A DNA stretch of 64,000 bases. Origin: an uncultured virus (IMG/VR IMGVR_UViG_3300028394_000058) (Duplodnaviria > Heunggongvirae > Uroviricota > Caudoviricetes). Under the pieces are notes generated by a model. That model did not search any database and was not told where the DNA came from. It worked only from the letters and a program-made list of their open reading frames with translations. The position numbers and the translations under genes were made by a program. Numbering within the stretch: the first letter of the stretch is position 1; every line of letters begins with the position of its first letter. Where the stretch lies: the IMG/VR virus record IMGVR_UViG_3300028394_000058; one strand, 5' to 3'. Below, one piece after another: positions 1-64,000 of this stretch.

Positions 1-25
1 AAAGATTTTTACAAGGCAATCTAAA

Positions 26-367
26 ATGGAAAATTTAGCATATTACATTGAATTCTTGGGGCTGAAAAGCCCTGTTGAATTGACGTTTAAAACCAAATCC
101 AATAAAACAATGGATGCAGTTTATTATCCTAAATTTTCCAATAAGGGTAATTTAAAAGCGCATAAAATTGTAGTATTCCTGGGCAATCAGGATGTTAATT
201 CACGGCGCACGCTAGACGAATTGGTCGCACACGAATTGATTCATGCTTGGCAACAAGAAAATAACCTTGTTGAATTTCACGGGATTAATTTTGTTGTACA
301 AGCAATTGCAATGGACGAAAAATTTGATTTGCCCAATATTTACCTTGCTGAATTGGACGACGAATAA
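26..367 (+). CDS. SprT-like zinc metallopeptidase-domain protein
   Basis: HExxH motif (AHELIHAWQ) plus a downstream HG..F motif. Confidence 0.6.
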   Translation: MENLAYYIEFLGLKSPVELTFKTKSNKTMDAVYYPKFSNKGNLKAHKIVVFLGNQDVNSRRTLDELVAHELIHAWQQENNLVEFHGINFVVQAIAMDEKFDLPNIYLAELDDE

Positions 368-374
368 TTCGCAC

Positions 375-403
375 TTGATTAACCCATCCCAACCCTGTAT
401 AAT
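375..403 (+). promoter_or_regulatory. sigma70-type promoter
   Basis: TTGATT-17 bp-TATAAT upstream of the GGAG RBS and ATG at 428. Confidence 0.75.
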
Positions 404-427
404 ATTAACTTAACTGGAGAAAACGCA

Positions 428-754
428 ATGGCTGAAAAAACTGTAAACTATACCCCTGAGCAAACCCTGAATTTGATTGCCGATTACAAAAACGGTTTTA
501 CCGTTGAAGAATTGGCTTTGCAAATGGGCAAATCGGTTCGCTCAATTGTTGCTAAACTTTCGCGTGAAGGAGTTTATCAAAAGAAAACCTATAAAACAAA
601 AACCGGCGAGGTAGTTGTTAAAAAAGACGCGCACGCTGATGCAATTGGCGCAATTCTCCGATTGCCGGAAAATGACATTGAATCCCTGACCAAGGCTAAT
701 AAATCGGCATTGAAAGCCATTTTCGACGCATTGGCTAATTCAAAACCCATTTAA
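428..754 (+). CDS. T5 A2/D3-like HTH DNA-binding protein (paralog 1)
   Basis: NYTPEQ...GKSVRSIVAKLSREGVY...ESLTKANK resembles the T5 A2/D3 family; paralogous to 1546..1857 and 2714..3034. Confidence 0.65.
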   Translation: MAEKTVNYTPEQTLNLIADYKNGFTVEELALQMGKSVRSIVAKLSREGVYQKKTYKTKTGEVVVKKDAHADAIGAILRLPENDIESLTKANKSALKAIFDALANSKPI

Positions 755-764
755 TTGGGCGTTT

Positions 765-795
765 AATAAAACCGGCAATTGCCGGTTTTATTTTA
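765..795 (+). terminator. intrinsic terminator / perfect 28-bp palindrome
   Basis: AATAAAACCGGCAATTGCCGGTTTTATT followed by T residues. Confidence 0.75.
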
Positions 796-845
796 TGCAA
801 ATCGTTTTAAAAAATATAATCGTTATATTTTTTAAAACGGCGCCC

Positions 846-875
846 ATTATACTAGTATAATGGGGAACGTGTCAA
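846..875 (-). promoter_or_regulatory. consensus sigma70 promoter with no credible downstream ORF
   Basis: TTGACA-18 bp-TATAAT on the minus strand. Confidence 0.6.
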
Positions 876-984
876 GGGGTTGTGCAAAAATACAACATTA
901 GGGGAAACCCTAATAGTCAAACCAAAAACGCACCCATTTACACCCATTTTTTCGTTATAAATTCTGGAACTATATGGCGCCAAA

Positions 985-1014
985 ATTATACCATAATTTT
1001 GGGGCGCGTGTCAA
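985..1014 (-). promoter_or_regulatory. consensus sigma70 promoter with no credible downstream ORF
   Basis: TTGACA-18 bp-TATAAT on the minus strand. Confidence 0.6.
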
Positions 1015-1239
1015 GCGTTTTGCAAAAATACAACATAGGGACTTTCCCTAATAGGGTAAACCCGTAGGGCAAATTTTGCCGTTGTTTTTTCACCACAGGC
1101 AAATTTTGCCGTTGTTTTTTCACCACACCGGCAAAATTTTCCTTATAAATTCTGGCACTATGCTGCGGCGCAGCACGACCCCAGGCGCGCTGCGCCAGTG
1201 CAAAAACTAGTGCAAATTCTTGCAAGTGCTTACGCCTGG

Positions 1240-1269
1240 ATTATACAGTGGTTGAGCTACCCTTGTCAA
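1240..1269 (-). promoter_or_regulatory. consensus sigma70 promoter with no credible downstream ORF
   Basis: TTGACA-18 bp-TATAAT on the minus strand. Confidence 0.6.
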
Positions 1270-1308
1270 GTCAATATTTTTAGGCGTGGCACAAGCAAAA
1301 ATTCAGTG

Positions 1309-1337
1309 TTGATTCTGCCCGCTAAAGCCTGTATAAT
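1309..1337 (+). promoter_or_regulatory. sigma70-type promoter
   Basis: TTGATT-17 bp-TATAAT. Confidence 0.7.
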
Positions 1338-1367
1338 ATATTCTTAAGTTGATGAGGGAAACCAAAC

Positions 1368-1493
1368 ATGACAGACTTTCAAAATGATCAAGAAGAATGG
1401 TGGCTGGATTGGAAAGACGAACATTTCGATTATCCCCAGTATCCGCAAAGCACGCCAGACCCTAGTAATTTTGATCTTGATATTCCCTTCTGA
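1368..1493 (+). CDS. 41-aa acidic peptide ending NFDLDIPF (not in ORF track)
   Basis: MTDFQNDQEEWWLDWKDEHFDYPQYPQSTPDPSNFDLDIPF; own promoter and GAGGGA RBS. Confidence 0.7.
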   Translation: MTDFQNDQEEWWLDWKDEHFDYPQYPQSTPDPSNFDLDIPF

Positions 1494-1545
1494 CTAGCGT
1501 ATAATAGAATCTTCAACAGCGCAGAAACCAAAACACAAAGGACAT

Positions 1546-1857
1546 ATGATGACTGACAAAACTGTAAACTACACCCCAGAGCAAACCGCTACCATTATCG
1601 GACTTTACACCACGGGTAACTCTGTGGAGATGATTGCCGAGCAGGTTGGCAAAAGCGTGCGGTCGATTGTGGCAAAACTCTCCCGTGAGGGAGTGTACAT
1701 CCCCAAGACCGCGGCTAAGGGTCAGGGCCGGGTTACCAAGGCTGATCTGATCAACCGCATTGCAGTGAAGTTCGATATCGACCCCAATGCAATTGCTAGC
1801 CTGGAAAAGGTTACCATGAGCGGCCTCGAGACCTTGGTTAACAAGTTCGGGGCATAA
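1546..1857 (+). CDS. T5 A2/D3-like HTH DNA-binding protein (paralog 2)
   Basis: shares KTVNYTPEQT and GKSVRSIVAKLSREGVY with 428..754; promoter TTGATA-17-TATAAT at 1477-1505. Confidence 0.65.
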   Translation: MMTDKTVNYTPEQTATIIGLYTTGNSVEMIAEQVGKSVRSIVAKLSREGVYIPKTAAKGQGRVTKADLINRIAVKFDIDPNAIASLEKVTMSGLETLVNKFGA

Positions 1858-1882
1858 GCTCCCGGGGAGAAGAAATTCTGAC

Positions 1883-1911
1883 TTGATTCTTCTCCCCGGA
1901 TCCTGTATAAT
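1883..1911 (+). promoter_or_regulatory. sigma70-type promoter driving the non-coding unit
   Basis: TTGATT-17 bp-TATAAT; the -35 sits within the inverted repeat CCGGGGAGAAGAA/TTCTTCTCCCCGG (1862-1899). Confidence 0.7.
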
Positions 1912-1917
1912 ATTATT

Positions 1918-2540
1918 ATAGACAGTTAGGAAAGAGCTTATCTGAAAGGACAAAGCGCAGATACCGGCATCACGTACCACTACCCCGCCAGCAAGCCAAT
2001 GTATAGCTAGCAATTTGTAGTGCCAAGTACACGGCCGACGACTGTTTGTCTCAGTGGGTGACAGCGGCGCGTTATATATGCAAGCGTCTTAATTGTGGGG
2101 AATTTATGTTAAAGCCGAGCCACAGCCCTGAGCAGTTTACTCAACTTTTGATTTTAGTCAAAAGTCTATTTTAGTGGCTAGTCTATTTTTATGGCTAGTC
2201 TTTTTACGAAATCCTGGACCCTAAGGTTCGCAACCCAGATGGCTACCAGGTGGTTGTAAGCACCCAAACTTACCAAGTTGTCTAGAACTTGTAAATAACT
2301 TAGACGGTGTTCCTCCGGGACCTTACGAGAGGTGTGCAACTAGAGCAGTACTGTCTAGCGGTTAGGCCCGCTAGTAAAATATAGGCTCAGGGTTGATGAC
2401 GCAGTGTGCTAGCGTTTGCGCTAGTTGCTCTGCCAGACCCTACCGCGGTTTGGCAAAGTGTAAACTCGGCTTAACCTGCATTAAAAACTTCTCGAGAGTT
2501 CAAAAACCCGCAAGGCGACGGCTTTAGCGGGTTTTTGTTT
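1918..2540 (+). ncRNA. candidate large structured non-coding RNA (~620 nt), family unassigned
   Basis: promoter-to-terminator unit with no sense ORF of 60 aa or more; long-range complementarities 2112-2119/2465-2472, 2124-2133/2385-2394, 2084-2088/2398-2402, 2078-2082/2477-2481; many local hairpins. Confidence 0.65.
2501..2540 (+). terminator. intrinsic terminator
   Basis: CAAAAACCCGC...GCGGGTTTTTGTTT. Confidence 0.75.
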
Positions 2541-2581
2541 GTCCACAACTTTAACCTGAAAAAATATAGGCGCTTGCGCCC

Positions 2582-2610
2582 ATTATACAGTGTGAAATCA
2601 ATTTTGTCAA
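2582..2610 (-). promoter_or_regulatory. perfect consensus promoter convergent on the ncRNA
   Basis: TTGACA-17 bp-TATAAT-GGGCGC on the minus strand. Confidence 0.6.
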
Positions 2611-2654
2611 CTGGGAATTTTTATTTCTGACCCTAAGTCACGGCAAATCACACA

Positions 2655-2692
2655 AAATAAAAAAGCCCCAACCAAGTTTCCTTGATTGGGGC
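2655..2692 (-). terminator. intrinsic terminator of the leftward D2 operon
   Basis: GCCCCAATCAAG...CTTGGTTGGGGC followed by a U-tract on the minus strand. Confidence 0.75.
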
Positions 2693-2713
2693 GATTTAGG
2701 GTCAGATTTGACT

Positions 2714-3034
2714 TTATTGGGGATTTGGGCAGTTTTGGTGACTTAAACGGGTTTCTATGACCTGAAGAATACCTTTATTTACCTTTTCTAGACTTTCTAG
2801 GAGTTCGGGGTTCATATTTAAGAGCTTAGCGATGTTTTCTATGTGCTCTGACTTCTTGGTAGGCACTTCACCGCGCTTGTTCAGGTAGGCTTTTTTCTGG
2901 TAAACACCTAAACTTGACAGCTTAGCAATGATACTGCGCTCCGGCACCTCCAGATCTTGTGCAATTTTTTGGACTTGAACGCCGGTTTTGTATTGCTCTA
3001 CCAGACGGTCAGTAATTTCTTTAGTATATTTCAA
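2714..3034 (-). CDS. T5 A2/D3-like HTH DNA-binding protein (paralog 3)
   Basis: ERSIIAKLSSLGVYQKK...ESLEKVNK; TTG start with AGGAG RBS. Confidence 0.6.
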   Translation of the reverse strand: MKYTKEITDRLVEQYKTGVQVQKIAQDLEVPERSIIAKLSSLGVYQKKAYLNKRGEVPTKKSEHIENIAKLLNMNPELLESLEKVNKGILQVIETRLSHQNCPNPQ

Positions 3035-3046
3035 GTGCTTCTCCTA

Positions 3047-3835
3047 TTAATCCTCCCAAGGGAGTTTAAGCTCGTCTTGGGGCATTGTTACAATTTCCTG
3101 TTTTTTCGACCCTAAATCAAACACTTCGCCAACCACTAGTGGTTGTGGCATCACATCCCAATTTTTTGGATCTAGGATCATCAGCTCAGTTCTAAGGCTA
3201 GGATGTGCAACCCAAATTTGGCACAACACAGTGCTCAAGAGGGTAGGAGCACCCTGAAAAGGTGTAGCAGCCAGCCCATGCAGTTTCCACTGCGATTGAG
3301 GTTTGTTTTGTTGACCAGCTTTGGCTCCGGTTCTAGCAGTCAACCCAAAGTTTCTGATTTCAATCAACTCCTCTGACCCTAAACCTAAACAATCACCACT
3401 GTACTCCATAACCTCTAAAAGTTCTTTGTGTACTAGGCTATCCAAGCCGGTTAAATCCCAACGACTGTAGGGAATACCCTGATGTCGTTTCATGCCAGCT
3501 AAGATTATGGGGACCAGTTGACTATAATTTCTACCCCACTCCGAACTCTGCGTTTTGACTAAGGTCCCGCGCTTTAGCTGGGTAACTACCCGCCACAAGC
3601 CTATATCCCACTTTGTCTTAATATTCTGCTTTGCTGTCGCCCTAGGGTCTAGGCGTTGGTTGGGGAGTGGGACCGCCTGCCAAGTGCCGTAATACGCGGA
3701 GATTTGGGGCAGCATCCACAAGCCGTAGAGGTTAAGTTGATGCTCCTCAGCCTGTTTAAGCAAATCCTCCTTATTTAAATCATGGTAAGCCTCAAAAGGC
3801 ACAAGTTTAAGATCGTTTGATTTTAATTTTAGCAT
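3047..3835 (-). CDS. D2: T5 D2-like protein
   Basis: YSQLVPIILAGMK...Y.RWD and LCQIWV match the recalled T5 D2 motifs; start placed at MLKLKS. Confidence 0.7.
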   Translation of the reverse strand: MLKLKSNDLKLVPFEAYHDLNKEDLLKQAEEHQLNLYGLWMLPQISAYYGTWQAVPLPNQRLDPRATAKQNIKTKWDIGLWRVVTQLKRGTLVKTQSSEWGRNYSQLVPIILAGMKRHQGIPYSRWDLTGLDSLVHKELLEVMEYSGDCLGLGSEELIEIRNFGLTARTGAKAGQQNKPQSQWKLHGLAATPFQGAPTLLSTVLCQIWVAHPSLRTELMILDPKNWDVMPQPLVVGEVFDLGSKKQEIVTMPQDELKLPWED

Positions 3836-4091
3836 ATACGTATAGATACAATTTGCCTTAGTTGTAGGAAATTTTTTTAATTGCATAAACTTCGAAAACT
3901 TCTACATTGCAAAAGCTAAATTTTATTAACGCTCTCCCCGTGGGGCTCAGGCGAGAGCTATAAAATTTGCTTTTTTATGTTTTCTTGTTTACTTATAAAA
4001 AATTTCTTTGTTTACATCTCACTAGATTTAACAATATTATAGCATATTTATTTGCTGAAGTAAAGGCTGATTTTTAGTCGTGCCTCTGATT

Positions 4092-4367
4092 TTAATGTGA
4101 GTCTTTGTGGCTGTAATAAAATTCTTTGAATGTTCTGGTGTCTAACTTGCCAAAGTCTAGTTCGTAAATCCACACTAACAGGTGTTCTACAATTTGGTCG
4201 CCTAGTATTTCGCTGATGAGTTCGTCATATGCTCGGTATACTGGGCCGTAAATTGAAAGCTGATTGTCCTGGTCTAGGAGGTATACAGCTTGTTGAAGCT
4301 GTTGCTCCATGTTTTGATGTTGACGAATAGTTTCAACGTACTGCTGTGCTACTTTGAATTTATTCAT
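4092..4367 (-). CDS. hypothetical protein
   Basis: ORF in a coupled leftward operon; WIYELDFGK motif. Confidence 0.6.
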   Translation of the reverse strand: MNKFKVAQQYVETIRQHQNMEQQLQQAVYLLDQDNQLSIYGPVYRAYDELISEILGDQIVEHLLVWIYELDFGKLDTRTFKEFYYSHKDSH

Positions 4368-4518
4368 AGTGATGCTTGATTGTCCAGTGTTTGTAGGTTT
4401 CAGGTTCTGTGAGTAGCTCGCGGCTCCATGTGAGTAGCTGCCATTTTAGGTCAGGTTTGTCATGTGGCAGGTTGACTGCTGCTTCGCGCAGCAACTCTGC
4501 CTGTTCAAACTTAGTCAT
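4360..4518 (-). CDS. 52-aa hypothetical protein (not in ORF track)
   Basis: MTKFEQAELLREAAV...KHHYE; start and stop overlap both neighbours. Confidence 0.55.
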   Translation of the reverse strand: MTKFEQAELLREAAVNLPHDKPDLKWQLLTWSRELLTEPETYKHWTIKHHYE

Positions 4519-5003
4519 TCTCGCCTCATAATAGTAATTAAGTGAATTTGGTTTTGATGCCAGTTTTGTGATTCAATCTTAAACTTTCCTTTGAAGCCAT
4601 AACCTTTAGCCCATGTATGGTTATTATCAAAGTAAAGTGGAAAAGTTTCTTCAGTGATAATGTTAACGTGTTCAGGGTCACGAAAAGCTGCCGAGGCTGG
4701 AAACGCAGGTGTAAAGCTGTAAAAGATACCGCCGGGCTTTAGCACACGATAAACTTCATTCATCAACTCCACAAAACTATTACGGCGCTGTGGACAGTAG
4801 ATTACCCTAGGAATATGCTCAATAAAATCATAGGCAGTAACTATATCAAATTCTTCGTTTTCAAACGGAATAGGTTCTATGGCTAGATCAGCAATTTTAA
4901 TTCGTGGACTTTGATAGTCTACAACGTCTATGCCCCAGATTTCCTTGCAATCAAAAATACATTTAGGGTTAGGTCCACAACCCAAGTCTAGTGCTTTATT
5001 CAT
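4515..5003 (-). CDS. class I SAM-dependent methyltransferase
   Basis: LDLGCG motif I; FDIVTAYDFIEHI; RVLKPGG. Confidence 0.85.
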   Translation of the reverse strand: MNKALDLGCGPNPKCIFDCKEIWGIDVVDYQSPRIKIADLAIEPIPFENEEFDIVTAYDFIEHIPRVIYCPQRRNSFVELMNEVYRVLKPGGIFYSFTPAFPASAAFRDPEHVNIITEETFPLYFDNNHTWAKGYGFKGKFKIESQNWHQNQIHLITIMRRE

Positions 5004-5182
5004 TGTTTAAAATGCTCCTTGATAGCTTCAGCTGCTCCAAAACAACTGGTTTGAGTTTTGTTACCACGAAGGCAAATTTGAATGCACAGTTTAACAATGC
5101 TTTGACTATACTTTAGCATATTTTCGTTGTTAATGCCTTGCTGAAAACCTGCTTGTACTTGCAGTTGCTCAAATACTGTCAT
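5000..5182 (-). CDS. hypothetical protein
   Basis: start moved to MTVFEQ; coupled to neighbours. Confidence 0.5.
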   Translation of the reverse strand: MTVFEQLQVQAGFQQGINNENMLKYSQSIVKLCIQICLRGNKTQTSCFGAAEAIKEHFKQ

Positions 5183-5390
5183 GATGGCCTCCGTAGTCCT
5201 CATCAGTACCCCAACCAGCAGTTTTAAAGCTGTAGCCGTCATCGTCGTCGCAATCTGCTTCTTCATGCATATCCACAACTTGTTGCAAGATATTGTTGAT
5301 TAGCTGATTTAGGGTAATGTCCTGCTCATGTGCCATGCGCATTAGCTGAAACATTTCTTCTTCGTTTAGGTCTAGTTCAATAGTTTCCAT
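5169..5390 (-). CDS. hypothetical protein
   Basis: METIELDL...MAHEQDITLNQL; TAATG-type coupling. Confidence 0.6.
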   Translation of the reverse strand: METIELDLNEEEMFQLMRMAHEQDITLNQLINNILQQVVDMHEEADCDDDDGYSFKTAGWGTDEDYGGHHDSI

Positions 5391-5584
5391 TAATGGTAGT
5401 CTCCGTTGCAGTGGCTTACTAGGTAATTGTATACTGGTGTGTGGTCTAGGATCCATTGACCCTCAGGCGTTAAACCTTGAAAAGTTTTATTGGGACTATG
5501 CCACCAGCACTTGCCAAACTCAGGGCCTAGCAGTGCTAGCAGCATTTCATCACAGCGTAGTTTAAGTGTGTCCTTAGTTACCAT
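5390..5584 (-). CDS. Xre/MbcA/ParS antitoxin C-terminal-domain-like protein
   Basis: WWHSPNKTFQGLTP resembles the W..PN....G.TP motif of this domain. Confidence 0.45.
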   Translation of the reverse strand: MVTKDTLKLRCDEMLLALLGPEFGKCWWHSPNKTFQGLTPEGQWILDHTPVYNYLVSHCNGDYH

Positions 5585-5996
5585 TAATATTTTCCTCTGT
5601 AAGAACTGGTGTATTTACATAAACTGCATAACCCGCGGCCAGGGTAAGGGGCAGAGCGATCTGGGGAGCAATACCCGCTAGAATGCCTAGATTATTAACG
5701 GCAGCAGCAGTCCATATAGTAGCTGCTGCTCTTTTTGGATTTTTCTGATTCTCTGGTGCCATTCGATCAATAGCATTAAGAATCAACACTTTAAGTAGCG
5801 TAACACCTACAAAACCTGCAGGATTGAGTTCATATCCTGCTCCTGTTCCAATTACCGCAGCAGTGGTAACGGTGTCAAGCACAGCAGCCTGTTTTGCATT
5901 AGGCACAGTACTACAACCAGTGCTAGCTAGTGACAAAATAATCAGTGTAGTAATAATAAAACGTATACTAATTAATAACTTGCAATCGTTATTCAT
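5574..5996 (-). CDS. putative membrane lipoprotein
   Basis: hydrophobic signal ending LASTGC; further hydrophobic segments. Confidence 0.55.
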   Translation of the reverse strand: MNNDCKLLISIRFIITTLIILSLASTGCSTVPNAKQAAVLDTVTTAAVIGTGAGYELNPAGFVGVTLLKVLILNAIDRMAPENQKNPKRAAATIWTAAAVNNLGILAGIAPQIALPLTLAAGYAVYVNTPVLTEENINGN

Positions 5997-6355
5997 TTAG
6001 TATCCCAAGTAATCTTAGGGTTGTCACGTTCGTATAGTTCTACTAGCTGATCTAGTGTCCACACATCGTCAGTTTCAAAGGTATCTAGCCAACGACCAAA
6101 CCTGCACCAGTCTAGGCTAAGCATGGGCGGCACACCAATCTCTTCACCGTAGGGGTCACCAGTGCCGCGCACATCAATTCTACCACAACTATAGTTGTCA
6201 GTAACTAGTTCAATTGTATAACGCTCACCAGCTTTGCGTCCAGTATAAGGACTGTCCTGTTCTTGTACATGATGTTCTAGTGTGGTCAAACCACGCTTAC
6301 GATACCAGTCTAGGCTTATAGGTCCCATCCAGTTAGTACTATATCTGATCTTCAT
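5993..6355 (-). CDS. hypothetical protein
   Basis: start MKIRYS overlaps the upstream stop (ATGA). Confidence 0.6.
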   Translation of the reverse strand: MKIRYSTNWMGPISLDWYRKRGLTTLEHHVQEQDSPYTGRKAGERYTIELVTDNYSCGRIDVRGTGDPYGEEIGVPPMLSLDWCRFGRWLDTFETDDVWTLDQLVELYERDNPKITWDTK

Positions 6356-6687
6356 GCTACCATCCACTTAATGTCCTCTTTAAGCACAACCACTTCAATG
6401 CCGTCGTACTCACGAATAATAAACTCCTGACCCTCAGGCAGCCAAGTCAGTTTCAGTCCATCAAACCCGCGATAGGTTACATCCGGGTCTGTTTCCTTAA
6501 GATAAAAGTAGGCGTCGTCCTCAGCCTGCAACCGCTCTTGACTGTTGGGCTCAGTATCCTGCCAACGCAGGTACAGTCTGATAAGCTCAGCATCAAACAT
6601 AGTTTCTGGATACCAAGTAGCCCAGGGGGTGCCCCAGTCATCGCTGTGGATTACGGCTACTTGACCGTTAAATACATACTTTTGCAT
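6352..6687 (-). CDS. hypothetical phage protein
   Basis: W.TW...F.IREYDGIE motif; coupled ORF. Confidence 0.6.
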   Translation of the reverse strand: MQKYVFNGQVAVIHSDDWGTPWATWYPETMFDAELIRLYLRWQDTEPNSQERLQAEDDAYFYLKETDPDVTYRGFDGLKLTWLPEGQEFIIREYDGIEVVVLKEDIKWMVA

Positions 6688-6956
6688 TAATTTAAGTTCC
6701 GTTTAGGCAGTTCATCTGGGTCTAGCATACCCAGTAATTTAAGCTGTGTAGTTTCCGACAAACTCTCAAATTCTTCATCAGTTAGTTCACGCGATTCTTG
6801 GGCAAACTTGCCGCTACGAAATGCTTCGTTAATGTGTTTGATCAACTCGTCCAGTTCTTCTTGTGTGCCCTCAAAATCATCAAAGCATCCTGGCGCAAAC
6901 TCCAGCGTCATTTCCTGCATTTCTTCCTGAGTAATGTCATCAAACTTTCGCATCAT
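6687..6956 (-). CDS. acidic hypothetical protein
   Basis: LEFAPGCFDDFEGTQEELDELI; AGGAG RBS. Confidence 0.6.
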   Translation of the reverse strand: MMRKFDDITQEEMQEMTLEFAPGCFDDFEGTQEELDELIKHINEAFRSGKFAQESRELTDEEFESLSETTQLKLLGMLDPDELPKRNLN

Positions 6957-7233
6957 CAGACTCCTGCTTTTTATTTAACAACCATGTCATATGCTCAATT
7001 TCATCCCAGTAGAGCTGCAGTGCGGTAACACGGTCTACTTGATACAACTCCATAACAAATTCTAGTGCTTGTTTGTTCATCAGTCCGACTCTCCAGTAGG
7101 TACACCAGTGCACACAAGAATATCTGCAAGCATGTACAGTGCTTCAACAATCTCGGCATCAGTTAAAAAATCTTTAAGGGGACTACCACACTGTTCCTGC
7201 CATACAGCATGGACAACTTTTTCTGCTAAATGT

Positions 7234-7410
7234 TTATTCACCGCGCAACTCCTTATCCTGTTTGCCTACTTCGTATGCAGCTTTAAGCCACGGCAACATC
7301 TTATCGTACAATTCCTCGTTGCCGTCTAAGTCGTCTAGGAATCGCTCGGCACGAAAACCAAAGCCTTCCAGCTCATAAAACCAGGCGTAAAATGCTTCTA
7401 GTTTATTCAT
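7234..7410 (-). CDS. hypothetical protein
   Basis: start moved to MNKLEAF; WFYELEGFGFRAERF. Confidence 0.55.
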   Translation of the reverse strand: MNKLEAFYAWFYELEGFGFRAERFLDDLDGNEELYDKMLPWLKAAYEVGKQDKELRGE

Positions 7411-7609
7411 CACATAACTCCTTGGTCTGCTTACGCAGCTTTCTGATTTCTTCAGCAGCTTCCTTGCACAAGCCCCGCAATGTAACATTAGCTTGGTGTA
7501 GTGTATCAAAATTTTCTGGAAAAGCCACGTCAGGCTGTTCTAAGATTTGTGCTATATCTAAATACGGCGAGTCTGGGATATACGAGTGTTTGGGATTATT
7601 CAGTAACAT
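7403..7609 (-). CDS. hypothetical protein
   Basis: start moved to MLLNNP (GGAGG RBS); EAAEEIRKLR. Confidence 0.55.
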   Translation of the reverse strand: MLLNNPKHSYIPDSPYLDIAQILEQPDVAFPENFDTLHQANVTLRGLCKEAAEEIRKLRKQTKELCDE

Positions 7610-7793
7610 TATCGTCCTCCACAACTTCCCACATACGCATATAAAAATGTTTGCCATAACTTTCACGCACTTCGTCAGGATAACCCGCCCAGTACAACCA
7701 GTTGTCTACATCGGGATCTTTAGTGCTATCCCAGATCTGCGGAAATCCATACCGCCAACCGCCCGGCGGGTCAACCCATAGTTTTTTAGTCAT
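7596..7793 (-). CDS. hypothetical phage protein
   Basis: WVDPPGGWRYGFP motif. Confidence 0.6.
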   Translation of the reverse strand: MTKKLWVDPPGGWRYGFPQIWDSTKDPDVDNWLYWAGYPDEVRESYGKHFYMRMWEVVEDDNVTE

Positions 7794-7948
7794 ACAGTTT
7801 TACCACCCTTAAGTTTACATTCGCCAACAGCTTTAGAGGCACAACGACTAAACTTTATACACCAGTCGTTGTATGTTTTAGCCAAGTTAGAGCCTGGGGG
7901 ATGCCCTGCATTATGATGATGTTTACAGTCCTTGCAATGTTTGTTCAT
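7790..7948 (-). CDS. small Cys/His-rich protein
   Basis: start moved to MNKHCKDCKHH, downstream of the promoter at 7977-8005. Confidence 0.55.
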   Translation of the reverse strand: MNKHCKDCKHHHNAGHPPGSNLAKTYNDWCIKFSRCASKAVGECKLKGGKTV

Positions 7949-7967
7949 TGTTGTGCCCTTTCTCAAT

Positions 7968-8038
7968 TTATATAATATTATAGCACAAACACAAAGGGCA
8001 TTCAACTGCAAAATATTGCCGCTAAATGCCCCTGTGGT
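7968..8038 (-). repeat. promoter/stem-loop cassette, copy 1
   Basis: TTGAAT-17-TATAAT; near-identical to 8335-8404. Confidence 0.8.
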
Positions 8039-8039
8039 A

Positions 8040-8228
8040 TTACATAAACTTATCTTCTGGTGGTTCAAACTCAAACCATTCGTGCAACTCGTGCATTACA
8101 TTGTGCACTACTTGCTCAACAATCTGTTCTCTAGTAGGTTCGTCTGTGTATTTAAAACTGCGATAAACGCCGGTTTGTACACCGTCTTCAATGCAACGCT
8201 CTAATAGTTTTAATATGTTAGCTTTCAT
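8040..8228 (-). CDS. hypothetical protein
   Basis: GGAG RBS; lies between the two repeat cassettes. Confidence 0.6.
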   Translation of the reverse strand: MKANILKLLERCIEDGVQTGVYRSFKYTDEPTREQIVEQVVHNVMHELHEWFEFEPPEDKFM

Positions 8229-8240
8229 GCACCACTCCAG

Positions 8241-8315
8241 TTATTTTCTAGCAGGACAAGTTCTGCCTTGATTGCAGTTTTGATTGCAAGGCGGGCAGTG
8301 TTTGGTGTATTGCAT
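8241..8315 (-). CDS. 24-aa Cys-rich micro-protein (not in ORF track)
   Basis: MQYTKHCPPCNQNCNQGRTCPARK; first ORF after the promoter at 8344-8372. Confidence 0.5.
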   Translation of the reverse strand: MQYTKHCPPCNQNCNQGRTCPARK

Positions 8316-8334
8316 AGTGTTGTTCTTTATCAAA

Positions 8335-8404
8335 TTATATAATATTATAGCACAAACACAAAGGGCATTCAACTCTAAAATATTGTTGCTGAATGCCCTG
8401 TGGT
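8335..8404 (-). repeat. promoter/stem-loop cassette, copy 2
   Basis: 40 bp identical to copy 1; GGGCATTCA/TGAATGCCC inverted repeat overlapping the -35. Confidence 0.8.
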
Positions 8405-8413
8405 GATTTAAAC

Positions 8414-8683
8414 TTATTGCAAACTATAGTGTTTTAAGATGGCTATGTCTACTTTCTCCTCGTCTAAGAGGGCTAAACGGGCTTGTAGCGCACACTGACG
8501 CACAATGTTTTCGCCAAATAACATTAGCATCAATTCAATTTTTTGTGCTTCTGAAAATTTTGCCAGTTGCGGGTTGTTAAGTTGCATATGTGCACTGTAG
8601 GCTGCTTCCTGCATAGGCTTTGACATTGCAGGAATTTGTGGTGCTTGTTGTGGTAGTACTTGTTTTAGTATTTGGTCAATCAT
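8414..8683 (-). CDS. hypothetical protein
   Basis: start moved to MIDQILK (ATGA overlap). Confidence 0.55.
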   Translation of the reverse strand: MIDQILKQVLPQQAPQIPAMSKPMQEAAYSAHMQLNNPQLAKFSEAQKIELMLMLFGENIVRQCALQARLALLDEEKVDIAILKHYSLQ

Positions 8684-9270
8684 GATTGTAGGTCTGTGTT
8701 GGTAGGAACTTCCATTTTCCACTGATAGGTAACATAAACATTTCGTAAAGTTTTATTATCTAGTGGCGTTAGTGGAATTTGTGGTAAATAGCTGGCATAT
8801 TTGCTAGATACCCACAGCAGGCCCTGACTTTTAACCGGATCATACGGAGTACTTGGTGAGTCCGCGGCAATGTCGTGCGGGCTGTTTAAAATGTATATTG
8901 GCCTAGGTCCGTCGTGTTGTAAACAAATTTGCAATGATAAATCAACAAACTTTACAAGTGTTTTTTTGGGCAACTGCTGACTGTAGTGGTTTACTCGTCT
9001 GACCACACAACCATAATATTCAAGATTGTCCGGCTGTGTGCTATCAATTTTAGTTAAATACTTTGTTTTAAGTAACTTAGTTAATTCTGTAGCATATTCT
9101 GGTGCAGGCTCCATATTTCTAAATATAAAATCATTGCTTATAACTATATTTTTTGGAAATTCGCCGTCTTCGGTTTCAGTAAAATAAAGTTTGTGTGCAG
9201 TAATCAAAGTATTAATTTGCACGTCTGTAAGTGCATTATCAATAATTTGTGTTTGTAATAGGTTATACAT
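8680..9270 (-). CDS. hypothetical protein
   Basis: 196-aa ORF in the leftward operon. Confidence 0.6.
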   Translation of the reverse strand: MYNLLQTQIIDNALTDVQINTLITAHKLYFTETEDGEFPKNIVISNDFIFRNMEPAPEYATELTKLLKTKYLTKIDSTQPDNLEYYGCVVRRVNHYSQQLPKKTLVKFVDLSLQICLQHDGPRPIYILNSPHDIAADSPSTPYDPVKSQGLLWVSSKYASYLPQIPLTPLDNKTLRNVYVTYQWKMEVPTNTDLQS

Positions 9271-9276
9271 GTGTGG

Positions 9277-9483
9277 CTAGTGGACTAGCCCTCCTTTGTT
9301 ATTAATACCCACTAGGTCTTGTAAGTTAAATACAGGAAAATAGTTTCCTTTATGCATCGGTACAATGGTTCTGGTAACTTGTCTGCTAGACTCTTCACCA
9401 CAAGGCATACACAGTTTTTTAGTATGGGTTAATGCCCAACGGCGTGGATCAACAGGTTCATCGCAACGCTTACAGTTATGCAT
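9277..9483 (-). CDS. C4 zinc-finger protein (DksA/TraR-finger-like)
   Basis: CKRC...RRWAL...CMPC. Confidence 0.5.
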   Translation of the reverse strand: MHNCKRCDEPVDPRRWALTHTKKLCMPCGEESSRQVTRTIVPMHKGNYFPVFNLQDLVGINNKGGLVH

Positions 9484-9655
9484 ATTTAGTTCTCACGCTT
9501 TGTTTAATTTGTTTAATCTGTTCACTAGTAAGTGGGCCATCATCTTGGGGATAGTCCGGCGGCACTTCTTTTTGAGTTTGCATCATGTGCCAAATCTTAT
9601 TACGACTAGCACGTTGAGCTGTTGTTTGTATCATATGTTGTAATAGTTTACGCAT
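9476..9655 (-). CDS. 59-aa hypothetical protein (not in ORF track)
   Basis: MRKLLQHM...KYA; fills the gap with coupled start and stop. Confidence 0.5.
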   Translation of the reverse strand: MRKLLQHMIQTTAQRASRNKIWHMMQTQKEVPPDYPQDDGPLTSEQIKQIKQSVRTKYA

Positions 9656-9996
9656 TAATCTTCCCAGTCTTTACGCATTGCTGCTTTTAGTCGTTTACTT
9701 AGTCCACGAATATATTCAAGATGTAAATTTATAGTAGCACGTTGACCAGGTAACCAATCTGGTTTAAGCATAAGCGCTACCTCTTCATCTAGTGCTATAA
9801 CTATAGGTTTAATTGTATTATCTAGCCAACGAACATTTTTTAGCAATAATGTACAAGTAGTCATAGACTCACTACCTTCTCTTGGCGGCATTGCTAGTTT
9901 AGCCCCGCCTTTTCGTTCCATATCGTCCAGTAGCCATAATGGTAAATCTATGACTGTGATTGGTTCAAAATGTTTTGTATAAATTACTACATTCAT
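9655..9996 (-). CDS. hypothetical protein
   Basis: 113-aa ORF. Confidence 0.6.
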   Translation of the reverse strand: MNVVIYTKHFEPITVIDLPLWLLDDMERKGGAKLAMPPREGSESMTTCTLLLKNVRWLDNTIKPIVIALDEEVALMLKPDWLPGQRATINLHLEYIRGLSKRLKAAMRKDWED

Positions 9997-10029
9997 ATAT
10001 TATATCACAGACTAGCTCTGTGTTCAAGT

Positions 10030-10710
10030 TTAAATACTAAAATCTTCTTCCTCAACCACCTTAGGAAAGAAGGCCCCAATAGTAACGGGTGCAGCAAAAC
10101 GCAGTTTATCTAGCACTAATTGAGCAAGCTCTCTGTGCTCTCTTTGTGTGGTTGGATCTAAACGCTGTTGCAAGTAGAAGATCCAACTACGCAATGTACC
10201 ATTCATATACATCCTGCTAGGTGTCAGACCCTCAGGCAGAATAGCTCGGGCCTGTTCTTTAGCTATACCTTGCTCTAGTGCCCAAGTATATGCTTCAGTA
10301 GTTTTCTTAATTAGTGCGTCTTGCAGCACTTCCCACTGATATGCAAGTTGACGTTGTTTGTCTACAGTTATATCCGGTTCAATAGAATTTTGACGATTCT
10401 TTGTGTCTTGCAGCCTACATTCACGACGTTGCAACTCACCTAAAGTATTTACATCTGCATAACGCTGTGAAAATTCTTGAAAACTAAAACTACGGTGTCG
10501 TAAGATTTGACGGGCAATATCACGTGTAGTTGTAATTTCCAGGCATACATTAGCCATTTCAAACGGCGATACATGACCGTGTTTAACCATGTACTGTAGT
10601 AGCCCAATGATATTTTGATTGTTTTGATTTTTAGGGTTAGAGACTCGGGCAATGTAAGCAATTTGCTCATCAATGTCTTGTGTCATCCACATAATTTTAA
10701 CTTCTTGCAT
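10030..10710 (-). CDS. thyX: FAD-dependent thymidylate synthase
   Basis: ThyX motif RHRSFSFQEFSQRY; HGHVSPFE. Confidence 0.95.
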   Translation of the reverse strand: MQEVKIMWMTQDIDEQIAYIARVSNPKNQNNQNIIGLLQYMVKHGHVSPFEMANVCLEITTTRDIARQILRHRSFSFQEFSQRYADVNTLGELQRRECRLQDTKNRQNSIEPDITVDKQRQLAYQWEVLQDALIKKTTEAYTWALEQGIAKEQARAILPEGLTPSRMYMNGTLRSWIFYLQQRLDPTTQREHRELAQLVLDKLRFAAPVTIGAFFPKVVEEEDFSI

Positions 10711-10721
10711 TTGTGTCCAGG

Positions 10722-11156
10722 TTAAGTGTAAAATACATGATTACCAATTTTATCAGTTTGTTTTAACCGCCATAGTGGTTTAACTTTTAAGTTGTGATAG
10801 TGTGTAGCATTAGTTTTATAATAGTCAGGGTTTAATATTACTAATTTAGCAATATGTAGGCTATTTAACCAAGCGCTTTTGTCTAAGATAGGTTTGTACT
10901 TATCTTTGGTCCAGCTAAATTGACCGCGCTGATAAACTACGCCACAAATAGTCTTTTTAAAATTGCCGCTAGCAACACGATTCAGGGTAACTTTAGCTAC
11001 TGCTATTTTACCCTGCAGGGTTTCTCCTCTGGCCTCGTGATAGATATTTTTAGCCAAACATACGGTTTCATTGTCATATACCCAACTTCTTGGTATATCC
11101 GCAGAGTTAATAGCGTGAGGAATTGCTAACAGGCATAATACTAGGAATTTTATCAT
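10722..11156 (-). CDS. SleB-like cell wall hydrolase (Hydrolase_2)
   Basis: CLAKNIYHEARGE, TICGVVYQ..QFSW, IGNHVFY; N-terminal signal peptide. Confidence 0.9.
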   Translation of the reverse strand: MIKFLVLCLLAIPHAINSADIPRSWVYDNETVCLAKNIYHEARGETLQGKIAVAKVTLNRVASGNFKKTICGVVYQRGQFSWTKDKYKPILDKSAWLNSLHIAKLVILNPDYYKTNATHYHNLKVKPLWRLKQTDKIGNHVFYT

Positions 11157-11194
11157 TGTTTTATCCTAAAATTTTGCCAAATCTTACATAATTA

Positions 11195-11298
11195 ATTATA
11201 GCACACTGGTCCGACAAAATCAAGTTAATTTTGTTAGTGGGTCCTGCGCCAACGGCAAAAATTTTTGCGTTGCCAATTGTTGCCTGGCATGATATAAT
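11195..11298. promoter_or_regulatory. divergent sigma70 promoter pair
   Basis: minus strand TTGATT-17-TATAAT (11195-11223); plus strand TTGCCA-17-TATAAT (11270-11298). Confidence 0.7.
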
Positions 11299-11319
11299 AG
11301 TAAAAACTGGAGGACTGCT

Positions 11320-11529
11320 GTGTTACCAACTCAAAAACAAAATAATCAAGAACGATACATTCAAAAACTTGAATACTTAATTAATAATCAACTGCTTCCC
11401 GTATACATGGAATATCGTAAACAACATGGACTAAATCCAGTTTGCGATATTCCTAAAGAACTTTTAGCAGATGTAAAAAAACAAAACTCACTGCCCGCCT
11501 TACTCAAACCAATTGAAAAATTAACTTGA
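11320..11529 (+). CDS. hypothetical protein
   Basis: GTG start with GGAGG RBS. Confidence 0.55.
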   Translation: MLPTQKQNNQERYIQKLEYLINNQLLPVYMEYRKQHGLNPVCDIPKELLADVKKQNSLPALLKPIEKLT

Positions 11530-11584
11530 ATTTTTACTAAAACTATCGTATAATATTAAATCAACAACACTTTTACTTATAACT

Positions 11585-12019
11585 ATGCAACCAAAAACTT
11601 TTGACCAAGCCGCGTTTGACAGTATGTTGGGTAACCAAATTCCTAGTCTTACTCAAATTACTCTTGAAGAATTAAATAAACTAGCCGCCACATCGGTTAA
11701 ATTTTGTGATGGAGCTGTAAAACATGATGGTGACAAGCCTCCAATGAATTTACTAAGTCGTGAAGCCCTAGAGCAAACGGCTATGGTTATGGCTTTTGGC
11801 AAGGAGAAGTACGCAGCACATAATTGGCGCGGCGGCTTTGCTTGGTCACGCCCCCTAAGCGCAGCAATGCGGCACATTATGGCATTTAACGACGGTGAGG
11901 ACAAAGATCCTGAGTCGGGTCTTAGTCATCTTGCTCACGCCGCTTGCTGTATTATGTTCCTTTTGGAATTTGAGAAAACCCATAAACATCTAGATGATCG
12001 TTTCAAACCAACTAAATAA
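11585..12019 (+). CDS. dATP/dGTP diphosphohydrolase-domain protein (DUF5664-like)
   Basis: KHDGDKP, FGKEKY..HNWR.G, DPESGLSHLAHAAC. Confidence 0.85.
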   Translation: MQPKTFDQAAFDSMLGNQIPSLTQITLEELNKLAATSVKFCDGAVKHDGDKPPMNLLSREALEQTAMVMAFGKEKYAAHNWRGGFAWSRPLSAAMRHIMAFNDGEDKDPESGLSHLAHAACCIMFLLEFEKTHKHLDDRFKPTK

Positions 12020-12224
12020 TAAACTTATTCGTGAGCTAATCGGCACACGAAAAGACCTAGCCGCCGCCTGTGAAGACCTAGGTATTAATTTTGAACAAAT
12101 AACTAAAATGGGCGGACCCGGAATTCCACAATGCACACATTGTGGTCGCTGGGAATATAAATTAATTCCTGACTTAGACAATAACCCTATTTGTAAATAT
12201 TGCCGAGACATAGAAGGCATGTAA
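11994..12224 (+). CDS. zinc-finger hypothetical protein
   Basis: CTHC...CKYC. Confidence 0.5.
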   Translation: MIVSNQLNNKLIRELIGTRKDLAAACEDLGINFEQITKMGGPGIPQCTHCGRWEYKLIPDLDNNPICKYCRDIEGM

Positions 12225-12634
12225 TGCACAACTTAACAGATGAAATATTTAAACTTACTGCTCCATACGATAACACGTATCAAGGACGCAATCGGCGCTG
12301 GCTATTTGTATGCAGCGCAGGGTTGTTGCGTTCACCTACAGCTGCTCAAATTGCCAGCAAATATGCACTAAATACTCGTAGTTGCGGCAGCAGTGAATAT
12401 GCATTAATTCCTATTAGTGTTAACCTGCTAGAGTGGGCACATAAGATCGTATTTATGGGCCAGGATAATTTTGACGAGGCTATTGCAACTTTTAGTCAGC
12501 TAGACATTAAGAACAATAGTCCATATTATGAGAATATGATTCGTCAAAAGGGCTGCGTGTGGTCAATTCCAGACAAATACGAATACATGAATCCAGATTT
12601 AATTGCGCTAATTGAAGATAAACTTTTAGCGTAA
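12224..12634 (+). CDS. low-molecular-weight tyrosine phosphatase-like protein
   Basis: CX5R P-loop FVCSAGLLRSPTA; IPD.YEYM. Confidence 0.8.
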   Translation: MHNLTDEIFKLTAPYDNTYQGRNRRWLFVCSAGLLRSPTAAQIASKYALNTRSCGSSEYALIPISVNLLEWAHKIVFMGQDNFDEAIATFSQLDIKNNSPYYENMIRQKGCVWSIPDKYEYMNPDLIALIEDKLLA

Positions 12635-12709
12635 CCTACGGCTGCCTGTTAGGGGGCTGTTTTTTAACCGAGCTAGTTGCTCAACAAATCTTGCTTTTAG
12701 GAGATTACA

Positions 12710-13129
12710 ATGACAAATTTTGATGTTAAATTATTGAACCGTGCCCTTGTGGGTTTTGATCACTTTTTTGATGCTTTTGAAGCACGCCATGCAAATCAAG
12801 TAAATACTAATTATCCGCCTTATAATGTAATTAAGTTTGGTGAAAATGATTATATTGTTGAAATGGCAGTTGCTGGTTTTAAACGTGATGAAATTACTGT
12901 TGAACTAGAAAAGGATGTACTTAGTATTCGTGGCGTTAAGCGCGATCAAAAAGTAGATACTACACAGTATATTTATCATGGATTAGGTGCTCGTGCATTT
13001 CAGCGACAGTTCACACTACACAGTGACTTAGTTGTAAAAGATGCACAATTAGAAGACGGTATTCTTAAAGTATTAATTCTACACGTAATTCCAGAAGATA
13101 AAAAACCTAAACAGATCAAAATCAATTAA
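12710..13129 (+). CDS. small heat-shock protein (Hsp20/IbpA-like)
   Basis: NYPPYNVIK, MAVAGF, YHGL..RAFQRQFTL, LEDGIL. Confidence 0.9.
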   Translation: MTNFDVKLLNRALVGFDHFFDAFEARHANQVNTNYPPYNVIKFGENDYIVEMAVAGFKRDEITVELEKDVLSIRGVKRDQKVDTTQYIYHGLGARAFQRQFTLHSDLVVKDAQLEDGILKVLILHVIPEDKKPKQIKIN

Positions 13130-13132
13130 ACT

Positions 13133-13351
13133 ATGAACAAGCGGACAGTTCCTAATTACTTAGATATTTTTGAAAAGCGAATTAGTCGTTGTAAAGATCG
13201 AATTAAGCAGGAACTGTCCAAAGACAGATCCCATAGAGATAGACGCACGCTTAAGATAATGTTAGCAGAAGTTAAACATCTTAAGCACGCACTTAAAGAT
13301 GCCAGAGATGAGCATCAGCCTAAATGCCCACATTGCGGACATAAGCTATAA
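13133..13351 (+). CDS. hypothetical protein with C-terminal CPHC
   Basis: 72-aa ORF. Confidence 0.55.
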   Translation: MNKRTVPNYLDIFEKRISRCKDRIKQELSKDRSHRDRRTLKIMLAEVKHLKHALKDARDEHQPKCPHCGHKL

Positions 13352-13410
13352 TTTTGACTTGAAATTGCGGGTATAATCTGTTATAATATTATCTTCAATG
13401 GAGATTTATT

Positions 13411-13614
13411 ATGGCAGGTTATACCCGCAATTTTTTGATTGATGTTGCACTACACCGATACCACATTCTTAATCTTTCAGCAGAAGAAAAAGCTAAAGAT
13501 CGTGCTAGATGTGAACTTACCTATGATAAATACGGCAAAGATAAGTTTCGTGAGTATACTTGCGTAACTCCACAAGCAATTCGTGATTATAAATCCTACT
13601 TAAAAAATGTTTAA
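13411..13614 (+). CDS. hypothetical protein
   Basis: promoter at 13359-13387 and GGAG RBS. Confidence 0.6.
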   Translation: MAGYTRNFLIDVALHRYHILNLSAEEKAKDRARCELTYDKYGKDKFREYTCVTPQAIRDYKSYLKNV

Positions 13615-14617
13615 TCAAAACGTCAAACGCATTGGTTTTGCTTGCAAAATCCAAGAATCTCAAAGCAAAGCCAATCCTAGCCTAAATACTAAAACTACTA
13701 CTCTTACTTGGCTTAACAAGCAGACTAAACACGTTGCAGTAGAACGACTACACGATATTGCTAAACACAATATTCAAATTTTGCAACGTCAAATGACTTG
13801 GCTTGCTGCTAGCCCGCCACATTTGCGTATGTTTCGTATGAGCAGCGACCTGCTGCCAGCATATACTCACGAAGACTGGACTTGGGCATATTTTGACCAA
13901 GACATGGTTAATCTACTTAGTACCGGCTTTGCCAAAGTAGGCGAGCTGGCTCGCAAACACGATATTAAGATTAGTTTTCATCCAGGTCAGTTTTGTGTGC
14001 TAGCTAGTGAAAATCCTAACGTAGTGGAAAATTCAATTCAAGAGTTCGAGTATCACTGCGACATAATCCGCTACATGGGATATGGCCAACAATTTCAAGA
14101 CTTTAAATGCAATGTTCACATTGGCGGCAAGCTAGGTCCAGCAGGTATTAAAGCTGTGCTGCCTAAACTCAGCCGCGAAGCGCGTAATACCTTAACTATC
14201 GAAAATGCCGAATATACTTGGGGTCTTGACGCTAGTCTTGAACTTGCTAAAGATTGTGCACTAGTGCTTGACATACATCATCACTGGATTAATACTGGCA
14301 AGTACATTGAGCCTACCGACCCTAAAGTAATGCAAGTTATTGATAGCTGGCGCGGTGTTAGACCTACGCTACACTACAGTGTTAGCCGCGAGGATGTACT
14401 AGTTGATCACGATCCTACCACTATGCCTTGCTTAACTCAACTAAAACAACAGGGGTTTACCAGTGCCAAGCTTAGAGCTCATAGCGACTATTATTGGAAT
14501 CAAGCTGTTAGTGCTTGGGCCGCTAGTTTTCTGCCAGATTTTGACATTATGTGCGAGTCTAAAGAAAAAAATCTAGCTAGCCACGAGTTTGCAAAATCTG
14601 CTCTTGATTTTGCCTAG
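13607..14617 (+). CDS. uvsE: UV damage endonuclease (UVDE)
   Basis: RIGFAC, MFRMSSD, SFHPGQF.VLAS, IEN, LDIHHH, AHSD, DIMCESK.K. Confidence 0.9.
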   Translation: MFNQNVKRIGFACKIQESQSKANPSLNTKTTTLTWLNKQTKHVAVERLHDIAKHNIQILQRQMTWLAASPPHLRMFRMSSDLLPAYTHEDWTWAYFDQDMVNLLSTGFAKVGELARKHDIKISFHPGQFCVLASENPNVVENSIQEFEYHCDIIRYMGYGQQFQDFKCNVHIGGKLGPAGIKAVLPKLSREARNTLTIENAEYTWGLDASLELAKDCALVLDIHHHWINTGKYIEPTDPKVMQVIDSWRGVRPTLHYSVSREDVLVDHDPTTMPCLTQLKQQGFTSAKLRAHSDYYWNQAVSAWAASFLPDFDIMCESKEKNLASHEFAKSALDFA

Positions 14618-14762
14618 TTGTTAGTGTATAATATTTATATAGCCCCTTGATCAAGGGAAAATCTGGTCGAACTACTACGGTTCGTGGCACATCCAGACGC
14701 AGCAGCTAAACCCTTAGGCTGCTACCCATACTAAAACGCATTTTAATAGTGTGTTTTAGTAT

Positions 14763-14846
14763 GGGCGAGTGGTGTAATGGTAGCCACGCTGGTTTTAGAA
14801 GCCAGTGCCGCAAGGCGTAAGAGTTCGAGTCTCTTCTTGCCCACCA
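14763..14846 (+). tRNA. tRNA-Leu(TAG)
   Basis: cloverleaf with long variable arm; loop TTTAGAA; encoded CCA. Confidence 0.9.
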
Positions 14847-14859
14847 TCAAGGAGCTAAT

Positions 14860-15183
14860 ATGAGCCGTACTAACAAAGACAAAAACTGGAAACTTAAATT
14901 TCCAGAATTAGACTGGGAATTTGATTCAATAAAAATTACCAGTGAAAATAGCTATAGTGTTCGTTATATTAAATTGCCGGGTGTAAAAACTAAAAAGAAA
15001 CGGGAATTGGATACTGATTGGCACTGGCTTAATACAACGCCTAGTTGGTGGACTCGTCTAATGATGAATCGTCCACAACGTCGTGCTGGTCGTGTATGGG
15101 AACATAAAGTACTTAAAGAGCTAGACTTGGAAGATTGCGATCCTCCTAGTGTAGGACATAAACCTCACATATATTATTATTAA
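14860..15183 (+). CDS. hypothetical protein
   Basis: AAGGAG RBS; TPSWWTRLMMNRPQR. Confidence 0.6.
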   Translation: MSRTNKDKNWKLKFPELDWEFDSIKITSENSYSVRYIKLPGVKTKKKRELDTDWHWLNTTPSWWTRLMMNRPQRRAGRVWEHKVLKELDLEDCDPPSVGHKPHIYYY

Positions 15184-15185
15184 AT

Positions 15186-15761
15186 ATGCAACATTTTTAC
15201 GAACAAATTCCTGGTTGGTCATTTGATATTGTTGGACAGTACAGGGCGGCAGTTGAAGGCGCTGTAAATGGCGCACACTTTGTTGAAGTTGGCAGCTGGA
15301 AAGGCCGTAGTGCAGCTTTTATGGCAGTGGAAATTATCAACAGTGGTAAGCAGATTACTTTTGACTGCGTGGATCATTTTCAAGGCAATCCAGAACAGCG
15401 TGACACTAATAGTGAAGCCTATGATAAAGACGCAGCTGACGGCAACATACAATCAATATTTACACAAAATATGTTGCCTGTAGTAGGATATTACAACGCA
15501 GTAGTACAAACAAGCCCGGCCGTAGCACAGCAATATGCTGATAATAGCCTAGATTTTGTGTTTATTGACGCAGGCCGGGACTATGACAGTGCAAAAGCAG
15601 ATATTTTAGGTTGGTGGCCAAAAGTTAAACCAGGCGGATTGCTTGCTGGACATGACATTAGGCATCCGCCAATTGATAAAGCTCTTAAAGATGCGGAAGC
15701 TGAAACCGGAAGGTATGTTAGTAACTATTGGGATTGTTGGCAAATTACTAAACCAGTTTAA
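15186..15761 (+). CDS. class I SAM-dependent methyltransferase (Methyltransf_24-like)
   Basis: FVEVGSWKGRS, DFVFIDA, KPGGLLAGHD. Confidence 0.85.
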   Translation: MQHFYEQIPGWSFDIVGQYRAAVEGAVNGAHFVEVGSWKGRSAAFMAVEIINSGKQITFDCVDHFQGNPEQRDTNSEAYDKDAADGNIQSIFTQNMLPVVGYYNAVVQTSPAVAQQYADNSLDFVFIDAGRDYDSAKADILGWWPKVKPGGLLAGHDIRHPPIDKALKDAEAETGRYVSNYWDCWQITKPV

Positions 15762-15766
15762 TATAA

Positions 15767-15858
15767 AGAGAGTTGGCTGAGTGGCTGAAGGCAGCGGTTT
15801 GCTAAACCGTCGTATGCAGTAATGTGTACCGTGGGTTCGAATCCCACACTCTCTGCCA
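15767..15858 (+). tRNA. tRNA-Ser(GCT)
   Basis: loop TTGCTAA; long variable arm; G discriminator; CCA. Confidence 0.9.
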
Positions 15859-15865
15859 AAAAATC

Positions 15866-16537
15866 ATGATAAATTTAGAAATTTTTTGTTTGCACTGGGA
15901 TAATATAGATCCTAGAATGATGACAGCACATAAAGCTGTTATGGAACATTTTGAAATTCCAGTAACCTACCATCCTATAAATATGGATCATGGTACTTGG
16001 ATGACCAAAGTAATGGAGATAAGTGAAAGCGACGCAGTAGCGTTTATAGAACCTGATTGTATTCCTATTAATAAATCTAAGTTTTTAGAATGTATTCAAT
16101 ATGCTGTGGCTAATGATACATTTTGCGGAATTGCACAGGCGTCTAATCACCTAGAGCCAAAAAACCATATTTATGCAGCACCTGGATTTTTTGTAATTAC
16201 AAAAAGTGCTTATGCAAAATTAGATAAACCCAGTTTTATGTGTACTTTTCGCAGTGATACTGGCGAAGAAGTAAGTTGGGCTGCCGAGGATAAACACTAT
16301 GATTATAGAGTAATTCTGCCTACACACTATGAAAAACCTTCTAAAGAAGGTATATGGAATCTTGGTCCGTTGGGACACTATGGTATTGGAACCGTATTTA
16401 GCGATACAGTATATCACCTATATCAGGGTCGTTATAATGACAATGTAGAATTATTTGTTAAACGTTGTAACGAAGTTATTGCAGGTACTTTTAGTACTGT
16501 TAAATTTAAACAATGTATGACACTACTAGGAGAATAA
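15866..16537 (+). CDS. putative glycosyltransferase-like protein
   Basis: start moved past the tRNA; FIEPDCIP at a DxD-like position; DTGE motif. Confidence 0.45.
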   Translation: MINLEIFCLHWDNIDPRMMTAHKAVMEHFEIPVTYHPINMDHGTWMTKVMEISESDAVAFIEPDCIPINKSKFLECIQYAVANDTFCGIAQASNHLEPKNHIYAAPGFFVITKSAYAKLDKPSFMCTFRSDTGEEVSWAAEDKHYDYRVILPTHYEKPSKEGIWNLGPLGHYGIGTVFSDTVYHLYQGRYNDNVELFVKRCNEVIAGTFSTVKFKQCMTLLGE

Positions 16538-16545
16538 TAAATACT

Positions 16546-16860
16546 ATGGATGCATATACACAAAAACTTACTGAGTACATTGGTGCACTAGATAGATTTA
16601 TTGAAAAACAATCAAAACTAAAACGTGGTGATAGTGTAAGTTGGAACAGCAGTGGTGGTACTGCTCGCGGAAAAATTACAAAAGTAATTACTAGTGGAAC
16701 TGAGCAAATACCTAATAGTAGTTTTAAGATCACAGGTACTGAAGAAGATCCCGGAGCACTTATTAGGGTTTATACTAAAGATGGTGACGGCTATAAACCA
16801 ACAGATACAATTGTAGGGCACAAATTAAAAACCCTAACTAAAATACCAAGTTTAGATTAA
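16546..16860 (+). CDS. Hva1/TUDOR (DUF2945)-like domain protein
   Basis: LKRGDSVSWNSSGGTARGKI...VGHK..TL. Confidence 0.55.
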   Translation: MDAYTQKLTEYIGALDRFIEKQSKLKRGDSVSWNSSGGTARGKITKVITSGTEQIPNSSFKITGTEEDPGALIRVYTKDGDGYKPTDTIVGHKLKTLTKIPSLD

Positions 16861-16870
16861 AGGAGCAATT

Positions 16871-17056
16871 ATGATTCGATATGAACAAGTACAGGGATAT
16901 GCCGAAGACATTCCCGAAATGCCGCCCAATCCTAAAACAGGGCGAGATGAGGACGATATGCCACAAGGTGGCGCAGAAACAATGCCCATTAACATTGTTG
17001 ATCGGGGTGGAGTTACACACGAAGGCGATATGGGTCGCTTAGGCAAAAGCGAATAA
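16871..17056 (+). CDS. hypothetical protein
   Basis: AAGGAG RBS. Confidence 0.5.
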   Translation: MIRYEQVQGYAEDIPEMPPNPKTGRDEDDMPQGGAETMPINIVDRGGVTHEGDMGRLGKSE

Positions 17057-17097
17057 GCCTTAAATTATTTGCAACACACAACACACAAGGATATAAT

Positions 17098-17325
17098 ATG
17101 AATCCATTTGAATTACGAACAAAATTGCTGGAGATGGCCACAGATCATCTTAGACGTCAGCATGAACTTAACTGCGAATTTGCCAAAGAAACTTTTAGCC
17201 AAATGATTAAAACTGGCCAAGCGCTTCAGCAAGACTATCAAAAATACATGCCAAAAATGTATACGTTTGATGATGTAGTCAACGAAGCACAAAAACTTTA
17301 TGGGTTTGTCAATAATGCTAAGTGA
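17098..17325 (+). CDS. hypothetical phage protein
   Basis: NPFELRTKLLEMA...AQKLYGFV. Confidence 0.65.
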   Translation: MNPFELRTKLLEMATDHLRRQHELNCEFAKETFSQMIKTGQALQQDYQKYMPKMYTFDDVVNEAQKLYGFVNNAK

Positions 17326-17476
17326 ATTGTGGCGCAATCTACGGCAAATGTTTAGGCCATATAGCCTAGAAGATTATATTAAGGATTGCGACCCTAAAGA
17401 CGTTATGGAACTAGAAACTCGTATGCGTAACTGGGAACGTTACCAACGCGGCATGGATTTTGGCAATAGCTATTAA
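17315..17476 (+). CDS. 53-aa protein, possibly DUF3563-like (not in ORF track)
   Basis: LEDYI...DVMELETRMRNWER. Confidence 0.45.
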   Translation: MLSELWRNLRQMFRPYSLEDYIKDCDPKDVMELETRMRNWERYQRGMDFGNSY

Positions 17477-17486
17477 GGATAATATA

Positions 17487-17621
17487 ATGAACAAATATGA
17501 ATGTGAAGTTTGTGGAAATGTACATGATGAGGAAGTAGATGGCAAGTGGGATGAGCTTCCACAATTCTATTTGTGTCCTGAATGTGGTTGCCACAAAGAC
17601 GAATACTTTTTAGTAGAATGA
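17487..17621 (+). CDS. rubredoxin, short type, 44 aa (not in ORF track)
   Basis: MNKYECEVCGNVHDE...WDELP..YLCPECG..KDEY; AAGGA RBS. Confidence 0.85.
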   Translation: MNKYECEVCGNVHDEEVDGKWDELPQFYLCPECGCHKDEYFLVE

Positions 17622-17628
17622 TAAGAAA

Positions 17629-17660
17629 CGGCAAGTTTATAGCTTGCCGCTTTATTTTGT
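17629..17660 (+). terminator. intrinsic terminator
   Basis: CGGCAAG...CTTGCCG followed by a T-rich tail. Confidence 0.6.
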
Positions 17661-17802
17661 GCTTTTCAATTTAAATGTTACAATATTGTGACAATATTGT
17701 GACAAAAACCAGTACTCAACTACTAGTAATAATTTTTGCAGCAAAAATTACTATATTGACTTTTAGTGCCTGGTACTGTATAATATCTTTAATGAACAAA
17801 TT

Positions 17803-17887
17803 GCCCAAGTGGTGAAACGGTAGACACAGGAGACTTAAAATCTCCCGCTATTAAAGCGTGCCGGTTCGAATCCGGCCTTGGGTACCA
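17803..17887 (+). tRNA. tRNA-Leu(TAA)
   Basis: loop CTTAAAA; variable arm; CCA; promoter at 17756-17784. Confidence 0.92.
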
Positions 17888-17903
17888 TAATTTTAAATTA
17901 CTT

Positions 17904-18608
17904 ATGAATTTACATATTGCTACACCAATGTATGGTGGACAGTGTTTTGGTAGCTATGCTGACTCTATTCTTAGATTACTTTATGAATGTCAAAAATTAG
18001 GCGTTGATTTAAGTTGGGAGTTTATGTATAATGAGTCGCTTATTCCTCGTGCTAGAGATAATTGTGTACACAGCTTTTTAAAAAGCCCGTGCTCACATTT
18101 AATGTTTATTGATGCAGACATTAAATTTAATCCAGAACACGTAATTAAAATGCTTTTAGCCGATAAAGACGTACTATGTGGCGTCTATCCAAAAAAAGCA
18201 ATTAATTGGGATAAAGTAAAATTTGCCATTGAAAATGGTTTAACAGAACAACGACAACTTGAGCGTAATAGTGTTGATTGGGTCGCTACTACAGAAACTA
18301 TTGGCGAGCTTCACGATAAAATGAATTCCTCTAAACCAGAAGAAATTATTTACGGTGGTACTGGTTTTATGATGATTAAACGTGAAGTTTTTGAAAAACT
18401 AAAACCAGAAGTTATTACATATAAAAACAACACAATTTACATGGACGAAGATACCTACGGGTTTTTTCAACTCTGTGTAGATCCTGATAGTAATGTGCTA
18501 CTCAGCGAAGATTATTTCTTTTGTAATAAGTGGCGAGCAATTGGTGGCAAAGTGCACCTAGCACCTTGGGCTATTCTACAGCACACTGGTACATATAGTT
18601 TTGGATAA
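17904..18608 (+). CDS. GT-A fold glycosyltransferase
   Basis: IATPMYGG, SLIPRARD, FIDADI (DxD), LSEDYFFC, HTG. Confidence 0.8.
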   Translation: MNLHIATPMYGGQCFGSYADSILRLLYECQKLGVDLSWEFMYNESLIPRARDNCVHSFLKSPCSHLMFIDADIKFNPEHVIKMLLADKDVLCGVYPKKAINWDKVKFAIENGLTEQRQLERNSVDWVATTETIGELHDKMNSSKPEEIIYGGTGFMMIKREVFEKLKPEVITYKNNTIYMDEDTYGFFQLCVDPDSNVLLSEDYFFCNKWRAIGGKVHLAPWAILQHTGTYSFG

Positions 18609-18784
18609 CTAAACTGATTTAAGCACATATACTTATGTGCTTAAATTTTATACTATATAACCCGATTTGGGTTATATAGTATAAAATTTAAGCTTACTAA
18701 TGCAGTAAGCTAACAGGCAGGTAGTACTTGCCAGTATTACCTGCTATTATAAACCCTAAAAATAATAAGAAGAAGGGGAATATT

Positions 18785-19540
18785 ATGGCAGAAGTTTTAA
18801 GCCCAAGTGGCATGATGATGGCTGGCGGTGACGGCCTTGGTTTTGGCAGCGGTGGTGGCCTTATTGGTGGTCTTATCCTTGGCAGCCTGTTACGTCAAGG
18901 CCGCGGTGGTCTTTTTGGTGGCGAAGGCGATGTTGCTGTTGCTCCCGGAGCGCAAGCTACAGCTAATATGCAACTTATGCAATCTATTGGTCAAGTTGAC
19001 AAAGCAGTTGCTGTCTCAACAGCTGCTATGGAAGCCAGCCAAGCAAATCAAACAATTGGTATTACCAATCAGCTTAACGCTCAAACAGGCTCACTAGCTA
19101 GCCGTGTTGAGGGTGTTAAAGACGTTGTTAACAGCAATGCAGTTGCTTTAATGCAGCAACTTAATACAGTTAACACAAATATGTTAGCTGGTTTTAATCA
19201 GACTCAACAAGTTGTTCAAAATGACGGCGACAAGACTCGTGCACTTATTACTGCACAGTACGAAGCCACACTCAATCGTCAACTTAACGAAGCTAATAAC
19301 GCTATTATTGAGCTGCGTAGTCGTGAAAACGTCACTGCAGCTACGCGCGGTGTTGAAGTTACAACTACCAACAACATCAATCAGATGCAACAGCAAGCTC
19401 AACAACAGGCTCAGTATGGCCAGTTGTACAATGCAATTTGGGGGCTTGGACAACAAATTCGTAGTACAAACGAAGCAATTAACGTTGGTAGCGGCACACT
19501 TACCGCTAACCCAGCAAATACCAATACAAACATTCGGTAA
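18785..19540 (+). CDS. Gly-rich/coiled-coil Gln-Asn-rich protein (putative filament subunit)
   Basis: start moved to MAEVLSP (AAGGGG RBS); GGGLIGGLILG glycine zipper; long helical Q/N/A region. Confidence 0.6.
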   Translation: MAEVLSPSGMMMAGGDGLGFGSGGGLIGGLILGSLLRQGRGGLFGGEGDVAVAPGAQATANMQLMQSIGQVDKAVAVSTAAMEASQANQTIGITNQLNAQTGSLASRVEGVKDVVNSNAVALMQQLNTVNTNMLAGFNQTQQVVQNDGDKTRALITAQYEATLNRQLNEANNAIIELRSRENVTAATRGVEVTTTNNINQMQQQAQQQAQYGQLYNAIWGLGQQIRSTNEAINVGSGTLTANPANTNTNIR

Positions 19541-19557
19541 TCCTGAACTAGGTATAC

Positions 19558-19591
19558 AGCCCCTTCAGTCAAAAGCTGTTGGGGCTTTTTT
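19558..19591 (+). terminator. intrinsic terminator
   Basis: AGCCCC...GGGGCT followed by a T run. Confidence 0.7.
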
Positions 19592-19605
19592 ATAGGGATT
19601 ACAAA

Positions 19606-20124
19606 ATGGATCAAAGACAAAGACAAGGAATGCCTTTTGGCTTTCCTATGACTCCCTACATAGCTCCACCGCCTCCAGTAATTGGTCCTTGGTGTCCACC
19701 ACCATTTCCAGATGATGATGTATTTATTAACTATGCTCCAGGCGGACTTCCTGGGCCTCCCGGCCCACCCGGACCCCAAGGCCCAGCAGGCCCCGAAGGC
19801 CCGCCGGGCCCGCCTGGACCACAGGGTCCCCCTGGGTCGTTGGCAAACTTGCCGGTTACCTTAGTAGATGCGGCAGCTTACCCAGCCACTAATGACGACT
19901 ACTTTATTGGAGTAATCTTTAATGGCGCAAGTACTATTACACTACCAGCTGGTACATTAGGCAAAATATTTATTATCAAAGACAGCACAGGCGATGCACT
20001 AGTCAACCCAATTACTGTAGTTGCAACTGCTAGTACAATAGATGGCCAGGCAAGCTATATAATCGACTCGCCTTGGGGCTCCATTGGCCTTATATACAAT
20101 GGAATTGAATGGAACGTAACTTAA
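19606..20124 (+). CDS. collagen-like protein with C-terminal beta domain
   Basis: Pro-rich N-terminus; continuous Gly-X-Y run; ITLP...IIKD...IDG...YNG.EW tail. Confidence 0.75.
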   Translation: MDQRQRQGMPFGFPMTPYIAPPPPVIGPWCPPPFPDDDVFINYAPGGLPGPPGPPGPQGPAGPEGPPGPPGPQGPPGSLANLPVTLVDAAAYPATNDDYFIGVIFNGASTITLPAGTLGKIFIIKDSTGDALVNPITVVATASTIDGQASYIIDSPWGSIGLIYNGIEWNVT

Positions 20125-20149
20125 TAGCCTGATAAAAAGGAATAATAAA

Positions 20150-20554
20150 ATGGCTTTTAACTCTCCCTTAGCTTCACCCACCAGTTATGGTGTGGTTGAA
20201 ATCGGTACTGGTATTTCAGTAACTAATGGTGTAATCTCAGTTGCACCCAATGGTCAAGTAAATACTCAACTCGTCAATAACGCAGCTAGTCCCTATACCC
20301 TAGACAGTGCAGGCACAGTGCCTAATTACTATCTTGGAGTTGTAGGAACAGGTGCTGCAATTACAATCAATCTTACGGCTGGCGTAGATGGTCGTGAAGT
20401 TGTAATTAAATCCGAAGCAACTAATACCAGCGACATTACAATTGTGCCCAATGGCGCAGAAACAATTGAAAATGCCGCTACATATCCAATTTTAGCTGTT
20501 ACCGATGGTAGTGTAACGCTAATTTTCCGCGGAACAAACTGGAACGCAGTTTAA
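20150..20554 (+). CDS. fibre-tip-like beta-domain protein
   Basis: GVVEIGTGISV repeat; C-terminal domain paralogous to 19606 and 20571. Confidence 0.6.
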   Translation: MAFNSPLASPTSYGVVEIGTGISVTNGVISVAPNGQVNTQLVNNAASPYTLDSAGTVPNYYLGVVGTGAAITINLTAGVDGREVVIKSEATNTSDITIVPNGAETIENAATYPILAVTDGSVTLIFRGTNWNAV

Positions 20555-20570
20555 TTAACCGGGGGTTAGT

Positions 20571-21044
20571 ATGAGTTATATCAGACCCCCAGCATCTACC
20601 CTTGCAGGCGTTGCCTTAAAGCAGACGCCTGCTCCCAGTACTCAGGCCCTAACTCCTGTAGTATTAGATGCTGAAATTGCCACTGCTGGGCAACTTGGCG
20701 TTGTACAAGTAGGTAGTGGCTTATCAATTACTCCACAAGGAGTATTAAGTGCTACAACTAGTAGTAGTTTATTTGCAGTAAAAATAGTTACAGCAAATTA
20801 CACAGCTATTGCCAATGACTACTATATTGGCGCTATTAAAAAAGACATTACCATAACACTTCCCTTAGGTGTAACTGGTAAAGTATATGTTATAAAAAAT
20901 GAAGAAAATGGCGAAATTACCGTAACTGGTACTGCTGGCCAAAAAATAGATGGATCTGTTTCTGAAAAATTAAGTACCAATAAATCACTAATGATTATAT
21001 TTAATGGTACTGAATGGCAATCTATTGCTAGAAATAATAGTTAA
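20571..21044 (+). CDS. fibre-tip-like beta-domain protein
   Basis: LGVVQVGSGLSIT; ITLP...VIKN...IDG...FNGTEW. Confidence 0.6.
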   Translation: MSYIRPPASTLAGVALKQTPAPSTQALTPVVLDAEIATAGQLGVVQVGSGLSITPQGVLSATTSSSLFAVKIVTANYTAIANDYYIGAIKKDITITLPLGVTGKVYVIKNEENGEITVTGTAGQKIDGSVSEKLSTNKSLMIIFNGTEWQSIARNNS

Positions 21045-21063
21045 CCCTTTACCTTAAATTAAA

Positions 21064-21255
21064 ATGTTTACCAAAGACTTACCCTCACTAAGCACTAGTC
21101 AAATGACTGCTATTGAAATTGCTATTAATTCAATAGATGACTTAATTGAATCCGCTACTAGTTTTACTAAAAACGGTGGACAAAGTTATCGCGCATTTTT
21201 AGCTGATCGTAGTCACCTAATCACAAAAATCTGCGAATTACCAAACTGCAAATAG
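21064..21255 (+). CDS. hypothetical protein
   Basis: 63-aa ORF. Confidence 0.45.
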   Translation: MFTKDLPSLSTSQMTAIEIAINSIDDLIESATSFTKNGGQSYRAFLADRSHLITKICELPNCK

Positions 21256-21335
21256 CCAAAAATTTTTTAACTTGAAATTTGCTAATGATTGGGGTATAAT
21301 ACTTATTCTATGGAAAATTTCAACACAGCAAAACT

Positions 21336-21551
21336 ATGCAAAAAACAAACCGCTTTGATTTTGAACAACAAATGATGGATTGCTGGGGTGTAGTAGATGA
21401 CATTAAAACCATCTACTATCTTGGCGACTTGCGAGATACAACAGAAGATGAAATGCAGAATTTATTGCTAGGCCTGTTTACTATGTATCAGGTCAAGTTT
21501 GAGATTCTACAAAAAATGTTTGAAGATTTGGTTCACAGCAAACAGTTGTAA
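21336..21551 (+). CDS. hypothetical phage protein
   Basis: RFDFEQQMMDCW.VVDDI; promoter at 21272-21300. Confidence 0.65.
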   Translation: MQKTNRFDFEQQMMDCWGVVDDIKTIYYLGDLRDTTEDEMQNLLLGLFTMYQVKFEILQKMFEDLVHSKQL

Positions 21552-21558
21552 ATGGGTA

Positions 21559-21632
21559 GCCCTGTTAGTTAAATGGTAGAACACCTGTTTTGTAATCAGG
21601 GGATGGCAGTTCGATTCTGTCACGGGGCACCA
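21559..21632 (+). tRNA. tRNA-Thr(TGT)
   Basis: loop TTTGTAA; T-arm GTTCGATTC; CCA. Confidence 0.88.
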
Positions 21633-21720
21633 TATAAAAATATTCTGGTCGGTGTGGTGAGACACGCAAGTAGACAATACTAGGACAAGGTTTGAATCCA
21701 AACTAGAGTATTTTTATATG

Positions 21721-22016
21721 GTTGTATGAAACGAGCCGAAAGGCGCGCTGGACGTGGGTTCGACTCCCACCTGGTCCACCAGAAGCACATATAGTTGTCC
21801 TAGATGAAAGAAACCTCTGAGGGCTCTAGCGGGGATTATTGTGTGCTTCTGATGGGCCAGCCATGGTTTCGACAGTGTGATAAGTATGCAAGTGGACAAC
21901 TCGGTAGGCGATCTCCGCAAAAGAAGCAAACTATATAAATGCCAACGATGAGGTATTTGCCCTAGCCGCTTAAGCTAGTGCCGAGGTATGCCCCCGCCTT
22001 GTAACCAAGGGGGGCT
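21721..22016 (+). ncRNA. ssrA: circularly permuted (two-piece) tmRNA
   Basis: T-arm plus CTGGTCC-A-CCA (21754-21781) precedes the 5' acceptor strand GGGCCAG (21854-21860); G3:U70 pair; tag ORF 21941-21973 ANDEVFALAA-stop; ends approximate. Confidence 0.9.
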
Positions 22017-22027
22017 TTTTTATTTTA
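21990..22027 (+). terminator. intrinsic terminator closing the tmRNA gene
   Basis: GCCCCC..CTTG...CAAGGGGGGC followed by a T run. Confidence 0.75.
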
Positions 22028-22034
22028 TATTCCT

Positions 22035-22652
22035 ATGACTAAAAATGCAACAGATAATGAATTTATCCTCGACACAGGTAATAGTCGTGGGTTTCGTAAA
22101 TGTACTAGTGCACTTTACGAATTTTACTTGAGTGGTTTAATTACTGGACCCGAAGATTACATTGAGTGGTTTAATACTATTCGTAGTGCTAGTGATCAAG
22201 ATGTAGTAAAAATTTATATTAATAGTAGTGGTGGAGATCTTAATTGTGCATTACAATTTATGCGTGTGTTAAGTGAAACACCCGCTACTGTAGTGTGTAG
22301 TGTTGAGGGCAGTTGCATGAGTGCTGCTACAATGATCTTCTTATGTGCTGATATATTTGAAGTAACACCGCACAGCTTATTTATGTTTCACAACTATAGT
22401 GGTGGCATATTTGGTAAAGGTGGGGAAATTTATGATCAAGCAGTATTTGAGCGTGAGTGGTCTCGACAATTCTTGCAGCATATTTACAAAGACTTCTTAA
22501 CTGAAAAAGAAATTGAAAGTCTGTTGGAAAATAAAGACTTGTGGTTGCACAGTGAAGAAGTAAGTTGCAGAGTAGAAAAACTTTGTGAAGCTAAAAGGGC
22601 TACAAGAGATGCTGACTCCGTGTGTGATGATTTGCAAGATGACGCCGAGTAA
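22035..22652 (+). CDS. ClpP-like serine protease
   Basis: IYINSSGG, CMSAAT (Ser), FMFHN (His), DLWL..EE. Confidence 0.85.
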   Translation: MTKNATDNEFILDTGNSRGFRKCTSALYEFYLSGLITGPEDYIEWFNTIRSASDQDVVKIYINSSGGDLNCALQFMRVLSETPATVVCSVEGSCMSAATMIFLCADIFEVTPHSLFMFHNYSGGIFGKGGEIYDQAVFEREWSRQFLQHIYKDFLTEKEIESLLENKDLWLHSEEVSCRVEKLCEAKRATRDADSVCDDLQDDAE

Positions 22653-22815
22653 TTATAAATGTATTGGTTGTCATAGAACTCTAGAAGAGATTACAAATTG
22701 GCAGCATTATACTGATAAACAAAGATTAGAAATAATGGATAGAATAGACAATGAATCCTTTAGTGACTGTAATAACACCAACAACGGGCAATCCTTTACT
22801 GGGACGAGCAATTGA
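22609..22815 (+). CDS. DUF1289-like Cys-rich protein
   Basis: TPCVMICKM....CIGCHRTLEEI.NW. Confidence 0.75.
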   Translation: MLTPCVMICKMTPSNYKCIGCHRTLEEITNWQHYTDKQRLEIMDRIDNESFSDCNNTNNGQSFTGTSN

Positions 22816-23482
22816 TTCTGTTTTAGAGCAGACGTATAAGCCTATTGAATATATTATTGTAATTGATGGCTGGAAAAATGAAGCTGCAGCTAGAGAAATT
22901 ATTGCTAATGCACATAGAATGTGTCATGTAATTGTATTGCCATTTCCAACTGGAATGAATGGATATAACGGACATAGAATTTATGGCGCAATGAATTTTA
23001 TCGGTCGCGGACAATATACCTGTTATTTAGATGAAGATAACTACTATGATAAAAATCACATTGAATCATTAGTCGATGTGATAAAGCCAGAACACAAGTG
23101 GGCATATTCACTAAGAAAAATTGTAGATGCTGATAGCAATATAATTTGTAATGATGATTGTGAATCACTAGGATCCTGGACTAACGTACTTAATGACAAT
23201 CTTGTTGATGTAGGTTGTTATATGCTGGGCAAACAAGCAGCGCTTGAAACAGCACCTATTTGGTATAGGCGGGCTAGGCATCCTGATGATCAGCCAGAAG
23301 TAGATCGAGCACTCTATCAAACTTTAATTAGTTTATATGGCGAAGATGCCACAACTAGTAATAAACAATATACATTAAACTATACAGCAGGCAATACTGT
23401 AAATAGCGTAAAGCCAGAATTTTTTATTCATGGCAATGCTAAAATGCAAGAAATTGCTCAAGGATATCCTTGGCGCGATTAG
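22751..23482 (+). CDS. glycosyltransferase family 2
   Basis: VTVITPT...AIDSVLEQTY..IEYIIVIDG; YLDEDN. Confidence 0.88.
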   Translation: MNPLVTVITPTTGNPLLGRAIDSVLEQTYKPIEYIIVIDGWKNEAAAREIIANAHRMCHVIVLPFPTGMNGYNGHRIYGAMNFIGRGQYTCYLDEDNYYDKNHIESLVDVIKPEHKWAYSLRKIVDADSNIICNDDCESLGSWTNVLNDNLVDVGCYMLGKQAALETAPIWYRRARHPDDQPEVDRALYQTLISLYGEDATTSNKQYTLNYTAGNTVNSVKPEFFIHGNAKMQEIAQGYPWRD

Positions 23483-23547
23483 CTCAGCGGTAGAGCAATG
23501 CCTTTACACGGCAAAGGTCGGCGGTTCAATCCCGTCATCGCGTACCA
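23473..23547 (+). tRNA. tRNA-Val(TAC)
   Basis: loop TTTACAC; CCA; overlaps the last 10 nt of the GT2 gene. Confidence 0.9.
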
Positions 23548-23553
23548 GTACCA

Positions 23554-23630
23554 GGGCCTATAGCTCAGTTGGTTAGAGCACTCGACTCATAATCGATTGG
23601 TCACAGGTTCAAGTCCTGTTGGGCCCACCA
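23554..23630 (+). tRNA. tRNA(CAT), probably Ile2 (lysidine type)
   Basis: loop CTCATAA; body resembles bacterial tRNA-Ile2. Confidence 0.85.
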
Positions 23631-23634
23631 ATAT

Positions 23635-23710
23635 TCCCTAGTAGCACAGAGGTAGTTGCACTTGACTGTTAATCAAGGTGTCCGTGGTTCGATCCCACGC
23701 TGGGGAGCCA
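23635..23710 (+). tRNA. tRNA-Asn(GTT)
   Basis: loop CTGTTAA; G discriminator; CCA. Confidence 0.9.
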
Positions 23711-23716
23711 AACAAT

Positions 23717-23790
23717 AGCGGGTTAGAGAAAAGGCATCTTGCCAGTTTCATATGCTGGAGTTGGGGGTTCGAGTCCCTCACCCGCAACCA
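23717..23790 (+). tRNA. tRNA-Met(CAT), initiator-like
   Basis: loop TTCATAT; 1:72 mismatch; A11:U24; CCA. Confidence 0.8.
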
Positions 23791-23796
23791 GACAGT

Positions 23797-23870
23797 TGGG
23801 ATATAGTGTAACGGCAACACCACGGATTTTGATTCCGTTATTCTAGGTTCGAATCCTAGTATCCCTGCCA
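23797..23870 (+). tRNA. tRNA-Gln(TTG)
   Basis: loop TTTTGAT; G discriminator; CCA. Confidence 0.9.
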
Positions 23871-23955
23871 CACAATAAAAATTATTTTCTTGAAAATTAT
23901 TGCTGAATTTGCTATAATATTGTTTCTCGCAAATTATTTTTAAAAGACTATACAA

Positions 23956-24270
23956 ATGAAAATTTATTTTGGATCACAACACAAAGACGTAGTATTTGAT
24001 ACTGACGGTATGTTTCATACAAAAACTGAGCCGGACTTCTATTTCTACTATGGATTAGAGTTTGGTAGTAATTCTGGTAGCACTGACGAAGTATTGATTT
24101 TTGATGGTTGTGAGCGCAAGATTCCTGTAGACATTAAATCTGTTCCAGCATTGATTGAAGCGCTTCAACGTTGTTACGATATGCACGAACAGCTTGAAGA
24201 TGCTGAACAGGTAAAACTAAATCTAGAAAGCGACTTTTACGAAGAGTCTATTATTTTTGATGACGAATAA
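23956..24270 (+). CDS. hypothetical protein
   Basis: promoter at 23890-23918. Confidence 0.6.
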   Translation: MKIYFGSQHKDVVFDTDGMFHTKTEPDFYFYYGLEFGSNSGSTDEVLIFDGCERKIPVDIKSVPALIEALQRCYDMHEQLEDAEQVKLNLESDFYEESIIFDDE

Positions 24271-24508
24271 TCCTATTAAAGAATTGTTATTTGAATTGGG
24301 TACTAATAGTCAGGATATAAGTCTTGACTATTTACTTAAAGTTAACAAGCTATTGTTAAAATATGGAGTTAATTTAGTTACTTATGGTAATGTATTTAAT
24401 TTCTTAGAGTACCTAGAAGAAAATCACTGCGTTAAAATTCATAAAGATGAGACTAAAAATATCTTTATATTGACCGGACTACATAATTATGGCGAAATCA
24501 TCCAGTAA
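24257..24508 (+). CDS. hypothetical protein
   Basis: coupled ORF. Confidence 0.5.
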   Translation: MMTNNPIKELLFELGTNSQDISLDYLLKVNKLLLKYGVNLVTYGNVFNFLEYLEENHCVKIHKDETKNIFILTGLHNYGEIIQ

Positions 24509-24869
24509 AAGCAAGCAGGCACAATACGATCTTTATAAAACCAAACAAACTTGGAAAACTAATCGTGAACGTAAACTACTGCGTGCATTGCAAAAAAATC
24601 CTGGTAATGCAAAACAAATTGAAACAGCAATAAAAAACATTACTTATCGCCGCAAAACTCCTAAAACTACCATCTGGAACAAAACAAAGATTCGTACTGC
24701 ACAACTAATTAAGCAAGTGTGCGGTAATTGCCCACACGATATTTTTAGTTCAAATCAAAAACTTGCTGATCAAACACTGGCAAGTTTACGTTCAAACTTT
24801 GACCCTAAAACTTTAGGCGATCTAAAAGTCAGCTTTAAGTTAGGAGATAGATTGCATGGGAGCATTTGA
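24489..24869 (+). CDS. basic hypothetical protein
   Basis: Lys/Arg-rich ORF. Confidence 0.6.
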   Translation: MAKSSSKSKQAQYDLYKTKQTWKTNRERKLLRALQKNPGNAKQIETAIKNITYRRKTPKTTIWNKTKIRTAQLIKQVCGNCPHDIFSSNQKLADQTLASLRSNFDPKTLGDLKVSFKLGDRLHGSI

Positions 24870-25113
24870 GTATTACCTAATATTTTGCTTAGCAACTTCC
24901 TTAACACTTATCTATGAGCTTTTTTGGCCTATTATTGCTCTTGCTAGACGCGATGGCATAGATAATGATTTTACTAGAGCACCACTACTAAGTCTATTTA
25001 TTTTCTTTATAGTAAATACTGTATTGGCCCCGTTAGTAATCTGGTTGTTAATAATTCCACCACTTTTTAGTGGCGCATTTTTAGGAATCTCACGAGCAGT
25101 CCGAGAAAAATAA
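24856..25113 (+). CDS. membrane protein
   Basis: two long hydrophobic segments; AGGAG RBS. Confidence 0.6.
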   Translation: MGAFEYYLIFCLATSLTLIYELFWPIIALARRDGIDNDFTRAPLLSLFIFFIVNTVLAPLVIWLLIIPPLFSGAFLGISRAVREK

Positions 25114-25172
25114 ACTTGAATCTTTGATCAATTATTGCTATAATATTATTTCTGTTTACAAAAGGAACCATA

Positions 25173-25445
25173 ATGAAGTTGATGCAATTTATGTACACAA
25201 AAGCCAACGGTGATCAAAGTGAGCGTGCTATTGTTGTTACACAAGAACCAACCCACCTAGTTGCTGGCATTGATGTTAGTGAACTGCCTGAAACAGAATT
25301 TGAAGCATTTACTCGTGAAATGCGTGAATTGAAAAATCGCCAACATGAGGAAATGCTAGAACTTGTAGCTAAACACGATCTAAAGCACAACTATCGTCAA
25401 TTTACTCCTAGTAAAATGACTAGCGTATCTACTGAATTTATTTAA
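25173..25445 (+). CDS. hypothetical protein
   Basis: F.YTKANG..SER; promoter at 25116-25144. Confidence 0.65.
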   Translation: MKLMQFMYTKANGDQSERAIVVTQEPTHLVAGIDVSELPETEFEAFTREMRELKNRQHEEMLELVAKHDLKHNYRQFTPSKMTSVSTEFI

Positions 25446-25454
25446 GGAAATATT

Positions 25455-25814
25455 ATGACGCAATGGAACGACGAACTTAAAGCTAACGTGATTAAAATGT
25501 ATCAAGACGCTGACCCTACGCCAGAGTCAAGTACTGAAATCATTAAAGATATTGCCGAAGAAATCGAAGCCTCACCTAATGGTGTTCGCATGGTTTTGGT
25601 ACAAGCCGGTGTATATGTTAAAAAAGACGCAGCAGCTAAACCTAGTGGCGATAAAAAGCCTGCTGGTGATGCTCCCAAGCGTGTGTCAAAAGAGTCCAGC
25701 ATTGCTGACCTCCGTGCAGCAATTGAAGCTAAAGGCGGCCCAGTTGATGACGACATTTTGAGCAAGCTGACTGGTAAAGCAGCAGTTTATTTTTTGAGTG
25801 TGCTTAAAGCATAA
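25455..25814 (+). CDS. D3: T5 D3-like DNA-binding protein
   Basis: MTQW.DEL...PNGVRM.L..AGVYVKK...KLTGKAA matches the recalled T5 D3. Confidence 0.8.
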   Translation: MTQWNDELKANVIKMYQDADPTPESSTEIIKDIAEEIEASPNGVRMVLVQAGVYVKKDAAAKPSGDKKPAGDAPKRVSKESSIADLRAAIEAKGGPVDDDILSKLTGKAAVYFLSVLKA

Positions 25815-25818
25815 AAAT

Positions 25819-25841
25819 AGGCAGCCTAGTGCTGCCTTTTC
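25819..25841 (+). terminator. intrinsic terminator
   Basis: AGGCAGC-loop-GCTGCCT followed by Ts. Confidence 0.65.
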
Positions 25842-25857
25842 TTATTAAGGAGTTATT

Positions 25858-26073
25858 ATGAGTACTTTTGTTTTTGCTGTTTATCAGGATGGTGATGGGC
25901 TTCAACAAGAAGTTGTTGAAGCAACAGATGAGCTACGTGCAACTCAAATTTTTGTTAGTGATCATGACTACATGAGCTGGCAAGATGCTCAAACGTTTGA
26001 CTATGCTGATCAAATCCTGGACGAAGTTTACGATACACAAGAAGTAACTATTAGTTATATTGAGCTGGAGTAA
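25858..26073 (+). CDS. acidic hypothetical protein
   Basis: AAGGAG RBS. Confidence 0.6.
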   Translation: MSTFVFAVYQDGDGLQQEVVEATDELRATQIFVSDHDYMSWQDAQTFDYADQILDEVYDTQEVTISYIELE

Positions 26074-26075
26074 TT

Positions 26076-26699
26076 ATGGCTAGAAAACGCTCTGAACTTG
26101 AACAAGAACGTATGACTGACGCTAATATTGAGCGAGTCATTGAACTGCTTGAACCTAAAGAGCAGGGCGTTAAGCCAATTACAAAAAAGGATGCTTGCCA
26201 AATTTTAGGCATGAGCTATAATACTAGTAGACTTGATCAGATTATTCAAACTCACAAAGACCGCAAAGAAAAAACTGCTAAACGCAGGGCTGAAAAACGC
26301 GGCAAACCTATTACCCAAGATGAAGTACAATTTATAATTCAGTGCTATCTTGCTGGCGAACCTATTAGCGCAATCAGCGAAAATACCTACCGCGGAACAC
26401 AACTTATTAAACAGGTACTAGAGACATATAGTGTGCCTGTTCGCAAAAGCAGTCCAGACTATTTTAAGCCTGAGTTGATTCCTGAAGGTGCAATGCAAGA
26501 CAAATTTGCAGTAGGTGAAGTAGTATATAGCGCTAGGTATGATTCTATGTGTAAAATACAGGCGGAGCAAACACATCCAGAATATGGCTGGATTTATCGC
26601 GTTTGGTTACTTAGTGAGCGCTGGTTACAGAGTGCATATCAGCCTGCTTGTGAATTGGCTAGTCTTAAACACTTGCGTGAATTAGGAATTAAAGTATAA
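26076..26699 (+). CDS. putative DNA-binding protein
   Basis: HTH-like ITKKDACQILGMSYNT.RL. Confidence 0.55.
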   Translation: MARKRSELEQERMTDANIERVIELLEPKEQGVKPITKKDACQILGMSYNTSRLDQIIQTHKDRKEKTAKRRAEKRGKPITQDEVQFIIQCYLAGEPISAISENTYRGTQLIKQVLETYSVPVRKSSPDYFKPELIPEGAMQDKFAVGEVVYSARYDSMCKIQAEQTHPEYGWIYRVWLLSERWLQSAYQPACELASLKHLRELGIKV

Positions 26700-27001
26700 T
26701 GGACTCAAATATACTGTATGAAAAGTTAATTGACGAAAACATGGACAAAGGGTTCCAAGTTAGGCTTGTGGTCAATGATTTTAAAGAAGTCACGTATCTA
26801 CAACTTAGAAAGTACTTTTTAAGTTATGAAGGTGACTGGGTTCCTAGTCGTGAAGGTGTAAGCATTCCTGCCTCGCTACAAAATATCTACGCACTCTTAG
26901 ACGGGCTGCTAGATATTTGTAGCGAGGCTGAAGGTCATGAAATTATTGAAACCTATGCTAAACAGTTATTAGAAAAAACAGACTTGACCCTAAGCCGCTA
27001 A
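26699..27001 (+). CDS. PC4-like ssDNA-binding protein
   Basis: V.DFK...YLQLRKYF....GDW.PSREGVSI; position before the ligase as in T5. Confidence 0.8.
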   Translation: MDSNILYEKLIDENMDKGFQVRLVVNDFKEVTYLQLRKYFLSYEGDWVPSREGVSIPASLQNIYALLDGLLDICSEAEGHEIIETYAKQLLEKTDLTLSR

Positions 27002-27037
27002 AATGGTATAATATATTATATTTGAAAAGGAAAGGCT

Positions 27038-27670
27038 ATGAAGCGAACTATTGCTATTTTTGTCAATGATCCGGTCTGTGAAGTAGAATGTGCACTGGCT
27101 ATGGAAGCTGCGCTTGAAGAGCATTTTATAGTTAAACTATTTGGCATTGAAGACCTTACCACTTTTTTCTTGAGCACAGTAGATATTCTAGCATTTCCTG
27201 GCGGCATTGGCGATGCTGATTGGTTTGATACAATCTTTGACAAAGAAGACGTTGAAACAGTTCGTGATTTTGTATATGCTGGTGGCAAGTATTTAGGCAT
27301 TTGCATGGGCTCTTACTGGGCTGGTGCAAACTATTTTGACTTGATGTGGGAAGTAGAGCCAGTACAGTATATAAAGCGATTTGGCTCAGAGATTACTACT
27401 GAATTTGCAACTACTGCTCAAGTATTGTGGGACGGTATACCACAAGATATGTATTTTTATGACGGGTGTAGTTTTATTGGGCAGACTAAACACTGTGAAG
27501 TAATTGCTACTTATGCTAACGGCGACCCAATGGCTATTTATCAAGGCAACTTGGGGTTGATTGGTTGTCATCCAGAAAGCGAACAGTGGTGGTATGACCT
27601 GGATGACCTAGAAGGTTGGCACGGCGGGCATCATAATGACATTTTTTGTGACTTTGTACTAAATTTATGA
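27038..27670 (+). CDS. BPL_N-like class I glutamine amidotransferase-fold protein
   Basis: FPGG, GGKYLGICMGSY (Cys nucleophile elbow), GCHPE. Confidence 0.8.
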   Translation: MKRTIAIFVNDPVCEVECALAMEAALEEHFIVKLFGIEDLTTFFLSTVDILAFPGGIGDADWFDTIFDKEDVETVRDFVYAGGKYLGICMGSYWAGANYFDLMWEVEPVQYIKRFGSEITTEFATTAQVLWDGIPQDMYFYDGCSFIGQTKHCEVIATYANGDPMAIYQGNLGLIGCHPESEQWWYDLDDLEGWHGGHHNDIFCDFVLNL

Positions 27671-28620
27671 GCATTAAACAATATTTAGACGCGGCAAGTC
27701 AGGCTTACTATGCTGGCTTTCCTATTATCAGTGACGAGCAATTTGATCGCCTAGCCGAAACTGCAAAGTATTCGGCTGTTGGCGCACAGGCTGTTGGCTT
27801 AAAGGCTAAACATTACTATCCTATGTTTAGTTTGCAAAAGCACTACGAAGATGAAGGCAAGCCCAATCCTATAGAGGGTATGGGCGACGTTAGCATGAGT
27901 GTTAAACTAGACGGCGCTGCTGTTAGCCTGCTATATGTAGACGGTGAGTTGGTACAAGCACTTACTCGTGGTGATGGGGTTGAAGGTCAGGTAGTTACTG
28001 ATAAGTTTCTTAGTAGTGCTAGTCTAGTTCCACACACTATTAGGCATAATGGTGTGATTCAAGTCACTGGCGAAATTGTGGCCCCAAATCACATTGCTAA
28101 TGCCAGAAATTATGCTGCTGGTGCACTTAATCTTAAAGATACTAGCGAATTTGCTACTCGTGCAATTACTTTTTTTGCATACGGCGTTCAGCCATTTATT
28201 GGCCAAACCTACGACGCAGATATGCTAATGCTTAAACGTTTTGGGTTTAATACGGTTCAGGAAACTGATCTAGAAAAAATTTATCCCACAGACGGCGTAG
28301 TATTTAGACTTAACAATAATCACCAATTTGAAGAGTTAGGATATACTAGCAAACACCCTCGTGGTGCTTATGCTCGTAAAGAGCGTGCTGCTCATGTAGA
28401 GACTAAACTGCTGGATGTTGAATGGCAAGTAGGTAAATCCGGAAAAGTAACCCCAGTAGCAATTCTAGAACCTGTGCTAGTAGGAGACGCAGTGGTAAGC
28501 CGAGCCACTCTTAATAATCCAGGATTTATCGAATCACTAGGCCTGGAAATTGGAGATACCGTAGCTATTATTAGGGCTGGGGAAATTATTCCCTGCGTAT
28601 TGCACAAGGTAGAGGCATAG
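27667..28620 (+). CDS. ligA: NAD-dependent DNA ligase, subunit A
   Basis: KLDG, LTRGDG.EG, NARNYAAG, WQVGKSG.VTPVA, RAGEIIP. Confidence 0.92.
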   Translation: MSIKQYLDAASQAYYAGFPIISDEQFDRLAETAKYSAVGAQAVGLKAKHYYPMFSLQKHYEDEGKPNPIEGMGDVSMSVKLDGAAVSLLYVDGELVQALTRGDGVEGQVVTDKFLSSASLVPHTIRHNGVIQVTGEIVAPNHIANARNYAAGALNLKDTSEFATRAITFFAYGVQPFIGQTYDADMLMLKRFGFNTVQETDLEKIYPTDGVVFRLNNNHQFEELGYTSKHPRGAYARKERAAHVETKLLDVEWQVGKSGKVTPVAILEPVLVGDAVVSRATLNNPGFIESLGLEIGDTVAIIRAGEIIPCVLHKVEA

Positions 28621-28686
28621 AAAATTTGGACTTGAAACGCACTGCTTATTACTGTATAATACATTATTGAATTTGAAAAACGCCCA

Positions 28687-29445
28687 ATGAAGATCAAAAT
28701 TCCAACTACTTGTCCGTGTTGCGACTATACCCTAGAGCTTGTCAATGACCAACTTTTTTGTCGTAATCAAGCCTGTAGCGCACAGCTAGGCAAAAAGTTG
28801 GAACATTTTTGTAAGACGTTAGGCATCAAAGGCATGGGTGCTAGAACACTAGAGAAACTTCAACTTACTGATATTACTGAGATCTACTATCTCGAACTTG
28901 ATCAAATTATTGAGCTATTGGGTAGTGAAAAGATTGCAGTAAAATTGTTAGATGAAATTGACAAGTCTCGTAACAGTGATCTAGCAGCCATTCTACCAGC
29001 TTTTAGTATTCCACTTGTAGGTAACACAGCGGCACAAAAAATTGCAAAAGTAGTGTGTGGCATTGATGATATTACTCAAGAACGATGCAAACAAGCTGGT
29101 TTAGGAGAAAAAGTTACTAACAATCTAATCTCTTGGCTAGAGACAGATTTCGTAGAAATGAGAGAGTTTTTGCCATTCTCTTTCAAAACAAGCAATAAGC
29201 CAGTAGCCAATGTAAGTGCCGAAAGCGTCTGCATAACTGGTAAATTAACTTCATTTAAAACTAAGGCAGAAGCCACTAAAGCATTAGAACAAGCTGGATT
29301 TAAAGTTACCGAAACCGTAACTAAACAAACCAACTATCTAGTTGATGAAGATAACAAAGGCAGCTCAAAACGTACCAAAGCCGACCAGCTCGGCATTACA
29401 ATTATCGAAAACTTATCACAATTTTTAAACGAGAAAAAAATATGA
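28687..29445 (+). CDS. ligB: NAD-dependent DNA ligase, subunit B (Zn finger, HhH, BRCT)
   Basis: PTTCPCC...C.N..C, HhH motifs, BRCT CITG...SSK..KA..LGI; own promoter at 28632-28660. Confidence 0.9.
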   Translation: MKIKIPTTCPCCDYTLELVNDQLFCRNQACSAQLGKKLEHFCKTLGIKGMGARTLEKLQLTDITEIYYLELDQIIELLGSEKIAVKLLDEIDKSRNSDLAAILPAFSIPLVGNTAAQKIAKVVCGIDDITQERCKQAGLGEKVTNNLISWLETDFVEMREFLPFSFKTSNKPVANVSAESVCITGKLTSFKTKAEATKALEQAGFKVTETVTKQTNYLVDEDNKGSSKRTKADQLGITIIENLSQFLNEKKI

Positions 29446-30188
29446 CTGAAAAAACTAAAAAGTGGTCTGACGACGCCGTTGCTCAACTTCTTGGAATCGT
29501 AGGACGCGAGTCCCCTGTATCGGTTGCTAAAGTTGAAGAGGCCGCTGAAGCCTTGGAAGTGTCGACCCGTAGCGTAGCAGCTAAACTGCGTCAACTTGAT
29601 CGCGATGTTGCTAGTATGGCTAAAGAAAAAGTCAGTGCATTTTCTGAAGAAGAAAGTCACGGACTGTTTAAGTTTGTTACCAGCAATGCTGGCCAATTTA
29701 CCTACAAGCAAATTGCTGAAGGATTTGCTGATGGCAAGTTCACCGCTAAGCAAATTCAGGGTAAGTTGCTTGCTCTGGAACTGACTGGTAGTGTTAAGCC
29801 CGCCGAGAAAGTGGAAGTTGCTCGCAGCTACACTGACGCTGAAGAGGCAAAGTTTATTTCCATGGCTGAGCGCGGTAGCTATATCGAAGATATAGCTAAA
29901 GCACTTGACAAAACTGTTGCCTCAGTTCGTGGCAAAGCCCTTAGCTTGACCCGCAAAGGTCAAATTGCAAAAATTCCTGCTCAACGTGAGTCACACGCTA
30001 AAGATCAGGTTGATCCAATCGTGGCGCTTGGCGAGCGTATCGCTAGCATGACCGTTGCAGAAATTGCAGCTGCAGTTGACAAAACTGAGCGCGGTCTACG
30101 TACTCTGCTTACCCGTCGCGGCATTAATGTTGCTGATTATAAGGGCGCTGATAAAAAGGCCAAAGCAGAAGCAAAAGCCGCTGCTTAA
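29442..30188 (+). CDS. D5: T5 D5-like DNA-binding transcription regulator
   Basis: RSVAAKLR, KQIQGKLLALE, RGKALSL, KTERGLRTLLTRRG. Confidence 0.85.
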   Translation: MTEKTKKWSDDAVAQLLGIVGRESPVSVAKVEEAAEALEVSTRSVAAKLRQLDRDVASMAKEKVSAFSEEESHGLFKFVTSNAGQFTYKQIAEGFADGKFTAKQIQGKLLALELTGSVKPAEKVEVARSYTDAEEAKFISMAERGSYIEDIAKALDKTVASVRGKALSLTRKGQIAKIPAQRESHAKDQVDPIVALGERIASMTVAEIAAAVDKTERGLRTLLTRRGINVADYKGADKKAKAEAKAAA

Positions 30189-30203
30189 TAGTCATTGAGC
30201 AGT

Positions 30204-30239
30204 AAGGCCGGGAGTTTTTACAGGCTCCCGGCCTTTTTT
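30204..30239 (+). terminator. intrinsic terminator
   Basis: AAGGCCGGGAG...CTCCCGGCCTT followed by Ts. Confidence 0.8.
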
Positions 30240-30256
30240 ACTTTGGAAACCAGTAA

Positions 30257-30556
30257 ATGAAAGTTACAATCACATATCACGACTCTGAGTCGTTTACTGT
30301 CGAAGAAGTAGTAAAACAAGCAGTACATAATTATGGCCGTTTAGCTCAGGTAGAAATAATGCCAGAGTCTACAATGGCTTATGATCATATCTATTTTGGT
30401 TTGCAACAACTAGTTACACACGAACAACTAAGTCTACTCTATGACAGGGGTAGTAATTATCAACAAGATATTAGACGTTTGCGTGATCAAATTATTTATA
30501 AAGTAACAGAAATTGTAGACCAAGTAATTATAGATAATGAATCTAAGGTAGGTTAA
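30257..30556 (+). CDS. hypothetical protein
   Basis: 99-aa ORF. Confidence 0.6.
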   Translation: MKVTITYHDSESFTVEEVVKQAVHNYGRLAQVEIMPESTMAYDHIYFGLQQLVTHEQLSLLYDRGSNYQQDIRRLRDQIIYKVTEIVDQVIIDNESKVG

Positions 30557-30557
30557 T

Positions 30558-31937
30558 ATGGATGTTTCAGCCGTAGTCTTAAATAAACTGCTTCAAGAGC
30601 AGAGCTTAGATATCTGGGCTAAATTGAAGCTAGTGTTTTTAGATCCGGCTTACTCGTCCTTGTACAGTGTTATCAATAAGCATTATGAAAAATATAATGC
30701 TATTCCTAATTTTGATGACCTAGAACTTACACTGCGAGAAGGCCCGGCAGCAAAAACTCTAGCAACACTAAAACTAACTGAAGTTCCTGACGTAAGTGCT
30801 GAAATAGCCTTAGATGCACTTATTGATCAGTATACACAAAACGAAACAGTAAAACTACTAGACAAATTTATAGATAAACTGCCGCTTTACGACTCAAACG
30901 AAATAAAAGAAAATTTAGCCACAATAGCACTTACAATTGAAGAAAAGACACACACCAGTGAAAAAGTCTTTACTATGGCTGATATTATGATGTTTCAACA
31001 TCCTGAAGAACTGGAGAAAGAACGTGTTTATCTTGGGCTTAATAATACTTTTGACGCTGTACTTGGTGGTGTGGCTAGACAAGAACTCATCCTCATTGGA
31101 GGCAAAAGGGGTAGCGGTAAAAGTATCACTAGTAGTAATATTTTTGTTAATCAGTATGAGTCTGGAAACAGTAGTCTTTACTTTTCTATTGAGATGACTG
31201 CATATGAAACCATGCAGCGAAATTTGGCAATCTTAGCCAATGTAAATTTGCAAAACTTAAAACAAAATAAACTAACTGATCAAGAATTACTACGCGTAGT
31301 TCACGCCAGATCTGGAATGTTTGAAGGAGCCGAGTCGTTAGTAGACGATTTCTTACGACACAGAGATAGGTTTAAATTTGAAGAAACTTTAGTTAGAAAC
31401 TTTAAACTAAAGCCCGACAATCAAATGATTATTGTTGATGATAGAGATCTAACTTTGGGCGCTATTGATTTGCATATTGGAAAAACTAAAGCTAAATTTG
31501 GAGACAAATTAGGTGTTGTAGTAGTAGACTATGTTAATCAAATTGTACTAGAAGGTAATAGTCAGTATGACTGGCAACCACAAATTGAAGTTTCAAAGAA
31601 GTTAAAGAACTTGGCTAGAAAATACGAAGTAGTAATAGTAAGCCCATATCAAATTGACGCTAATGGTGAAGCCAGATTTGCCAAAGGCATTTTAGACGCA
31701 GCAGATATAGCACTAGTAATGGAAGCACATGAAAAAGACGTACAAGCAATTAGTTTTGAAACAACAAAGATTCGGGGCGGAAAAGAGATGGCTTTTACAT
31801 GCCCTATTGATTGGGACACACTCAGAATCTCCCCCCAAAGTATTGATCGCCCATCTAAAAAAGAACCTGTCAAAAAGAGTAAAAAAACAGATAATCAAAC
31901 ACAAGAACTCGCAACTGATTTACCTTGGGACGCATAG
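30558..31937 (+). CDS. D6: DnaB-like replicative helicase (T5 D6)
   Basis: Walker A GKRGSGKS, FSIEM, VVDYVN, SPYQ. Confidence 0.88.
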   Translation: MDVSAVVLNKLLQEQSLDIWAKLKLVFLDPAYSSLYSVINKHYEKYNAIPNFDDLELTLREGPAAKTLATLKLTEVPDVSAEIALDALIDQYTQNETVKLLDKFIDKLPLYDSNEIKENLATIALTIEEKTHTSEKVFTMADIMMFQHPEELEKERVYLGLNNTFDAVLGGVARQELILIGGKRGSGKSITSSNIFVNQYESGNSSLYFSIEMTAYETMQRNLAILANVNLQNLKQNKLTDQELLRVVHARSGMFEGAESLVDDFLRHRDRFKFEETLVRNFKLKPDNQMIIVDDRDLTLGAIDLHIGKTKAKFGDKLGVVVVDYVNQIVLEGNSQYDWQPQIEVSKKLKNLARKYEVVIVSPYQIDANGEARFAKGILDAADIALVMEAHEKDVQAISFETTKIRGGKEMAFTCPIDWDTLRISPQSIDRPSKKEPVKKSKKTDNQTQELATDLPWDA

Positions 31938-31939
31938 AG

Positions 31940-32791
31940 ATGGATCCTGTTTTAGACTTGATTCAAAAAAACGGATTGCAGTATCAGGTGTCCGGTCGAG
32001 ATTACTTAATCAAATGTTTAAACCCCGAACACCTAGATTCAAACCCAAGTTTTCGCATAGATCGTATTAGCGGAATAGCTCACTGCTTTAGCTGTGGATT
32101 TAAAACTAATATATTTAAATATTATGGTGTTTTTAGCAACCCTATTCCTATAAAAATTGCTAAGCTAAAAGAAAAACTGCACGATTTAAAAACCTGGGCA
32201 GTAGGATTAGAACTTCCAGCAGGAGCCGCACCATATACTAAAACTTTTAGAGGAATTAGTTCGCAAACACTAAAACACTTTGAGGCATTTTATACTCACA
32301 GTGTAGAAAAACTTGCAGATAGAATTATATTTCCAATTAAAGATATAACTGGTAAAACAGTAGTCTATGTAGGCAGACACACCTTATCAAATGGTAATCC
32401 TAGATATTTAAACTATCCTAGTAAAGTTCAACTTCCAGTATTTCCACCACAAGTACCCGCAGGACATAAAAGTCTGGTATTAGTAGAAGGAATATTTGAT
32501 ATGTTAAATCTTTACGATAAGGGTTTAAAAAATGTCACTTGTACTTTTGGCACAAATACTCTGCAAGCAGATACTAAGTTAAAATTATTACCATTTAAAG
32601 CCCAAGGAGTTAGTCATATTTACATATTATTTGATGGAGATGATGCAGGTAGAAAAGCAGCAGAAATCCTAAAACCAATTATTGAAGAATCAGAGTTTAT
32701 TGTAGAAATAATTAAATTACCAAATGATACTGATCCTGGCGATTTAGACCCGATTGATGTACAAAGTATTAGTGAATATATTAAAAAATAA
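31940..32791 (+). CDS. DNA primase
   Basis: Zn-binding CLNPEH...CFSCG; TOPRIM VEGIFD and FDGDDAG. Confidence 0.9.
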   Translation: MDPVLDLIQKNGLQYQVSGRDYLIKCLNPEHLDSNPSFRIDRISGIAHCFSCGFKTNIFKYYGVFSNPIPIKIAKLKEKLHDLKTWAVGLELPAGAAPYTKTFRGISSQTLKHFEAFYTHSVEKLADRIIFPIKDITGKTVVYVGRHTLSNGNPRYLNYPSKVQLPVFPPQVPAGHKSLVLVEGIFDMLNLYDKGLKNVTCTFGTNTLQADTKLKLLPFKAQGVSHIYILFDGDDAGRKAAEILKPIIEESEFIVEIIKLPNDTDPGDLDPIDVQSISEYIKK

Positions 32792-32838
32792 CTTGACTTT
32801 ACTAGCCTGATACGCTATAATAAAGTATTGGAGAATTT

Positions 32839-35121
32839 ATGAAAAAAGTTGCACTTATTGATAAAGCACCTAACCGTACTCGATATGCTGATCACTTTCC
32901 TTTTGAATTTGATCATTTTCATATGAGCCAGGTTCCTATTACAAAATTGTTGAAAAAAGACGTTACACTTGAATTTGATCCTAAACCGTATGATTTGATT
33001 ATCTTGGTAGGCGCAGAAGCCGCTAAAGAATACGCTAAAGTTACTAGTGTAACTAATTATGCAGGTCAGCTAGTAAATGAAAAGTTTGTGTGTATTACAA
33101 ATCCAGCTATGTTGGCATTTAAACCAGAAGGCAAACCAGATTTTCAACGAGCCGTAGATAAGATTCTTAAGTATTATAATGATAGTGTTGCTGCACCTAC
33201 TACTGGTGATTTTGGCGGTATTGATAACACAGACCAAGCCAAAGCCTATTTACAAGAAATCTTAGCAAATGCTCAAGGTTACGTAGCTTGGGATACAGAA
33301 ACAACTGCACTTTATCCCAGAGATGGATATGTACTGGGAGTGTCACTAACCTACAAAGGCAAACAGGGCAGATATATTACTACAGATTGCATGGATGAGG
33401 AGTGTATCCAACTATTACAACAAATTGCTAATGAGTTTGAAACTATCTTTCATAACATGAAGTTTGACTACAAGATGATTAAATATCATCTTGGCATCGA
33501 CTTTAACCGGGCTAGAGTACATGACACTATGGTTATGCATTATGCCTTAGATGAAACTGATAGTCACGGACTAAAGCAGTTAGCACTAAAGTATACAGAT
33601 TATGGCGACTATGATAGTGCACTAGACGAGTTTAAGCGTGATTATTGTAGTCAACACGGAATTCTTCAAGAAAACTTTAGTTATGACTTGATTCCGTTTG
33701 ATATTATCAGTGAATATGCGTCGATTGACACAGCAGTAACTTATGAACTATTTCACAAGTTTTGGCCTATCCTACAGGCTAATCAAAAATTGTGGTGGGT
33801 TTATAAAAACTTGCTGGTAGATGGTACACTATTCCTTATGGATATGGAAGAGGTAGGCATTCCGATCTGTAAAGATCGTATGAACAAAGCTAATTTGTAC
33901 CTTGAAGATGAAATTCAGCGTGCTAAAGAGGTAGTATTTAGTTTTGATGCAGTTAAACAGTTTGAGCAAACCAGTGGCAAAATCTTTAATCCTAATAGTG
34001 TAATGCAGTTGCGAGAAGTCTTATTCGACTACTTGGGTTTGGAACCTACCGGCAAGAAAACTGGCACCGGTGCTATTTCAACTGATGCAGAAGTTTTAGC
34101 ACAACTAGCCGAAGAGCACGAACTGCCGGGTGCTATTCTTAAGGTCAGGCAGCTTAGTAAAATTCAGAACACATATATTCAAAAAATCTTACCGGAATTG
34201 GACAAAGATGGGCGAATTCGTACAAATTTTAATCTTATTTTTACCACTAGCGGCCGTTTGTCTAGTAGTGGTAAATTCAATGCTCAGCAAATTCCTAGAG
34301 ACAATCCAATCATCAAAGGGTGTATCCGTGCCCCACATGGGTATAAAATAGTTTCACAAGACTTAGCTACAGCCGAGATGTATTATGCTGCCGTACTTAG
34401 TGGCGATAAGAATTTGCAACAGGTTTTTAGTAGCGGCGGTGACTTTCACTCGACAATTGCTAAAATGGTATTTAACTTGCCGTGTCCTGTGGAGGAAGTC
34501 AAAAAACGTTATGCTAGTATGCGGCAAAGTGCAAAAGCAATTTCATTTGGTATTCTTTACGGTTCGGGGCCAAACAAGGTTTCACAAACAGTAAGCAAAG
34601 CAACTAGTGAAATTTATCCAGTAGAACAAGCTAAAGAGGATATTAAAGCCTACTTTACTAAATTCAGCAAACTAAAGCGTTGGTTAGATGAACGCAAAAC
34701 TTTTATTGAACAAAATGGATATACATATAGCTTTTTTGGTAGAAAACGCAGACTTCCTAATGTCTTTTCAAGCGATAAGGGAATTGCTGCACATGAAGTA
34801 CGTAGCGGTATTAATGCTGAAGTTCAGTCTTTAGCCAGTGACGTTAATCTGCTAGGAGCTATGCGAACTGCTAGACATATTACACAAGAAGGGCTTGATG
34901 CAAAAATATTTATGCTTGTGCATGACTCTATTGTGGCAATTGTAAAAGAAGACCACGTTGAGGATTATTGCCAAATACTTAAATTAAATACTCAACACGA
35001 TCATGGTTGTAGTATTCCTGGCACACCAATTGGTGTTGACCAAGATATTGGCGATGATTATAGCTTTGGCGATTTTGGGGCTGTTTATGAATTTACTGGA
35101 GATAAACTGGCCCGTGTTTAG
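32839..35121 (+). CDS. pol: family A DNA polymerase with 3'-5' exonuclease
   Basis: DTET, HNMKFD, SGRLSS, RQSAKAISFGILYG, VHDS; promoter at 32793-32821. Confidence 0.95.
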   Translation: MKKVALIDKAPNRTRYADHFPFEFDHFHMSQVPITKLLKKDVTLEFDPKPYDLIILVGAEAAKEYAKVTSVTNYAGQLVNEKFVCITNPAMLAFKPEGKPDFQRAVDKILKYYNDSVAAPTTGDFGGIDNTDQAKAYLQEILANAQGYVAWDTETTALYPRDGYVLGVSLTYKGKQGRYITTDCMDEECIQLLQQIANEFETIFHNMKFDYKMIKYHLGIDFNRARVHDTMVMHYALDETDSHGLKQLALKYTDYGDYDSALDEFKRDYCSQHGILQENFSYDLIPFDIISEYASIDTAVTYELFHKFWPILQANQKLWWVYKNLLVDGTLFLMDMEEVGIPICKDRMNKANLYLEDEIQRAKEVVFSFDAVKQFEQTSGKIFNPNSVMQLREVLFDYLGLEPTGKKTGTGAISTDAEVLAQLAEEHELPGAILKVRQLSKIQNTYIQKILPELDKDGRIRTNFNLIFTTSGRLSSSGKFNAQQIPRDNPIIKGCIRAPHGYKIVSQDLATAEMYYAAVLSGDKNLQQVFSSGGDFHSTIAKMVFNLPCPVEEVKKRYASMRQSAKAISFGILYGSGPNKVSQTVSKATSEIYPVEQAKEDIKAYFTKFSKLKRWLDERKTFIEQNGYTYSFFGRKRRLPNVFSSDKGIAAHEVRSGINAEVQSLASDVNLLGAMRTARHITQEGLDAKIFMLVHDSIVAIVKEDHVEDYCQILKLNTQHDHGCSIPGTPIGVDQDIGDDYSFGDFGAVYEFTGDKLARV

Positions 35122-35614
35122 ATTGGGTGAACATAAGCCTACACAAGATGACAACCTTATCTACTACTCAAAAGAGTATGTAGATAAGGAGTCACTAGAG
35201 ACTAAGGTAGGTTTGCGTATTGTAGATGACAAATCGGTAGCGGGGGCTACTTTAGGCTTGCGAAGGTTAAGTATAGTAGGAGCAAAATTATTTCCTATTC
35301 GTCAAGCCGTCTACTTCTTAGGCGATTTAATAAAAATAGCCAAACAAACTACTTGGTTTATTGATAACACCGGAAAAATATTCCAGTACAGAAAAACTAG
35401 CCGCGCCAAGCTAACCGCGCACAAAATTAAAAAAGTTTTGCCGCTTGATGGTATGGGTGCTATTGTAGAAGTAGACGGTCTACCTCAGCGATTTAAGTGT
35501 ATGTATGCTCCTAAACCAGAGCAGTACTATGCAGGCATACTTCGTTGGGGTTTAAGCTATATATTATACGGATTTTATAATGACGCATTTAAAACAACAC
35601 ATAGGTTAGTATAA
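35087..35614 (+). CDS. hypothetical protein in the T5-syntenic position
   Basis: start moved to MNLLEINWPVF; lies between pol and D10. Confidence 0.65.
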   Translation: MNLLEINWPVFRLGEHKPTQDDNLIYYSKEYVDKESLETKVGLRIVDDKSVAGATLGLRRLSIVGAKLFPIRQAVYFLGDLIKIAKQTTWFIDNTGKIFQYRKTSRAKLTAHKIKKVLPLDGMGAIVEVDGLPQRFKCMYAPKPEQYYAGILRWGLSYILYGFYNDAFKTTHRLV

Positions 35615-36909
35615 TGCCAAAAGCAATTATATCTAACAGAATTTATCTGGATAATCCAGGTGTAGAAGAATCTAAACAGCTTATAAAAACGCTTACTTAT
35701 AAAATCCACAAAGATACTGGTAGTAAACAGTTTAGTACTGTAGAAACTATTCGTAACTATAAATTATTGCCAAAGGGCATTTTAAGCATACCACAAGGTA
35801 GACTAGATTTAATTCCTAAACACTATGAAATAGTGGATAAACGTACTGTGATACCAGTACCATTTCCAACTCCAAAATTTCCTTTACGCGATACGCAGCA
35901 GGTTATTTATGAAGAAGTTACAGATACTTGTTTTATCAATGCTCTTGTGGGCTGGGGCAAGACTTTTACAGCCCTACATTTGGCTAGAAAATTTGGACAG
36001 AAAACGTTGGTGGTTACGCACACCACAGCATTACGAGATCAGTGGATTGAAGAAATAGAAACACTATTTGCTATGTCAGTAGGTGTTATTGGCGGCGGCA
36101 AGCTAGACTGGGAAGATCATGCTATTACAGTGGCTAATGTTCAAACCTTAGTAAAACATAGTGCAAAATTAGCAAAAGAATTTGGTACTATTATTCTAGA
36201 CGAAGCACATCATTGCCCTGCTAGTACATTTTCACAATTAATAGACGATTTTCATGCCCGTTATAGAATAGCACTTAGTGGTACTATGAACAGAAAAGAC
36301 GGAAAACATATAATGTTTCCAGACTTTTTTGGTCATAAAGTATATAAACCACCACAATCACATACACTAAATCCAGAAGTTAAACTAATACGTACTGGTA
36401 TTACTCTTAAACCTGATGCTACATGGGTAGAAAAAATCAATCAACTTACCGAGGATCACGACTATCAAGCATTTATTTCCGGTTTAGCAAAAATTCAAGT
36501 AGCCTTAGGGCATCAAGTTTTAGTTATTGCAGATAGAGTTGGATTTTTACAAAAGGTAAAAGAATATGTCGGAGAAACCTGTGTGTTGGTTACTGGCGAA
36601 ACCAATTTTGAACAACGGCAACAGATCAAACAACAACTACTCTCAAAAGAAAAAATGTGCATTGCTGGTAGCCGCCAAATCTTTAGCGAAGGCATCTCAA
36701 TAAATTCACTTAGTTGTGTTATCTTAGCAGTACCTATTGCAAACGATAGTTTACTAGAACAAATTGTAGGCAGAATTCAACGTCAACATGAGGATAAATT
36801 AACTCCAGTAGTCTTAGATATGCAATTTGCAGGCTACATGGATAAGAAGCAAAATAGGGATAGATTGGGATTCTATATGCGTAAAGGCTGGCAGATTGAA
36901 CTGGTATAA
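35614..36909 (+). CDS. D10: SF2 helicase (T5 D10)
   Basis: GWGKT, DEAHH, LSGT, QIVGRIQR. Confidence 0.9.
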   Translation: MPKAIISNRIYLDNPGVEESKQLIKTLTYKIHKDTGSKQFSTVETIRNYKLLPKGILSIPQGRLDLIPKHYEIVDKRTVIPVPFPTPKFPLRDTQQVIYEEVTDTCFINALVGWGKTFTALHLARKFGQKTLVVTHTTALRDQWIEEIETLFAMSVGVIGGGKLDWEDHAITVANVQTLVKHSAKLAKEFGTIILDEAHHCPASTFSQLIDDFHARYRIALSGTMNRKDGKHIMFPDFFGHKVYKPPQSHTLNPEVKLIRTGITLKPDATWVEKINQLTEDHDYQAFISGLAKIQVALGHQVLVIADRVGFLQKVKEYVGETCVLVTGETNFEQRQQIKQQLLSKEKMCIAGSRQIFSEGISINSLSCVILAVPIANDSLLEQIVGRIQRQHEDKLTPVVLDMQFAGYMDKKQNRDRLGFYMRKGWQIELV

Positions 36910-36966
36910 AAATTTACACTTGTAAATCTATATTCACTATGGTATAATATATTCTTAAATCCAAAA

Positions 36967-37353
36967 ATGACTTTATTTTTTAATTTAAAAACATTAGAAC
37001 AAGATACAAAAGGTAACTCTGAATATTTAGTAGAAGCCTTGTATAAGTTTTATCGCGGTATTACTATACCAAAAAATGTTCATGAAAAATACAAGCCATT
37101 ACCAAGATTAAAAGCAGGAAGTAGCTTTTTACTACAACCTGAATTATTTTTTAAACACACGGGCACAGATTCAGTTTATAAAGCACAGTATATTAGATTA
37201 GCCGGACTTAGAAATTATGGATTATATAAGACTTACGGTATTAAATCACTAGACTTAACATTATATCCTGATATTAGCATTAATAATATAAAATCAAACC
37301 CGCTTTTAATAATTGCAAACAAACAAATTAAATTTATACACGAGGAAATTTAA
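36967..37353 (+). CDS. hypothetical protein in the T5-syntenic position
   Basis: GSSFLL.P...QYIRLAGLRNY; promoter at 36920-36948. Confidence 0.65.
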   Translation: MTLFFNLKTLEQDTKGNSEYLVEALYKFYRGITIPKNVHEKYKPLPRLKAGSSFLLQPELFFKHTGTDSVYKAQYIRLAGLRNYGLYKTYGIKSLDLTLYPDISINNIKSNPLLIIANKQIKFIHEEI

Positions 37354-37355
37354 AA

Positions 37356-37991
37356 ATGGCACTTAGCTTTAAACAAACCAAAGGTCGCGCACAAAAGTCG
37401 TCGGTTGAAAGTTACGAATACAAAGACGGTGAAAATGTTGTACGATTGATTGGTGGTGTTTTGCCACGATATGTATACTGGGTTCGCGGTACTAACAACA
37501 AAGACATTCCTGTGGAGTGCTTGGCATTTAGCCGTGACAAAGAGAAATTTGATAATCTAGAAAAAGATTGGGTTCCAGAATTTCATGCTGATTTAAAGTG
37601 CAGCTGGAGCTATGCAGTTAATTGCATTGACCCTAAAGATGGAAAAGTCAAGGTTCTTAATCTTAAAAAGAAACTTTTTGAACAAATCATTACTGCCGCA
37701 GAAGATTTGGGTGATCCCACCGATCCTGAAACAGGCTGGGATGTAGTATTTAAACGAGTAAAGACTGGGCCACTTACTTATAACGTGGAATATACCCTGC
37801 AAGTTTTGCGTTGCAAATCTCGCAAGCTAAATGCTCAAGAACTAGATCTGGCCGCAAAAGCACTGCCTATTGATGAAAAATATCCTCGTGCAAATCCTGA
37901 TGAAATTAAAGCACTACTGGAAAAACTTCGGGCTGGTGTAGAAGAAGAACATTCTCAAAGCGAACAAGAAGCCGTAAAAGAGCTAGGTTAA
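37356..37991 (+). CDS. D11: T5 D11-like (putative ssDNA-binding) protein
   Basis: G.NVVRLIGGVLPRYVYW, LKKKLFEQI, DPTD..TGWD, KTGP. Confidence 0.8.
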   Translation: MALSFKQTKGRAQKSSVESYEYKDGENVVRLIGGVLPRYVYWVRGTNNKDIPVECLAFSRDKEKFDNLEKDWVPEFHADLKCSWSYAVNCIDPKDGKVKVLNLKKKLFEQIITAAEDLGDPTDPETGWDVVFKRVKTGPLTYNVEYTLQVLRCKSRKLNAQELDLAAKALPIDEKYPRANPDEIKALLEKLRAGVEEEHSQSEQEAVKELG

Positions 37992-37997
37992 ACAACA

Positions 37998-38032
37998 AGC
38001 CCGCTAAGGTGTCTGCTTTAGCGGGCTATTTT
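37998..38032 (+). terminator. intrinsic terminator
   Basis: AGCCCGCTAA...TTAGCGGGCT-ATTTT. Confidence 0.7.
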
Positions 38033-38044
38033 GTCTGGTACAAA

Positions 38045-38998
38045 ATGAATATATTATTTACAGCAGATATACACATAAAACTGGGTCAAAAAAATGTTCC
38101 AGTTGAATGGGCTAAAAATAGATTTAATCTATTTATTGAACAGTTTAAAAAAATGCAGCAACATGCTGACCTAGTAGTTTTAGGCGGCGACATATTTGAC
38201 AGACTTCCAACTATGGATGAAGTCGAGTTATACTTTGATTTAATTGCTAATATTGATGTAGAGTGCATAGTCTATCCTGGCAACCATGAAATGCTTAAAA
38301 AAGATACTACATTCTTAAGCTATTTAAAACGTGCCACTACTAGAATTAATCCACTAGTAACTATTGTAGATGATTTTTATACCAGACACGGTATTGATTT
38401 TGTGCCCTACAATAAGCTAAAAGAACTGGAAACTACAAAGTATACTTTTGCAGAAAAGATTTTGTGTACTCATGTGCGTGGCGAAATTCCACCACACGTT
38501 AAACCAGAAGTTGACCTAGCACTATTTGATCGTTGGCAAAAGGTACTAGCAGGTGATTTACACAGTTATGAAAACTCACAAAGAAATATTATATATCCAG
38601 GCAGCCCTTATACTACTAGCTTTCATCGTAGCAGGGTTGATACGGGCGCTGTTTTATTAGAAACAAAAAATTTAACACACGTTTGGATGCCATTTCAACT
38701 TCCGCAGCTTATTAAGCAAACTATAGGTGTGCACGACCCTAAACCGCAGACAGCATTTCATCATACAATTTATGAAATTGAAGGTGATTTGCACGAATTG
38801 GGTCAGCTTGAGGACAGCGATTTAATCGACAAAAAGGTAGTTAAACGAGCACAAGAAACTCAGCTAATCCTAGATCCTGAGCTTAGTCTAGGTGAAGAAG
38901 TCCGTGAATACTTAACTTATATCCTACAGCTTAATGAAGACGCAGTTAGCGAAACTCTAAAAGAATTCTACAACTACTCGGACAAGCTAGAACTATGA
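38045..38998 (+). CDS. D12: SbcD/Mre11-like nuclease (T5 D12)
   Basis: ADIH, GGDIFD, PGNHE, GDLH, YPGSP. Confidence 0.9.
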   Translation: MNILFTADIHIKLGQKNVPVEWAKNRFNLFIEQFKKMQQHADLVVLGGDIFDRLPTMDEVELYFDLIANIDVECIVYPGNHEMLKKDTTFLSYLKRATTRINPLVTIVDDFYTRHGIDFVPYNKLKELETTKYTFAEKILCTHVRGEIPPHVKPEVDLALFDRWQKVLAGDLHSYENSQRNIIYPGSPYTTSFHRSRVDTGAVLLETKNLTHVWMPFQLPQLIKQTIGVHDPKPQTAFHHTIYEIEGDLHELGQLEDSDLIDKKVVKRAQETQLILDPELSLGEEVREYLTYILQLNEDAVSETLKEFYNYSDKLEL

Positions 38999-40791
38999 TA
39001 ACACTAAAAGAACTACGTTGGTCTAATGCTTTTAGTTATGGTGCTGATAACCGTGTTGATTTTACGCAAAGTCCACTTACCCAACTTGTGGGTAAAAATG
39101 GTCATGGTAAAAGCAGCGTTGCACTTATCCTAGAAGAAGTATTATTCAACAAAAATAGCAAGGGTATTAAAAAAGGTGATATCCTAAACCGTTATATCAA
39201 AGACAAACACTATCAAATTGAGCTAGTATTTGACAAAGATGGGTGCGAGTATAAGATTGAAACAAAACGTGGCGCTCAACAACAAGTAAAATTGTATAAG
39301 GGTTTGGAGGATATTAGTGGGCACACAGCTACTACTACCTATAAACTTGTAGAACAGCTAATTGGCATTGATCACAAAACTTTTTCACAGATTGTTTATC
39401 AAAGTCATGCAGGTAGTTTAGAGTTTTTAACTAGTGCTGATACAGCTAGAAAAAAGTTCTTAATTGAACTGTTAAATTTAGGCAAGTATACTCAAGCTGG
39501 AGAAGTATTTAAACAAGCAGCAGCGGAAGTAGGTAAAGACCTTACACAAGCACAAGCTAAATTGGATACAATTCAACAATGGATTGCTAAATATAGTAAA
39601 ACAAGTTTTAAACCACAAGGTTATGTTCCAGTTTCTACGTTAGATGACAATCTGGTAGCAGAAGCTAGTAGATTAGCAACTACAATTCAAGACATTGAAA
39701 AAACCAATAAAAAAATTACTCAAAATAATACTTATAAGCAATTAAAAGATAAAATCAACTTACTGCCTTTGCCTGATAAGCCAGAAGGTGATATAAGTGT
39801 CTCAATAACTAAAAAAGCTGAATACGATAAAACCATTCAGGATGCAACTCTTTTCAAGCGAAAAATGGAGTCTTTGCACGGTAATTGTCCTACTTGTTTA
39901 CAAACTATTGACGACACAAAAACTAAAAACTTAATCACAGAGCAAGATGCAATTGTTTTAGTTGCCAAAGCACAGGGTGAACAAGAAACTAAACGTATTA
40001 AAGAATACAACGATCAACTTAGCAGCTGGAATACTGCTAAACGCAATCAAGAAGAGTGGGAAAAGTATCATCAATTAATTGACACGGAACTGCCCGATAG
40101 TCTATTGGATGAAGCAATATTACAAAAACAATTAAAAGGTTTGCAACAGCAAATAGAAAGTATTAAACAAGATATTGTTAGAGCAGAAAAACTTAATCAA
40201 GAAGTAACCGTACATAATAATCGACTAGAACTGATTAAATCACAAATAGTTGAAATGGAAGTAGAACTTGATCAATGGGCTGCAACAGCAAAGCAATTAA
40301 CCGCAAAACTAAATACCATTAATACTTTAGTGAAAACTTTTAGTACAACTGGATTAGTTGCGTATAAAATTGAAAATCTTGTTAAAGACCTAGAACACAT
40401 TAGTAATGAATATCTAGGTGAGCTTAGTGGTGGCAGATTTCAAATTAGTTTTCAAATCAGTGGTAGTGATAAACTAAATGTTATTATTACTGATAATGGA
40501 ATAGACATTGATATACTTGCACTTAGCGGAGGTGAGCGAGCTAGAGTTAATGTGGCAACACTATTAGCAATTCGTAAACTAATGCAAAGTTTAAGTCAAA
40601 GTAGGATAAATCTACTGGTTTTGGATGAAACTATAGAAGCCTTAGATGTGGATGGTAAGGAGAAATTAATTGAAGTCTTACTTAAAGAAGAATCTCTCAA
40701 TACTATCCTTGTTAGTCACGGATTCAGCCACCCTTTATTGGAAAAGGTACACGTTGTTAAACGAAACAACATTTCTAAAATCGAGGGATAA
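38995..40791 (+). CDS. D13: SbcC/Rad50-like ATPase (T5 D13)
   Basis: GKNGHGKS, CPTC zinc hook, LSGGE, LDE. Confidence 0.92.
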   Translation: MITLKELRWSNAFSYGADNRVDFTQSPLTQLVGKNGHGKSSVALILEEVLFNKNSKGIKKGDILNRYIKDKHYQIELVFDKDGCEYKIETKRGAQQQVKLYKGLEDISGHTATTTYKLVEQLIGIDHKTFSQIVYQSHAGSLEFLTSADTARKKFLIELLNLGKYTQAGEVFKQAAAEVGKDLTQAQAKLDTIQQWIAKYSKTSFKPQGYVPVSTLDDNLVAEASRLATTIQDIEKTNKKITQNNTYKQLKDKINLLPLPDKPEGDISVSITKKAEYDKTIQDATLFKRKMESLHGNCPTCLQTIDDTKTKNLITEQDAIVLVAKAQGEQETKRIKEYNDQLSSWNTAKRNQEEWEKYHQLIDTELPDSLLDEAILQKQLKGLQQQIESIKQDIVRAEKLNQEVTVHNNRLELIKSQIVEMEVELDQWAATAKQLTAKLNTINTLVKTFSTTGLVAYKIENLVKDLEHISNEYLGELSGGRFQISFQISGSDKLNVIITDNGIDIDILALSGGERARVNVATLLAIRKLMQSLSQSRINLLVLDETIEALDVDGKEKLIEVLLKEESLNTILVSHGFSHPLLEKVHVVKRNNISKIEG

Positions 40792-40795
40792 TAAT

Positions 40796-41059
40796 ATGTA
40801 TAAAATTGAACACGTAGTCAATGCTAAAGCTACTGCTGTTGTTAACGGCAGGGAAACTGAGCTTTTTGTTGGTGACGAAATTACTCAAGAACAACTTGCC
40901 ACACTAAAAGTCTATGGTGATAAGTTGATCTATAGAATTGATCAAAACTGTACTGGAGAAGTTTGTGGAATTGATATTGAAGCACATCTACCGCAGCCTT
41001 CAACAGCTGGAGTTACTATACCTGCTGTAAAACCTGTAGAGCCGCCAGTTACAGAGTAA
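40796..41059 (+). CDS. hypothetical protein
   Basis: start moved to MYKIEH. Confidence 0.55.
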   Translation: MYKIEHVVNAKATAVVNGRETELFVGDEITQEQLATLKVYGDKLIYRIDQNCTGEVCGIDIEAHLPQPSTAGVTIPAVKPVEPPVTE

Positions 41060-41517
41060 TGGTAGACTCTAGGGCTAAAGGCGCTAGAACTGAATTAGTA
41101 ATCAGGGATCTTCTTCGTAAATACACTCGTTTAGGGTGGGAGAGGGTTCCTGGTTCAGGTGCATTAGATGAAAAACATGGATTAAAGGGCGATCTTTATA
41201 TTCCCAACTGCAATAATATATTTTGTGTTGAGGCTAAAGGATATGCAGACGATCATTTGACTAGCGCGGTATTAACATCTAAATCACCACAATTACTAGA
41301 ATTTTGGCAACAAACTTTACGTCAAGGAAAACAAGTAAATAAACTACCATTACTAATGTTTAAACATGATCGTAGTAAAATATTTGTAGCATTTAGTAGT
41401 GATTACTGCATACCAGAAAGTTACCCTCATTTCTATATATCCAGAGATCCTTATAGTTTTTATGTTTCACTGCTTGAAGATTGGTTAACACATGAGCGAC
41501 CAGAATTTGTTACTTGA
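41059..41517 (+). CDS. D14: Holliday junction resolvase-like endonuclease (T5 D14)
   Basis: SRAKG...E, RVPGSGA, GDL, VEAK. Confidence 0.85.
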   Translation: MVDSRAKGARTELVIRDLLRKYTRLGWERVPGSGALDEKHGLKGDLYIPNCNNIFCVEAKGYADDHLTSAVLTSKSPQLLEFWQQTLRQGKQVNKLPLLMFKHDRSKIFVAFSSDYCIPESYPHFYISRDPYSFYVSLLEDWLTHERPEFVT

Positions 41518-41547
41518 CTAAACCTTAAAATTTTAGTATAATATTAA

Positions 41548-41844
41548 ATGAAAAATATTTTAATAAAGCCAACTTTAGACTGGATATATCATGATTTCAA
41601 ATCCAATCGTTATCGGTTTATTATTGAGCTGGTTGCTTGGGCTCTTAGTATTGGGTGTGCTATTGTCATGGCTGGAACAGTACCAAACCCTCCACTTATG
41701 GCTCTTTATCCCGCTTGGATTACTGGTTGTGCTATCTATGCCTGGTGTGCTTGGTCTAGGCGTTCATTTGGTATGCTGGCTAACTACCTCTTGCTTGTCT
41801 CCATTGACGCATTTGGCTTTATAAGGTTAATAACTACAGGGTAA
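41548..41844 (+). CDS. small multi-pass membrane protein
   Basis: three hydrophobic segments; promoter at 41514-41542. Confidence 0.6.
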   Translation: MKNILIKPTLDWIYHDFKSNRYRFIIELVAWALSIGCAIVMAGTVPNPPLMALYPAWITGCAIYAWCAWSRRSFGMLANYLLLVSIDAFGFIRLITTG

Positions 41845-41845
41845 C

Positions 41846-42694
41846 ATGAGTAAAACATTTCAACAAGTTAGCGAACAAGAAAATTGCTTAATAATAGTCG
41901 ATGCACTTAACCTAGCTTTTCGCTGGAAACACAGTGGTGCTACAGATTTTGCAGAAGATTATAAACGTACTATAGAAAGCTTAAAGAAAAGTTATAAAGC
42001 CAAATGGGTTGTAATTGCCGCAGATCAGGGTAGTAGTAGCTATCGCAAACAAATTTATCCCGAATACAAACAAAATCGTAAAGATAAATTTGCCGAACAA
42101 ACTGAAGCGGAAAAAGCAGCTTTTGAACTTTTCTTTGAAGATTATCAAGCAAGTCTAGATCACATTCGCGAATCTACAGACTATCCAGTTATTCAATTTA
42201 AACAAACCGAAGCCGATGACATTGCCGCTTACATTACCAGTATTCGTAATTTGCTACCTGCTGTTGATCACATATGGTTGATTAGTAGTGATAAAGATTG
42301 GGATTTACTTATTGATGACAATACTAGTAGATTTAGTTATGTGACACGCAAAGAAGTAACTGCTAATAATTGGCATACACATTACACGTTTCCACACGAA
42401 CACTATATTTCAATAAAATGTTTAATGGGTGACGCGGGCGATAATGTACTAGGCGTAGAAGGCATTGGTCCTAAACGTGCACAACAATTAGTGGCCGAAT
42501 ACGGTAGTGCGTTAGATATAGTAGCAGAACTACCTATTGAAAGTAAACTAAAATATATTAAAACCTTAAATCAAAATGGCGATAGAATATTACTCAACTA
42601 TTACCTTATGGATTTAGTCACTTTTTGCAGAGATGCATTAGGGGATAACACTAAACAAATTGACGAAACTTTAACCAAATATATAAAATCATGA
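41846..42694 (+). CDS. D15: 5'-3' exonuclease / flap endonuclease (T5 D15)
   Basis: IVDALNLAFR, YKQNR, EADD, SSDKD, GD.GDNV.GVEGIG.KRA. Confidence 0.92.
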   Translation: MSKTFQQVSEQENCLIIVDALNLAFRWKHSGATDFAEDYKRTIESLKKSYKAKWVVIAADQGSSSYRKQIYPEYKQNRKDKFAEQTEAEKAAFELFFEDYQASLDHIRESTDYPVIQFKQTEADDIAAYITSIRNLLPAVDHIWLISSDKDWDLLIDDNTSRFSYVTRKEVTANNWHTHYTFPHEHYISIKCLMGDAGDNVLGVEGIGPKRAQQLVAEYGSALDIVAELPIESKLKYIKTLNQNGDRILLNYYLMDLVTFCRDALGDNTKQIDETLTKYIKS

Positions 42695-43173
42695 TACCTG
42701 TTACAAATGGCGGCACACTATACAGTGTTAATACTACAGCTGCATGGGTTTGTCCTCAAATTCAATGTTTAGTTATCGATCCTAAATTTTTACCAAAACG
42801 TCAGCACAAAACCGATGCAGGCGCAGATTTATTTAGTACAATTACTACCAGTATTTATCCTGGTGAACAAACATTGCTAGACTGTGGTGTAGCTGTTAAA
42901 ATTCCTGAAGGTTATGCGGGTTTTGTTTTTAATCGTAGTTCGCAAGGCAAACTGGGTATTACAATTCCACACAGTGTGGGTGTAATTGACAGCGATTATC
43001 GTGGAAATATTAAAGTTATCTTAAAAAACACAGGGTCTGAACCCTATGCAATTGAAGCTGGCGTAACTCGAATTGCACAGCTAGTAATTATGCCCGTTAT
43101 GTTGGCAGAATTCACAGATATTTGGAATGATACACAACGAGGTACTGGCGGATTTGGCAGTACAGGAAAATAA
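42691..43173 (+). CDS. dut: dUTPase
   Basis: AGADL, RSS, GVIDSDYRG, RIAQL, RGTGGFGSTG. Confidence 0.95.
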   Translation: MIPVTNGGTLYSVNTTAAWVCPQIQCLVIDPKFLPKRQHKTDAGADLFSTITTSIYPGEQTLLDCGVAVKIPEGYAGFVFNRSSQGKLGITIPHSVGVIDSDYRGNIKVILKNTGSEPYAIEAGVTRIAQLVIMPVMLAEFTDIWNDTQRGTGGFGSTGK

Positions 43174-43181
43174 GGAATATT

Positions 43182-45146
43182 ATGACCGTTTCAACAAGAG
43201 CACAAGTAATTACACGTCGTACCTACAACAGACCAACTTCAGACGACGGAAAACAATTTGAAACTTGGCAAGAAACAGTTGCTAGAGTAATTGACCACCA
43301 AGCGTGGTTATGGGAACGTGCTCTTGGCCGTGAACTAAATGACACAGAGTATGCAGAACTTTATGACCTAGAACAGTTAATGCTTGATCGTAAAGTTTTA
43401 ATGAGTGGCAGAACCTTATGGTTGGGTGGCACTAATGTGGCAAAAACTCGTGAAGCCAGTCAATTTAATTGCAGTTTTACTAATGTAGAAACTGTGTATG
43501 ATGTAGTTGATGTATTATGGTTGTTGTTGCAGGGTTGTGGCGTAGGCTTTAAACCTATTGTTGGTACATTAAATGGTTTTTCAAAGCCAATTAAAAATAT
43601 TAAGACTGTTCGTAGCACCCGTACTCAAAAAGGCGGATTAGAATATAATACAGAAACTTGGGATGCAGAAACTAAAACTTGGACATTACAAATTGGTGAT
43701 AGTGCAGAAGCTTGGGCTAAATCTATTGGCAAGCTTATGGCTGGTAAATATCCCGCTGATACTTTGGTTTTGGATTTTAGTCAACTACGTCCCGCTGGTG
43801 AAAGGTTAAAAGGTTATGGCTGGATTTCTTCAGGCGATACTGCCATTAGTACTGCATATACTGCTATTGCCAATATTCTCAATGGTCGCGCTGATAGTCT
43901 ACTTACTAGGATGGATATTCTGGACATTGTTAATCATCTGGGTACTATTCTTAGCAGTCGCAGAAGTGCTGAAATCGCTCTTTTTGACTATGGTCAACCC
44001 GAATGGGAAGAATTTGCGGTAGCTAAAAAAGACTGGTGGTTACATAATAACCAGCACCGTACTCAGAGCAATAATAGTTTAGTATTTAAAGAAAAGCCAC
44101 TACGCGAAGATTTGGAAAAAATCTTTCACTTAATGCAGGAAGCTGGTGGTAGTGAGCCAGGATTTATTAATGAAGTAGAAGCACTACGCCGTGCACCTTG
44201 GTTTAAGGGTGCTAATCCTTGTGTAGAAATTTTATTGGGTAATAAGAGTTTTTGTAATCTAACAGAAACTGATTTGGCTAAGTTTAAAGGCGATAATGCT
44301 GGACTTCACGCAGCTATCAGGCTGGCGGCTCGTGCCAATTATCGTCAAACTTGTGTTGATTTGCAAGATGGTATCTTACAAGAAAGTTGGCATTTAAACA
44401 ATTATTTTATGCGTCTTTGCGGAGTAGGACTAACCGGCATTGCAATGCGTCCAGATATGGGTAGTTATGATTACGAATATCTAAAACGCACAGCAACTAG
44501 TGCTGCGGTTGGAATGGCTCAAGAACTTGGACTGCCTAGCCCTAAAAACGTAACTTGCATTAAGCCTAGTGGTACAGTCAGCAAGATTATGGATACGACC
44601 GAGGGTGTTCATAAACCACTTGGTAAATACATTTTTAATAATGTACAGTTTTCCAAGCATGATCCAGTAGTAGAAAAACTACGAGATGCAAACTACAATG
44701 TTATTAATCACCCAGTAGATGATAGTGGTGTACTAGTAACTTTTCCAGTCTGTTGGGATGGTGTAGTATTTGATAAAGTTGATGACAAAGAAGTTAACTT
44801 AGAAAGTGCAGTTGTGCAACTAGATCGTTATAAGTTGTTACAGACTAGTTGGAATCAACAAAACACGTCAGTAACTATTAGTTATGATCCTAGTGAAATT
44901 AGCAATATTATTGATTGGTTAATGGATAACTGGGATTGTTATGTGGGCGTAAGTTTTATTTACCGCACTGATCCCACAAAAACAGCTAAAGATCTAGGTT
45001 ATCTCTACCTGCCGCAAGAAGTTGTAGATGAACGTACTTACAAAGACTATGCAGCTCAACTACGTCCAGTTGTCCTAGACGACGCTAACAGTTTTGATGA
45101 AATTATTGGTGAGGACTGTTCAACAGGCGCTTGCCCAATCAGGTAA
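43182..45146 (+). CDS. nrdJ: class II (B12-dependent) ribonucleotide reductase, monomeric RTPR type
   Basis: SGRTLW, FNC, NPCVEI, KPSGT, C-terminal C..GACP.R; no beta-subunit gene alongside. Confidence 0.88.
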   Translation: MTVSTRAQVITRRTYNRPTSDDGKQFETWQETVARVIDHQAWLWERALGRELNDTEYAELYDLEQLMLDRKVLMSGRTLWLGGTNVAKTREASQFNCSFTNVETVYDVVDVLWLLLQGCGVGFKPIVGTLNGFSKPIKNIKTVRSTRTQKGGLEYNTETWDAETKTWTLQIGDSAEAWAKSIGKLMAGKYPADTLVLDFSQLRPAGERLKGYGWISSGDTAISTAYTAIANILNGRADSLLTRMDILDIVNHLGTILSSRRSAEIALFDYGQPEWEEFAVAKKDWWLHNNQHRTQSNNSLVFKEKPLREDLEKIFHLMQEAGGSEPGFINEVEALRRAPWFKGANPCVEILLGNKSFCNLTETDLAKFKGDNAGLHAAIRLAARANYRQTCVDLQDGILQESWHLNNYFMRLCGVGLTGIAMRPDMGSYDYEYLKRTATSAAVGMAQELGLPSPKNVTCIKPSGTVSKIMDTTEGVHKPLGKYIFNNVQFSKHDPVVEKLRDANYNVINHPVDDSGVLVTFPVCWDGVVFDKVDDKEVNLESAVVQLDRYKLLQTSWNQQNTSVTISYDPSEISNIIDWLMDNWDCYVGVSFIYRTDPTKTAKDLGYLYLPQEVVDERTYKDYAAQLRPVVLDDANSFDEIIGEDCSTGACPIR

Positions 45147-45150
45147 AATT

Positions 45151-45351
45151 ATGTCACAAGAATTTACTTTTACAATTACTAAAGAGGAGGCTAATGTAAT
45201 CTTAGTAGCATTACAAGAGCTTCCAGGAAAGATTTGCAATCCACTTAGTGAAAAGTTGCGAAAACAGGCGCTATCACAATTAGAAGGTAGAGTTATTCAT
45301 CACAGTATTGATGAAGGTATTGCAGTAGAAGAGCGCATGAGCGGCGGATAA
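45151..45351 (+). CDS. hypothetical protein
   Basis: start moved to MSQEFT. Confidence 0.6.
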   Translation: MSQEFTFTITKEEANVILVALQELPGKICNPLSEKLRKQALSQLEGRVIHHSIDEGIAVEERMSGG

Positions 45352-45917
45352 TGCAAAAAACAATCTTATCGCTATTTGATTACAGCGGTAATTGGCCTAA
45401 GTATTATCGCGAAGCTGGATATAATGTATTGCAAGTAGATATTAAGCTAGATATTGATATTTTAAAGCTATCGGCAAGAGATCTACCAAATAGAATACAC
45501 GGTATTTTAGCAGCCCCACCCTGCACAGATTTTGCAGGTAGTGGGGCTCAATATTGGAAACAAAAAGATCAAGATGGCAGAACAGATGCAAGTTTAGCAT
45601 TAATAGACAAAACACTAGCAATAATCAATTATTATGAACCAGAATTTTGGGCAATAGAAAATCCAGTAGGCAGACTACAAAAACTACGACCACAATTAGG
45701 CGATCCTTGGTATTTTCAACCACATTGGTTTGGCGATGCCTATACTAAGAAAACTGGATTATGGGGTAAATTTAATAAAGATTTACCTAGAACTCCAGTA
45801 GAACCAGATCCTAATTCTTGGATTATGAAGTTGGGTGGTAAGTCGGAGCGAACTAAAGAATTACGATCAATGACACCGCTGGGATTTGCAATGGCATTTT
45901 TCCTGGCTAATCCATAG
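45351..45917 (+). CDS. short C5-cytosine DNA methyltransferase-like protein
   Basis: ILSLFD, AAPPCTDF (PC motif), IENPVG. Confidence 0.75.
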   Translation: MQKTILSLFDYSGNWPKYYREAGYNVLQVDIKLDIDILKLSARDLPNRIHGILAAPPCTDFAGSGAQYWKQKDQDGRTDASLALIDKTLAIINYYEPEFWAIENPVGRLQKLRPQLGDPWYFQPHWFGDAYTKKTGLWGKFNKDLPRTPVEPDPNSWIMKLGGKSERTKELRSMTPLGFAMAFFLANP

Positions 45918-45925
45918 GAGTTATT

Positions 45926-46507
45926 ATGGCAGAAACTTATACCCCTACAGAGGGAATGGCAACAGCAGCTAAACGCGCACTTAAATGGCGCGAAGATGGA
46001 TATCCAGGTGGCACCTTAGTAGGGCTAGCCAGAGCTAATCAACTTAAAAATCGCGAACCACTTAGTGCTAGCGTTGTGCTACGTATGTTTAGCTTTTTTA
46101 GTCGACATGAAGTAGATAAACGCGCAACTGGTTTTAACAGTGGTGAAGAAGGTTTTCCTAGTAAGGGCAGGGTAGCTTGGGATTTGTGGGGTGGTGATGG
46201 TGGTTATACTTGGTCTGAGCAAAAACGCAATCAGATTATGCGAGATCGGGAGGGTAAAGCCGTAAAGCTAGTACAGATCAGCACAAAATCCGAAATGTCA
46301 GATTACATGCTTAGTGCAATGGCACAATACCTAGAAGACTATGCTAATCAAAATATTAGTGAAAGCCTAGAGGCATTTGGTCAATTTATGTATCATGCTC
46401 AATTACTTAGAAACTGTCACCTAGATACTTATTTACTAGACTTGCACATGGTAGAACAACCATACAGAGATATTTTAGTAGATGTATTTATGGAATTAGA
46501 TGATTAA
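45926..46507 (+). CDS. hypothetical phage protein
   Basis: GGT.VG.ARANQL...RM.SFFSRH...AWDLWGGD motif. Confidence 0.65.
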   Translation: MAETYTPTEGMATAAKRALKWREDGYPGGTLVGLARANQLKNREPLSASVVLRMFSFFSRHEVDKRATGFNSGEEGFPSKGRVAWDLWGGDGGYTWSEQKRNQIMRDREGKAVKLVQISTKSEMSDYMLSAMAQYLEDYANQNISESLEAFGQFMYHAQLLRNCHLDTYLLDLHMVEQPYRDILVDVFMELDD

Positions 46508-46508
46508 C

Positions 46509-46544
46509 AAAAAAGCCCCTAGTAGCAATACTAGGGGCTTTTTT
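46509..46544. terminator. bidirectional terminator at the convergence of early and late genes
   Basis: AAAAAAGCCCCTAGTA-GCAA-TACTAGGGGCTTTTTT. Confidence 0.9.
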
Positions 46545-47257
46545 TAATTGTTGTAAGCTAAAATAATTTGTTTGCACATTTTACTGCGTACAATATCTTC
46601 GTCTAAAAATCTAACTACTTGAATATTAGGTAAACCTTCTAGTCTGTTAACAGCATCTTCTAGTCCACTGTCTACAATATCTACTTGTTTAGGATCACCA
46701 CTTAGGATAACTTTGCAGTTTTTACCTATTCTGGAAAGCAACATTTTTAACTCTATCTTGCTTAAATTTTGTGCTTCGTCTACTAAGATTACTGTATCGT
46801 CAAAACTACTGCCGCGCATAAACCCTATTGGTTTAGGATCTATATTTTTATTTTTTAGTGCGTATTGATAGAATCCCTGACCTAGTGTACGAGTAAATAC
46901 ACTGTCAAAAGGTGCTAAGTATGGTGCATATTTTTCATCAATAGCACCAGGTAAAAATCCCATACCGCGACCAGTTTCTACGTTAGGCCTAGTAAGAACT
47001 ATTTTGTCAATACGTTTATAAAACAATTCGCAAGCAGCATAACTAGCAGCTACATATGTCTTTCCTGTTCCTGCACTTCCAATTCCAAAAACTACATCAC
47101 TAGAACGTATTGCTTCAAGATAGACGCCTTGAATGTAGTTAAGAGGTTTGACTTCAATAAAAGTATGTTTACTAGGTTTATCAAATTTTTCGGACTTGTC
47201 TTCGCGCAAAGCTTTACCAGAGGAAGGTTTCATAGAGATTCCTATGTGTTGTTTCAA
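46544..47257 (-). CDS. phoH: PhoH-like ATPase
   Basis: GSAGTGKT, GFLPG, FMRG.SF, DEAQN, GD..Q.D, DIVRS; start uncertain. Confidence 0.92.
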   Translation of the reverse strand: MKQHIGISMKPSSGKALREDKSEKFDKPSKHTFIEVKPLNYIQGVYLEAIRSSDVVFGIGSAGTGKTYVAASYAACELFYKRIDKIVLTRPNVETGRGMGFLPGAIDEKYAPYLAPFDSVFTRTLGQGFYQYALKNKNIDPKPIGFMRGSSFDDTVILVDEAQNLSKIELKMLLSRIGKNCKVILSGDPKQVDIVDSGLEDAVNRLEGLPNIQVVRFLDEDIVRSKMCKQIILAYNN

Positions 47258-47829
47258 TTTAAATACTTTTCGTATTTTGTACTTCTTGTATTTAATACAT
47301 CCTCCACATGATGTCTGTTAATATCACAAGCACTACGATTGCCATATAGTGCAACTTTTGATTTCAAACAAAGTTTCTCTACATTACCAAACCACAAATT
47401 AGGATTACACCAATTAGCCAATTTACAAGCTCTGCGTTCGTGTTCTACGCCACCTAAACCGCCGTTATAGGCAGCATCAGCAAAAGCATATGCTTCACGA
47501 CGATCAGGTACATGCTTACTAAAATACTGATAATTATCCCGCATCATTAATGCTAGTGCTCTGATTTGCAGGTCTGGGCGGTCATAGACTACTTGCCAGT
47601 TTAAGTCGTACAATTCCTTAGGATATTTATGTTTTAAGTCTGATAAAGCATCAAACCTAATCGATCCATCCGGTTTAAAAGCCCTGGTAATTTGTCCAAG
47701 CCCTGCACCCTCCTCTCTAGCACTTTTTAGTCTAGATTTAGAGTTCCAACATTTACTATGCGTAAGTGATATACAGGACTCGTGCTCTATTAAACTACCA
47801 AGGTATGCGGCTTTGGGTGTGTAGCCCAA
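47254..47829 (-). CDS. lytic transglycosylase (SLT-like) endolysin domain, probably the -1 frame continuation of 47790..48209
   Basis: IEHES catalytic Glu, GAGLGQ, AAYNGG, YV-like HHVEDV; no well-spaced RBS for the TTG start. Confidence 0.8.
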   Translation of the reverse strand: MGYTPKAAYLGSLIEHESCISLTHSKCWNSKSRLKSAREEGAGLGQITRAFKPDGSIRFDALSDLKHKYPKELYDLNWQVVYDRPDLQIRALALMMRDNYQYFSKHVPDRREAYAFADAAYNGGLGGVEHERRACKLANWCNPNLWFGNVEKLCLKSKVALYGNRSACDINRHHVEDVLNTRSTKYEKYLN

Positions 47830-48209
47830 ACCTTATTTTTTTCCAGTTGAAGCGTGGGTAAATGTTGTTGTGCTTGTTGCGGAATATAAGTACTTGGCGA
47901 CTGTGCGTATACTTGCGAGCCGAATAAGCTGAGCAAGCCGTAGATAATAATACACAGACCTAAAAAAGCTAAACCTGCGCCAGTGGCGGTTTCGCGTGCC
48001 TTTTTTAGCAAGGTTTCCATATCAGCGTAGTCAAATAGTGCTCGGCGTGCTAAGTGCGCAAACCACACGGCTACTACTGGAGTGGCTAATTTGGCTAGAA
48101 ATGGAATAGTCAAATTGCCGCCATTGGGGTCACTAAGGTAAAGATATACCATAACAATGAGTGTACCGCCAATCATAAAAATATTGCGGAAACGAAAATG
48201 TTCTTTCAT
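47790..48209 (-). CDS. three-TM holin-like protein / N-terminal part of a membrane-anchored endolysin
   Basis: three hydrophobic segments; the last ends VYA-Q; C-CCA-AAG near the 3' end. Confidence 0.65.
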   Translation of the reverse strand: MKEHFRFRNIFMIGGTLIVMVYLYLSDPNGGNLTIPFLAKLATPVVAVWFAHLARRALFDYADMETLLKKARETATGAGLAFLGLCIIIYGLLSLFGSQVYAQSPSTYIPQQAQQHLPTLQLEKNKVWATHPKPHTLVV

Positions 48210-48496
48210 GGTTTGTCCAGGTTAGATAGTTTGCGTATAGTAGCAATGCTATCTAGTTGTTTAAGGGCGCATTGACCATATAGGTTAATGACGGTTAAAT
48301 AATGATCTGCAACTTGTTCATAAGTAGCACCTACTAGTGGCGGCAATAACTCACAAGGTTGCAACAGTTTAGGTTCTACTACTACTCTATTGCCAGTGGT
48401 TGCCGGAGGTGGAATTTCCGGAATTTTTTTCTGGAAAATTCCACATCCGTTTAGCAATAAGAGTAATAAACCAAGGTTTATTACTAGTTTTTTCAT
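48206..48496 (-). CDS. outer-membrane spanin (Rz1-like lipoprotein)
   Basis: lipobox LLNGC; Pro-rich; LLQPC...Y.QC. Confidence 0.75.
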   Translation of the reverse strand: MKKLVINLGLLLLLLNGCGIFQKKIPEIPPPATTGNRVVVEPKLLQPCELLPPLVGATYEQVADHYLTVINLYGQCALKQLDSIATIRKLSNLDKP

Positions 48497-48855
48497 TTAT
48501 TATTCGCTTTAGAAATTGCTTCGTTAATGCTATCTAAAAAAATTACAGCTGGGATACACTTACCGTTTTCAATTATAGTAATTGGTTGAGCTTTAAGCTT
48601 AGATTTAATATCTTTGATAGTTTTACCTAATTCCTGCTTTTTACGCTCACCTTCGGCTGCAGTTTCTTGTAGTGCTGTTTCTAAGTCTTGAATTTTTTGT
48701 TTTACTTCCAATTCATATTTTTGCTTTTCTTCTTGACACTCAAGTTTTGCTTGGTATTTACCGCGTTCATATACTACATTATAGCCGTAATATCCTAATA
48801 TAGATAATACAACAATAATTCCGATTGCAACAATTGCTTTTACATCATTAATCAT
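48493..48855 (-). CDS. inner-membrane spanin (Rz-like)
   Basis: N-terminal TM followed by coiled coil and a C-terminal Cys. Confidence 0.75.
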   Translation of the reverse strand: MINDVKAIVAIGIIVVLSILGYYGYNVVYERGKYQAKLECQEEKQKYELEVKQKIQDLETALQETAAEGERKKQELGKTIKDIKSKLKAQPITIIENGKCIPAVIFLDSINEAISKANNK

Positions 48856-48863
48856 TATTAATC

Positions 48864-51800
48864 CTAATCAAAAAAGCTTAAAAAGTTACCATAATTACCA
48901 GCAACAATAGGATCTGTTATACTAACATTAATAGAACCGCTTGCTGGACTGCCTAAGGTTAGGGTAAATGTTTCGGTCCCCTCTACAACCAAATCTGCAG
49001 TAGTAGTAAAACTTTGAGTACCACTATTACTTGTAATAGTAAAATTACCTGTTAAACTAGCATTATTAATATCACCAGTACTTACACCGGTTATAGTATA
49101 GGGTACCGTAGTAGTATCAAACACATTTGTAGTATTTAGAGTAATAACAAAACTACTGCCTTCAGTAACAGTAGTTGCGCTAGTACTTAAAGCATAGGTG
49201 CGAGTTTTAGTATAGTCAGCAATAAGTACGCTTACAGTTGTACCTATTGTATTTAAGGTAATTACAAAAGTTTCATCACCCTCAGTTAAATAATCAGCAT
49301 TAGTGGTAAATACTATACTGGCAGTATTACTAACTACTGTAAAATTACCAGTTAAACTAGCACCAGCAATATCTGCGGTACTAACTCCGGTAATAGTATA
49401 CGGTACTGTAGTATTATCTGGCACATCTGTAGTAGTTAAGGTAATAGTAAAATTACCGCCCTCATTAAGACTAGTAGGGTTTGCTGCTAATGCGTAGGTA
49501 GGATGTAATAGGTTATTAATTGCTACACTAATTGCACTGCCTGTACCATAGGTTGGATTTAGGGTCAGTGTAAAAATTTCCTGCCCTTCAGTTACATAGT
49601 CCCAAGTAGTATTAACTACTAAACTAGCACTATTACTACTAATTGTAAAATTACCAGTTAAACTAGCATTATCAATATCACTGCTACTTACACCAGTTAT
49701 TGTATATGGTACTGTAGTACCATTGGGCAAATTAGTAGTTGTTAAGGTAATAGTAAAACTACCCCCCTCAGTTACACTAACAGCACTACGAGCTAAGCTA
49801 TAAGTAGGTAGTAAGGAAGTATCATTAACAGCAACTGCAATACTTGCTGCACCATTATTTAATGCAAGCGTAAGTGTTTCACTGCCTTCAGTGTTATAGT
49901 CATTGGCTATATTAAGCACAACATTAGCAGTTCCACCACTAACTGTAAAATTACCTGTTAAACTAGCACCACTAATATCAGCACTTGTTATACCTGTAAT
50001 AGTATAAGGTACAAGGGTGCCGTTAGGTGCATTAGTAGTTAAGGTAATTGTAACACTACCGCCCTCATCAACTGTAGCAGCACTACGAGCTAAACTAAAA
50101 GTTGCGGGAGCATAAAAATACCAGCCAGTAGTGCCAGTATTATTACCATTATCAACGCTGTTTGCACCAGCATACCAACCACCACCACCCTTTGGCTTGC
50201 AGTTAGCTATATTAAGATAATCTCCGCTTACTACACTACTACTTTCAGTATTGTAAATTCCCCAGTTACTCCAGTTACCACTTCGTGATCTAATATACCT
50301 ATAGCCGGAGCTACTTGTACCTATATTAAAAGTAGAACCTTTAATAGGAAACCCGTATGCACTTAGACTAAATTTATCAGCATAAAAGTTTACACTAGAT
50401 GTAGTATAATTAAAGTCAATTTGACTAGCTGTTGGTATATCGAAATTAGTATTATAACCGGCTGTAAGAAATAAAGTACCAACATCAGTAGTGCTATTAT
50501 ATCCAATATTATTAACTATTTTACCACCAAAATTGGTATAAAATCCAGCAGATTGATCTCCTTGTTGAGTGCCATTAAGTCCATCAAATGTAGCAGTACC
50601 TGTGGAATCACTAATCATAGTAAATCCAACACTCTGAAAAGCATAATTAATAGCATTAGCTCCTCTGAATACCCAATTGCTGTTGCTTATATTTAGTGTA
50701 CCTCCACCCCAAAGTGAAGTACCTAAAGTTCCAGCAACTTCAACAAATTGACCTGAAGAAGTAGTAGTGCCACCATCTATATTAATATTCTTAAACTTCC
50801 AATTGCTTGTAGTTAGTGCAGCGTTTGTGTTAATATTAACTTGTGGCCAAGCAAAAGTATTGTTATCGCAATACATTTGAACAACAAGTTCAAGACTATC
50901 AGTTTTATTTATATTTACTGTAAAATTAGCTGGTGCAGACAAGCCTCCTGTATATACTGTAAATTCATTACCACCAATACTCCAAACACTATCTGTTGGT
51001 ACTGTATAATTATTAATTCTAAATCCGCTAACTCTAAAATCCGTAGTAGGAGCTAATACGTATGCGGAAACACGCTCCGTTAAATCAAAACTGGGTTGAT
51101 TAAGAGTTTGTCTTGCGGTACCGCCGTGACTAACTGTACCACCTCTACAATATACCCATATTTTATAATTACTGGTTAATAAATTGCTATATGCAAAACT
51201 CCATGGTGTACCACTAGTAGCAGCAATATAAATACTAGGATTTGTATAAATATCAGTACCACTAATAATTGCTTTAGCAGCAGTACTATTAGTACTAGAA
51301 TAAGAGGTTGTTACTTGCAATTGTTGACCATTTACATCCAGTGTACCACTTTCGTGCACTACAGTAGCCGCAACTAAAGTTGTATTTAGTTTTAAAGTAC
51401 CTGTAAAAGTACCTGCTAGTGTAAGTGGGCCAAAAGCGCGAAAAGCTCCGCCTTCGGCAAACTCACTATAACCTGTACTATATGTTGAGGTTATGGTAGC
51501 ATCAGCACCCCAATATATTAAATATAACCACTGCCATTTTGAATCACTTTGAACGCTACCAGATGCAAATGCATTACCAGTAAAAAGAATATTACCTGAT
51601 ATATTTACGGTTACAGGAGAAGTATTATTTAAAAATCCACTGCCAATTCTATAATAATCACCTCTGGGATTCCAATTACCAAGATTTTTTACATAACTAG
51701 CAACTACGTTGCACCTAGTATTCCAAGTTATATTAATGGCTGCAGCAGGAGTTGATGGTGCAGTAGGACCAAGTTGCCAAGAACCAGTACTATTATGAAA

Positions 51801-54023
51801 AAATCCAGAGTTTGTATGTGGGCATTGTGAAGTTAAACTAGCATAATTTAAATTTAATGGTCCAGTATTCTGCGTTAAAATATAACTTTCATTTTCAAAA
51901 GTAATTGAACGGGTACTAGCAGTGGATGTAAAACCCCAAGTAATCATAGACCAATTATTAGTATTAGTTTTTAATATTAAATTACCAGCATTATGACTAA
52001 CAGTTCCAGCAGTTGGAGGATTAGCACTAAAATAATTATGCTCGTAATAATAACAATTATAAGTACCGGTATTATTTAGTGTTGCATTATATCCTCTAAG
52101 GTTGTATATGTAATAAATGCAATTGCCGCCTAAAGTAACAGTACCATTAGCGTTTATATTAACACTGCCATCATGGTTGGTGCCATCACTGCCTATATAA
52201 ACCCAAGCATTAGAAGGATAACTTAAACTTATAGTTGCAGCTCTTAAATTATATATATATTGATTGGCTCCTGTACCGTTAGCACCAGTAAATGTAGCTA
52301 GGGTAGTACCAGTATAATTAATATAACCATTACTGCCAATAGTAGCAGATTGAGTTACACTTAAACCAGTTATTGTTTGGCCGGTATACCCTGTAAAATT
52401 TTTACAAAAAATTATAGTAGCAGCCGTGGTCATACCAGCACCGTCTACAATAGTAAGATTTCTAACAGTAGTGGCACCAGTGCTATTATTTATTCTAGAA
52501 AGTGTAAGATTATATGCGTTATCTGCGCCAAGAACACCAGTGGGTGTGCCTGTAGCCGCAACCTGACCAGTACTTTGATGTAAAAATCCAGCATTATCAA
52601 ATTGACAACTACTAGTAAGACTTGTGTATCCAACAAGTAGTGGACCAGTATTTAGTGTAGTAATATAACTATTATCCTCAAAGGTTAGACCACGAGTTCC
52701 GCTATTGCTAGTAAACGCATAAGTAGTTAGTGTATAACCACTTTTAATATTTAAAGTACCTGCACTATGCGTAGTAGTTCCTGCAGTTGGTGGATTAGCG
52801 TTATAATAGTTGGGCTCTAGTTTATATACATTATAACTACCATTACTACTCATTGTAGTATTATAGCTTCGTACGTTATATAAATTAAACGCGCTAGTAT
52901 TACCACTTAATGTTAGTGTAGCATTAGTAGACAGTGTTACAATTTGAGCATCATCATCTTTTACACCTAAATTATAAGTACAGCTTGTTCCGCTACAAGT
53001 TATATTTACAGCTTTAAGTGAGTTTATCGTAAAAGTAGCCGTAGTACCGCTTATATTAGCTATAGTAGCAGCAAGAAAAGTGGTATAACCAGCACTTATA
53101 GTACTTGTACCGCCGTTAGTAGCATTATAAATAAGAAGTGTACAAGTTGTCCAAGTTCTGTCACCACTACTACTAGTAATTGTTCCGTAAACAGTTAGAG
53201 TTCCTGCTGTGCCCGTGTGTTGCCCATCAATACTTATATTATTAACAGATCCACTAATACTCCAGTTTGTGTTACTCTCTAGCGCAACATTGGGCGTATA
53301 AGACGCTGCAGCAGTTGTTGATACTGCAGGAGCAGGAAAAAGTAAGCTATTATTACCGCCATTTGTAAGACTTCTAACACGTACAGTACCGCTTCTACTA
53401 CTAAAAGTGCAAGCGGTTCCGCTGTTCATCCCGCAACCAATTGCATTACCACCAGCACTAAGAATAAGGTCAGCGTTCATTGCCCAAATTCTAGCTGTTG
53501 TGCTAGTATTAACTATACCACCACATACAATAACTACGTTTTGAATAAGTGCGCCGCTGGTATAAGTAAGAATAGAACTATTACTATTAGTGCCCTGTAT
53601 GTTAACTTGCGAAGTATTAAAAGTGACGCCGCCTGAACCTGTTTTAGCTAGTGTCATCTGCTTTAAATTATTGTTTCCAAAATTTGCATCTACACTAGTT
53701 GTACCACTTAAAGTAAGCTGTCCCGCACCATTTTGTATAAAACTGCCGCCTGAATTATTAATATTACCCTGAACAACAAATGCAGCAGTAGTATTAAGAT
53801 TAAAAGTTCCGCTATTAATAGTAAGAGGACCAGTAACAGTTAAACCAGTACCGGCTATAGTACAAGTACCGCCAATAGTTAAATTTCTACAAGTTTGAGC
53901 GGCTACAGTAACTGTTCCACCATTAATAAATACATCATCAGTAGTGGCTGGAACACCAGTAGGGCTCCAACTAGCAGCAGTAGCCCAAGTACCGGTACTT
54001 CCATTCCAAGTTTTATTTGCCAT
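48864..54023 (-). CDS. large tail fibre/adhesin with four C-terminal Ig/Calx-beta-like repeats
   Basis: T/N/G/S-rich beta-repeat body; four ~100-aa repeats (EGG.FTITLTT...TVPYTITGV...LTGNFT...EG.ETFTL). Confidence 0.75.
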   Translation of the reverse strand: MANKTWNGSTGTWATAASWSPTGVPATTDDVFINGGTVTVAAQTCRNLTIGGTCTIAGTGLTVTGPLTINSGTFNLNTTAAFVVQGNINNSGGSFIQNGAGQLTLSGTTSVDANFGNNNLKQMTLAKTGSGGVTFNTSQVNIQGTNSNSSILTYTSGALIQNVVIVCGGIVNTSTTARIWAMNADLILSAGGNAIGCGMNSGTACTFSSRSGTVRVRSLTNGGNNSLLFPAPAVSTTAAASYTPNVALESNTNWSISGSVNNISIDGQHTGTAGTLTVYGTITSSSGDRTWTTCTLLIYNATNGGTSTISAGYTTFLAATIANISGTTATFTINSLKAVNITCSGTSCTYNLGVKDDDAQIVTLSTNATLTLSGNTSAFNLYNVRSYNTTMSSNGSYNVYKLEPNYYNANPPTAGTTTHSAGTLNIKSGYTLTTYAFTSNSGTRGLTFEDNSYITTLNTGPLLVGYTSLTSSCQFDNAGFLHQSTGQVAATGTPTGVLGADNAYNLTLSRINNSTGATTVRNLTIVDGAGMTTAATIIFCKNFTGYTGQTITGLSVTQSATIGSNGYINYTGTTLATFTGANGTGANQYIYNLRAATISLSYPSNAWVYIGSDGTNHDGSVNINANGTVTLGGNCIYYIYNLRGYNATLNNTGTYNCYYYEHNYFSANPPTAGTVSHNAGNLILKTNTNNWSMITWGFTSTASTRSITFENESYILTQNTGPLNLNYASLTSQCPHTNSGFFHNSTGSWQLGPTAPSTPAAAINITWNTRCNVVASYVKNLGNWNPRGDYYRIGSGFLNNTSPVTVNISGNILFTGNAFASGSVQSDSKWQWLYLIYWGADATITSTYSTGYSEFAEGGAFRAFGPLTLAGTFTGTLKLNTTLVAATVVHESGTLDVNGQQLQVTTSYSSTNSTAAKAIISGTDIYTNPSIYIAATSGTPWSFAYSNLLTSNYKIWVYCRGGTVSHGGTARQTLNQPSFDLTERVSAYVLAPTTDFRVSGFRINNYTVPTDSVWSIGGNEFTVYTGGLSAPANFTVNINKTDSLELVVQMYCDNNTFAWPQVNINTNAALTTSNWKFKNINIDGGTTTSSGQFVEVAGTLGTSLWGGGTLNISNSNWVFRGANAINYAFQSVGFTMISDSTGTATFDGLNGTQQGDQSAGFYTNFGGKIVNNIGYNSTTDVGTLFLTAGYNTNFDIPTASQIDFNYTTSSVNFYADKFSLSAYGFPIKGSTFNIGTSSSGYRYIRSRSGNWSNWGIYNTESSSVVSGDYLNIANCKPKGGGGWYAGANSVDNGNNTGTTGWYFYAPATFSLARSAATVDEGGSVTITLTTNAPNGTLVPYTITGITSADISGASLTGNFTVSGGTANVVLNIANDYNTEGSETLTLALNNGAASIAVAVNDTSLLPTYSLARSAVSVTEGGSFTITLTTTNLPNGTTVPYTITGVSSSDIDNASLTGNFTISSNSASLVVNTTWDYVTEGQEIFTLTLNPTYGTGSAISVAINNLLHPTYALAANPTSLNEGGNFTITLTTTDVPDNTTVPYTITGVSTADIAGASLTGNFTVVSNTASIVFTTNADYLTEGDETFVITLNTIGTTVSVLIADYTKTRTYALSTSATTVTEGSSFVITLNTTNVFDTTTVPYTITGVSTGDINNASLTGNFTITSNSGTQSFTTTADLVVEGTETFTLTLGSPASGSINVSITDPIVAGNYGNFLSFFD

Positions 54024-54035
54024 TGTTAGTACCCA

Positions 54036-55652
54036 TTAAAATCCAGCTACTTTTGCTACTAGTTGCCACTTTGCTGGTGTTGAGTTGTAAATAAAACCAT
54101 AAAAGTCCCATTTACTGTTACCGCTAGTAGTTGTAGGTAATACTAGGTCAGTAGATCCCTGAAAAATACTTGCCCAGTTTAAGGTTTGTGCAAAAGTACA
54201 TTGAATTTTATAGATCAGCTTTTGACCGTTTACTGGTGTTCCAGTTGGTGCACTTACTAATAAGGTACCAGCTGCACCGGTCATGACCATTTCGGTTGAA
54301 TCACAGTTGTCTGCATTTACAGCATAAGTAGTTGATGTAGCAGCTACGTTTACTCTTGCTTGAAGACGTTTATTTGTTAGTGTTTGTACACCACTATCGC
54401 TGTAAGTTTTATTTACTATATCCGTATTAGCACTAGGTGCAGTAGATACGGAACCACTAGTAATACTAGCTGTAGCTACAGTAGTTGTACCTGTAAAAGT
54501 AGAGTTAGCAAACATTGTTGCTTTACTTTCATTAGTAACATTACCTAAACCAACTTCTGTAGCCGTATAAGTAGGTTTAGTAGCTGTTTTTGCCCAAGCA
54601 TATACATCGCTGGCAGGAGCACTGCCTACTGTAACTGTACCTAAAGTAGTAATATTAGCACTACCAGCCCAAGTACTTAGCGCAGTATTTTCAACATTAC
54701 CTAAGCCAACCATGGACTTAGTTATGCCGCCAACAGTGCCTGTAAAAGTGGGGCTAGCTATATTAGCGTATGGAGAGGTAACATTTTTCCACTTACTAGT
54801 ACCACTATCATACTGTAAAATTTGATTATTAGCTGCACTGGTAATTACAACATCGCTTAAGTATCCAGTATTAATATTTGCAAAACTAACATCATAGTCA
54901 GTACTGCTATTTTTTACTAATACTTGATTAGCAGTACCACCAGTAGGTACTCCCGCTCCAGCTGCACCTGTAGCACCTGTTGCCCCAGTAGCACCTTTAG
55001 GACCTTGTGGTCCTTGCACAGAATTTTCCAGTGCAATATAATCTACTCTAGTTTCGTGACTAGCATTACCTTGATTGCTGTGATACAATCTAAGTTGAGC
55101 TGTTCCATTATTTATATAACGTGCGGAACTAATAACTTGTAACGCAAATTGGTAATAACCATTTAACCCAGTATAGCTACCAATAGAGTCCCAAGTACTA
55201 GATACATAATCATATAGATCTACATAAATTGTATGTCCTGAATTTGGAGTATAACTAACATTCAATACGGCTCTGTTAAAACTTACTACATTTTGAAATG
55301 TAACTGTAAAAATCCATGCCGGTCCAGTGCCTGTACCGTCTGTAAAATTATAATAATTACCTTGCTCATAGTCACCATAAGTTTGAATGCTGCTTACAGT
55401 ACCACTTATGTATACACCATTTGTTAAACTAACACTACTAGCTAAATATGTAGTAGTCGTAGGAAATGGAATTGTTGACCAACTAGCAGCAGTACCGTTA
55501 GTGGTTAAAAATAATCCTGAATTACTAGTTTGTGCAGGTAGTACATTAGCAATAGCAGTATTAAGATTAATAAAATTATTATCTAGTTCTGTGTTGGTTA
55601 AGGGACGACCAACGTTACTCGCCCCAACTTCTCTTGTGACAATAGTTGCCAT
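54036..55652 (-). CDS. tail fibre protein with short collagen segment
   Basis: PLTNTELDNNF N-terminus; GPQGPKGATG; VGLGNV repeats. Confidence 0.75.
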   Translation of the reverse strand: MATIVTREVGASNVGRPLTNTELDNNFINLNTAIANVLPAQTSNSGLFLTTNGTAASWSTIPFPTTTTYLASSVSLTNGVYISGTVSSIQTYGDYEQGNYYNFTDGTGTGPAWIFTVTFQNVVSFNRAVLNVSYTPNSGHTIYVDLYDYVSSTWDSIGSYTGLNGYYQFALQVISSARYINNGTAQLRLYHSNQGNASHETRVDYIALENSVQGPQGPKGATGATGATGAAGAGVPTGGTANQVLVKNSSTDYDVSFANINTGYLSDVVITSAANNQILQYDSGTSKWKNVTSPYANIASPTFTGTVGGITKSMVGLGNVENTALSTWAGSANITTLGTVTVGSAPASDVYAWAKTATKPTYTATEVGLGNVTNESKATMFANSTFTGTTTVATASITSGSVSTAPSANTDIVNKTYSDSGVQTLTNKRLQARVNVAATSTTYAVNADNCDSTEMVMTGAAGTLLVSAPTGTPVNGQKLIYKIQCTFAQTLNWASIFQGSTDLVLPTTTSGNSKWDFYGFIYNSTPAKWQLVAKVAGF

Positions 55653-55670
55653 GATCGTCCCTTATTTAGA

Positions 55671-56123
55671 TTAAGCTACTGTAACTTTCCAAGTAATAAC
55701 TAAGGTATCTAAAGCACCTTTGTTAATAACTGCAAACACTGTACGGCAAAGCATTGTGCCCGATGTGCCTGCATTAAAAATACCTGCCTCAGTAACAGCA
55801 CCAGTACCAGTACCAGCTGCAAATGTAGCAACATACTGTACACTATCATTTGTGGCAGTCGTAGTTACGAGACTTGTACTATCTAGTGTAACTCGTGCAA
55901 GTTGGCTGCCTAGTGCAGTATCCGCTGCAGCAGCTGCAGTGCTACCACTACCAATACCCATGTGCGACATTGCTGTTGCTGTTGCGTCTTTAATACGACT
56001 AGCAATATAAGCTAAACCTGTATTAACTACTAAGTTATGCTCGTGTTGTTCTTTAACATTGCCAGCAGCATCTAAGAGTGTTAGTTGCAAGACGCCATTG
56101 GCTTTTAGTGAATCATTTAACAT
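55671..56123 (-). CDS. virion structural protein (tail-fibre associated)
   Basis: NLVVNTG...MGIGSG...TEAGIFNA...RTVFAVINKG...ITWKVT. Confidence 0.7.
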   Translation of the reverse strand: MLNDSLKANGVLQLTLLDAAGNVKEQHEHNLVVNTGLAYIASRIKDATATAMSHMGIGSGSTAAAAADTALGSQLARVTLDSTSLVTTTATNDSVQYVATFAAGTGTGAVTEAGIFNAGTSGTMLCRTVFAVINKGALDTLVITWKVTVA

Positions 56124-56143
56124 GACAATTTTCCTTTAAAAAA

Positions 56144-59100
56144 TTAACTACCAATAGTTCTATTTGTGCCCGCATATCCTGGCTCAACATAAGTACTGGC
56201 AAAGTAATCCTGGTTATTAATGGTTCCAGAATCGGATTTAAGAATTTGATCTGTGAATAGTGTAACTGCGTATTTGTTGTAGGTAAAAGTTTCTGTGATA
56301 TGCAAAGTTTCTATTGTATTTTGTCCGATATTTAGAGTAGTTTGTTCTGCTTTAGTAATTGTGTCTGTTTTTTGTATGGATACATTATATCTAGGATAGT
56401 CTACAGTTGTATAACTGTCTGCAAGAGTTTTATTAAATTGTGCAAACTGATCATCATCAATATTAGATACGCCATAATAATCATCAGTTGCAGTAACTGT
56501 ATCGTATATTCCGTAAGAAGTACTTAATTGAGTTGTTAAAAAATCAAAAATAAATTTTTGATCTTGAATACCTTTATTAGGCACAAATGTTATACTATCA
56601 GTATTTAAATACGCAATATTATTTGTACTGTCTATGTATTTACCTACAGCTATATATCGTTTATTATTGCTATCATCTAAAAGCGTTGTATTTAATAAAA
56701 TACGTCTATAAGTCATTACATAGTTATAACTGTCAGTAGAACTTATAATTTCTTGAGCTACAACTCCAAACTCTAAACTAAAATCATTGTCGTCTTTATA
56801 AACATATTCGTCAAAATCTATATAAGCATTGCTTGTAAATACTATATCTTCGCTAGTAGTGGTAACAGTATCACTGTCCTGAATTCGACCAATGTAAAAA
56901 CTAGCTATATTATAATTGTATAATGTATCAGTAGTAGCGTTTTTAGTAATATCTATGGTTTTTTGCTCAAAACTATTATTTACTGAACTTAATTCATAGT
57001 CGGGATATCTATTAATAAACAGACTAGTTTCGTCACTATTTACAAACAATTCTTGTTGAGGGCTATATAGTGTAAAAAGTATTGGAGTTAATTCAACGTC
57101 TTCTGCAAAACTTACTATGTTTGTTAAACCTTTGTTAACTTGTGTATATTGATCATCATCAATATTAGCTTCAGCATAATAATCATCAGTAGCAATTATA
57201 AAATCTTCAAATTGACGAACAAAATCCGTAACAGTATAGCTGTCATCTGTTTGTGTAAATAATTCACTATCAGGATATTTATTTACTAGCGCAGTTTTAA
57301 TATCTATAATACCAAGCGTGTTAATCACATATTTATTATTACTAAATTTTTGTTGATCAGTTAAAGTTTTTAGTTCATTAACTTGGCGATAAAAATTAGC
57401 AATACTAGAATAATAGTCCTGTATTAATACTTGGTCTGATTTAATTGTGCTAGAATTAATTTCTATAAGTTCGACTTCGCTAATTAATTCTGTAAATATT
57501 CTGTTAAAACTACCGCTTGTAAGACATAAATCAGCTATAGTTAAATTATTAGCTAATATTTTATTAGCACTACTATACTGATATTCAGATAAAGTTTGCA
57601 GTTCTAATATTGTTTTTAAAGCATTGTGATAACTTAAATCAGTAAAAGTAAGTACATCTGTTACAGGTTTACGCAAACTTAAACTTGCAGGATTAATAAT
57701 TAGTGCATTACTAAAGCTATTTCTATAAACTGTTTTAACAATATAAAAATCTAAATCATCTATGTTTGCTACATCAACTAATCGCTTTCTTACAGTAGCG
57801 ATTTGATCATCATCAATATTAGCTGCACCATAATAATCATCAGTACTAATAACTAAGTTATTAAATTGTCTTATATAGTTTACTACTCTGTTAAACGTAT
57901 CTGCTGCGAGAGTTTTAGAGTCAGAAACTTGTCTAATAAAAGATCGTTCTAGTGCATCTTGTGTAGTTAGTGGTTCTAATTTAACCAATCTTGATGTATT
58001 AAAAAATAGTTCACTAATTATTTTGTTTTCTGTTACATTTCGTACATAATTAACTAACCGATTAAAAGTATCTGTTTGTGTTATACTATCAATTTTAGGA
58101 ATACTTATTAATACACTAGGAATACTAGTATTAGTAATTTGTTCATTAAATTGTCTTTTAAAATTTGCTTCAGAAAAATAGGGATCCGATAAACCTAACA
58201 GTTCTTCTGATATTTTACTAGTACTTAAAACTACAGGATTTGTAGTGTTTAGTAATTCTGGAATATCTTTAAAATATTGTATATTTTTTACATCAGCTAA
58301 TGTATTTAACTCATAATAATAATTTATTATACTTATTTTAGCACTACTAGTATTTATTACACTGTCTGTTTTTATAGTAGTAAAATATTTTTCAAATCTT
58401 TCCTGCGTGGCTAAGTAATCATTTATTCGTTTATCAAAACTTACATATTCGTCATCACCAACAGTTGCTGCACCATAGTAATCATCAGTAATATCTACTA
58501 AATCATTGATTTCTCGAACATAATTTACTTGTCTAGTAAAAATATCGCCAATAATTATTGCATCTGCAAAAATATTAGTTTTTAGAATAGAAGTTTCTGA
58601 TTGAATAGCAAGAGTATTTATAGCATATTTTATAACATCTAGGTTATATGTACTATCGTTAAATATACTAGTATTTTCTAAAATTCTTCTAAATGTCATT
58701 TCTGGTATAAGTGTGTCACTGATACCAAGTATGTTCAATGTTAAAAGTTGAACATTAAATTCTGCGCTATCTGCAGGCCTTGTAGAACTATACAAGGTCT
58801 TATTAATATCTCTAGTAAAATTTTCTGTAATATTTACAGATTCAATTTTTATTAAACTAGAGTAAAATTTATTGACTTCATTAAAACTTTTAATTTCTTC
58901 TAGAGTTTTACCTACGGTAATTTCAGTTAATTCATTGTTGGCAAAATTAATAGAGCTATTTAGTATTTTATTGGTTAAAATACTAGCAGCATCAATTGCG
59001 CTATAAAAATTTTCTGGATTAATATATATTGCAAATATTGGTAGTAAGTCAACAGTTTCGCCAAAATTTAAAACATCTATAACAGTTTTATTTATATTGG

Positions 59101-60070
59101 CATATTGATCATCGTCAATATTTGCCGCGCCATAGTAATCGTCAGTAGAAATTACAGTATCAAAAAATTCTCTGAAAATATCCCAAACCCGCTCACTGGT
59201 TTCTTGTACAGTTAAAATTTCAGTAAATAACTTATATGGAGTTATTGGTGTTTCTGTGGCAATTTGAATGTAATTTTCTAAGAACTTTAATACACTATTA
59301 CTATAATCAGCATCTGTTCTTATATAAGCTAAAGTAGTTTCTGATATTACAGCACTAAATAACTTAGCTAACCTATCAGTACCATTAGTTGTATCTATTA
59401 TAGTGCTACTAAAACCTATGCTTATTTGTAAATCTGATATAGTGGTAGTTTCTTGTCCAGTAATGTCTTTAATAAACGACATTGCTGTTTCAATAAATTC
59501 ACTAATACTAATAGTATCACTGTAATTTGTATTAAGATTATATTCTACGCCTAAGTCTGCAAAACTAATTTGATCTGCTAAATTTCTGCCAAAAATCATT
59601 CTTGTGGTAAATAAGTCTGAAGTAATACTCAGATCTTCTAAACCTTTATTTGCAGAAAAAATAATGTCTAAATTATTAGTGACTAGTGGATCTGTAATAT
59701 TTCGTACATAAGCTGTTACACTACTAAAAGTATCTGTAACGGTTTTAAAATCACTGAATACTTTTTCTGTTTGTTTGTATATAGGATTTTGTAACTTTAG
59801 TTTATCTAATCCTCTGGCAAACTTACCTGGAGTTGCACTAGTAGGAGTAACATCCGCTGTAGTAGTTACTCCAGGAACAGTAGTATTTGTAGTGGTTTCT
59901 GGAGTACCGGTACTAGTAGTAATAGCGGGAGTAGCTACTTGTGTTGTTAAACTTAATTTACTATTAGGTGTGACACCGGGTATTACTCCACCACTAGTTG
60001 TTTCTGGAACTACTGTTTGTGTAGTGACAAGAGTGGGGGTAGTATTTGTAGTAGTAATTCCCAGTGCCAT
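56144..60070 (-). CDS. 1308-aa repetitive virion structural protein
   Basis: five TDDYY...DD(Q/E) motifs; Thr/Pro-rich N-terminus. Confidence 0.65.
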   Translation of the reverse strand: MALGITTTNTTPTLVTTQTVVPETTSGGVIPGVTPNSKLSLTTQVATPAITTSTGTPETTTNTTVPGVTTTADVTPTSATPGKFARGLDKLKLQNPIYKQTEKVFSDFKTVTDTFSSVTAYVRNITDPLVTNNLDIIFSANKGLEDLSITSDLFTTRMIFGRNLADQISFADLGVEYNLNTNYSDTISISEFIETAMSFIKDITGQETTTISDLQISIGFSSTIIDTTNGTDRLAKLFSAVISETTLAYIRTDADYSNSVLKFLENYIQIATETPITPYKLFTEILTVQETSERVWDIFREFFDTVISTDDYYGAANIDDDQYANINKTVIDVLNFGETVDLLPIFAIYINPENFYSAIDAASILTNKILNSSINFANNELTEITVGKTLEEIKSFNEVNKFYSSLIKIESVNITENFTRDINKTLYSSTRPADSAEFNVQLLTLNILGISDTLIPEMTFRRILENTSIFNDSTYNLDVIKYAINTLAIQSETSILKTNIFADAIIIGDIFTRQVNYVREINDLVDITDDYYGAATVGDDEYVSFDKRINDYLATQERFEKYFTTIKTDSVINTSSAKISIINYYYELNTLADVKNIQYFKDIPELLNTTNPVVLSTSKISEELLGLSDPYFSEANFKRQFNEQITNTSIPSVLISIPKIDSITQTDTFNRLVNYVRNVTENKIISELFFNTSRLVKLEPLTTQDALERSFIRQVSDSKTLAADTFNRVVNYIRQFNNLVISTDDYYGAANIDDDQIATVRKRLVDVANIDDLDFYIVKTVYRNSFSNALIINPASLSLRKPVTDVLTFTDLSYHNALKTILELQTLSEYQYSSANKILANNLTIADLCLTSGSFNRIFTELISEVELIEINSSTIKSDQVLIQDYYSSIANFYRQVNELKTLTDQQKFSNNKYVINTLGIIDIKTALVNKYPDSELFTQTDDSYTVTDFVRQFEDFIIATDDYYAEANIDDDQYTQVNKGLTNIVSFAEDVELTPILFTLYSPQQELFVNSDETSLFINRYPDYELSSVNNSFEQKTIDITKNATTDTLYNYNIASFYIGRIQDSDTVTTTSEDIVFTSNAYIDFDEYVYKDDNDFSLEFGVVAQEIISSTDSYNYVMTYRRILLNTTLLDDSNNKRYIAVGKYIDSTNNIAYLNTDSITFVPNKGIQDQKFIFDFLTTQLSTSYGIYDTVTATDDYYGVSNIDDDQFAQFNKTLADSYTTVDYPRYNVSIQKTDTITKAEQTTLNIGQNTIETLHITETFTYNKYAVTLFTDQILKSDSGTINNQDYFASTYVEPGYAGTNRTIGS

Positions 60071-60081
60071 ATTAAATCCCT

Positions 60082-60702
60082 TTATACGGTTTGATAAAGT
60101 TGATCAGCAGTATCATTTGTTGGACTAAATAATAACTCTACCATACCACGAACAGGTTTAAATGTGCGAGTAAAAACCGGATCTGTAGGTTCAGTTACAC
60201 GCAACTCAAAAAATCCATAACTAGCACTGTCTGGTAGGGGCTTTACATTCCAAGTACTGCCTAAACTACTAGGAAATTGAACATATACTTTATTAAGTTG
60301 AGTTACTTCCCAATTGCGATCTTTATCCGGAGTAATTGCACTAGTTACACCAATTCCAGATAATAATTTGTAGTATAAACCATTGTAAAGTACAACTTCT
60401 TCTTTGTTATATGCTTGAGCAGCACCCCAAGTTCCTAAAAATACTGGCAATCTAACAAATAATCTGGTAGTTGTAGCACTAGGGTCAACAACTGTTGGTT
60501 TTTCAGTTTGTCCACTTACATTTTTTGCCTCAATTACAACTGCTTCATAGATGTAGTTGCCGCTTGGTTGAACACTTGCGTTTACTATAAAATTTAGGGT
60601 AATTGGAAATTCTAATTGCTCACCATAGACCATAGACCACAAGACTGCTCCAGCATCTGTAATTAAGTCTAGGCTTGTATCAGTTAATCTTGATCGTGCC
60701 AT
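60082..60702 (-). CDS. baseplate/tail-associated protein with CBM5/12-like insert
   Basis: W.....YN...VV.YNG..Y motif; C-terminal G.VELLFSP. Confidence 0.55.
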   Translation of the reverse strand: MARSRLTDTSLDLITDAGAVLWSMVYGEQLEFPITLNFIVNASVQPSGNYIYEAVVIEAKNVSGQTEKPTVVDPSATTTRLFVRLPVFLGTWGAAQAYNKEEVVLYNGLYYKLLSGIGVTSAITPDKDRNWEVTQLNKVYVQFPSSLGSTWNVKPLPDSASYGFFELRVTEPTDPVFTRTFKPVRGMVELLFSPTNDTADQLYQTV

Positions 60703-61046
60703 GTTGTTTCCTTATGCTTAATAATGGAGAGGTCTTTTAACTTACCAATTTCAAGAGTAAGTGCAGCAATTTCTTGATGCAAACGTTGATTTTCTGTAGT
60801 TAAATTTCTAATTTGTTGATTTAACTCAATTACTTCTTCTTGCAGTTTACCTAATTCTGTACTTAATTTTGTATTTTGATCACTCATACGTTCCAGTTCT
60901 TGGTGCATCATATTAAGTATAGAATTTTCTGTTTTATCTGTTTTAAATCCAGTCAAGAATTTTTGTAATAGAAAACTAATAGTTAATAAACTGGCAAAAC
61001 CAACACCTATAACCTGTAGTAATGAGTAACTTTCTTCTGGATTCAT
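60684..61046 (-). CDS. membrane-anchored coiled-coil protein (possible holin/antiholin)
   Basis: one N-terminal TM followed by heptad repeats; AGGAG RBS. Confidence 0.5.
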   Translation of the reverse strand: MNPEESYSLLQVIGVGFASLLTISFLLQKFLTGFKTDKTENSILNMMHQELERMSDQNTKLSTELGKLQEEVIELNQQIRNLTTENQRLHQEIAALTLEIGKLKDLSIIKHKETTWHDQD

Positions 61047-61107
61047 TGATAAAAACTCCTGTAGTTACAGACACCAAAAAATTATGATAACATAGTAATT
61101 TTGTTAT

Positions 61108-61136
61108 ATTATAACACGGTGGGTTTAAAGTGTCAA
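61108..61136 (-). promoter_or_regulatory. perfect sigma70 promoter for the fibre/lysis operon
   Basis: TTGACA-17 bp-TATAAT. Confidence 0.8.
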
Positions 61137-61140
61137 TATA

Positions 61141-61177
61141 AAAAAATACCCACCCCTGTTTGTGGGCGGGTATTTTT
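61141..61177 (-). terminator. intrinsic terminator
   Basis: AAAAATACCC...GGGTATTTTT stem with a U-tract on the minus strand. Confidence 0.7.
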
Positions 61178-61181
61178 ACGT

Positions 61182-62738
61182 TTAGGCAATACTGATTGTT
61201 TTGCTTTCTACCAGCATAGTATTATTATTTACTGTTAAGGACACATCTGCTACACCGTCATAGGCTGTTGTAGCAACACTATTAGAAATACTTAATCCAG
61301 TATCATTAACTAGGTTTGAAGGAGTTAGTGTTGCGTGAAACGTACCTACATCTTGATTTATATAACTAATGCCGGTGCTTACCGTATATCCGGTACCAGA
61401 TATTGCTGTACCATCAATAGGCAATTTAGCAAATATGTAATTTCCATAAGTAGTAACCTGAGTTGTAGTCTCCTGATCTGTAGTACCTATAAGATATAAG
61501 AAATCTCCTAAACATTGTAGTCCGGTAGGTACAGTTGCTGCAGCACCACTATTAATATAAATAGCACGAATCCATAGTACACTGCCATCAGCGGCTGCAA
61601 ATTTATATAGTAGTATACAGTCTGCTGTTGTACCTGAACGACCTGGAACTGCAAGATAAACATTACCACTACTATCACTAGTAAGGCCCTGTAAATTAAC
61701 ATAACTGGATAGTGCTGTTGAGGTATTAAAATTTGCAGGAGCTATACTAGTGTTTCTAGTAGTATCTACTACTTTTTGCCAAACTATACCTCCAGTTGAG
61801 TTATATAGAGTAACTATGGCTAAATTTGTAGTTGTAGTAGGTGCTGGAGGATTTCCCTGTATAGCCATAGCTATATTACCATTAACTATAGTAGTTCTAT
61901 ATCCTACAATAGCTGTTGAGCCAGACATACGTACTTTATTACCAAATCTAATACCGCCAGTACTATTTAATCCAAGAAAGGTAATTCCTGAACTAGTCGT
62001 AACATCATATACTGTTAGATAAATATTGCCGCTACTATCAACACTAACTCCTTTTGCATAAAATTGATTTTGAGTAACAGTGTTATAGTAGGTATATCGC
62101 CATGTTTGAGTACCGCTAGTAGTAAATTTAGCTACAAAACAAGCATCAGTAACCACACTTGTAGCACTTGCCATTCTTGGTGTTCTGCCTGCAATTACAA
62201 TACTATCGTCACTAGCAGAGTATGCTATAGCTTCACCACTGTCAGTATAGCTTTGAGTACTATAAGTAATATTTATTCGCTTTATAAATCCTGTAGTACC
62301 ATCACTGTTAAATTTTCCAAAGTAGGCATCTCTGCTTGAATTAGTAGTATAACCAGCAGGTTGGCCGCTAGTAAATTGAGCTGTGCCAATCCAGTATACA
62401 TTGCCAACACTATCGACGCAACAATCTAGTACGTGTGCTTCTGTGTTAAACGCCCCCACTATTTTTTGCCATGCAATACTACCAGTGCTACTAAATTTGG
62501 TCATAGCGAATCCAAAGATACCGCTAGTACCTACGTTTTCTTGACCACCTACGTAAAAATCACCAGTTGCGGCATGTACAGCTATTCTGCTGGCAACGTT
62601 TTTATTAGTAACAGCAGTACCAAAAGTACCAATCCTGGCAAGCCAGGCACTATTAATGCCCGGATTACCAGTAAATTGATAACTTAAACCACCAAATCCA
62701 CGAATGCTCATTTTTGCCGTAGTTGCAATCATTGGCAT
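61182..62738 (-). CDS. beta-propeller-like tail/receptor-binding protein
   Basis: repeated VDSSGN.Y and KF...G...W.R blade motifs. Confidence 0.65.
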   Translation of the reverse strand: MPMIATTAKMSIRGFGGLSYQFTGNPGINSAWLARIGTFGTAVTNKNVASRIAVHAATGDFYVGGQENVGTSGIFGFAMTKFSSTGSIAWQKIVGAFNTEAHVLDCCVDSVGNVYWIGTAQFTSGQPAGYTTNSSRDAYFGKFNSDGTTGFIKRINITYSTQSYTDSGEAIAYSASDDSIVIAGRTPRMASATSVVTDACFVAKFTTSGTQTWRYTYYNTVTQNQFYAKGVSVDSSGNIYLTVYDVTTSSGITFLGLNSTGGIRFGNKVRMSGSTAIVGYRTTIVNGNIAMAIQGNPPAPTTTTNLAIVTLYNSTGGIVWQKVVDTTRNTSIAPANFNTSTALSSYVNLQGLTSDSSGNVYLAVPGRSGTTADCILLYKFAAADGSVLWIRAIYINSGAAATVPTGLQCLGDFLYLIGTTDQETTTQVTTYGNYIFAKLPIDGTAISGTGYTVSTGISYINQDVGTFHATLTPSNLVNDTGLSISNSVATTAYDGVADVSLTVNNNTMLVESKTISIA

Positions 62739-64000
62739 TATGCATACCTCGCTACACTAGCTACAGTAGTATAAACTCCTGAGTTATTTTTAAGTATTGT
62801 TAGTGAATAAATATCTATGCTACTTGCACCGCCGCTAGTAGGTGCAAGACCTCCTAACCATTTTACAGCACTTGCCGCTTGCGATACACCATCAATTTGT
62901 AGTGCGCTTTGATAATAAGCAGGAGTTCCGTTAGTTACTATGTGAATAATAGTTAGGGATCTATTATTTACATTTAGCAAGGTTCCCACACTTGTTATGT
63001 TTAGGGTCCAGTTTGCTGTTGGATTTGCAGTTGTATACAGTATAGGAGAAGTAGCGGCGTCTAATACTACTGTTCCACTTGGTGAAGTTCCGTTAATAAC
63101 AATTACTTCTGTTGGAGAAACAAATAGCGATTTATTAAAAGTTTGTAAGGCTGTCCAAGTATATGAAAGGCTATTATCTAATGCGGTAGAACTCAGTACT
63201 CCGCCAGTATAACTTAGTGGACCACTAAGTGTAACGCTGGTAAACCCACCAGCACCATTACCAGCAAGAAGGCCACTACCGCTAGTTGGAGAAGCATAAT
63301 CAGTTCCAGCAGTAGCTGAAATAATTGCACCAGATGTATTACCTTTTAATAACGAAGCACCAAGAGATGATCTACCAGTACCACCATTAGCTACGTTTAA
63401 TATACCAGTAACACCAGTACCTCCTAACGGTAATCCTGTGCAATTTGTTAATACACCAAAACTAGGTGTTCCAATATTAGGCGTAATTAATGCAGGACTG
63501 GTTTGTAAAACTACGTTGCCCGTACCTGTTGGAGTATTACCGTTTCCTGTACCGCCTTGACCTGCCGGAAGTGTTCCAGTAGTCATAGTCTGTAAGTTTA
63601 CTTTACCGTATGCCGGAGCCGTATTAGCTCCTGCCGATATTAATACGTTACCTGCAGTTACAGCAGCTAATTTACTTAGGGCAATATTGCTGCTTGCGTA
63701 TAATATATCACCAATTACATAGGCACTTGCACCACCTTGACCAGTGCCACCTTGTCTAGCAGGCACTATATACGTACTTACTAAACCACCGGCATTACCT
63801 GTAGTGTCTTGATTTAGTGTAGGCACATCTGCAATAGCAATATTAGACATAACCATATTGGTGCCGTCAGATTTAAAAAATCTAGAATCACCATATAGTC
63901 CGGCACGTACATTTGAAGCATTATTAGAAGCTAAAAAATTAATAGCATTTTGTCTAGTTTGTTGTCCTGTACCGCCTAAACCAATCCCTAAAGTAGTAGT
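62738..64000 (-). CDS. tail fibre protein (5' end lies beyond the window)
   Basis: frame open to the window edge; repeated L....GGTG motifs, GDILYA, C-terminal W.GG.AP...DIYS. Confidence 0.75.
   Translation of the reverse strand, partial: TTTLGIGLGGTGQQTRQNAINFLASNNASNVRAGLYGDSRFFKSDGTNMVMSNIAIADVPTLNQDTTGNAGGLVSTYIVPARQGGTGQGGASAYVIGDILYASSNIALSKLAAVTAGNVLISAGANTAPAYGKVNLQTMTTGTLPAGQGGTGNGNTPTGTGNVVLQTSPALITPNIGTPSFGVLTNCTGLPLGGTGVTGILNVANGGTGRSSLGASLLKGNTSGAIISATAGTDYASPTSGSGLLAGNGAGGFTSVTLSGPLSYTGGVLSSTALDNSLSYTWTALQTFNKSLFVSPTEVIVINGTSPSGTVVLDAATSPILYTTANPTANWTLNITSVGTLLNVNNRSLTIIHIVTNGTPAYYQSALQIDGVSQAASAVKWLGGLAPTSGGASSIDIYSLTILKNNSGVYTTVASVARYA

Follow-up and report, generated by a model that had tools for sequence, protein, structure and literature searches.

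The locus lies in a window of 64,000 nucleotides (by which we mean the whole stretch of DNA that was analyzed) that is part of an uncultured T5-like freshwater phage, and most of the stretch is present in one freshwater metagenome run. We found here a plus-strand microprotein gene of 41 codons (positions 1368 to 1493) with an ATG start, whose 41-aa product ends NFDLDIPF and which stands directly upstream of A2b, the gene of an A2-like DNA-binding protein (1546 to 1857, +; phrog_1725 at E = 2.3e-6, and synteny) that is its fixed downstream neighbor. The microprotein gene is preceded by a promoter of the sigma-70 type, TTGATT-17-TATAAT (1309 to 1337, +; 10 of 12 consensus positions), and by a ribosome-binding site, GAGGGA (1354 to 1359, +), 8 nt before the ATG; most relatives have a similarly spaced promoter, and before their ATG stand purine-rich sites of the AGGA, GGAG, or AGGG type. 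A further promoter, TTGATA-17-TATAAT (1477 to 1505, +; 11 of 12), serves A2b. Two more A2-like paralogues, both assigned by PHROG match and synteny, frame the locus: A2a (428 to 754, +) is the upstream landmark, and A2c (2714 to 3034, −) opens the opposite-strand block. The open reading frame (ORF), its promoter, and its ribosome-binding site are all as the original prediction described them, and the peptide is acidic and aromatic as claimed, with a net charge of -10 and 9 aromatic residues.

In a near-identical relative (G001), the gene order runs from the structural genes and the terminase through a gap, an A2-like gene, a dmp homologue, an exonuclease-like ORF, A2a, and a repeat-rich gap to the peptide and A2b, which places the microprotein gene among A2 and dmp homologues beside the terminase block, the location of the T5 pre-early genes. 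As described for T5 (NC_005859; 10.1101/866236), A2 and dmp homologues lie between the terminase and early blocks, beside a repeat-rich noncoding stretch. A profile of A2b-type proteins matched T5 A2 at E = 3.9e-6 among 18 T5 proteins, and tblastn of A2a and A2b against cultured phages gave no matches. Unlike the T5 pre-early region, the region holds four A2 paralogues (window 428-754, 1546-1857, and 2714-3034, and L081:18241-18579), none of the T5 pre-early proteins resembles the peptide, and T5 A1, annotated as required for host DNA degradation (NC_005859), was not found in any of 5 near-complete relatives in a search run without a positive control genome. The A2 and dmp neighborhood makes early expression of the microprotein gene probable, in line with the original prediction, although the same promoter type precedes genes throughout the window.

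The reading frame is under purifying selection

Upon searching with A2b, we obtained 688 related stretches and took the best 80; 4 without a match at the A2b position were left out and the window was added, giving 77 loci. An acidic ORF of 40 to 48 codons with an ATG and a ribosome-binding site lay directly upstream of A2b in 52 of these 77 syntenic loci (from the best 80 of 688), and 5 further loci held a distant or frameshifted family member; several loci carried no such ORF, and L069, L070, and L059 had tandem promoters without one. Pooled over the N-terminal half, pN/pS was 0.33 in the 44-aa class, 0.46 in the 43-aa class, 0.20 in the 41-aa class, and 0.21 in the 40-aa class, compared to 0.79 to 1.68 in shifted frames, while 13 sequences of the window's own clade gave 0.36 over codons 2 to 31, compared to 1.48 and 1.02 in the shifted frames. 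The microprotein ORF is hence a real gene, under purifying selection only in its own frame. It was predicted to be unannotated, which holds for its function; as a gene, it has been called in many relatives, as a hypothetical protein. Among assembled RNA contigs, which give neither strand nor level, one of 186 nt with a relative's copy spans positions 1374 to 1549 in 1 of 4 libraries.

A search with the family profile returned 213 proteins at E ≤ 1, and the homologue counts given below rest on the 120 that were listed. For the peptide itself, no PHROG family was found at E ≤ 0.1 and no Pfam family at E ≤ 1, tblastn against cultured phages yielded only 8 weak chance matches, a protein atlas gave no usable match to a main-lineage peptide or to a neighboring protein of 279 aa, and in the PDB, the family profile matched by sequence nothing beyond designer repeat proteins and, weakly, one further entry. 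An AlphaFold model based on 95 sequences consists of one helix over residues 2 to 20 (1371 to 1427, +; pLDDT about 76 to 83) and a low-confidence tail, with no strand. Together with the length of 41 aa, this bears out the predicted absence of an OB fold. The acidic-aromatic N-terminal helix is the constant part of the peptide, and two of the residues in the N-terminal half, F6 and E17, never change among 31 sequences of the main lineage.

Promoter overlap accounts for much of the SSB-like tip

The end of the window's peptide matches the DFDDDIPF tip of bacterial SSB at 7 of 8 places, with the distal D-I-P-F present at a free C-terminus. The proximal segment reads N-F-D-L in place of D-F-D-D, with the Phe and one Asp matching, and this stretch is dictated by the promoter: the codons N-F-D-L-D (1467 to 1481, +) lie over the UP element and −35 of the next promoter and are largely set by its consensus, which in 291 other promoters of these loci is aaaAattt..ac TTGa and, in the window's register, reads mostly F-x-L-[DE]. 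In the 44-aa class, synonymous changes are nearly absent from codons 37 to 40. As the promoter consensus encodes N-F-x-L-D, the N-F-D-L-D of the peptide carries little weight, and only P-F and part of I are therefore promoter-free, so that P-F-stop becomes the test. The codons I-P-F-stop (1482 to 1493, +) form the distal SSB-tip-like motif and fall in the promoter spacer; the wobble bases of Val/Ile and Asp in this spacer are nearly fixed, and hence some DNA constraint reaches into the tip. The caveat attached to the original prediction, that the last codons overlap the next promoter (1477 to 1505), thus holds and is weightier than was stated then. For genome scans, this calls for caution: most of an SSB-like tip can come from a promoter consensus alone, and tips of this kind should therefore be tested both by codon and by clade.

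In this phage, genes often overlap a promoter at their ends. One other ORF of the window (13607 to 14617, +), which by eye we take to be UV-damage-endonuclease-like, also ends across a promoter −35, with L-D-F-A-stop.

The tip is selected as protein in the main lineage

To trace substitutions base by base, we used 31 nonredundant 44-aa members picked by length and promoter register, a set that, with its length fixed at 44 aa, cannot show read-through. The parsimony steps per codon position were 0, 0, and 2 for Asp; 4, 0, and 2 for Val/Ile/Leu; 0, 0, and 11 for Pro; 3, 3, and 9 for Phe; and 0, 3, and 4 for the stop codon, compared to 11, 12, and 8 for the three bases after the stop and 3 to 15 in the spacer of the gene's own promoter. 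The Pro is invariant in these sequences despite 11 changes of its wobble base on the tree, and the stop, fixed in position, is variously TAA, TGA, or TAG. Selection in the main 44-aa lineage clearly acts at the protein level on the Pro and on the place of the stop, and among the listed homologues, 81 of 120 end in D[VI]PF.

The tip sits 3 or 6 nt (once 4 nt) before the −10. Using tip-blind patterns that fixed only the UP/−35 and −10 elements, we obtained 114 matches, 93 of them nonredundant, in which D[VI]Px-stop occurred in 37 of 39 family members but in none of 53 other promoter-like matches, with one frameshifted family member in addition. A distant member, L077, keeps FFEDVPF with other codons and outside any promoter, its stop being 17 nt upstream of the next −35, and its one homologue in the protein search has the same ending. 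In L066 (L066:3819-3955), the family ORF is frameshifted at a run of A and the tip is intact in another frame, which may be an assembly error or a real allele.

The tip varies in the window's own clade

The terminal Phe is far less constant than the Pro. Among the 120 listed homologues, the last residue is Phe in 83, Gln in 10, Tyr in 7, Leu in 6, His in 2, and Trp in 1, with read-through in 4 and the motif absent in 7; the Phe changes 6 times among the 31 main-lineage sequences, and even among sequences clustered at 90% identity it flips, in 4 of 15 listed members of one cluster and 3 of 14 of another. The window's own clade, collected with patterns ending before the tip and supplemented by two profile matches, comprised 16 distinct intact ORFs, which end IPF in 4 cases, IPY in 4, IPW in 1, IPN in 2, and IDN in 5, so that 7 end in Asn. 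Over the last two codons, 13 sequences of this clade gave a pN/pS of 1.82, which, small as the numbers are, carries no purifying signal. Conservation of the C-terminus, set beforehand as a test of the original prediction, thus breaks down in the window's clade, and the nearest relatives weaken the claim of a conserved SSB mimic at the end of the peptide. What speaks for a tip mimic is the near-complete match, the selection on Pro and stop in the main lineage, and the DVPF of L077; what speaks against it is that the Phe is not invariant.

As 43-aa members in the same register end VPF, the IPF of the window's clade looks ancestral and decaying. The clade is linked weakly to the main lineage, by its N-terminal part: against a profile built without it, its members score 0.1 to 9.8 bits, and 10 of 13 are matched by at most 10 of 300 shuffles. 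Members with the ending EILTC lack the tip and are interspersed with DDVPF members on the A2b tree, which, with 31 of 57 inner branches open, is too poorly resolved to order the gains and losses of tags. One locus, L002, in which the ORF is deleted and the spacer no longer reads IPF, was considered as a control for protein selection and rejected, the same IDN allele being present in 5 intact ORFs.

Clamp-like motifs occur in the same slot

A second kind of short motif, the pentapeptide QL[SD]LF of the β-clamp consensus (PMC12867686), is absent from the window's own peptide and occurs, as QL[SD]LF-type variants, in 13 of 182 slot peptides and homologues. L061 has lost DVPF and carries an N-terminal QLELF, as do 5 of its 6 homologues, the sixth having QHDLF, which is the mutationally tested clamp motif of Mu C (PMC12867686), and L271 carries an exact QLDLF, likewise N-terminal and in the same slot. 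This N-terminal type stands away from any promoter. A distant subfamily with an N-terminal EAxxFYGD, whose profile matches the main family at 70% probability, gave 13 matches, of which 3 end QLELFS, 3 QLKLFD, and 1 EDVPF, and 6 have tagless ends; among its DNA loci, 7 of 10 end untagged. Here, the C-terminal QL[EK]LF also overlaps a promoter T-tract.

QL.LF was observed in 11 of 179 peptides compared to 0.15 expected from shuffles, these peptides falling in two lineages. Among 182 distinct peptides, none of the 13 with a clamp motif (again two lineages only) has the tip, and 45 have neither tag; a Fisher test on these counts, which takes no account of kinship, was set aside. The clamp-motif lineages share the slot, and L061 also shares the 3' half, while their N-terminal halves mostly score no better than shuffles against the main profile. 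Given this weak homology of the N-terminal halves between lineages, the term family is in part positional. Two further ORFs were seen in the same slot, an acidic one of 44 aa ending EDFEF (L065:3709-3843) and, in the L011 clade, a peptide of 22 aa (L011:3877-3945).

Discussion

We suggest that the product of the slot is a microprotein made early, in which a conserved acidic helix is joined to a tag that can be exchanged and that addresses hubs of the host replisome; the SSB tip would be the ancestral tag, yet one that the peptide can do without. To this reading we give a probability of roughly 0.45. The slot before A2b would yield the acidic microprotein from its own promoter, read by the host RNA polymerase, and the constant acidic-aromatic helix could carry a short tag imitating one of the peptides used for docking in the host replisome. 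Most common, and ancestral, would be the SSB tip D-[VI]-P-F-COOH, kept by the window, while two other lineages would use a β-clamp motif. To judge from the sequences, the tags may bind the SSB-partner or clamp pockets of the host, such that a peptide present in excess and lacking a DNA-binding fold would sit in the pockets by which chi, ExoI, RecO, PriA, and other partners hold the tip, or in the clamp pocket. Host replication and repair would thereby be loosened, which the phage could afford, having genes for a polymerase, helicase, primase, SSB, and ligase of its own. That A1 was not found in the relatives leaves room for another such way of slowing the host. The benefit of the tag would be small or host-dependent, which would account for its decay in some lineages, half of the window's clade among them. 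More speculatively, its loss might be favored where titration of ExoI trips DRT10, a defense that is described as more active when SbcB runs short and as triggered by a phage protein with FDDDIPF (10.64898/2026.04.29.721553).

It is possible, though to our mind doubtful, that the peptide works through its N-terminal helix only, which might mimic DNA or plug a partner such as RNA polymerase, a host nuclease, or the basic A2-like proteins encoded nearby; the tip would then be mostly a promoter reading, and its Pro-Phe end an inheritance with little function. DNA mimicry is frequent among acidic helical peptides of phages; the window's peptide has a charge of -10 and a predicted helix. Furthermore, the helix is under selection also in tagless members (pN/pS of 0.21; 47 to 54 bits against the main profile), the promoter consensus gives F-x-L-[DE], and both the window's clade and the EILTC members have lost the tip. 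Such a mode of action, however, leaves unexplained why the Pro is fixed while its wobble base is free, why the stop keeps its position, why L077 has DVPF outside a promoter, and why two lineages carry clamp motifs.

The tip may instead address a phage reader of D-[LIM]-P-W tails and tune the assembly of the phage's own replisome. The helicase (window 30558-31937, +) ends D[LI]PW in the window and in 5 of 5 relatives, the 279-aa neighbor (window 3047-3886, −) ends x-P-W in 29 of 31 distinct C-termini, and Tyr and Trp are tolerated at the end of the peptide. We nevertheless regard this as improbable, in view of the dominance of Phe over Trp (83 versus 1 of 120 listed), of the 1 or 2 extra residues that the phage tails usually have and the peptide almost never, and of the clamp motifs in the same slot, which point to the host because no clamp was recognized by eye among the window's ORFs of at least 100 aa. 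We hold it for very improbable that the peptide is an adaptor that attaches by its helix to the phage SSB or an A2-like protein and uses its tag to recruit host enzymes to phage DNA without blocking them: the phage SSB does end EAVKELG, without a Phe tip, in the window and in 5 of 5 relatives, and the build of helix, linker, and tag has two parts as an adaptor would, but about 36 kb separate the microprotein gene from that of the SSB, the two belong to different transcription units, and the loss of the tag in 7 of 16 close relatives should then not be tolerated. That there is no functional peptide, only a chance frame between tandem promoters, is most unlikely, as purifying selection confined to this frame, seen in four length classes as well as in the window's clade, and the conserved start, ribosome-binding site, and length outweigh the tandem promoters without an ORF (L069, L070, and L059) and the single deletion (L002) and frameshift (L066) alleles.

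Our preferred reading, of a helix with an exchangeable host-directed tag, builds on what has been described of SSB. The C-terminal tip has the consensus DFDDDIPF (PMC10143822, PMC3159472), its terminal Phe and the carboxylate of that residue are described as essential (PMC3159472, PMC3045619), and a free SSB-Ct peptide acts as a competitive inhibitor of SSB-stimulated ExoI (PMC3159472). The window's peptide resembles SSB-Ct, as these papers present it (PMC3159472, PMC10143822, PMC3045619), in its free DIPF end, the acidic stretch before it, and the Phe at −7. It differs from bacterial SSB in having no OB fold, Leu for one Asp, a length of 41 aa, and a helix of its own, and from SSB-Ct in that the terminal Phe is not invariant among its relatives.

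SSB tips on phage OB-fold proteins are already in print (PMC13687109, 10.64898/2026.04.29.721553, 10.64898/2026.10.27.754916). Protein 0087 of Bas52, with a DDIPF tip, is reported as the trigger of DRT10 and DRT4 (10.64898/2026.04.29.721553, 10.64898/2026.10.27.754916), and prophage DUF669 proteins are described as SSB-like with DDIPF tips (PMC13687109). The peptide shares with them a phage-encoded copy of a host tip, for which partners such as ExoI (SbcB) have been proposed; in contrast, they are, from what these papers state, OB-fold proteins that bind single-stranded DNA, whereas the peptide has no DNA-binding fold and could therefore only compete or bridge. A literature search on phage SSB-tip mimics and decoys, with most subscription papers lying outside it, found no free phage micropeptide with an SSB tip.

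Clamp-directed phage proteins have parallels of their own. Twort Gp168, going by the title of the paper on it (PMC8565349), reportedly inhibits the clamp by acting through its DNA channel. The slot relatives that carry QLDLF, QLELF, QHDLF, or QLKLF, unlike the window's peptide, resemble Mu C as it is described (PMC12867686), and small clamp-acting proteins that stop host replication are documented, e.g., the pneumococcal RipA toxin (PMC12795458). The accessible text on Mu C, Gp168, and RipA describes no exchange between SSB tips and clamp tags.

More widely, and tentatively, the slot may house stand-alone microproteins with swappable replisome-hub tags (mostly the SSB tip, a clamp motif at either end, or none), i.e., natural peptide inhibitors that would stop host replication without a nuclease and whose tags would be lost through their cost, for example by tripping ExoI-guarded defenses of the DRT10 type. 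A slot with two kinds of replisome tag is a more interesting and testable result than a tip mimic alone. If true, it would give T5-like phages a nuclease-free route to host takeover. Synthetic peptides have been made against both the SSB-tip and the clamp pockets as antibacterial targets; the natural series of about 44 aa, with its Phe, Tyr, Leu, Gln, Asn, clamp-motif, and tagless alleles, is a ready structure-function panel.

Other features of the phage and the region

The best cultured matches of the family-A polymerase are Vibrio phages, e.g., Thalassa and pVp-1, at about 50% identity, and a PHROG search showed that the window also encodes a D5-like regulator, a DnaB-like helicase, and a T5-type SSB. 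The [DE]-[LIM]-P-W tail common to the helicase and the 279-aa protein is possibly a phage-internal docking motif. A permuted (two-piece) tmRNA lies at window 21662-22064 (+), with the betaproteobacterial RF01850 as the top model (135 bits), which weakly suggests where the host belongs; in a marine phage, the tmRNA is known to come from a class other than that of its host (PMC9004378). Metagenome-assembled genomes assigned no host, the 4 matches to A2a being short contigs in unrelated bins.

Noncoding stretches rich in repeats and palindromes occupy window 760-1300 and 2582-2610, with perfect-consensus minus-strand promoters at 875, 1014, 1269, and 2610. No contig in any of the 4 RNA libraries covers positions 676 to 1333, and the repeat-rich stretch could be an injection-stop-like region. 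Downstream of A2b, we noted a candidate noncoding RNA of about 600 nt (window 1918-2540, +) with its own promoter (1883 to 1911) and a terminal hairpin, for which an Rfam search gave no match near the gathering score. The candidate RNA has a folding z-score of -4.0 and partial contig cover in 4 of 4 RNA libraries, and a core of about 80 nt is present in 44 of 80 loci (the best 80 of the 688 A2b-related stretches).

Follow-up and report, generated by a model that had tools for sequence, protein, structure and literature searches.

Covariation points to a pseudoknotted core in a modular non-coding RNA locus of T5-like lake phages

Large structured RNAs without a known job are rare. GOLLD and ROOL are RNAs of unusual architecture (10.1101/2024.12.08.627333), and ROOL RNAs often lie beside tRNAs or are co-transcribed with them, according to PMC5737381, which also names recent classes of self-cleaving ribozymes. 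Hammerhead ribozymes in phage intergenic regions have already been published (PMC3088659). Phage T5 has a conserved untranslated region of 1662 bp with repeats and palindromes; as described in 10.1101/866236, this region is thought to be an injection stop signal acting at the level of DNA, with ordered pairs of DnaA boxes within inverted repeats. Here we describe an ORF-free unit of about 620 nt in the window, i.e., the whole 64,000-nt stretch of DNA that was analysed. A sequence-only reading had presented this unit as a candidate novel large RNA with the helix order of RNase P RNA, and had named a ROOL/GOLLD-class RNA or a new class as the other possibilities.

The source of the window is an uncultured freshwater (lake) phage of T5-like type. 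Its gene set includes a split NAD-dependent ligase, an SbcCD-like nuclease, PolA, a DnaB-like helicase and a primase, together with a ribonucleotide reductase and D5-like HTH proteins, and its polymerase shares 49.7% identity with the enzyme of Vibrio phage Thalassa (Demerecviridae). The RNA unit sits in the early-gene region, flanked by an HTH gene upstream (1546-1857) and by a leftward HTH gene on the other side (3034-2714). These two genes are paralogous, and relatives of the upstream protein occur in hundreds of IMG/VR stretches. The protein encoded at 3047-3886 was considered as a T5 dmp-like product and rejected, as no likeness was seen. A scan of the whole window with Rfam 15 at the gathering score returned a tmRNA and nine tRNAs, all of them outside the unit. 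The G+C content is 47% in the unit versus 38% in the window.

The unit begins with a sigma-70-type promoter on the + strand at 1883-1911 (TTGATT, 17 nt, TATAAT; 10 of 12 matches to the consensus), which aligns with promoter 1 of the relatives, and we infer a transcript start near 1918. It ends at an intrinsic terminator (2507-2540, + strand), whose stem CCCGC/GCGGG (2507-2511/2527-2531) is followed by a U-run (2532-2536) and whose hairpin appears in the RNA fold. A simple terminator scan did not list this element because its loop is longer than 8 nt; in addition, because an A-run precedes the stem, the opposite strand could also be stopped there. A conserved box at 2483-2506 (+ strand) precedes the terminator, the two together spanning 2483-2540, and distant relatives share these last 60 nt with stem sequences that differ (compared by eye at four loci). 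Both bracketing signals had been proposed from the letters of the DNA, as had the absence of a sense ORF of 60 aa or more, and all three proposals hold: the longest + strand ORFs within 1858-2713 encode 42, 44 and 31 aa. The + strand has a predicted folding energy of -200.2 kcal/mol, with z = -4.0 relative to 20 shuffles, and z = -1.7 for the antisense strand.

Further signals lie at the two edges of the unit. Upstream, an inverted repeat with arms at 1862-1874 and 1887-1899 (+ strand), read from the sequence, ends the HTH gene, and the -35 hexamer of the promoter falls in its loop and 3' arm. Relatives show a hairpin at the position of 1862-1899 with different arms (GGGTCA.../...TGACCC), as judged by eye and without a count. 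Downstream, a perfect consensus promoter on the - strand (TTGACA, 17 nt, TATAAT; 2610 down to 2582) faces the 3' end of the unit and is followed on the same strand by a GGCGC hairpin (2583-2566), the combined feature occupying 2566-2610. A promoter is also visible at this place in relatives.

Sequences from RNA libraries bear on transcription. Twenty public runs are listed with part of the unit; 19 are labelled freshwater or lake water, one is labelled plainly 'metagenome', and six are recorded as RNA. Contigs from all three lake metatranscriptome runs that were examined hold the unit, and such contigs give no strand, ends or level and may derive from DNA. A single 604-nt contig of run X4 extends over 1937-2513 at a depth of 31. 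In run X2, contigs cover 1936-2086 (depth 2.6) and 2221-2473 (depth 28.8, with no differences from the window), and in run X12 the interval 1791-2448 is covered in three pieces. There are contigs that span the join between the 5' domain and the core of the unit, both of which are described below. Across window positions 1-9000, the RNA runs reach 4 to 6 of 30 bins and the DNA run X1 all 30, the uncovered part being no evidence in either direction; the deepest RNA-run contigs of this 9-kb stretch are those noted above for X4 and X2, and they fall in the unit. The tenfold gap in depth between the two X2 contigs might hint at processing, which contig depths cannot show. We regard the RNA-library contigs as support for transcription, not as proof of it.

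The core of the unit consists of 73 nt on the + strand (2056-2128) and is predicted to form a three-way junction with a pseudoknot. Helix P1 joins 2056-2059 to 2125-2128; P2 joins 2060-2062 to 2086-2088 and encloses a variable hairpin; and P3 joins 2094-2098 to 2120-2124. The pseudoknot pairs CGG (2065-2067), in the internal loop of P2, with CCG (2115-2117), in the loop of P3. The junction CUUAAUUG and a GAG are invariant, and the unpaired bases of the core are nearly so. In a MAFFT alignment of 56 sequences, 98.3% of the cells are paired and 5 of the 15 pairs show compensatory changes, a result matched by 0 of 500 shuffles. A second test used 98 matches (83 distinct sequences), of which six are low-scoring (25-27 bits) and mostly lie at the position of the second-copy fold discussed below. 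In this alignment 99.8% of the cells are paired, and 11 of the 15 pairs are compensatory, in 62 cells, with P1-P3 fitted to the aligning model. All three pairs of the pseudoknot, which was absent from that model, covary in the 83 distinct sequences, and none of 500 shuffles reaches the observed values; when the partners were slid against each other, pairing fell to 38-52%.

The variation within the core also carries information on strand and coding. One P1 pair is U-G in 71 of the 83 sequences and C-G in 12. Since the opposite strand would read this U-G as A-C, the G-U pairs fit the + strand only. Cores are between 61 and 94 nt long, and their length differences are not multiples of three, which argues against coding. 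In the window itself all 15 pairs form, and a covariance model, whose 56 sequences include the window, gives a single match at 2053-2131 (66 bits). The window thus has every feature by which the family is recognised, namely P1-P3, the pseudoknot, CUUAAUUG and a position downstream of an HTH gene. From the covariation, we conclude that the predicted pseudoknotted three-way junction at 2056-2128 is a real RNA structure. To our knowledge, it fits none of the folds of the HDV-like, twister, twister-sister, hatchet and pistol ribozymes, nor that of the flavivirus exonuclease-resistant RNAs.

The family defined by this core occurs in many uncultured freshwater phages of T5-like type. Among 50,697 phage records, nothing matched the unit in a distant search mode or window positions 1-12000 in a near mode. 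Four contigs in IMG/VR match the entire unit at 77-91% identity; these close relatives and the window form a clade of five. Iterated nhmmer searches downstream of the HTH gene recovered the 5' part of the unit in 51 of 72 distinct segments, with seven further segments matching about 40 promoter positions only. The exact core pattern is present in 73 IMG/VR stretches and in at least 119 metagenome stretches; among the matches listed, four metagenome contigs have the spacing of the window's clade. In 185,579 bacterial and archaeal species genomes the pattern gave 24 matches, one of which, on a 2.9-kb contig, is real; the other 23 score at most 23 bits with the core model and were taken as chance. 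Searches of whole records found one core copy in each of three relatives' contigs, and no core in the records of phage T5 and Vibrio phage Thalassa. In 56 of 68 loci that had been found via the core alone, the core has an HTH paralogue upstream. The family is uncatalogued in Rfam 15, and a literature search, with subscription journals outside its reach, found no published description of it.

Upstream of the core lies a separate 5' domain, unit 1 (1918-2052, + strand). The earlier proposal that such a domain is closed by 1922-26/2041-45 agrees with our analysis, in which the closing helix 1921-1927/2040-2046 covaries. MAFFT and RNAalifold resolved only this helix of unit 1, with six predicted pairs. 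In 38 sequences, one of these pairs is GC in 20, AU in 12 and GU in 6, a second is CG in 32, UG in 5 and UA in 1, and the other four are invariant. A U-run follows the helix in 41 of 56 sequences, and in most relatives unit 1, about 135 nt long, is a small RNA of its own that ends in this U-run. The gap between the genes then holds two transcription units, each with its own promoter, and the second RNA reaches up to about 1.2 kb. A second consensus promoter between unit 1 and the core is found in 49 of 56 sequences; the seven that are without it include all five members of the window's clade. Members of this clade have lost about 44 nt, among them the U-run and the second promoter, so that units 1 and 2 are fused into a 620-nt RNA.

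The second unit of the relatives is variable in its composition. Just after the core, 29 distinct sequences have a second, more variable copy of the same fold, in which P2 is paired in 29 of 29 (in three types), P3 likewise in 29 of 29 (with many different sequences), and the pseudoknot complement is present in 24 of 29. In 7 of 20 loci of relatives, the core is followed on its own strand by a tRNA. In addition, 45 distinct relatives carry a type I hammerhead, with CUGAUGA, GAAA and A-U/C17 invariant and a GUC (or GUA) site; its stems I, II and III covary: 89.4% of the cells are paired, 11 of 17 pairs have compensatory changes, and none of 500 shuffles does as well. The hammerhead models of Rfam miss this ribozyme entirely, probably because its stem III is long (about 50-100 nt), and no paper on a hammerhead in Demerecviridae was found in the same kind of search, i.e., with subscription journals outside it.

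The window's clade has neither the second copy of the fold, nor the tRNA, nor the hammerhead. No Rfam tRNA match occurs in window positions 1700-2800, and CTGATGA is absent from the window and the four other clade members; the nearest hammerhead-like string, TTGATGAC (2391-2398), is without a GAAA partner and varies in the clade. The tRNA, second fold and hammerhead of the relatives say little on the role of the short form. Members of the locus range from 0.6 to about 1.3 kb, with only the 73-nt core and the 5' domain conserved among them, and the unit in the window is a short fused form, the shortest, of this modular non-coding RNA locus.

The core of the window is followed by an inserted domain (2129-2394, + strand), whose ends, 2129-2141 and 2373-2394, can pair and which includes a hairpin at 2355-2374. 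In relatives the core leads into a spacer of 10-17 nt in 15 sequences and into an insert of 90-256 nt in 11 others. The 11 inserts are closed by duplexes of about 15-20 pairs with energies of -14.8 to -28.2 kcal/mol; the duplex at the ends of the window's insert reaches only -9.8 kcal/mol. Among the long-range helices proposed earlier, the nested pairing 2124-2141/2373-2394 is the most plausible, and the fourth and fifth of those helices are paired in 74% and 64% of the cells within the clade, with no compensatory changes. The insert itself varies. A segment at 2134-2208 (+ strand), which holds a 17-nt unit repeated 2.6 times (2163-2206), is present in two of the five clade members and absent from three, and DNA contigs of run X1 join 2128 or 2133 straight to 2209. 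Beyond the insert lies a variable 3' region (2395-2482, + strand) with a hairpin at 2408-2425, and a 21-nt segment of this region, present in all four close relatives, is missing from the window.

Positions 2209-2482 can be aligned within the clade only, and the comparison of the 3' half is therefore one of five sequences. A few 3' hairpins show single compensatory switches in this set, such as one change from U-A to C-G in the hairpin at 2355-2374. The description of the whole ~620 nt as highly structured is consequently shown for the 5' third only: the 3' 400 nt are alignable in five close relatives only, with few compensatory changes and with rearrangements specific to the window.

The long-range pairings from which the resemblance to RNase P had been drawn fared differently from the core. 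Five of the six complementarities quoted in the sequence-only reading are exact, and the 10-mer needs one G-U. As a signal, they are at the level of chance among perfect complements at least 100 nt apart, as assessed with 200 dinucleotide shuffles: there are 150 such 5-mers versus 160.5 in the shuffles, 37 6-mers versus 42, and four 8-mers versus 2.8, a count that 69 of the 200 shuffles reach. In the window and its four close relatives, the proposed helices reach 77.5% paired cells and a single compensatory pair, values that 385 of 500 shuffles match. Three of the five long-range helices (2078-82, 2084-88 and 2112-19) occupy bases of the covarying core.

The same applies to the features said to resemble RNase P most closely. 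The P4-like helix AAGCCGAG/CTCGGCTT (2112-2119/2465-2472) is paired in 55% of the cells in the five sequences and forms in the window only; its 3' arm is replaced in all four close relatives, with the 21-nt insert alongside, and its 5' arm contains a strand of the core pseudoknot. The string AAACTCGGCTTA, likened to CR V, is present at 2462-2473 and is replaced in all four close relatives. The lack of a CR-I-type GAGGAAAGUCC motif had been conceded from the start and is confirmed: with the motif as quoted then and taken as the 5' strand of P4, no site in the unit comes closer than three mismatches (1927-1937), and sites of this type number 84 across the window versus 88.4 expected. A cmscan of 1700-2800 with E values up to 10 returned seven weak matches, none of them to RNase P, GOLLD, ROOL, HEARO, OLE, a ribozyme or a riboswitch; membership of the ROOL/GOLLD class thus found no match in the window. 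GOLLD, ROOL, HEARO and OLE were equally absent from 20 relatives (E up to 0.1) and from four full-length relatives (E up to 10). Since the pairings that make up the helix order are not conserved, the RNase P analogy rests on unconserved pairings.

Taken together, these data make it very likely that window positions 1918-2540 are a real structured RNA gene of the pseudoknotted-core family, and the fallback position of the sequence-only reading, a structured, ORF-free transcription unit of a new RNA class, is supported. The best explanation overall, which we hold with moderate confidence, is that the unit is a fused short form of a modular phage RNA locus with the invariant core as its working part. 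The host RNA polymerase would transcribe 1918-2540 from the strong sigma-70-type promoter and end at the intrinsic terminator; with the U-run and second promoter lost, unit 1 and the core would be parts of a single RNA of about 620 nt. Each module may fold on its own, like a bead on a string, and the invariant core would act as a specific binding or catalytic surface, for instance one that recognises a protein, a second RNA or a small molecule. In the relatives, tRNA-processing enzymes and the built-in hammerhead would cut the long transcript, and the form in the window would need neither. By analogy with what is supposed for GOLLD and ROOL, the RNA might serve as a stable scaffold or decoy early in infection, a mechanism that we offer tentatively.

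The alternative that survives best is that the core is a small self-cleaving ribozyme, or an aptamer controlling the downstream RNA, and that the rest is passenger. A compact pseudoknot with invariant unpaired bases is typical of ribozymes and riboswitch aptamers, and the core is compact and pseudoknotted, with unpaired bases that hardly vary. Relatives also hold the fold twice, in tandem, and their transcript includes a hammerhead. New self-cleaving classes have been discovered beside known ones. However, no Rfam ribozyme or riboswitch family matches, and no ORF that might be controlled lies downstream of the core. Moreover, relatives have the core at the 5' end of its transcript, so that self-cleavage there would do no more than trim a short leader, and several similar-looking conserved motifs with terminators did not self-cleave, as stated in PMC5737381. 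We consider this alternative unlikely. We judge equally improbable that the core is a new functional fold, i.e., a ribozyme or a ligand- or protein-sensing aptamer, which freshwater T5-like phages use either singly, as in the window, or in tandem and linked to a hammerhead and a tRNA within an RNA that reaches about 1.2 kb; if true, the family would count as a new class of ornate phage RNA that processes itself and has its own activity.

A local regulatory role appears more doubtful still. Transcription that converges with the leftward operon and with the promoter at 2610-2582 might, by interference or antisense pairing, tune the flanking HTH paralogues; the perfect promoter that faces the 3' end of the unit, the runs on both sides of the terminator, and the HTH paralogue upstream of most cores speak for this idea. 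Interference of this kind requires no invariant pseudoknotted fold, however, and the synteny may reflect shared descent only.

It is very unlikely that the unit acts as a cis element at the level of DNA, with incidental transcription, either as the counterpart of the T5 injection stop or as an origin with iterons. The phage does have a T5-like gene set, T5 does have its conserved non-coding region with repeats and palindromes (10.1101/866236), and the window holds both the 17-nt repeats and several inverted repeats. Nevertheless, the covarying pairs include G-U pairs that are possible on one strand only, the unit is bracketed by a promoter and a terminator, and relatives carry a tRNA and a hammerhead in the same gap. 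The 17-nt repeats belong to an insert that most of the clade is without, and the core is missing from both T5 and Vibrio phage Thalassa. The window shows no enrichment of DnaA-box-like sites (88 versus 107.6 expected), and its positions 1883-2560 contain no exact consensus box and three sites with one mismatch.

Small proteins, encoded for instance at 2046-2174 (42 aa) or 2393-2527 (44 aa), are a highly improbable explanation. Small ORFs do exist, and an ATG at 2106 follows a purine-rich run; but none of the small + strand and antisense ORFs tested against Pfam and PHROGs matched a family, the indels of relatives inside the ORFs are not multiples of three, and conservation follows the base-paired columns, with all codon positions alike. 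Finally, a divergent RNase P-like RNA, to which the order of some complementarities in the window and the likeness of AAACTCGGCTTA to a conserved RNase P segment had pointed, has a negligible probability and was rejected, given the lack of any Rfam match, the unconserved P4-like helix whose 5' arm belongs to the core, the replaced AAACTCGGCTTA and the absent CR-I-type motif.

With this locus, the few large structured RNAs without a known job are joined by a further family, which lake metagenomes contain in abundance and which also occurs in RNA libraries from lakes. Its 73-nt core combines strong covariation with a size that is easy to synthesise, probe and solve, and nature already supplies a deletion series in the form of variants that have or lack the extra modules. 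By implication, it may be worth examining the long 'untranslated' early regions of T5-like phages for RNA genes.

Compared with known systems, the locus shares with bacterial RNase P RNA its size class and, in this one sequence, a superficially similar order of complementary segments; it differs in having none of the defining features that were tested. Like the untranslated region of T5, it is a long, ORF-free, repeat-bearing stretch kept among T5-like relatives; unlike that region, it shows strand-specific covariation, has a promoter and a terminator, and in relatives contains a tRNA and a ribozyme. The type I hammerheads of phage intergenic regions have their counterpart in the 45 relatives that carry one, the window not being among them, and these ribozymes differ in their long stem III and in being missed by all Rfam hammerhead models. 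A further likeness is to GOLLD and ROOL, which are also large, structured, ORF-less and phage-borne, and the tRNA found in the same gap in some relatives here adds to it; in contrast to both, with which it has no match in sequence or structure, the present locus is modular, varies about twofold in length, and includes a hammerhead in many of its members.

In 45 distinct sequences from relatives of this virus, the ORF-free gap that corresponds to the RNA locus of the window contains a hammerhead ribozyme of type I whose stem III is long (for example at L037:4872-4992, L084:1444-1564 and L012:4659-4763, where L-numbers denote sequence stretches of relatives in their own coordinates). None of the Rfam hammerhead models matched this long-stem-III form. 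The ribozyme is also present at loci that lack the core, i.e., the pseudoknotted three-way junction, as in the group of L012.

In the relatives' hammerhead, the 3' side of stem III, up to the cleavage site, is formed by the complement of an octamer, GACCCTAA (TTAGGGTC on the other strand), that is repeated in the window. This octamer occurs there at 13 sites, against 1.2 expected, among them 2217-2224, 2629-2636, 2696-2703, 14318-14325 and 49559-49566. From 13 kb on, the sites appear to be sense to the flanking genes, going by a visual comparison with the ORF strands rather than a count. In the relatives, the complement also forms hairpin arms around promoters.

A second module of the relatives' non-coding transcript is a tRNA, present at seven loci, namely L145:1118-1189 (-), L115:1037-1108 (-), L102:1332-1404 (+) and four more; it lies either directly 3' of the core or directly 5' of the hammerhead. 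Read by eye, two of these tRNAs have an anticodon loop that suggests UUC (Glu), and the same two encode the CCA end. L124 and L143 are the two ends of a single IMG/VR contig of 100,412 bp, and carry an identical core sequence followed by different downstream modules. The likely explanations are a pair of units in tandem or an assembly that broke at a repeat.

Near the RNA locus, the window contains four perfect TTGACA/TATAAT promoters, all leftward (- strand; 2610-2566, 1269-1240, 1014-985 and 875-846), with no ORF of note behind any of them. The start that follows is GGCGC in three cases and GGCGT in the fourth, with a hairpin at some. Terminator-like hairpins lie downstream, at 1050-1036, 915-896 and 760-745; together, these elements may constitute small leftward transcription units. 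A perfect 30-nt tandem duplication is found at 1068-1127, each copy having a small GGCAAATTTTGCC hairpin and then a T-run.

Three HTH paralogues, each about 105 aa long and PHROG 1725 / D5-like, flank the RNA locus (428-754 (+), 1546-1857 (+) and 2714-3034 (-)). Farther along, beside nine tRNA genes (region 14763-23867), the phage carries a tmRNA at 21559-22022, which matches the permuted tmRNA model as well as the betaproteobacterial one.

Follow-up and report, generated by a model that had tools for sequence, protein, structure and literature searches.

A conserved −1 slippery heptamer at the junction of a holin-like gene and a lytic-transglycosylase-like lysin in an uncultured phage

The lysin described here is divided between two reading frames: its N-terminal part lies in the frame of a holin-like membrane protein gene and its remainder in the −1 frame, and the two meet at a C CCA AAG heptamer that is retained in all close relatives of the locus. 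We consider it likely that programmed −1 frameshifting at this heptamer sets the ratio of the membrane protein to a membrane protein–lysin fusion. The proposal of the first-pass annotation, that one message yields a 139-aa membrane protein and a transframe lysin fusion, is strongly supported by comparison: by the conserved split and heptamer, by a switch of the selected reading frame and by close relatives whose lysin frame lacks a start codon; a distant phage split by A AAA AAG, a set of uninterrupted relatives and the placement of the first catalytic-domain helix in the upstream frame also argue for the fusion.

The split locus and its lysis cluster

The window, by which we mean the whole 64,000-nucleotide stretch that was analyzed, derives from an uncultured freshwater phage, and all features of the locus lie on its minus strand. 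Open reading frames were re-derived from the window. ORF1 (47790..48209) begins with ATG and encodes 139 aa; its description as a three-helix holin-like membrane protein draws on the open reading frame itself, its hydrophobic segments and standalone homologues. The lysin ORF (47829–47254) has a listed TTG start and encodes 191 aa. ORF1 ends with the codons GCT ACA CAC CCA AAG CCG CAT ACC TTG GTA GTT TAA, within which the heptamer (47811..47817) stands in phase as X XXY YYZ, the codons CAC CCA AAG specifying His131, Pro132 and Lys133. After a −1 slip the codons would read GCC GCA TAC CTT GGT..., that is, AAYLGSLIEHES, and the 185 codons and stop of the −1-frame part (47254..47811), which its frame, a phrog_669 match and the fold of a homologue mark as the remainder of a lytic-transglycosylase-like lysin, would extend the 133 residues before the junction to a predicted product of 318 aa. 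Each element of this layout in the first-pass annotation was recovered on re-derivation. The 0-frame TAA stop (47790..47792) lies six codons past the heptamer and a TAA in the lysin frame (47833..47835) forms the 5′ limit of the shift window, so that the change of frame necessarily falls within 47832–47793.

Just upstream of ORF1 lie an o-spanin, a lipoprotein of the Rz1/LysC type (48206..48496; Pfam LysC PF23793, E 4.7e-07; phrog_456), and a candidate Rz-like i-spanin (48493..48855), whose PHROG hits to spanins of the Rz type are weak (E 0.0011 at best). ORF1, the small membrane protein between the o-spanin and the lysin, has hydrophobic segments at residues 10–26, 35–53 and 80–96, and its K+R counts (3 in the N-terminus, 0 in loop 1 and 5 in loop 2) fit an N-in, C-out topology. 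The third segment (47922..47972) corresponds by homology to the third helix of relatives' standalone proteins and is the presumed export signal of the lysin domain. ORF1 may serve as a holin, its homology to annotated holins being weak: ORF1 itself falls in no PHROG or Pfam family, its homologue P0008 matches phrog_8226 (the YuA gp61 family) weakly (E 0.017), and profile–profile comparison is likewise weak (probability 28.7%, E 6e-4).

Closely following helix 3, the sequence alone predicts a signal-peptidase-type site at Val100-Tyr101-Ala102 (47901..47909), with cleavage expected between Ala102 and Gln103. Split and uninterrupted relatives retain small residues at the −3 and −1 positions (VYA, ARA, VRA, AHA and similar), and VYA/Q (residues 100–103) aligns with VYS/Q in the separate signal-peptide lysin of one locus (L051). 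The retention of these residues and their alignment with the cleavage region of separate lysins are consistent with the earlier suggestion of release by signal peptidase.

Conservation of the split and the switch of selected frame

For comparison we used the 26 close viral-contig loci among 80 that were retrieved, the window being the 27th member; 23 distinct sequences entered the motif alignment, and the 18 distinct closest form a core set with a mean dS of ~1. Identity to the window proteins across the 26 loci is 49–100% for ORF1 and 65–100% for the lysin. Alignment of homologous loci had been named as a check on the original reading, and it bears the reading out: the two-frame layout, with the frames related by −1, and the heptamer are both kept in 26/26 close loci, with predicted transframe products of 312–319 aa where contigs are complete. 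The metagenome loci that cover the junction have the same layout (9/9, several being the same contigs as the viral loci). An eight-column block, CACCCAAA, is invariant in the 23 distinct sequences, and the heptamer, whose last base is G in 19 of these and A in four, is present in all 27 members. Three consecutive synonymous sites (His C, Pro A and Lys G) are invariant in the core set, compared with only 13/71 four-fold and 24/84 two-fold sites overall, and in 953 nt just two invariant runs are longer than CACCCAAAGC. The 0-frame tails beyond the heptamer differ among relatives (PHTLVV, QLTLLV, AKPLEL, QQPLVV and DI). At two loci (L028 and L029) stops in both frames leave only ~17 nt for the shift, and the heptamer lies inside this interval.

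The reading frame under selection changes exactly at the heptamer and not at the NTG codon that could serve as a lysin start. Upstream of the heptamer, nucleotide variability peaks at position 3 of the 0 frame (4.78 vs. 0.61 at position 2), and downstream it peaks at position 3 of the −1 frame (2.61 vs. 0.67). With dS at ~1, dN/dS is 0.058 for codons 1–101, 0.106 for codons 102–133 and 0.118 for the −1-frame part. The 31 residues that precede the junction in the ORF1 frame (103–133) share homology with the N-terminus of the mature lysins of relatives.

Relatives outside the close set have other layouts. Uninterrupted homologues number 15 proteins (14 of 302–319 aa and one of 528 aa), cover 89–99% of ORF1 and are collinear with the −1 product; this form occurs in 19 viral loci. 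At 18 loci, a standalone three-helix homologue of 105–120 aa lies directly upstream of a signal-peptide lysin, and the related lysins of YuA (gp62), Mecenats66 and AgentSmith have simple signal peptides at the N-terminus. The junction has an in-phase X XXW WWN heptamer in 0/57 non-split loci. In the lysin tree the split group occupies one side of a branch (one change, SH-aLRT 94) and itself has three deep branches. A more distant, complete phage genome of 100.5 kb (G001) is split at the homologous place, one codon downstream, by A AAA AAG; its spacing from the Trp codon to the Glu-Ser motif is the same as in the split group, and its lysin frame contains no start codon before residue 87 of 185 codons. 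The ORF1-like part of this genome contains three in-frame TAG codons, and the example holds only on condition that TAG is decoded, although the genome does have a tRNA with anticodon CUA. Searches of viral contigs gave no relative for four distant split-type proteins (P0023, P0024, P0038 and P0058), distant loci only for P0036 and one usable locus (L099) for P0028, and a DNA search against annotated phages matched AgentSmith alone, at 17% cover.

The AlphaFold model of an uninterrupted homologue (P0005, pLDDT 82.7) indicates that the lysin has the SLT-like, goose-lysozyme-like fold of family-1 lytic transglycosylases, and it places the first catalytic-domain helix within the ORF1 frame. The model superposes on MltF with Z 17.8 (rmsd 2.7 over 172 residues), on Slt70 with Z 16.3 and on MltE with Z 15.5 (167/183 residues), and Foldseek returned E 1.2e-03 at probability 1.00. 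The catalytic-domain match to all three enzymes spans residues 103–319 of P0005, and the helix at 111–127 (pLDDT ~94) corresponds to sequence that the window encodes in the ORF1 frame. The motif IEHES is kept in 26/27 split members (IELES in L022), with E144 invariant and S145 nearly invariant in the alignment (A4); we take the conserved Glu to be the catalytic Glu of the lytic transglycosylase family, which is followed by Ser at the end of the second helix. The lysin matches the endolysin family phrog_669 (E 8.4e-14). Pfam returned no family for the 191-aa ORF at E <= 0.1 or for P0005, P0008 and P0003 at E <= 0.05, and the "SLT" label that the lysin had been given thus stands at the level of fold, in a modelled homologue, but not as a Pfam family assignment. 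In common with MltF, Slt70, MltC and MltE, the lysin has the fold (with Z scores for MltF, Slt70 and MltE from P0005) and the Glu-Ser motif; it differs in its identity to these enzymes (14–21%), in lacking a Pfam SLT hit and in being a phage lysis enzyme of predicted activity.

Alternative readings and stimulatory elements

Overlapping holin and lysin genes are common, as in YuA gp61/gp62, and the locus could be read as two ordinary genes of this kind: a holin, ORF1, and a 191-aa cytoplasmic lysin, initiated at the TTG (47827..47829) or by translational coupling and released by the holin. The TTG sits behind the SD-like TAAGG, and TTG, GTG or ATG occurs at that codon before the heptamer in 14/26 relatives as well as in the window; in all of these, independent initiation is conceivable. 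However, the open lysin frame before the heptamer contains no ATG, GTG or TTG in 10/26 loci (seven with CTG only and three with TGA one or two codons before the heptamer), and in two further loci the sole candidate is a GTG 37 codons upstream. The L091 lysin likewise has no start, TGA directly preceding its heptamer, and the same lack is seen in G001. The doubt that the first-pass annotation cast on the TTG is borne out, because the codon is a by-product of a conserved Trp codon in ORF1 (GTT TGG, Val-Trp) and its first base varies freely among relatives (T, C, G and A). Two ordinary genes are also hard to reconcile with pre-junction residues that are conserved as lysin N-terminus (dN/dS 0.106) and contribute the first catalytic-domain helix, or with a selected frame that changes at the heptamer rather than at the NTG; we regard this reading as quite improbable. 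Termination and reinitiation at the ORF1 stop was rejected because that stop lies six, three or two codons past the heptamer depending on lineage and no conserved start codon is nearby.

Slippage by RNA polymerase, in which an extra A or C at CCCAAA restores the frame in some transcripts, would make the same protein from one added mRNA base, and the site does consist of two short homopolymers (six consecutive A's in the G001 variant). Known bacterial transcriptional slippage occurs on runs of roughly 7–9 or more A or T, whereas the runs here are just three bases long, and polymerase slippage would have no need of the in-phase X XXY YYZ register that every member keeps; this makes it a highly unlikely source of the fusion. 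Alternatively, the split could be an artifact of sequencing or assembly, or could mark a gene in decay that has recently lost one base: no error is more common than a one-base loss within a short homopolymer, and uninterrupted relatives exist. Nevertheless, the same split recurs in all 26 close loci, from many metagenomes; contigs from three studies span the heptamer without an indel; and purifying selection acts on both parts (dS ~1) in a clade with three deep branches, all of which makes error or decay extremely improbable. We favor ribosomal frameshifting at the heptamer.

The elements that commonly stimulate such shifts were sought among the close relatives, both as an upstream SD-like motif and as downstream structure, and no conserved stimulator was found. 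The SD-like TAAGGT (47830..47835), which lies 12 nt from the heptamer with the TTG directly after it, had been put forward as a stimulator, a role that comparison does not sustain: the motif is present here and unconserved elsewhere, AAGG being in register in 10/23 distinct sequences. Downstream of the heptamer, folding of 118 nt in the window gave z = −0.21, the consensus RNA structure is weak (−7.19 kcal/mol), and an Rfam search of the window returned only tRNAs and one tmRNA at gathering score, with nothing at the frameshift locus. A possible long-range helix of 10 bp (47699..47780) pairs 47780–47771 with 47708–47699 (94.3% of cells paired, two pairs changed on both sides, the observed values reached in 2/500 shuffles); it was rejected as a standard stimulator because it starts 30 nt 3′ of the heptamer, compared with 5–9 nt for a standard hairpin or pseudoknot. 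The available part of a study of phage tail-chaperone frameshift sites (PMC3091744) states that downstream RNA structure is seldom found and that some sites have no stimulatory element. In the available part of PMC4066793, C_CC.A_AA.G, A_AA.A_AA.G and G_GG.A_AA.G together head the efficiency ranking of −1 motifs in Escherichia coli, and heptamers ending in G or A both fall in the efficient class V_VV.A_AA.R; heptamers without stimulators there reach just 2.1–10x background, so the slip yield at this locus could be very low.

Proposed mechanism and relation to known systems

We hypothesize that the lysis cluster of i-spanin, o-spanin, ORF1 and lysin contains one recoded gene. The majority of ribosomes would finish ORF1 and produce the 139-aa protein with three membrane helices, and a fraction would slip by −1 on C CCA AAG, tRNA-Pro re-pairing with CCC in place of CCA and tRNA-Lys with AAA in place of AAG, to make the 318-aa protein, in which a complete domain of the lytic-transglycosylase type would be attached to the same three helices on the periplasmic side. 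Given the V-Y-A/Q sequence after helix 3, signal peptidase probably cuts both products; cleavage would leave a membrane protein of 102 residues, similar in length to the standalone proteins of relatives, and the transframe product would yield a soluble periplasmic lysin too. The efficiency of slipping would then fix the ratio of lysin to membrane protein.

Since the relatives share no RNA stimulator, a pull exerted by helix 3 as it enters the membrane, ~35 residues behind the slip codons, may promote slipping. The analogy is to the alphavirus 6K/TF frameshift, in which membrane insertion of an upstream helix stimulates a −1 shift through force on the nascent chain, although that system is eukaryotic and also requires an RNA hairpin. 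The extended scheme, a self-contained module in which a holin–lysin polyprotein is cut by signal peptidase, the enzyme dose is set by slipping and slipping is boosted by insertion of helix 3, is offered as a speculative possibility that we think doubtful. If such a pull operates, it would be the first membrane-insertion-coupled frameshifting in a bacterium or phage and would couple lysin output to the condition of the host secretion machinery.

The arrangement resembles lambda G/GT (G GGA AAG) and P2 E/E+E′ (T TTT TTG), in which a short and a longer phage protein with a shared N-terminus likewise arise by a −1 X XXY YYZ slip, the site is conserved among relatives of these tail chaperones and slipping sets a fixed ratio. 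It differs in concerning a lysis gene rather than tail assembly, in its heptamer (C CCA AAR, or A AAA AAG in G001), in having no homology to those systems and in an extension that supplies an enzyme domain for export across the membrane. A tail-chaperone frameshift was also sought in the window, and the overlap at 60684–60702 upstream of the 1308-aa gene contains no slippery heptamer and has an ordinary ATG with an SD. The −1 slip on X XXA AAG read by tRNA-Lys is shared with dnaX (tau/gamma) and the IS3/IS911 transposases (A AAA AAG), whose defining stimulators (an upstream SD and a downstream hairpin or pseudoknot) are unconserved here and whose role is another.

The signal-peptide lysin Lys44 of Oenococcus phage fOg44 and the signal-anchor-release lysins P1 Lyz and phage 21 R are secreted by the host without a large holin hole. 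The lysin described here would differ from these in being exported by means of helix 3 of a holin-like protein and in having its dose set by recoding. In Clostridium sporogenes, a holin of the TpeE family is naturally fused to its endolysin, and possible cleavage after transport is discussed in the available part of that report (PMC9527704). That fusion, too, unites a small membrane lysis protein and a lysin in one translation product, in parallel to the uninterrupted relatives of 302–319 aa; however, the families are unrelated, and the C. sporogenes fusion has one helix plus an amphipathic helix, belongs to a Gram-positive system and involves no frameshift, whereas the present locus has three helices, a lytic-transglycosylase fold and spanin neighbors. 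Our literature search found no report of a frameshift that joins a holin-like gene to an endolysin. The words "endolysin" and "holin" do not occur in the available part of a 2016 recoding review, and the available part of PMC9671017 gives software-predicted frameshifts "near" endolysins and holins and nothing more.

Accounts of phage lysis timing usually invoke holin triggering, dual-start antiholins and secreted lysins. If a conserved frameshift does couple the dose of a secreted cell-wall enzyme to that of its membrane partner, it would add a new layer of lysis control and would join the tail-chaperone event as a second instance of conserved recoding in tailed phages. The three layouts seen among related phages (separate genes, one fused gene and a frameshift-split gene) offer a natural series in which to test why lysis-protein stoichiometry matters. 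There is also a consequence for annotation: gene callers will report a "holin" and will either miss the lysin altogether or list it in truncated form, with a doubtful TTG start.

Elsewhere in the window, a second secreted cell-wall hydrolase is encoded at 10722–11156 (Pfam Hydrolase_2, E 2.3e-24), and the phage need not rely solely on the split lysin.

The probable slip site and the lysin reading frame

ORF1, a holin-like gene on the minus strand (48209–47790, 139 aa), encodes three hydrophobic segments (residues 10–26, 35–53 and 80–96) and ends ...TGG GCT ACA CAC CCA AAG CCG CAT ACC TTG GTA GTT TAA, with the heptamer C CCA AAG (47817–47811, minus strand) in phase, as the first-pass annotation had read it. 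A −1 slip on this heptamer would carry the ribosome from ORF1 into the lysin frame, where the reading continues GCC GCA TAC CTT GGT AGT TTA ATA GAG CAC GAG TCC (AAYLGSLIEHES), and would yield a product of 133 + 185 = 318 aa, the fusion originally proposed. Upstream, a TAA (47835–47833, minus strand) bounds the lysin frame, and the 0-frame stop lies at 47792–47790 (minus strand). The positive charges of ORF1 (three in the N-terminus, five in the second loop and none in the first) fit an N-in, C-out topology that would place everything beyond helix 3 in the periplasm. Judged by sequence comparison, the recoding site C CCA AAG is real and conserved, and programmed −1 ribosomal frameshifting is very probably what takes place there.

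The rival reading, in which the lysin is initiated at its own listed TTG (47829–47254, minus strand, 191 aa), had already been doubted, and the relatives bear this doubt out: the listed NTG consists of the last base of a Val/Ile codon and the TG of a conserved Trp codon, and among the 26 split relatives it is TTG, GTG or ATG in 14 and only CTG in seven, while in three a TGA lies between it and the heptamer and in two the sole start is a GTG 37 codons upstream. In the annotated relatives YuA gp62, Mecenats66 endolysin and AgentSmith gp121 (231–308 aa), a signal peptide is followed by ~30 residues and then the ES motif, and the end of ORF1, VYA|QSPSTYIPQQAQQHLPTLQLEKNKVWATHPK, aligns with the region that follows these signal peptides. 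The conserved Trp and ES are 17 residues apart in relatives, a spacing that no junction other than the −1 one at the heptamer reproduces. For P0005, an uninterrupted homologous protein, an AlphaFold model (from 14 sequences, pLDDT 82.7) matches family-1 lytic transglycosylases over residues 103–319 in structure comparison (MltF, Z 17.8, rmsd 2.7 over 172 residues; Slt70, Z 16.3; MltE, Z 15.5, 167/183 residues aligned). In this model the slip site maps to the loop ahead of the Glu-Ser-bearing helix, and the codons that correspond to the first catalytic-domain helix (111–127, pLDDT ~94) belong, in the window, to the ORF1 frame, so that the 191-aa ORF by itself would miss part of the domain and be incomplete. 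The label "SLT endolysin" is thus upheld by the fold of P0005, whereas a Pfam search of the lysin ORF and of the proteins P0005, P0008 and P0003 gave no SLT match.

Split, uninterrupted and separate layouts among relatives

A viral-contig scan with the lysin yielded 80 loci, in which both ORFs were placed by tblastn; together with three annotated phages and the window, these gave 84 rows for classification. The layout is split, with −1-related frames, in 27 (the window and loci L004–L029); in 19 a single ORF runs through without interruption, in 18 an ORF1-like gene stands apart, upstream of a lysin with a signal peptide, and in 20 such a lysin occurs without an ORF1-like match. Uninterrupted proteins number 15 in the protein database (14 of 302–319 aa, one of 528 aa) and cover 89–99% of ORF1; P0005 is 72% identical, with the junction ...FWADHPKASYLAGQIEKES. 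Standalone ORF1-like proteins (105–120 aa) end directly after helix 3, and the lysin behind them has its own signal peptide, whose end in one locus (L051, ...SVYS|QLVATYIP) aligns with ...QVYA|QSPSTYIP of the window. Where the genes are fused or split, helix 3 would thus have replaced the lysin signal peptide with the cleavage-type site kept, which agrees with the signal-peptidase-type site VYA-Q suggested earlier. One change (SH-aLRT 94) accounts for the split group, with its three deep branches, on a tree built by a quick method from 84 lysin rows (76 different). Elsewhere, a lipobox-like signal (...LLAFGLGC|ASS) at the lysin N-termini of L038–L040 and L044 suggests a branch of lipoprotein-anchored lysins. 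The Bacillus phage vB_BspM_AgentSmith (MW749006) carries at 1199–3280 of its locus L001 a 111-aa N-terminal copy, an endonuclease gene and a full 308-aa copy, which looks like a homing-endonuclease insertion or partial duplication of the lytic transglycosylase locus.

That the split is an artefact is made very unlikely by contigs of three studies that bridge 47811–47817 without a gap (record 3 of contig set X1, possibly the source sample of the window, record 10 of X2 and record 14 of X4); indels occur in one divergent contig alone, where a pair at 47876 and 47880 cancel each other out. Nor are the close relatives uninterrupted and free of the heptamer, another case that the first-pass annotation had set against frameshifting: all 26 keep the split and the heptamer, and CAC CCA AAR is in phase at the junction in 27/27 split members. 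Their predicted products are 312–319 aa (except in L023, where the contig ends inside the gene), and their 0-frame tails vary (PHTLVV, QLTLLV, AKPLEL, QQPLVV, DI). Across 23 distinct sequences, CACCCAAA forms an 8-column invariant block with variable codons on both sides, the last base of the heptamer being G in 19 and A in 4. For 18 distinct gap-free sequences (mean dS ~1), dN/dS is 0.058 in ORF1 codons 1–101, 0.106 in codons 102–133 and 0.118 in the lysin; variability peaks at 0-frame position 3 over the 45 nt preceding the heptamer (4.78 vs 0.61 at position 2) and at −1-frame position 3 over the 45 nt after it (2.61 vs 0.67). Invariant synonymous sites make up 13/71 four-fold and 24/84 two-fold sites overall, and 3/3 in His-Pro-Lys. 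The junction is covered in 9 of 12 metagenome loci and is split with CAC CCA AAG in all nine, several of which duplicate contigs already among the viral loci and hence are not independent; this set adds a new lineage (L091), with TGA immediately before the heptamer. In L028 and L029 the shift is confined to ~17 nt by the stops of the two frames. An in-phase X XXW WWN heptamer is absent from the junction in all 57 non-split loci.

Other heptamers, stimulators and slip efficiency

A census with ORF1 found 164 proteins (E ≤ 0.001) among 1.84 billion representatives, and the 149 newly listed include 77 of 90–125 aa, 26 of 126–170 aa and 25 of 291–370 aa. Several proteins of 139–152 aa, 36–49% identical to ORF1, stop a few residues past the homologous position (HPK+ANCSQV, HPK+LVYSQP, VPKK+PTSLV, HPDPK+CLLG, TTPF+LGSSQA). 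Seven (P0023, P0024, P0036, P0038, P0048, P0058 and P0083; 141–152 aa) end 0–14 residues past the slip position, some after Pro-Phe, not Pro-Lys, and could represent additional split lineages, possibly using different slippery motifs. The DNA reading of this type covers one lineage, L099 in the complete 100.5-kb phage record G001: TGG CCT AAC GTA CCA AAA AAG CAT ATC TCG CCA GTC TAA has A AAA AAG in phase, the −1 frame (AYLASLIEHES, 185 codons) preserves the Trp-to-ES spacing of the window, and this frame has no start codon ahead of Met87. The ORF1-like gene (L099 1001–1420) contains three in-frame TAG codons, and the 26 tRNAs of G001 include an 87-nt tRNA with anticodon CUA, tRNA-Lys(UUU) and tRNA-Pro(UGG). 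Given these codons and the CUA tRNA, TAG is probably read as sense, making G001 a probable TAG-recoding phage (ORFs of at least 100 aa cover 72% of it under the standard code and 91% with TAG as sense); were TAG not sense, the A AAA AAG example would fall.

In E. coli, the efficient −1 motif class is V_VV.A_AA.R and C_CC.A_AA.G is among the three most efficient −1 motifs, reaching 54% with the IS3 pseudoknot, while motifs without stimulators give only 2.1–10 times background (PMC4066793). No conserved stimulator was found here among SD-like motifs, downstream folds and consensus structures. The SD-like motif earlier proposed in this role did not hold up, AAGG being in register in only 10/23 distinct sequences; the downstream fold scores much like shuffled sequence (z = −0.21) and the consensus structure is weak. 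The one conserved helix, a possible 10-bp long-range pairing (47780–47771 with 47708–47699, minus strand), lies in the lysin coding region, 30 nt from the heptamer and beginning 9 nt past the 0-frame stop, with 94.3% of cells paired and compensatory changes in two pairs. Such structures are often absent at phage tail-chaperone frameshift sites too (PMC3091744). Slip efficiency would set the ratio of the two products. One speculative idea is that helix 3 aids the slip by exerting a pull on the nascent chain as it inserts into the membrane, ~35 residues back from the slip codons, an analogy only with Sindbis virus, where such a pull has been shown at 45 residues (10.1101/790444).

The lysis cluster, known systems and host

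Along the minus strand, a 1719-aa putative tail fibre is followed by an i-spanin candidate (Rz-like) and an o-spanin (Pfam LysC, E 4.7e-07), after which come ORF1, the lysin (phrog_669 endolysin, E 8.4e-14) and PhoH, so the locus does adjoin spanins as first annotated; position, size and weak profile matches point weakly to ORF1 as a holin. In its working the shift would resemble the lambda G/GT and P2 E/E+E' frameshifts, but the gene it acts in is one of lysis. A parallel in principle to the uninterrupted relatives is the holin-endolysin fusion that occurs naturally in Clostridium sporogenes (PMC9527704), though the families are unrelated. Full-text literature searches and part of a 2016 recoding review yielded no description of frameshifting that links a holin-like gene with an endolysin.

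The frameshifted lysin is not the sole muralytic gene in the window, since a second secreted cell-wall hydrolase (10722–11156, minus strand, 144 aa; signal peptide MIKFLVLCLLAIPHAINS, Pfam Hydrolase_2, E 2.3e-24, phrog_938 endolysin) adjoins thymidylate synthase, distant from the lysis cluster. A betaproteobacterial-type permuted tmRNA (21662–22022, plus strand; Rfam beta_tmRNA, 135 bits; tag ANDEVFALAA) and nine tRNAs (14763–23870) hint at a freshwater betaproteobacterium as host; the window has no tRNA-Lys or tRNA-Pro genes. NAD-dependent DNA ligase is encoded by two consecutive plus-strand ORFs (27667–28620 and 28687–29445), which match PHROG families 3359 and 3498 separately.
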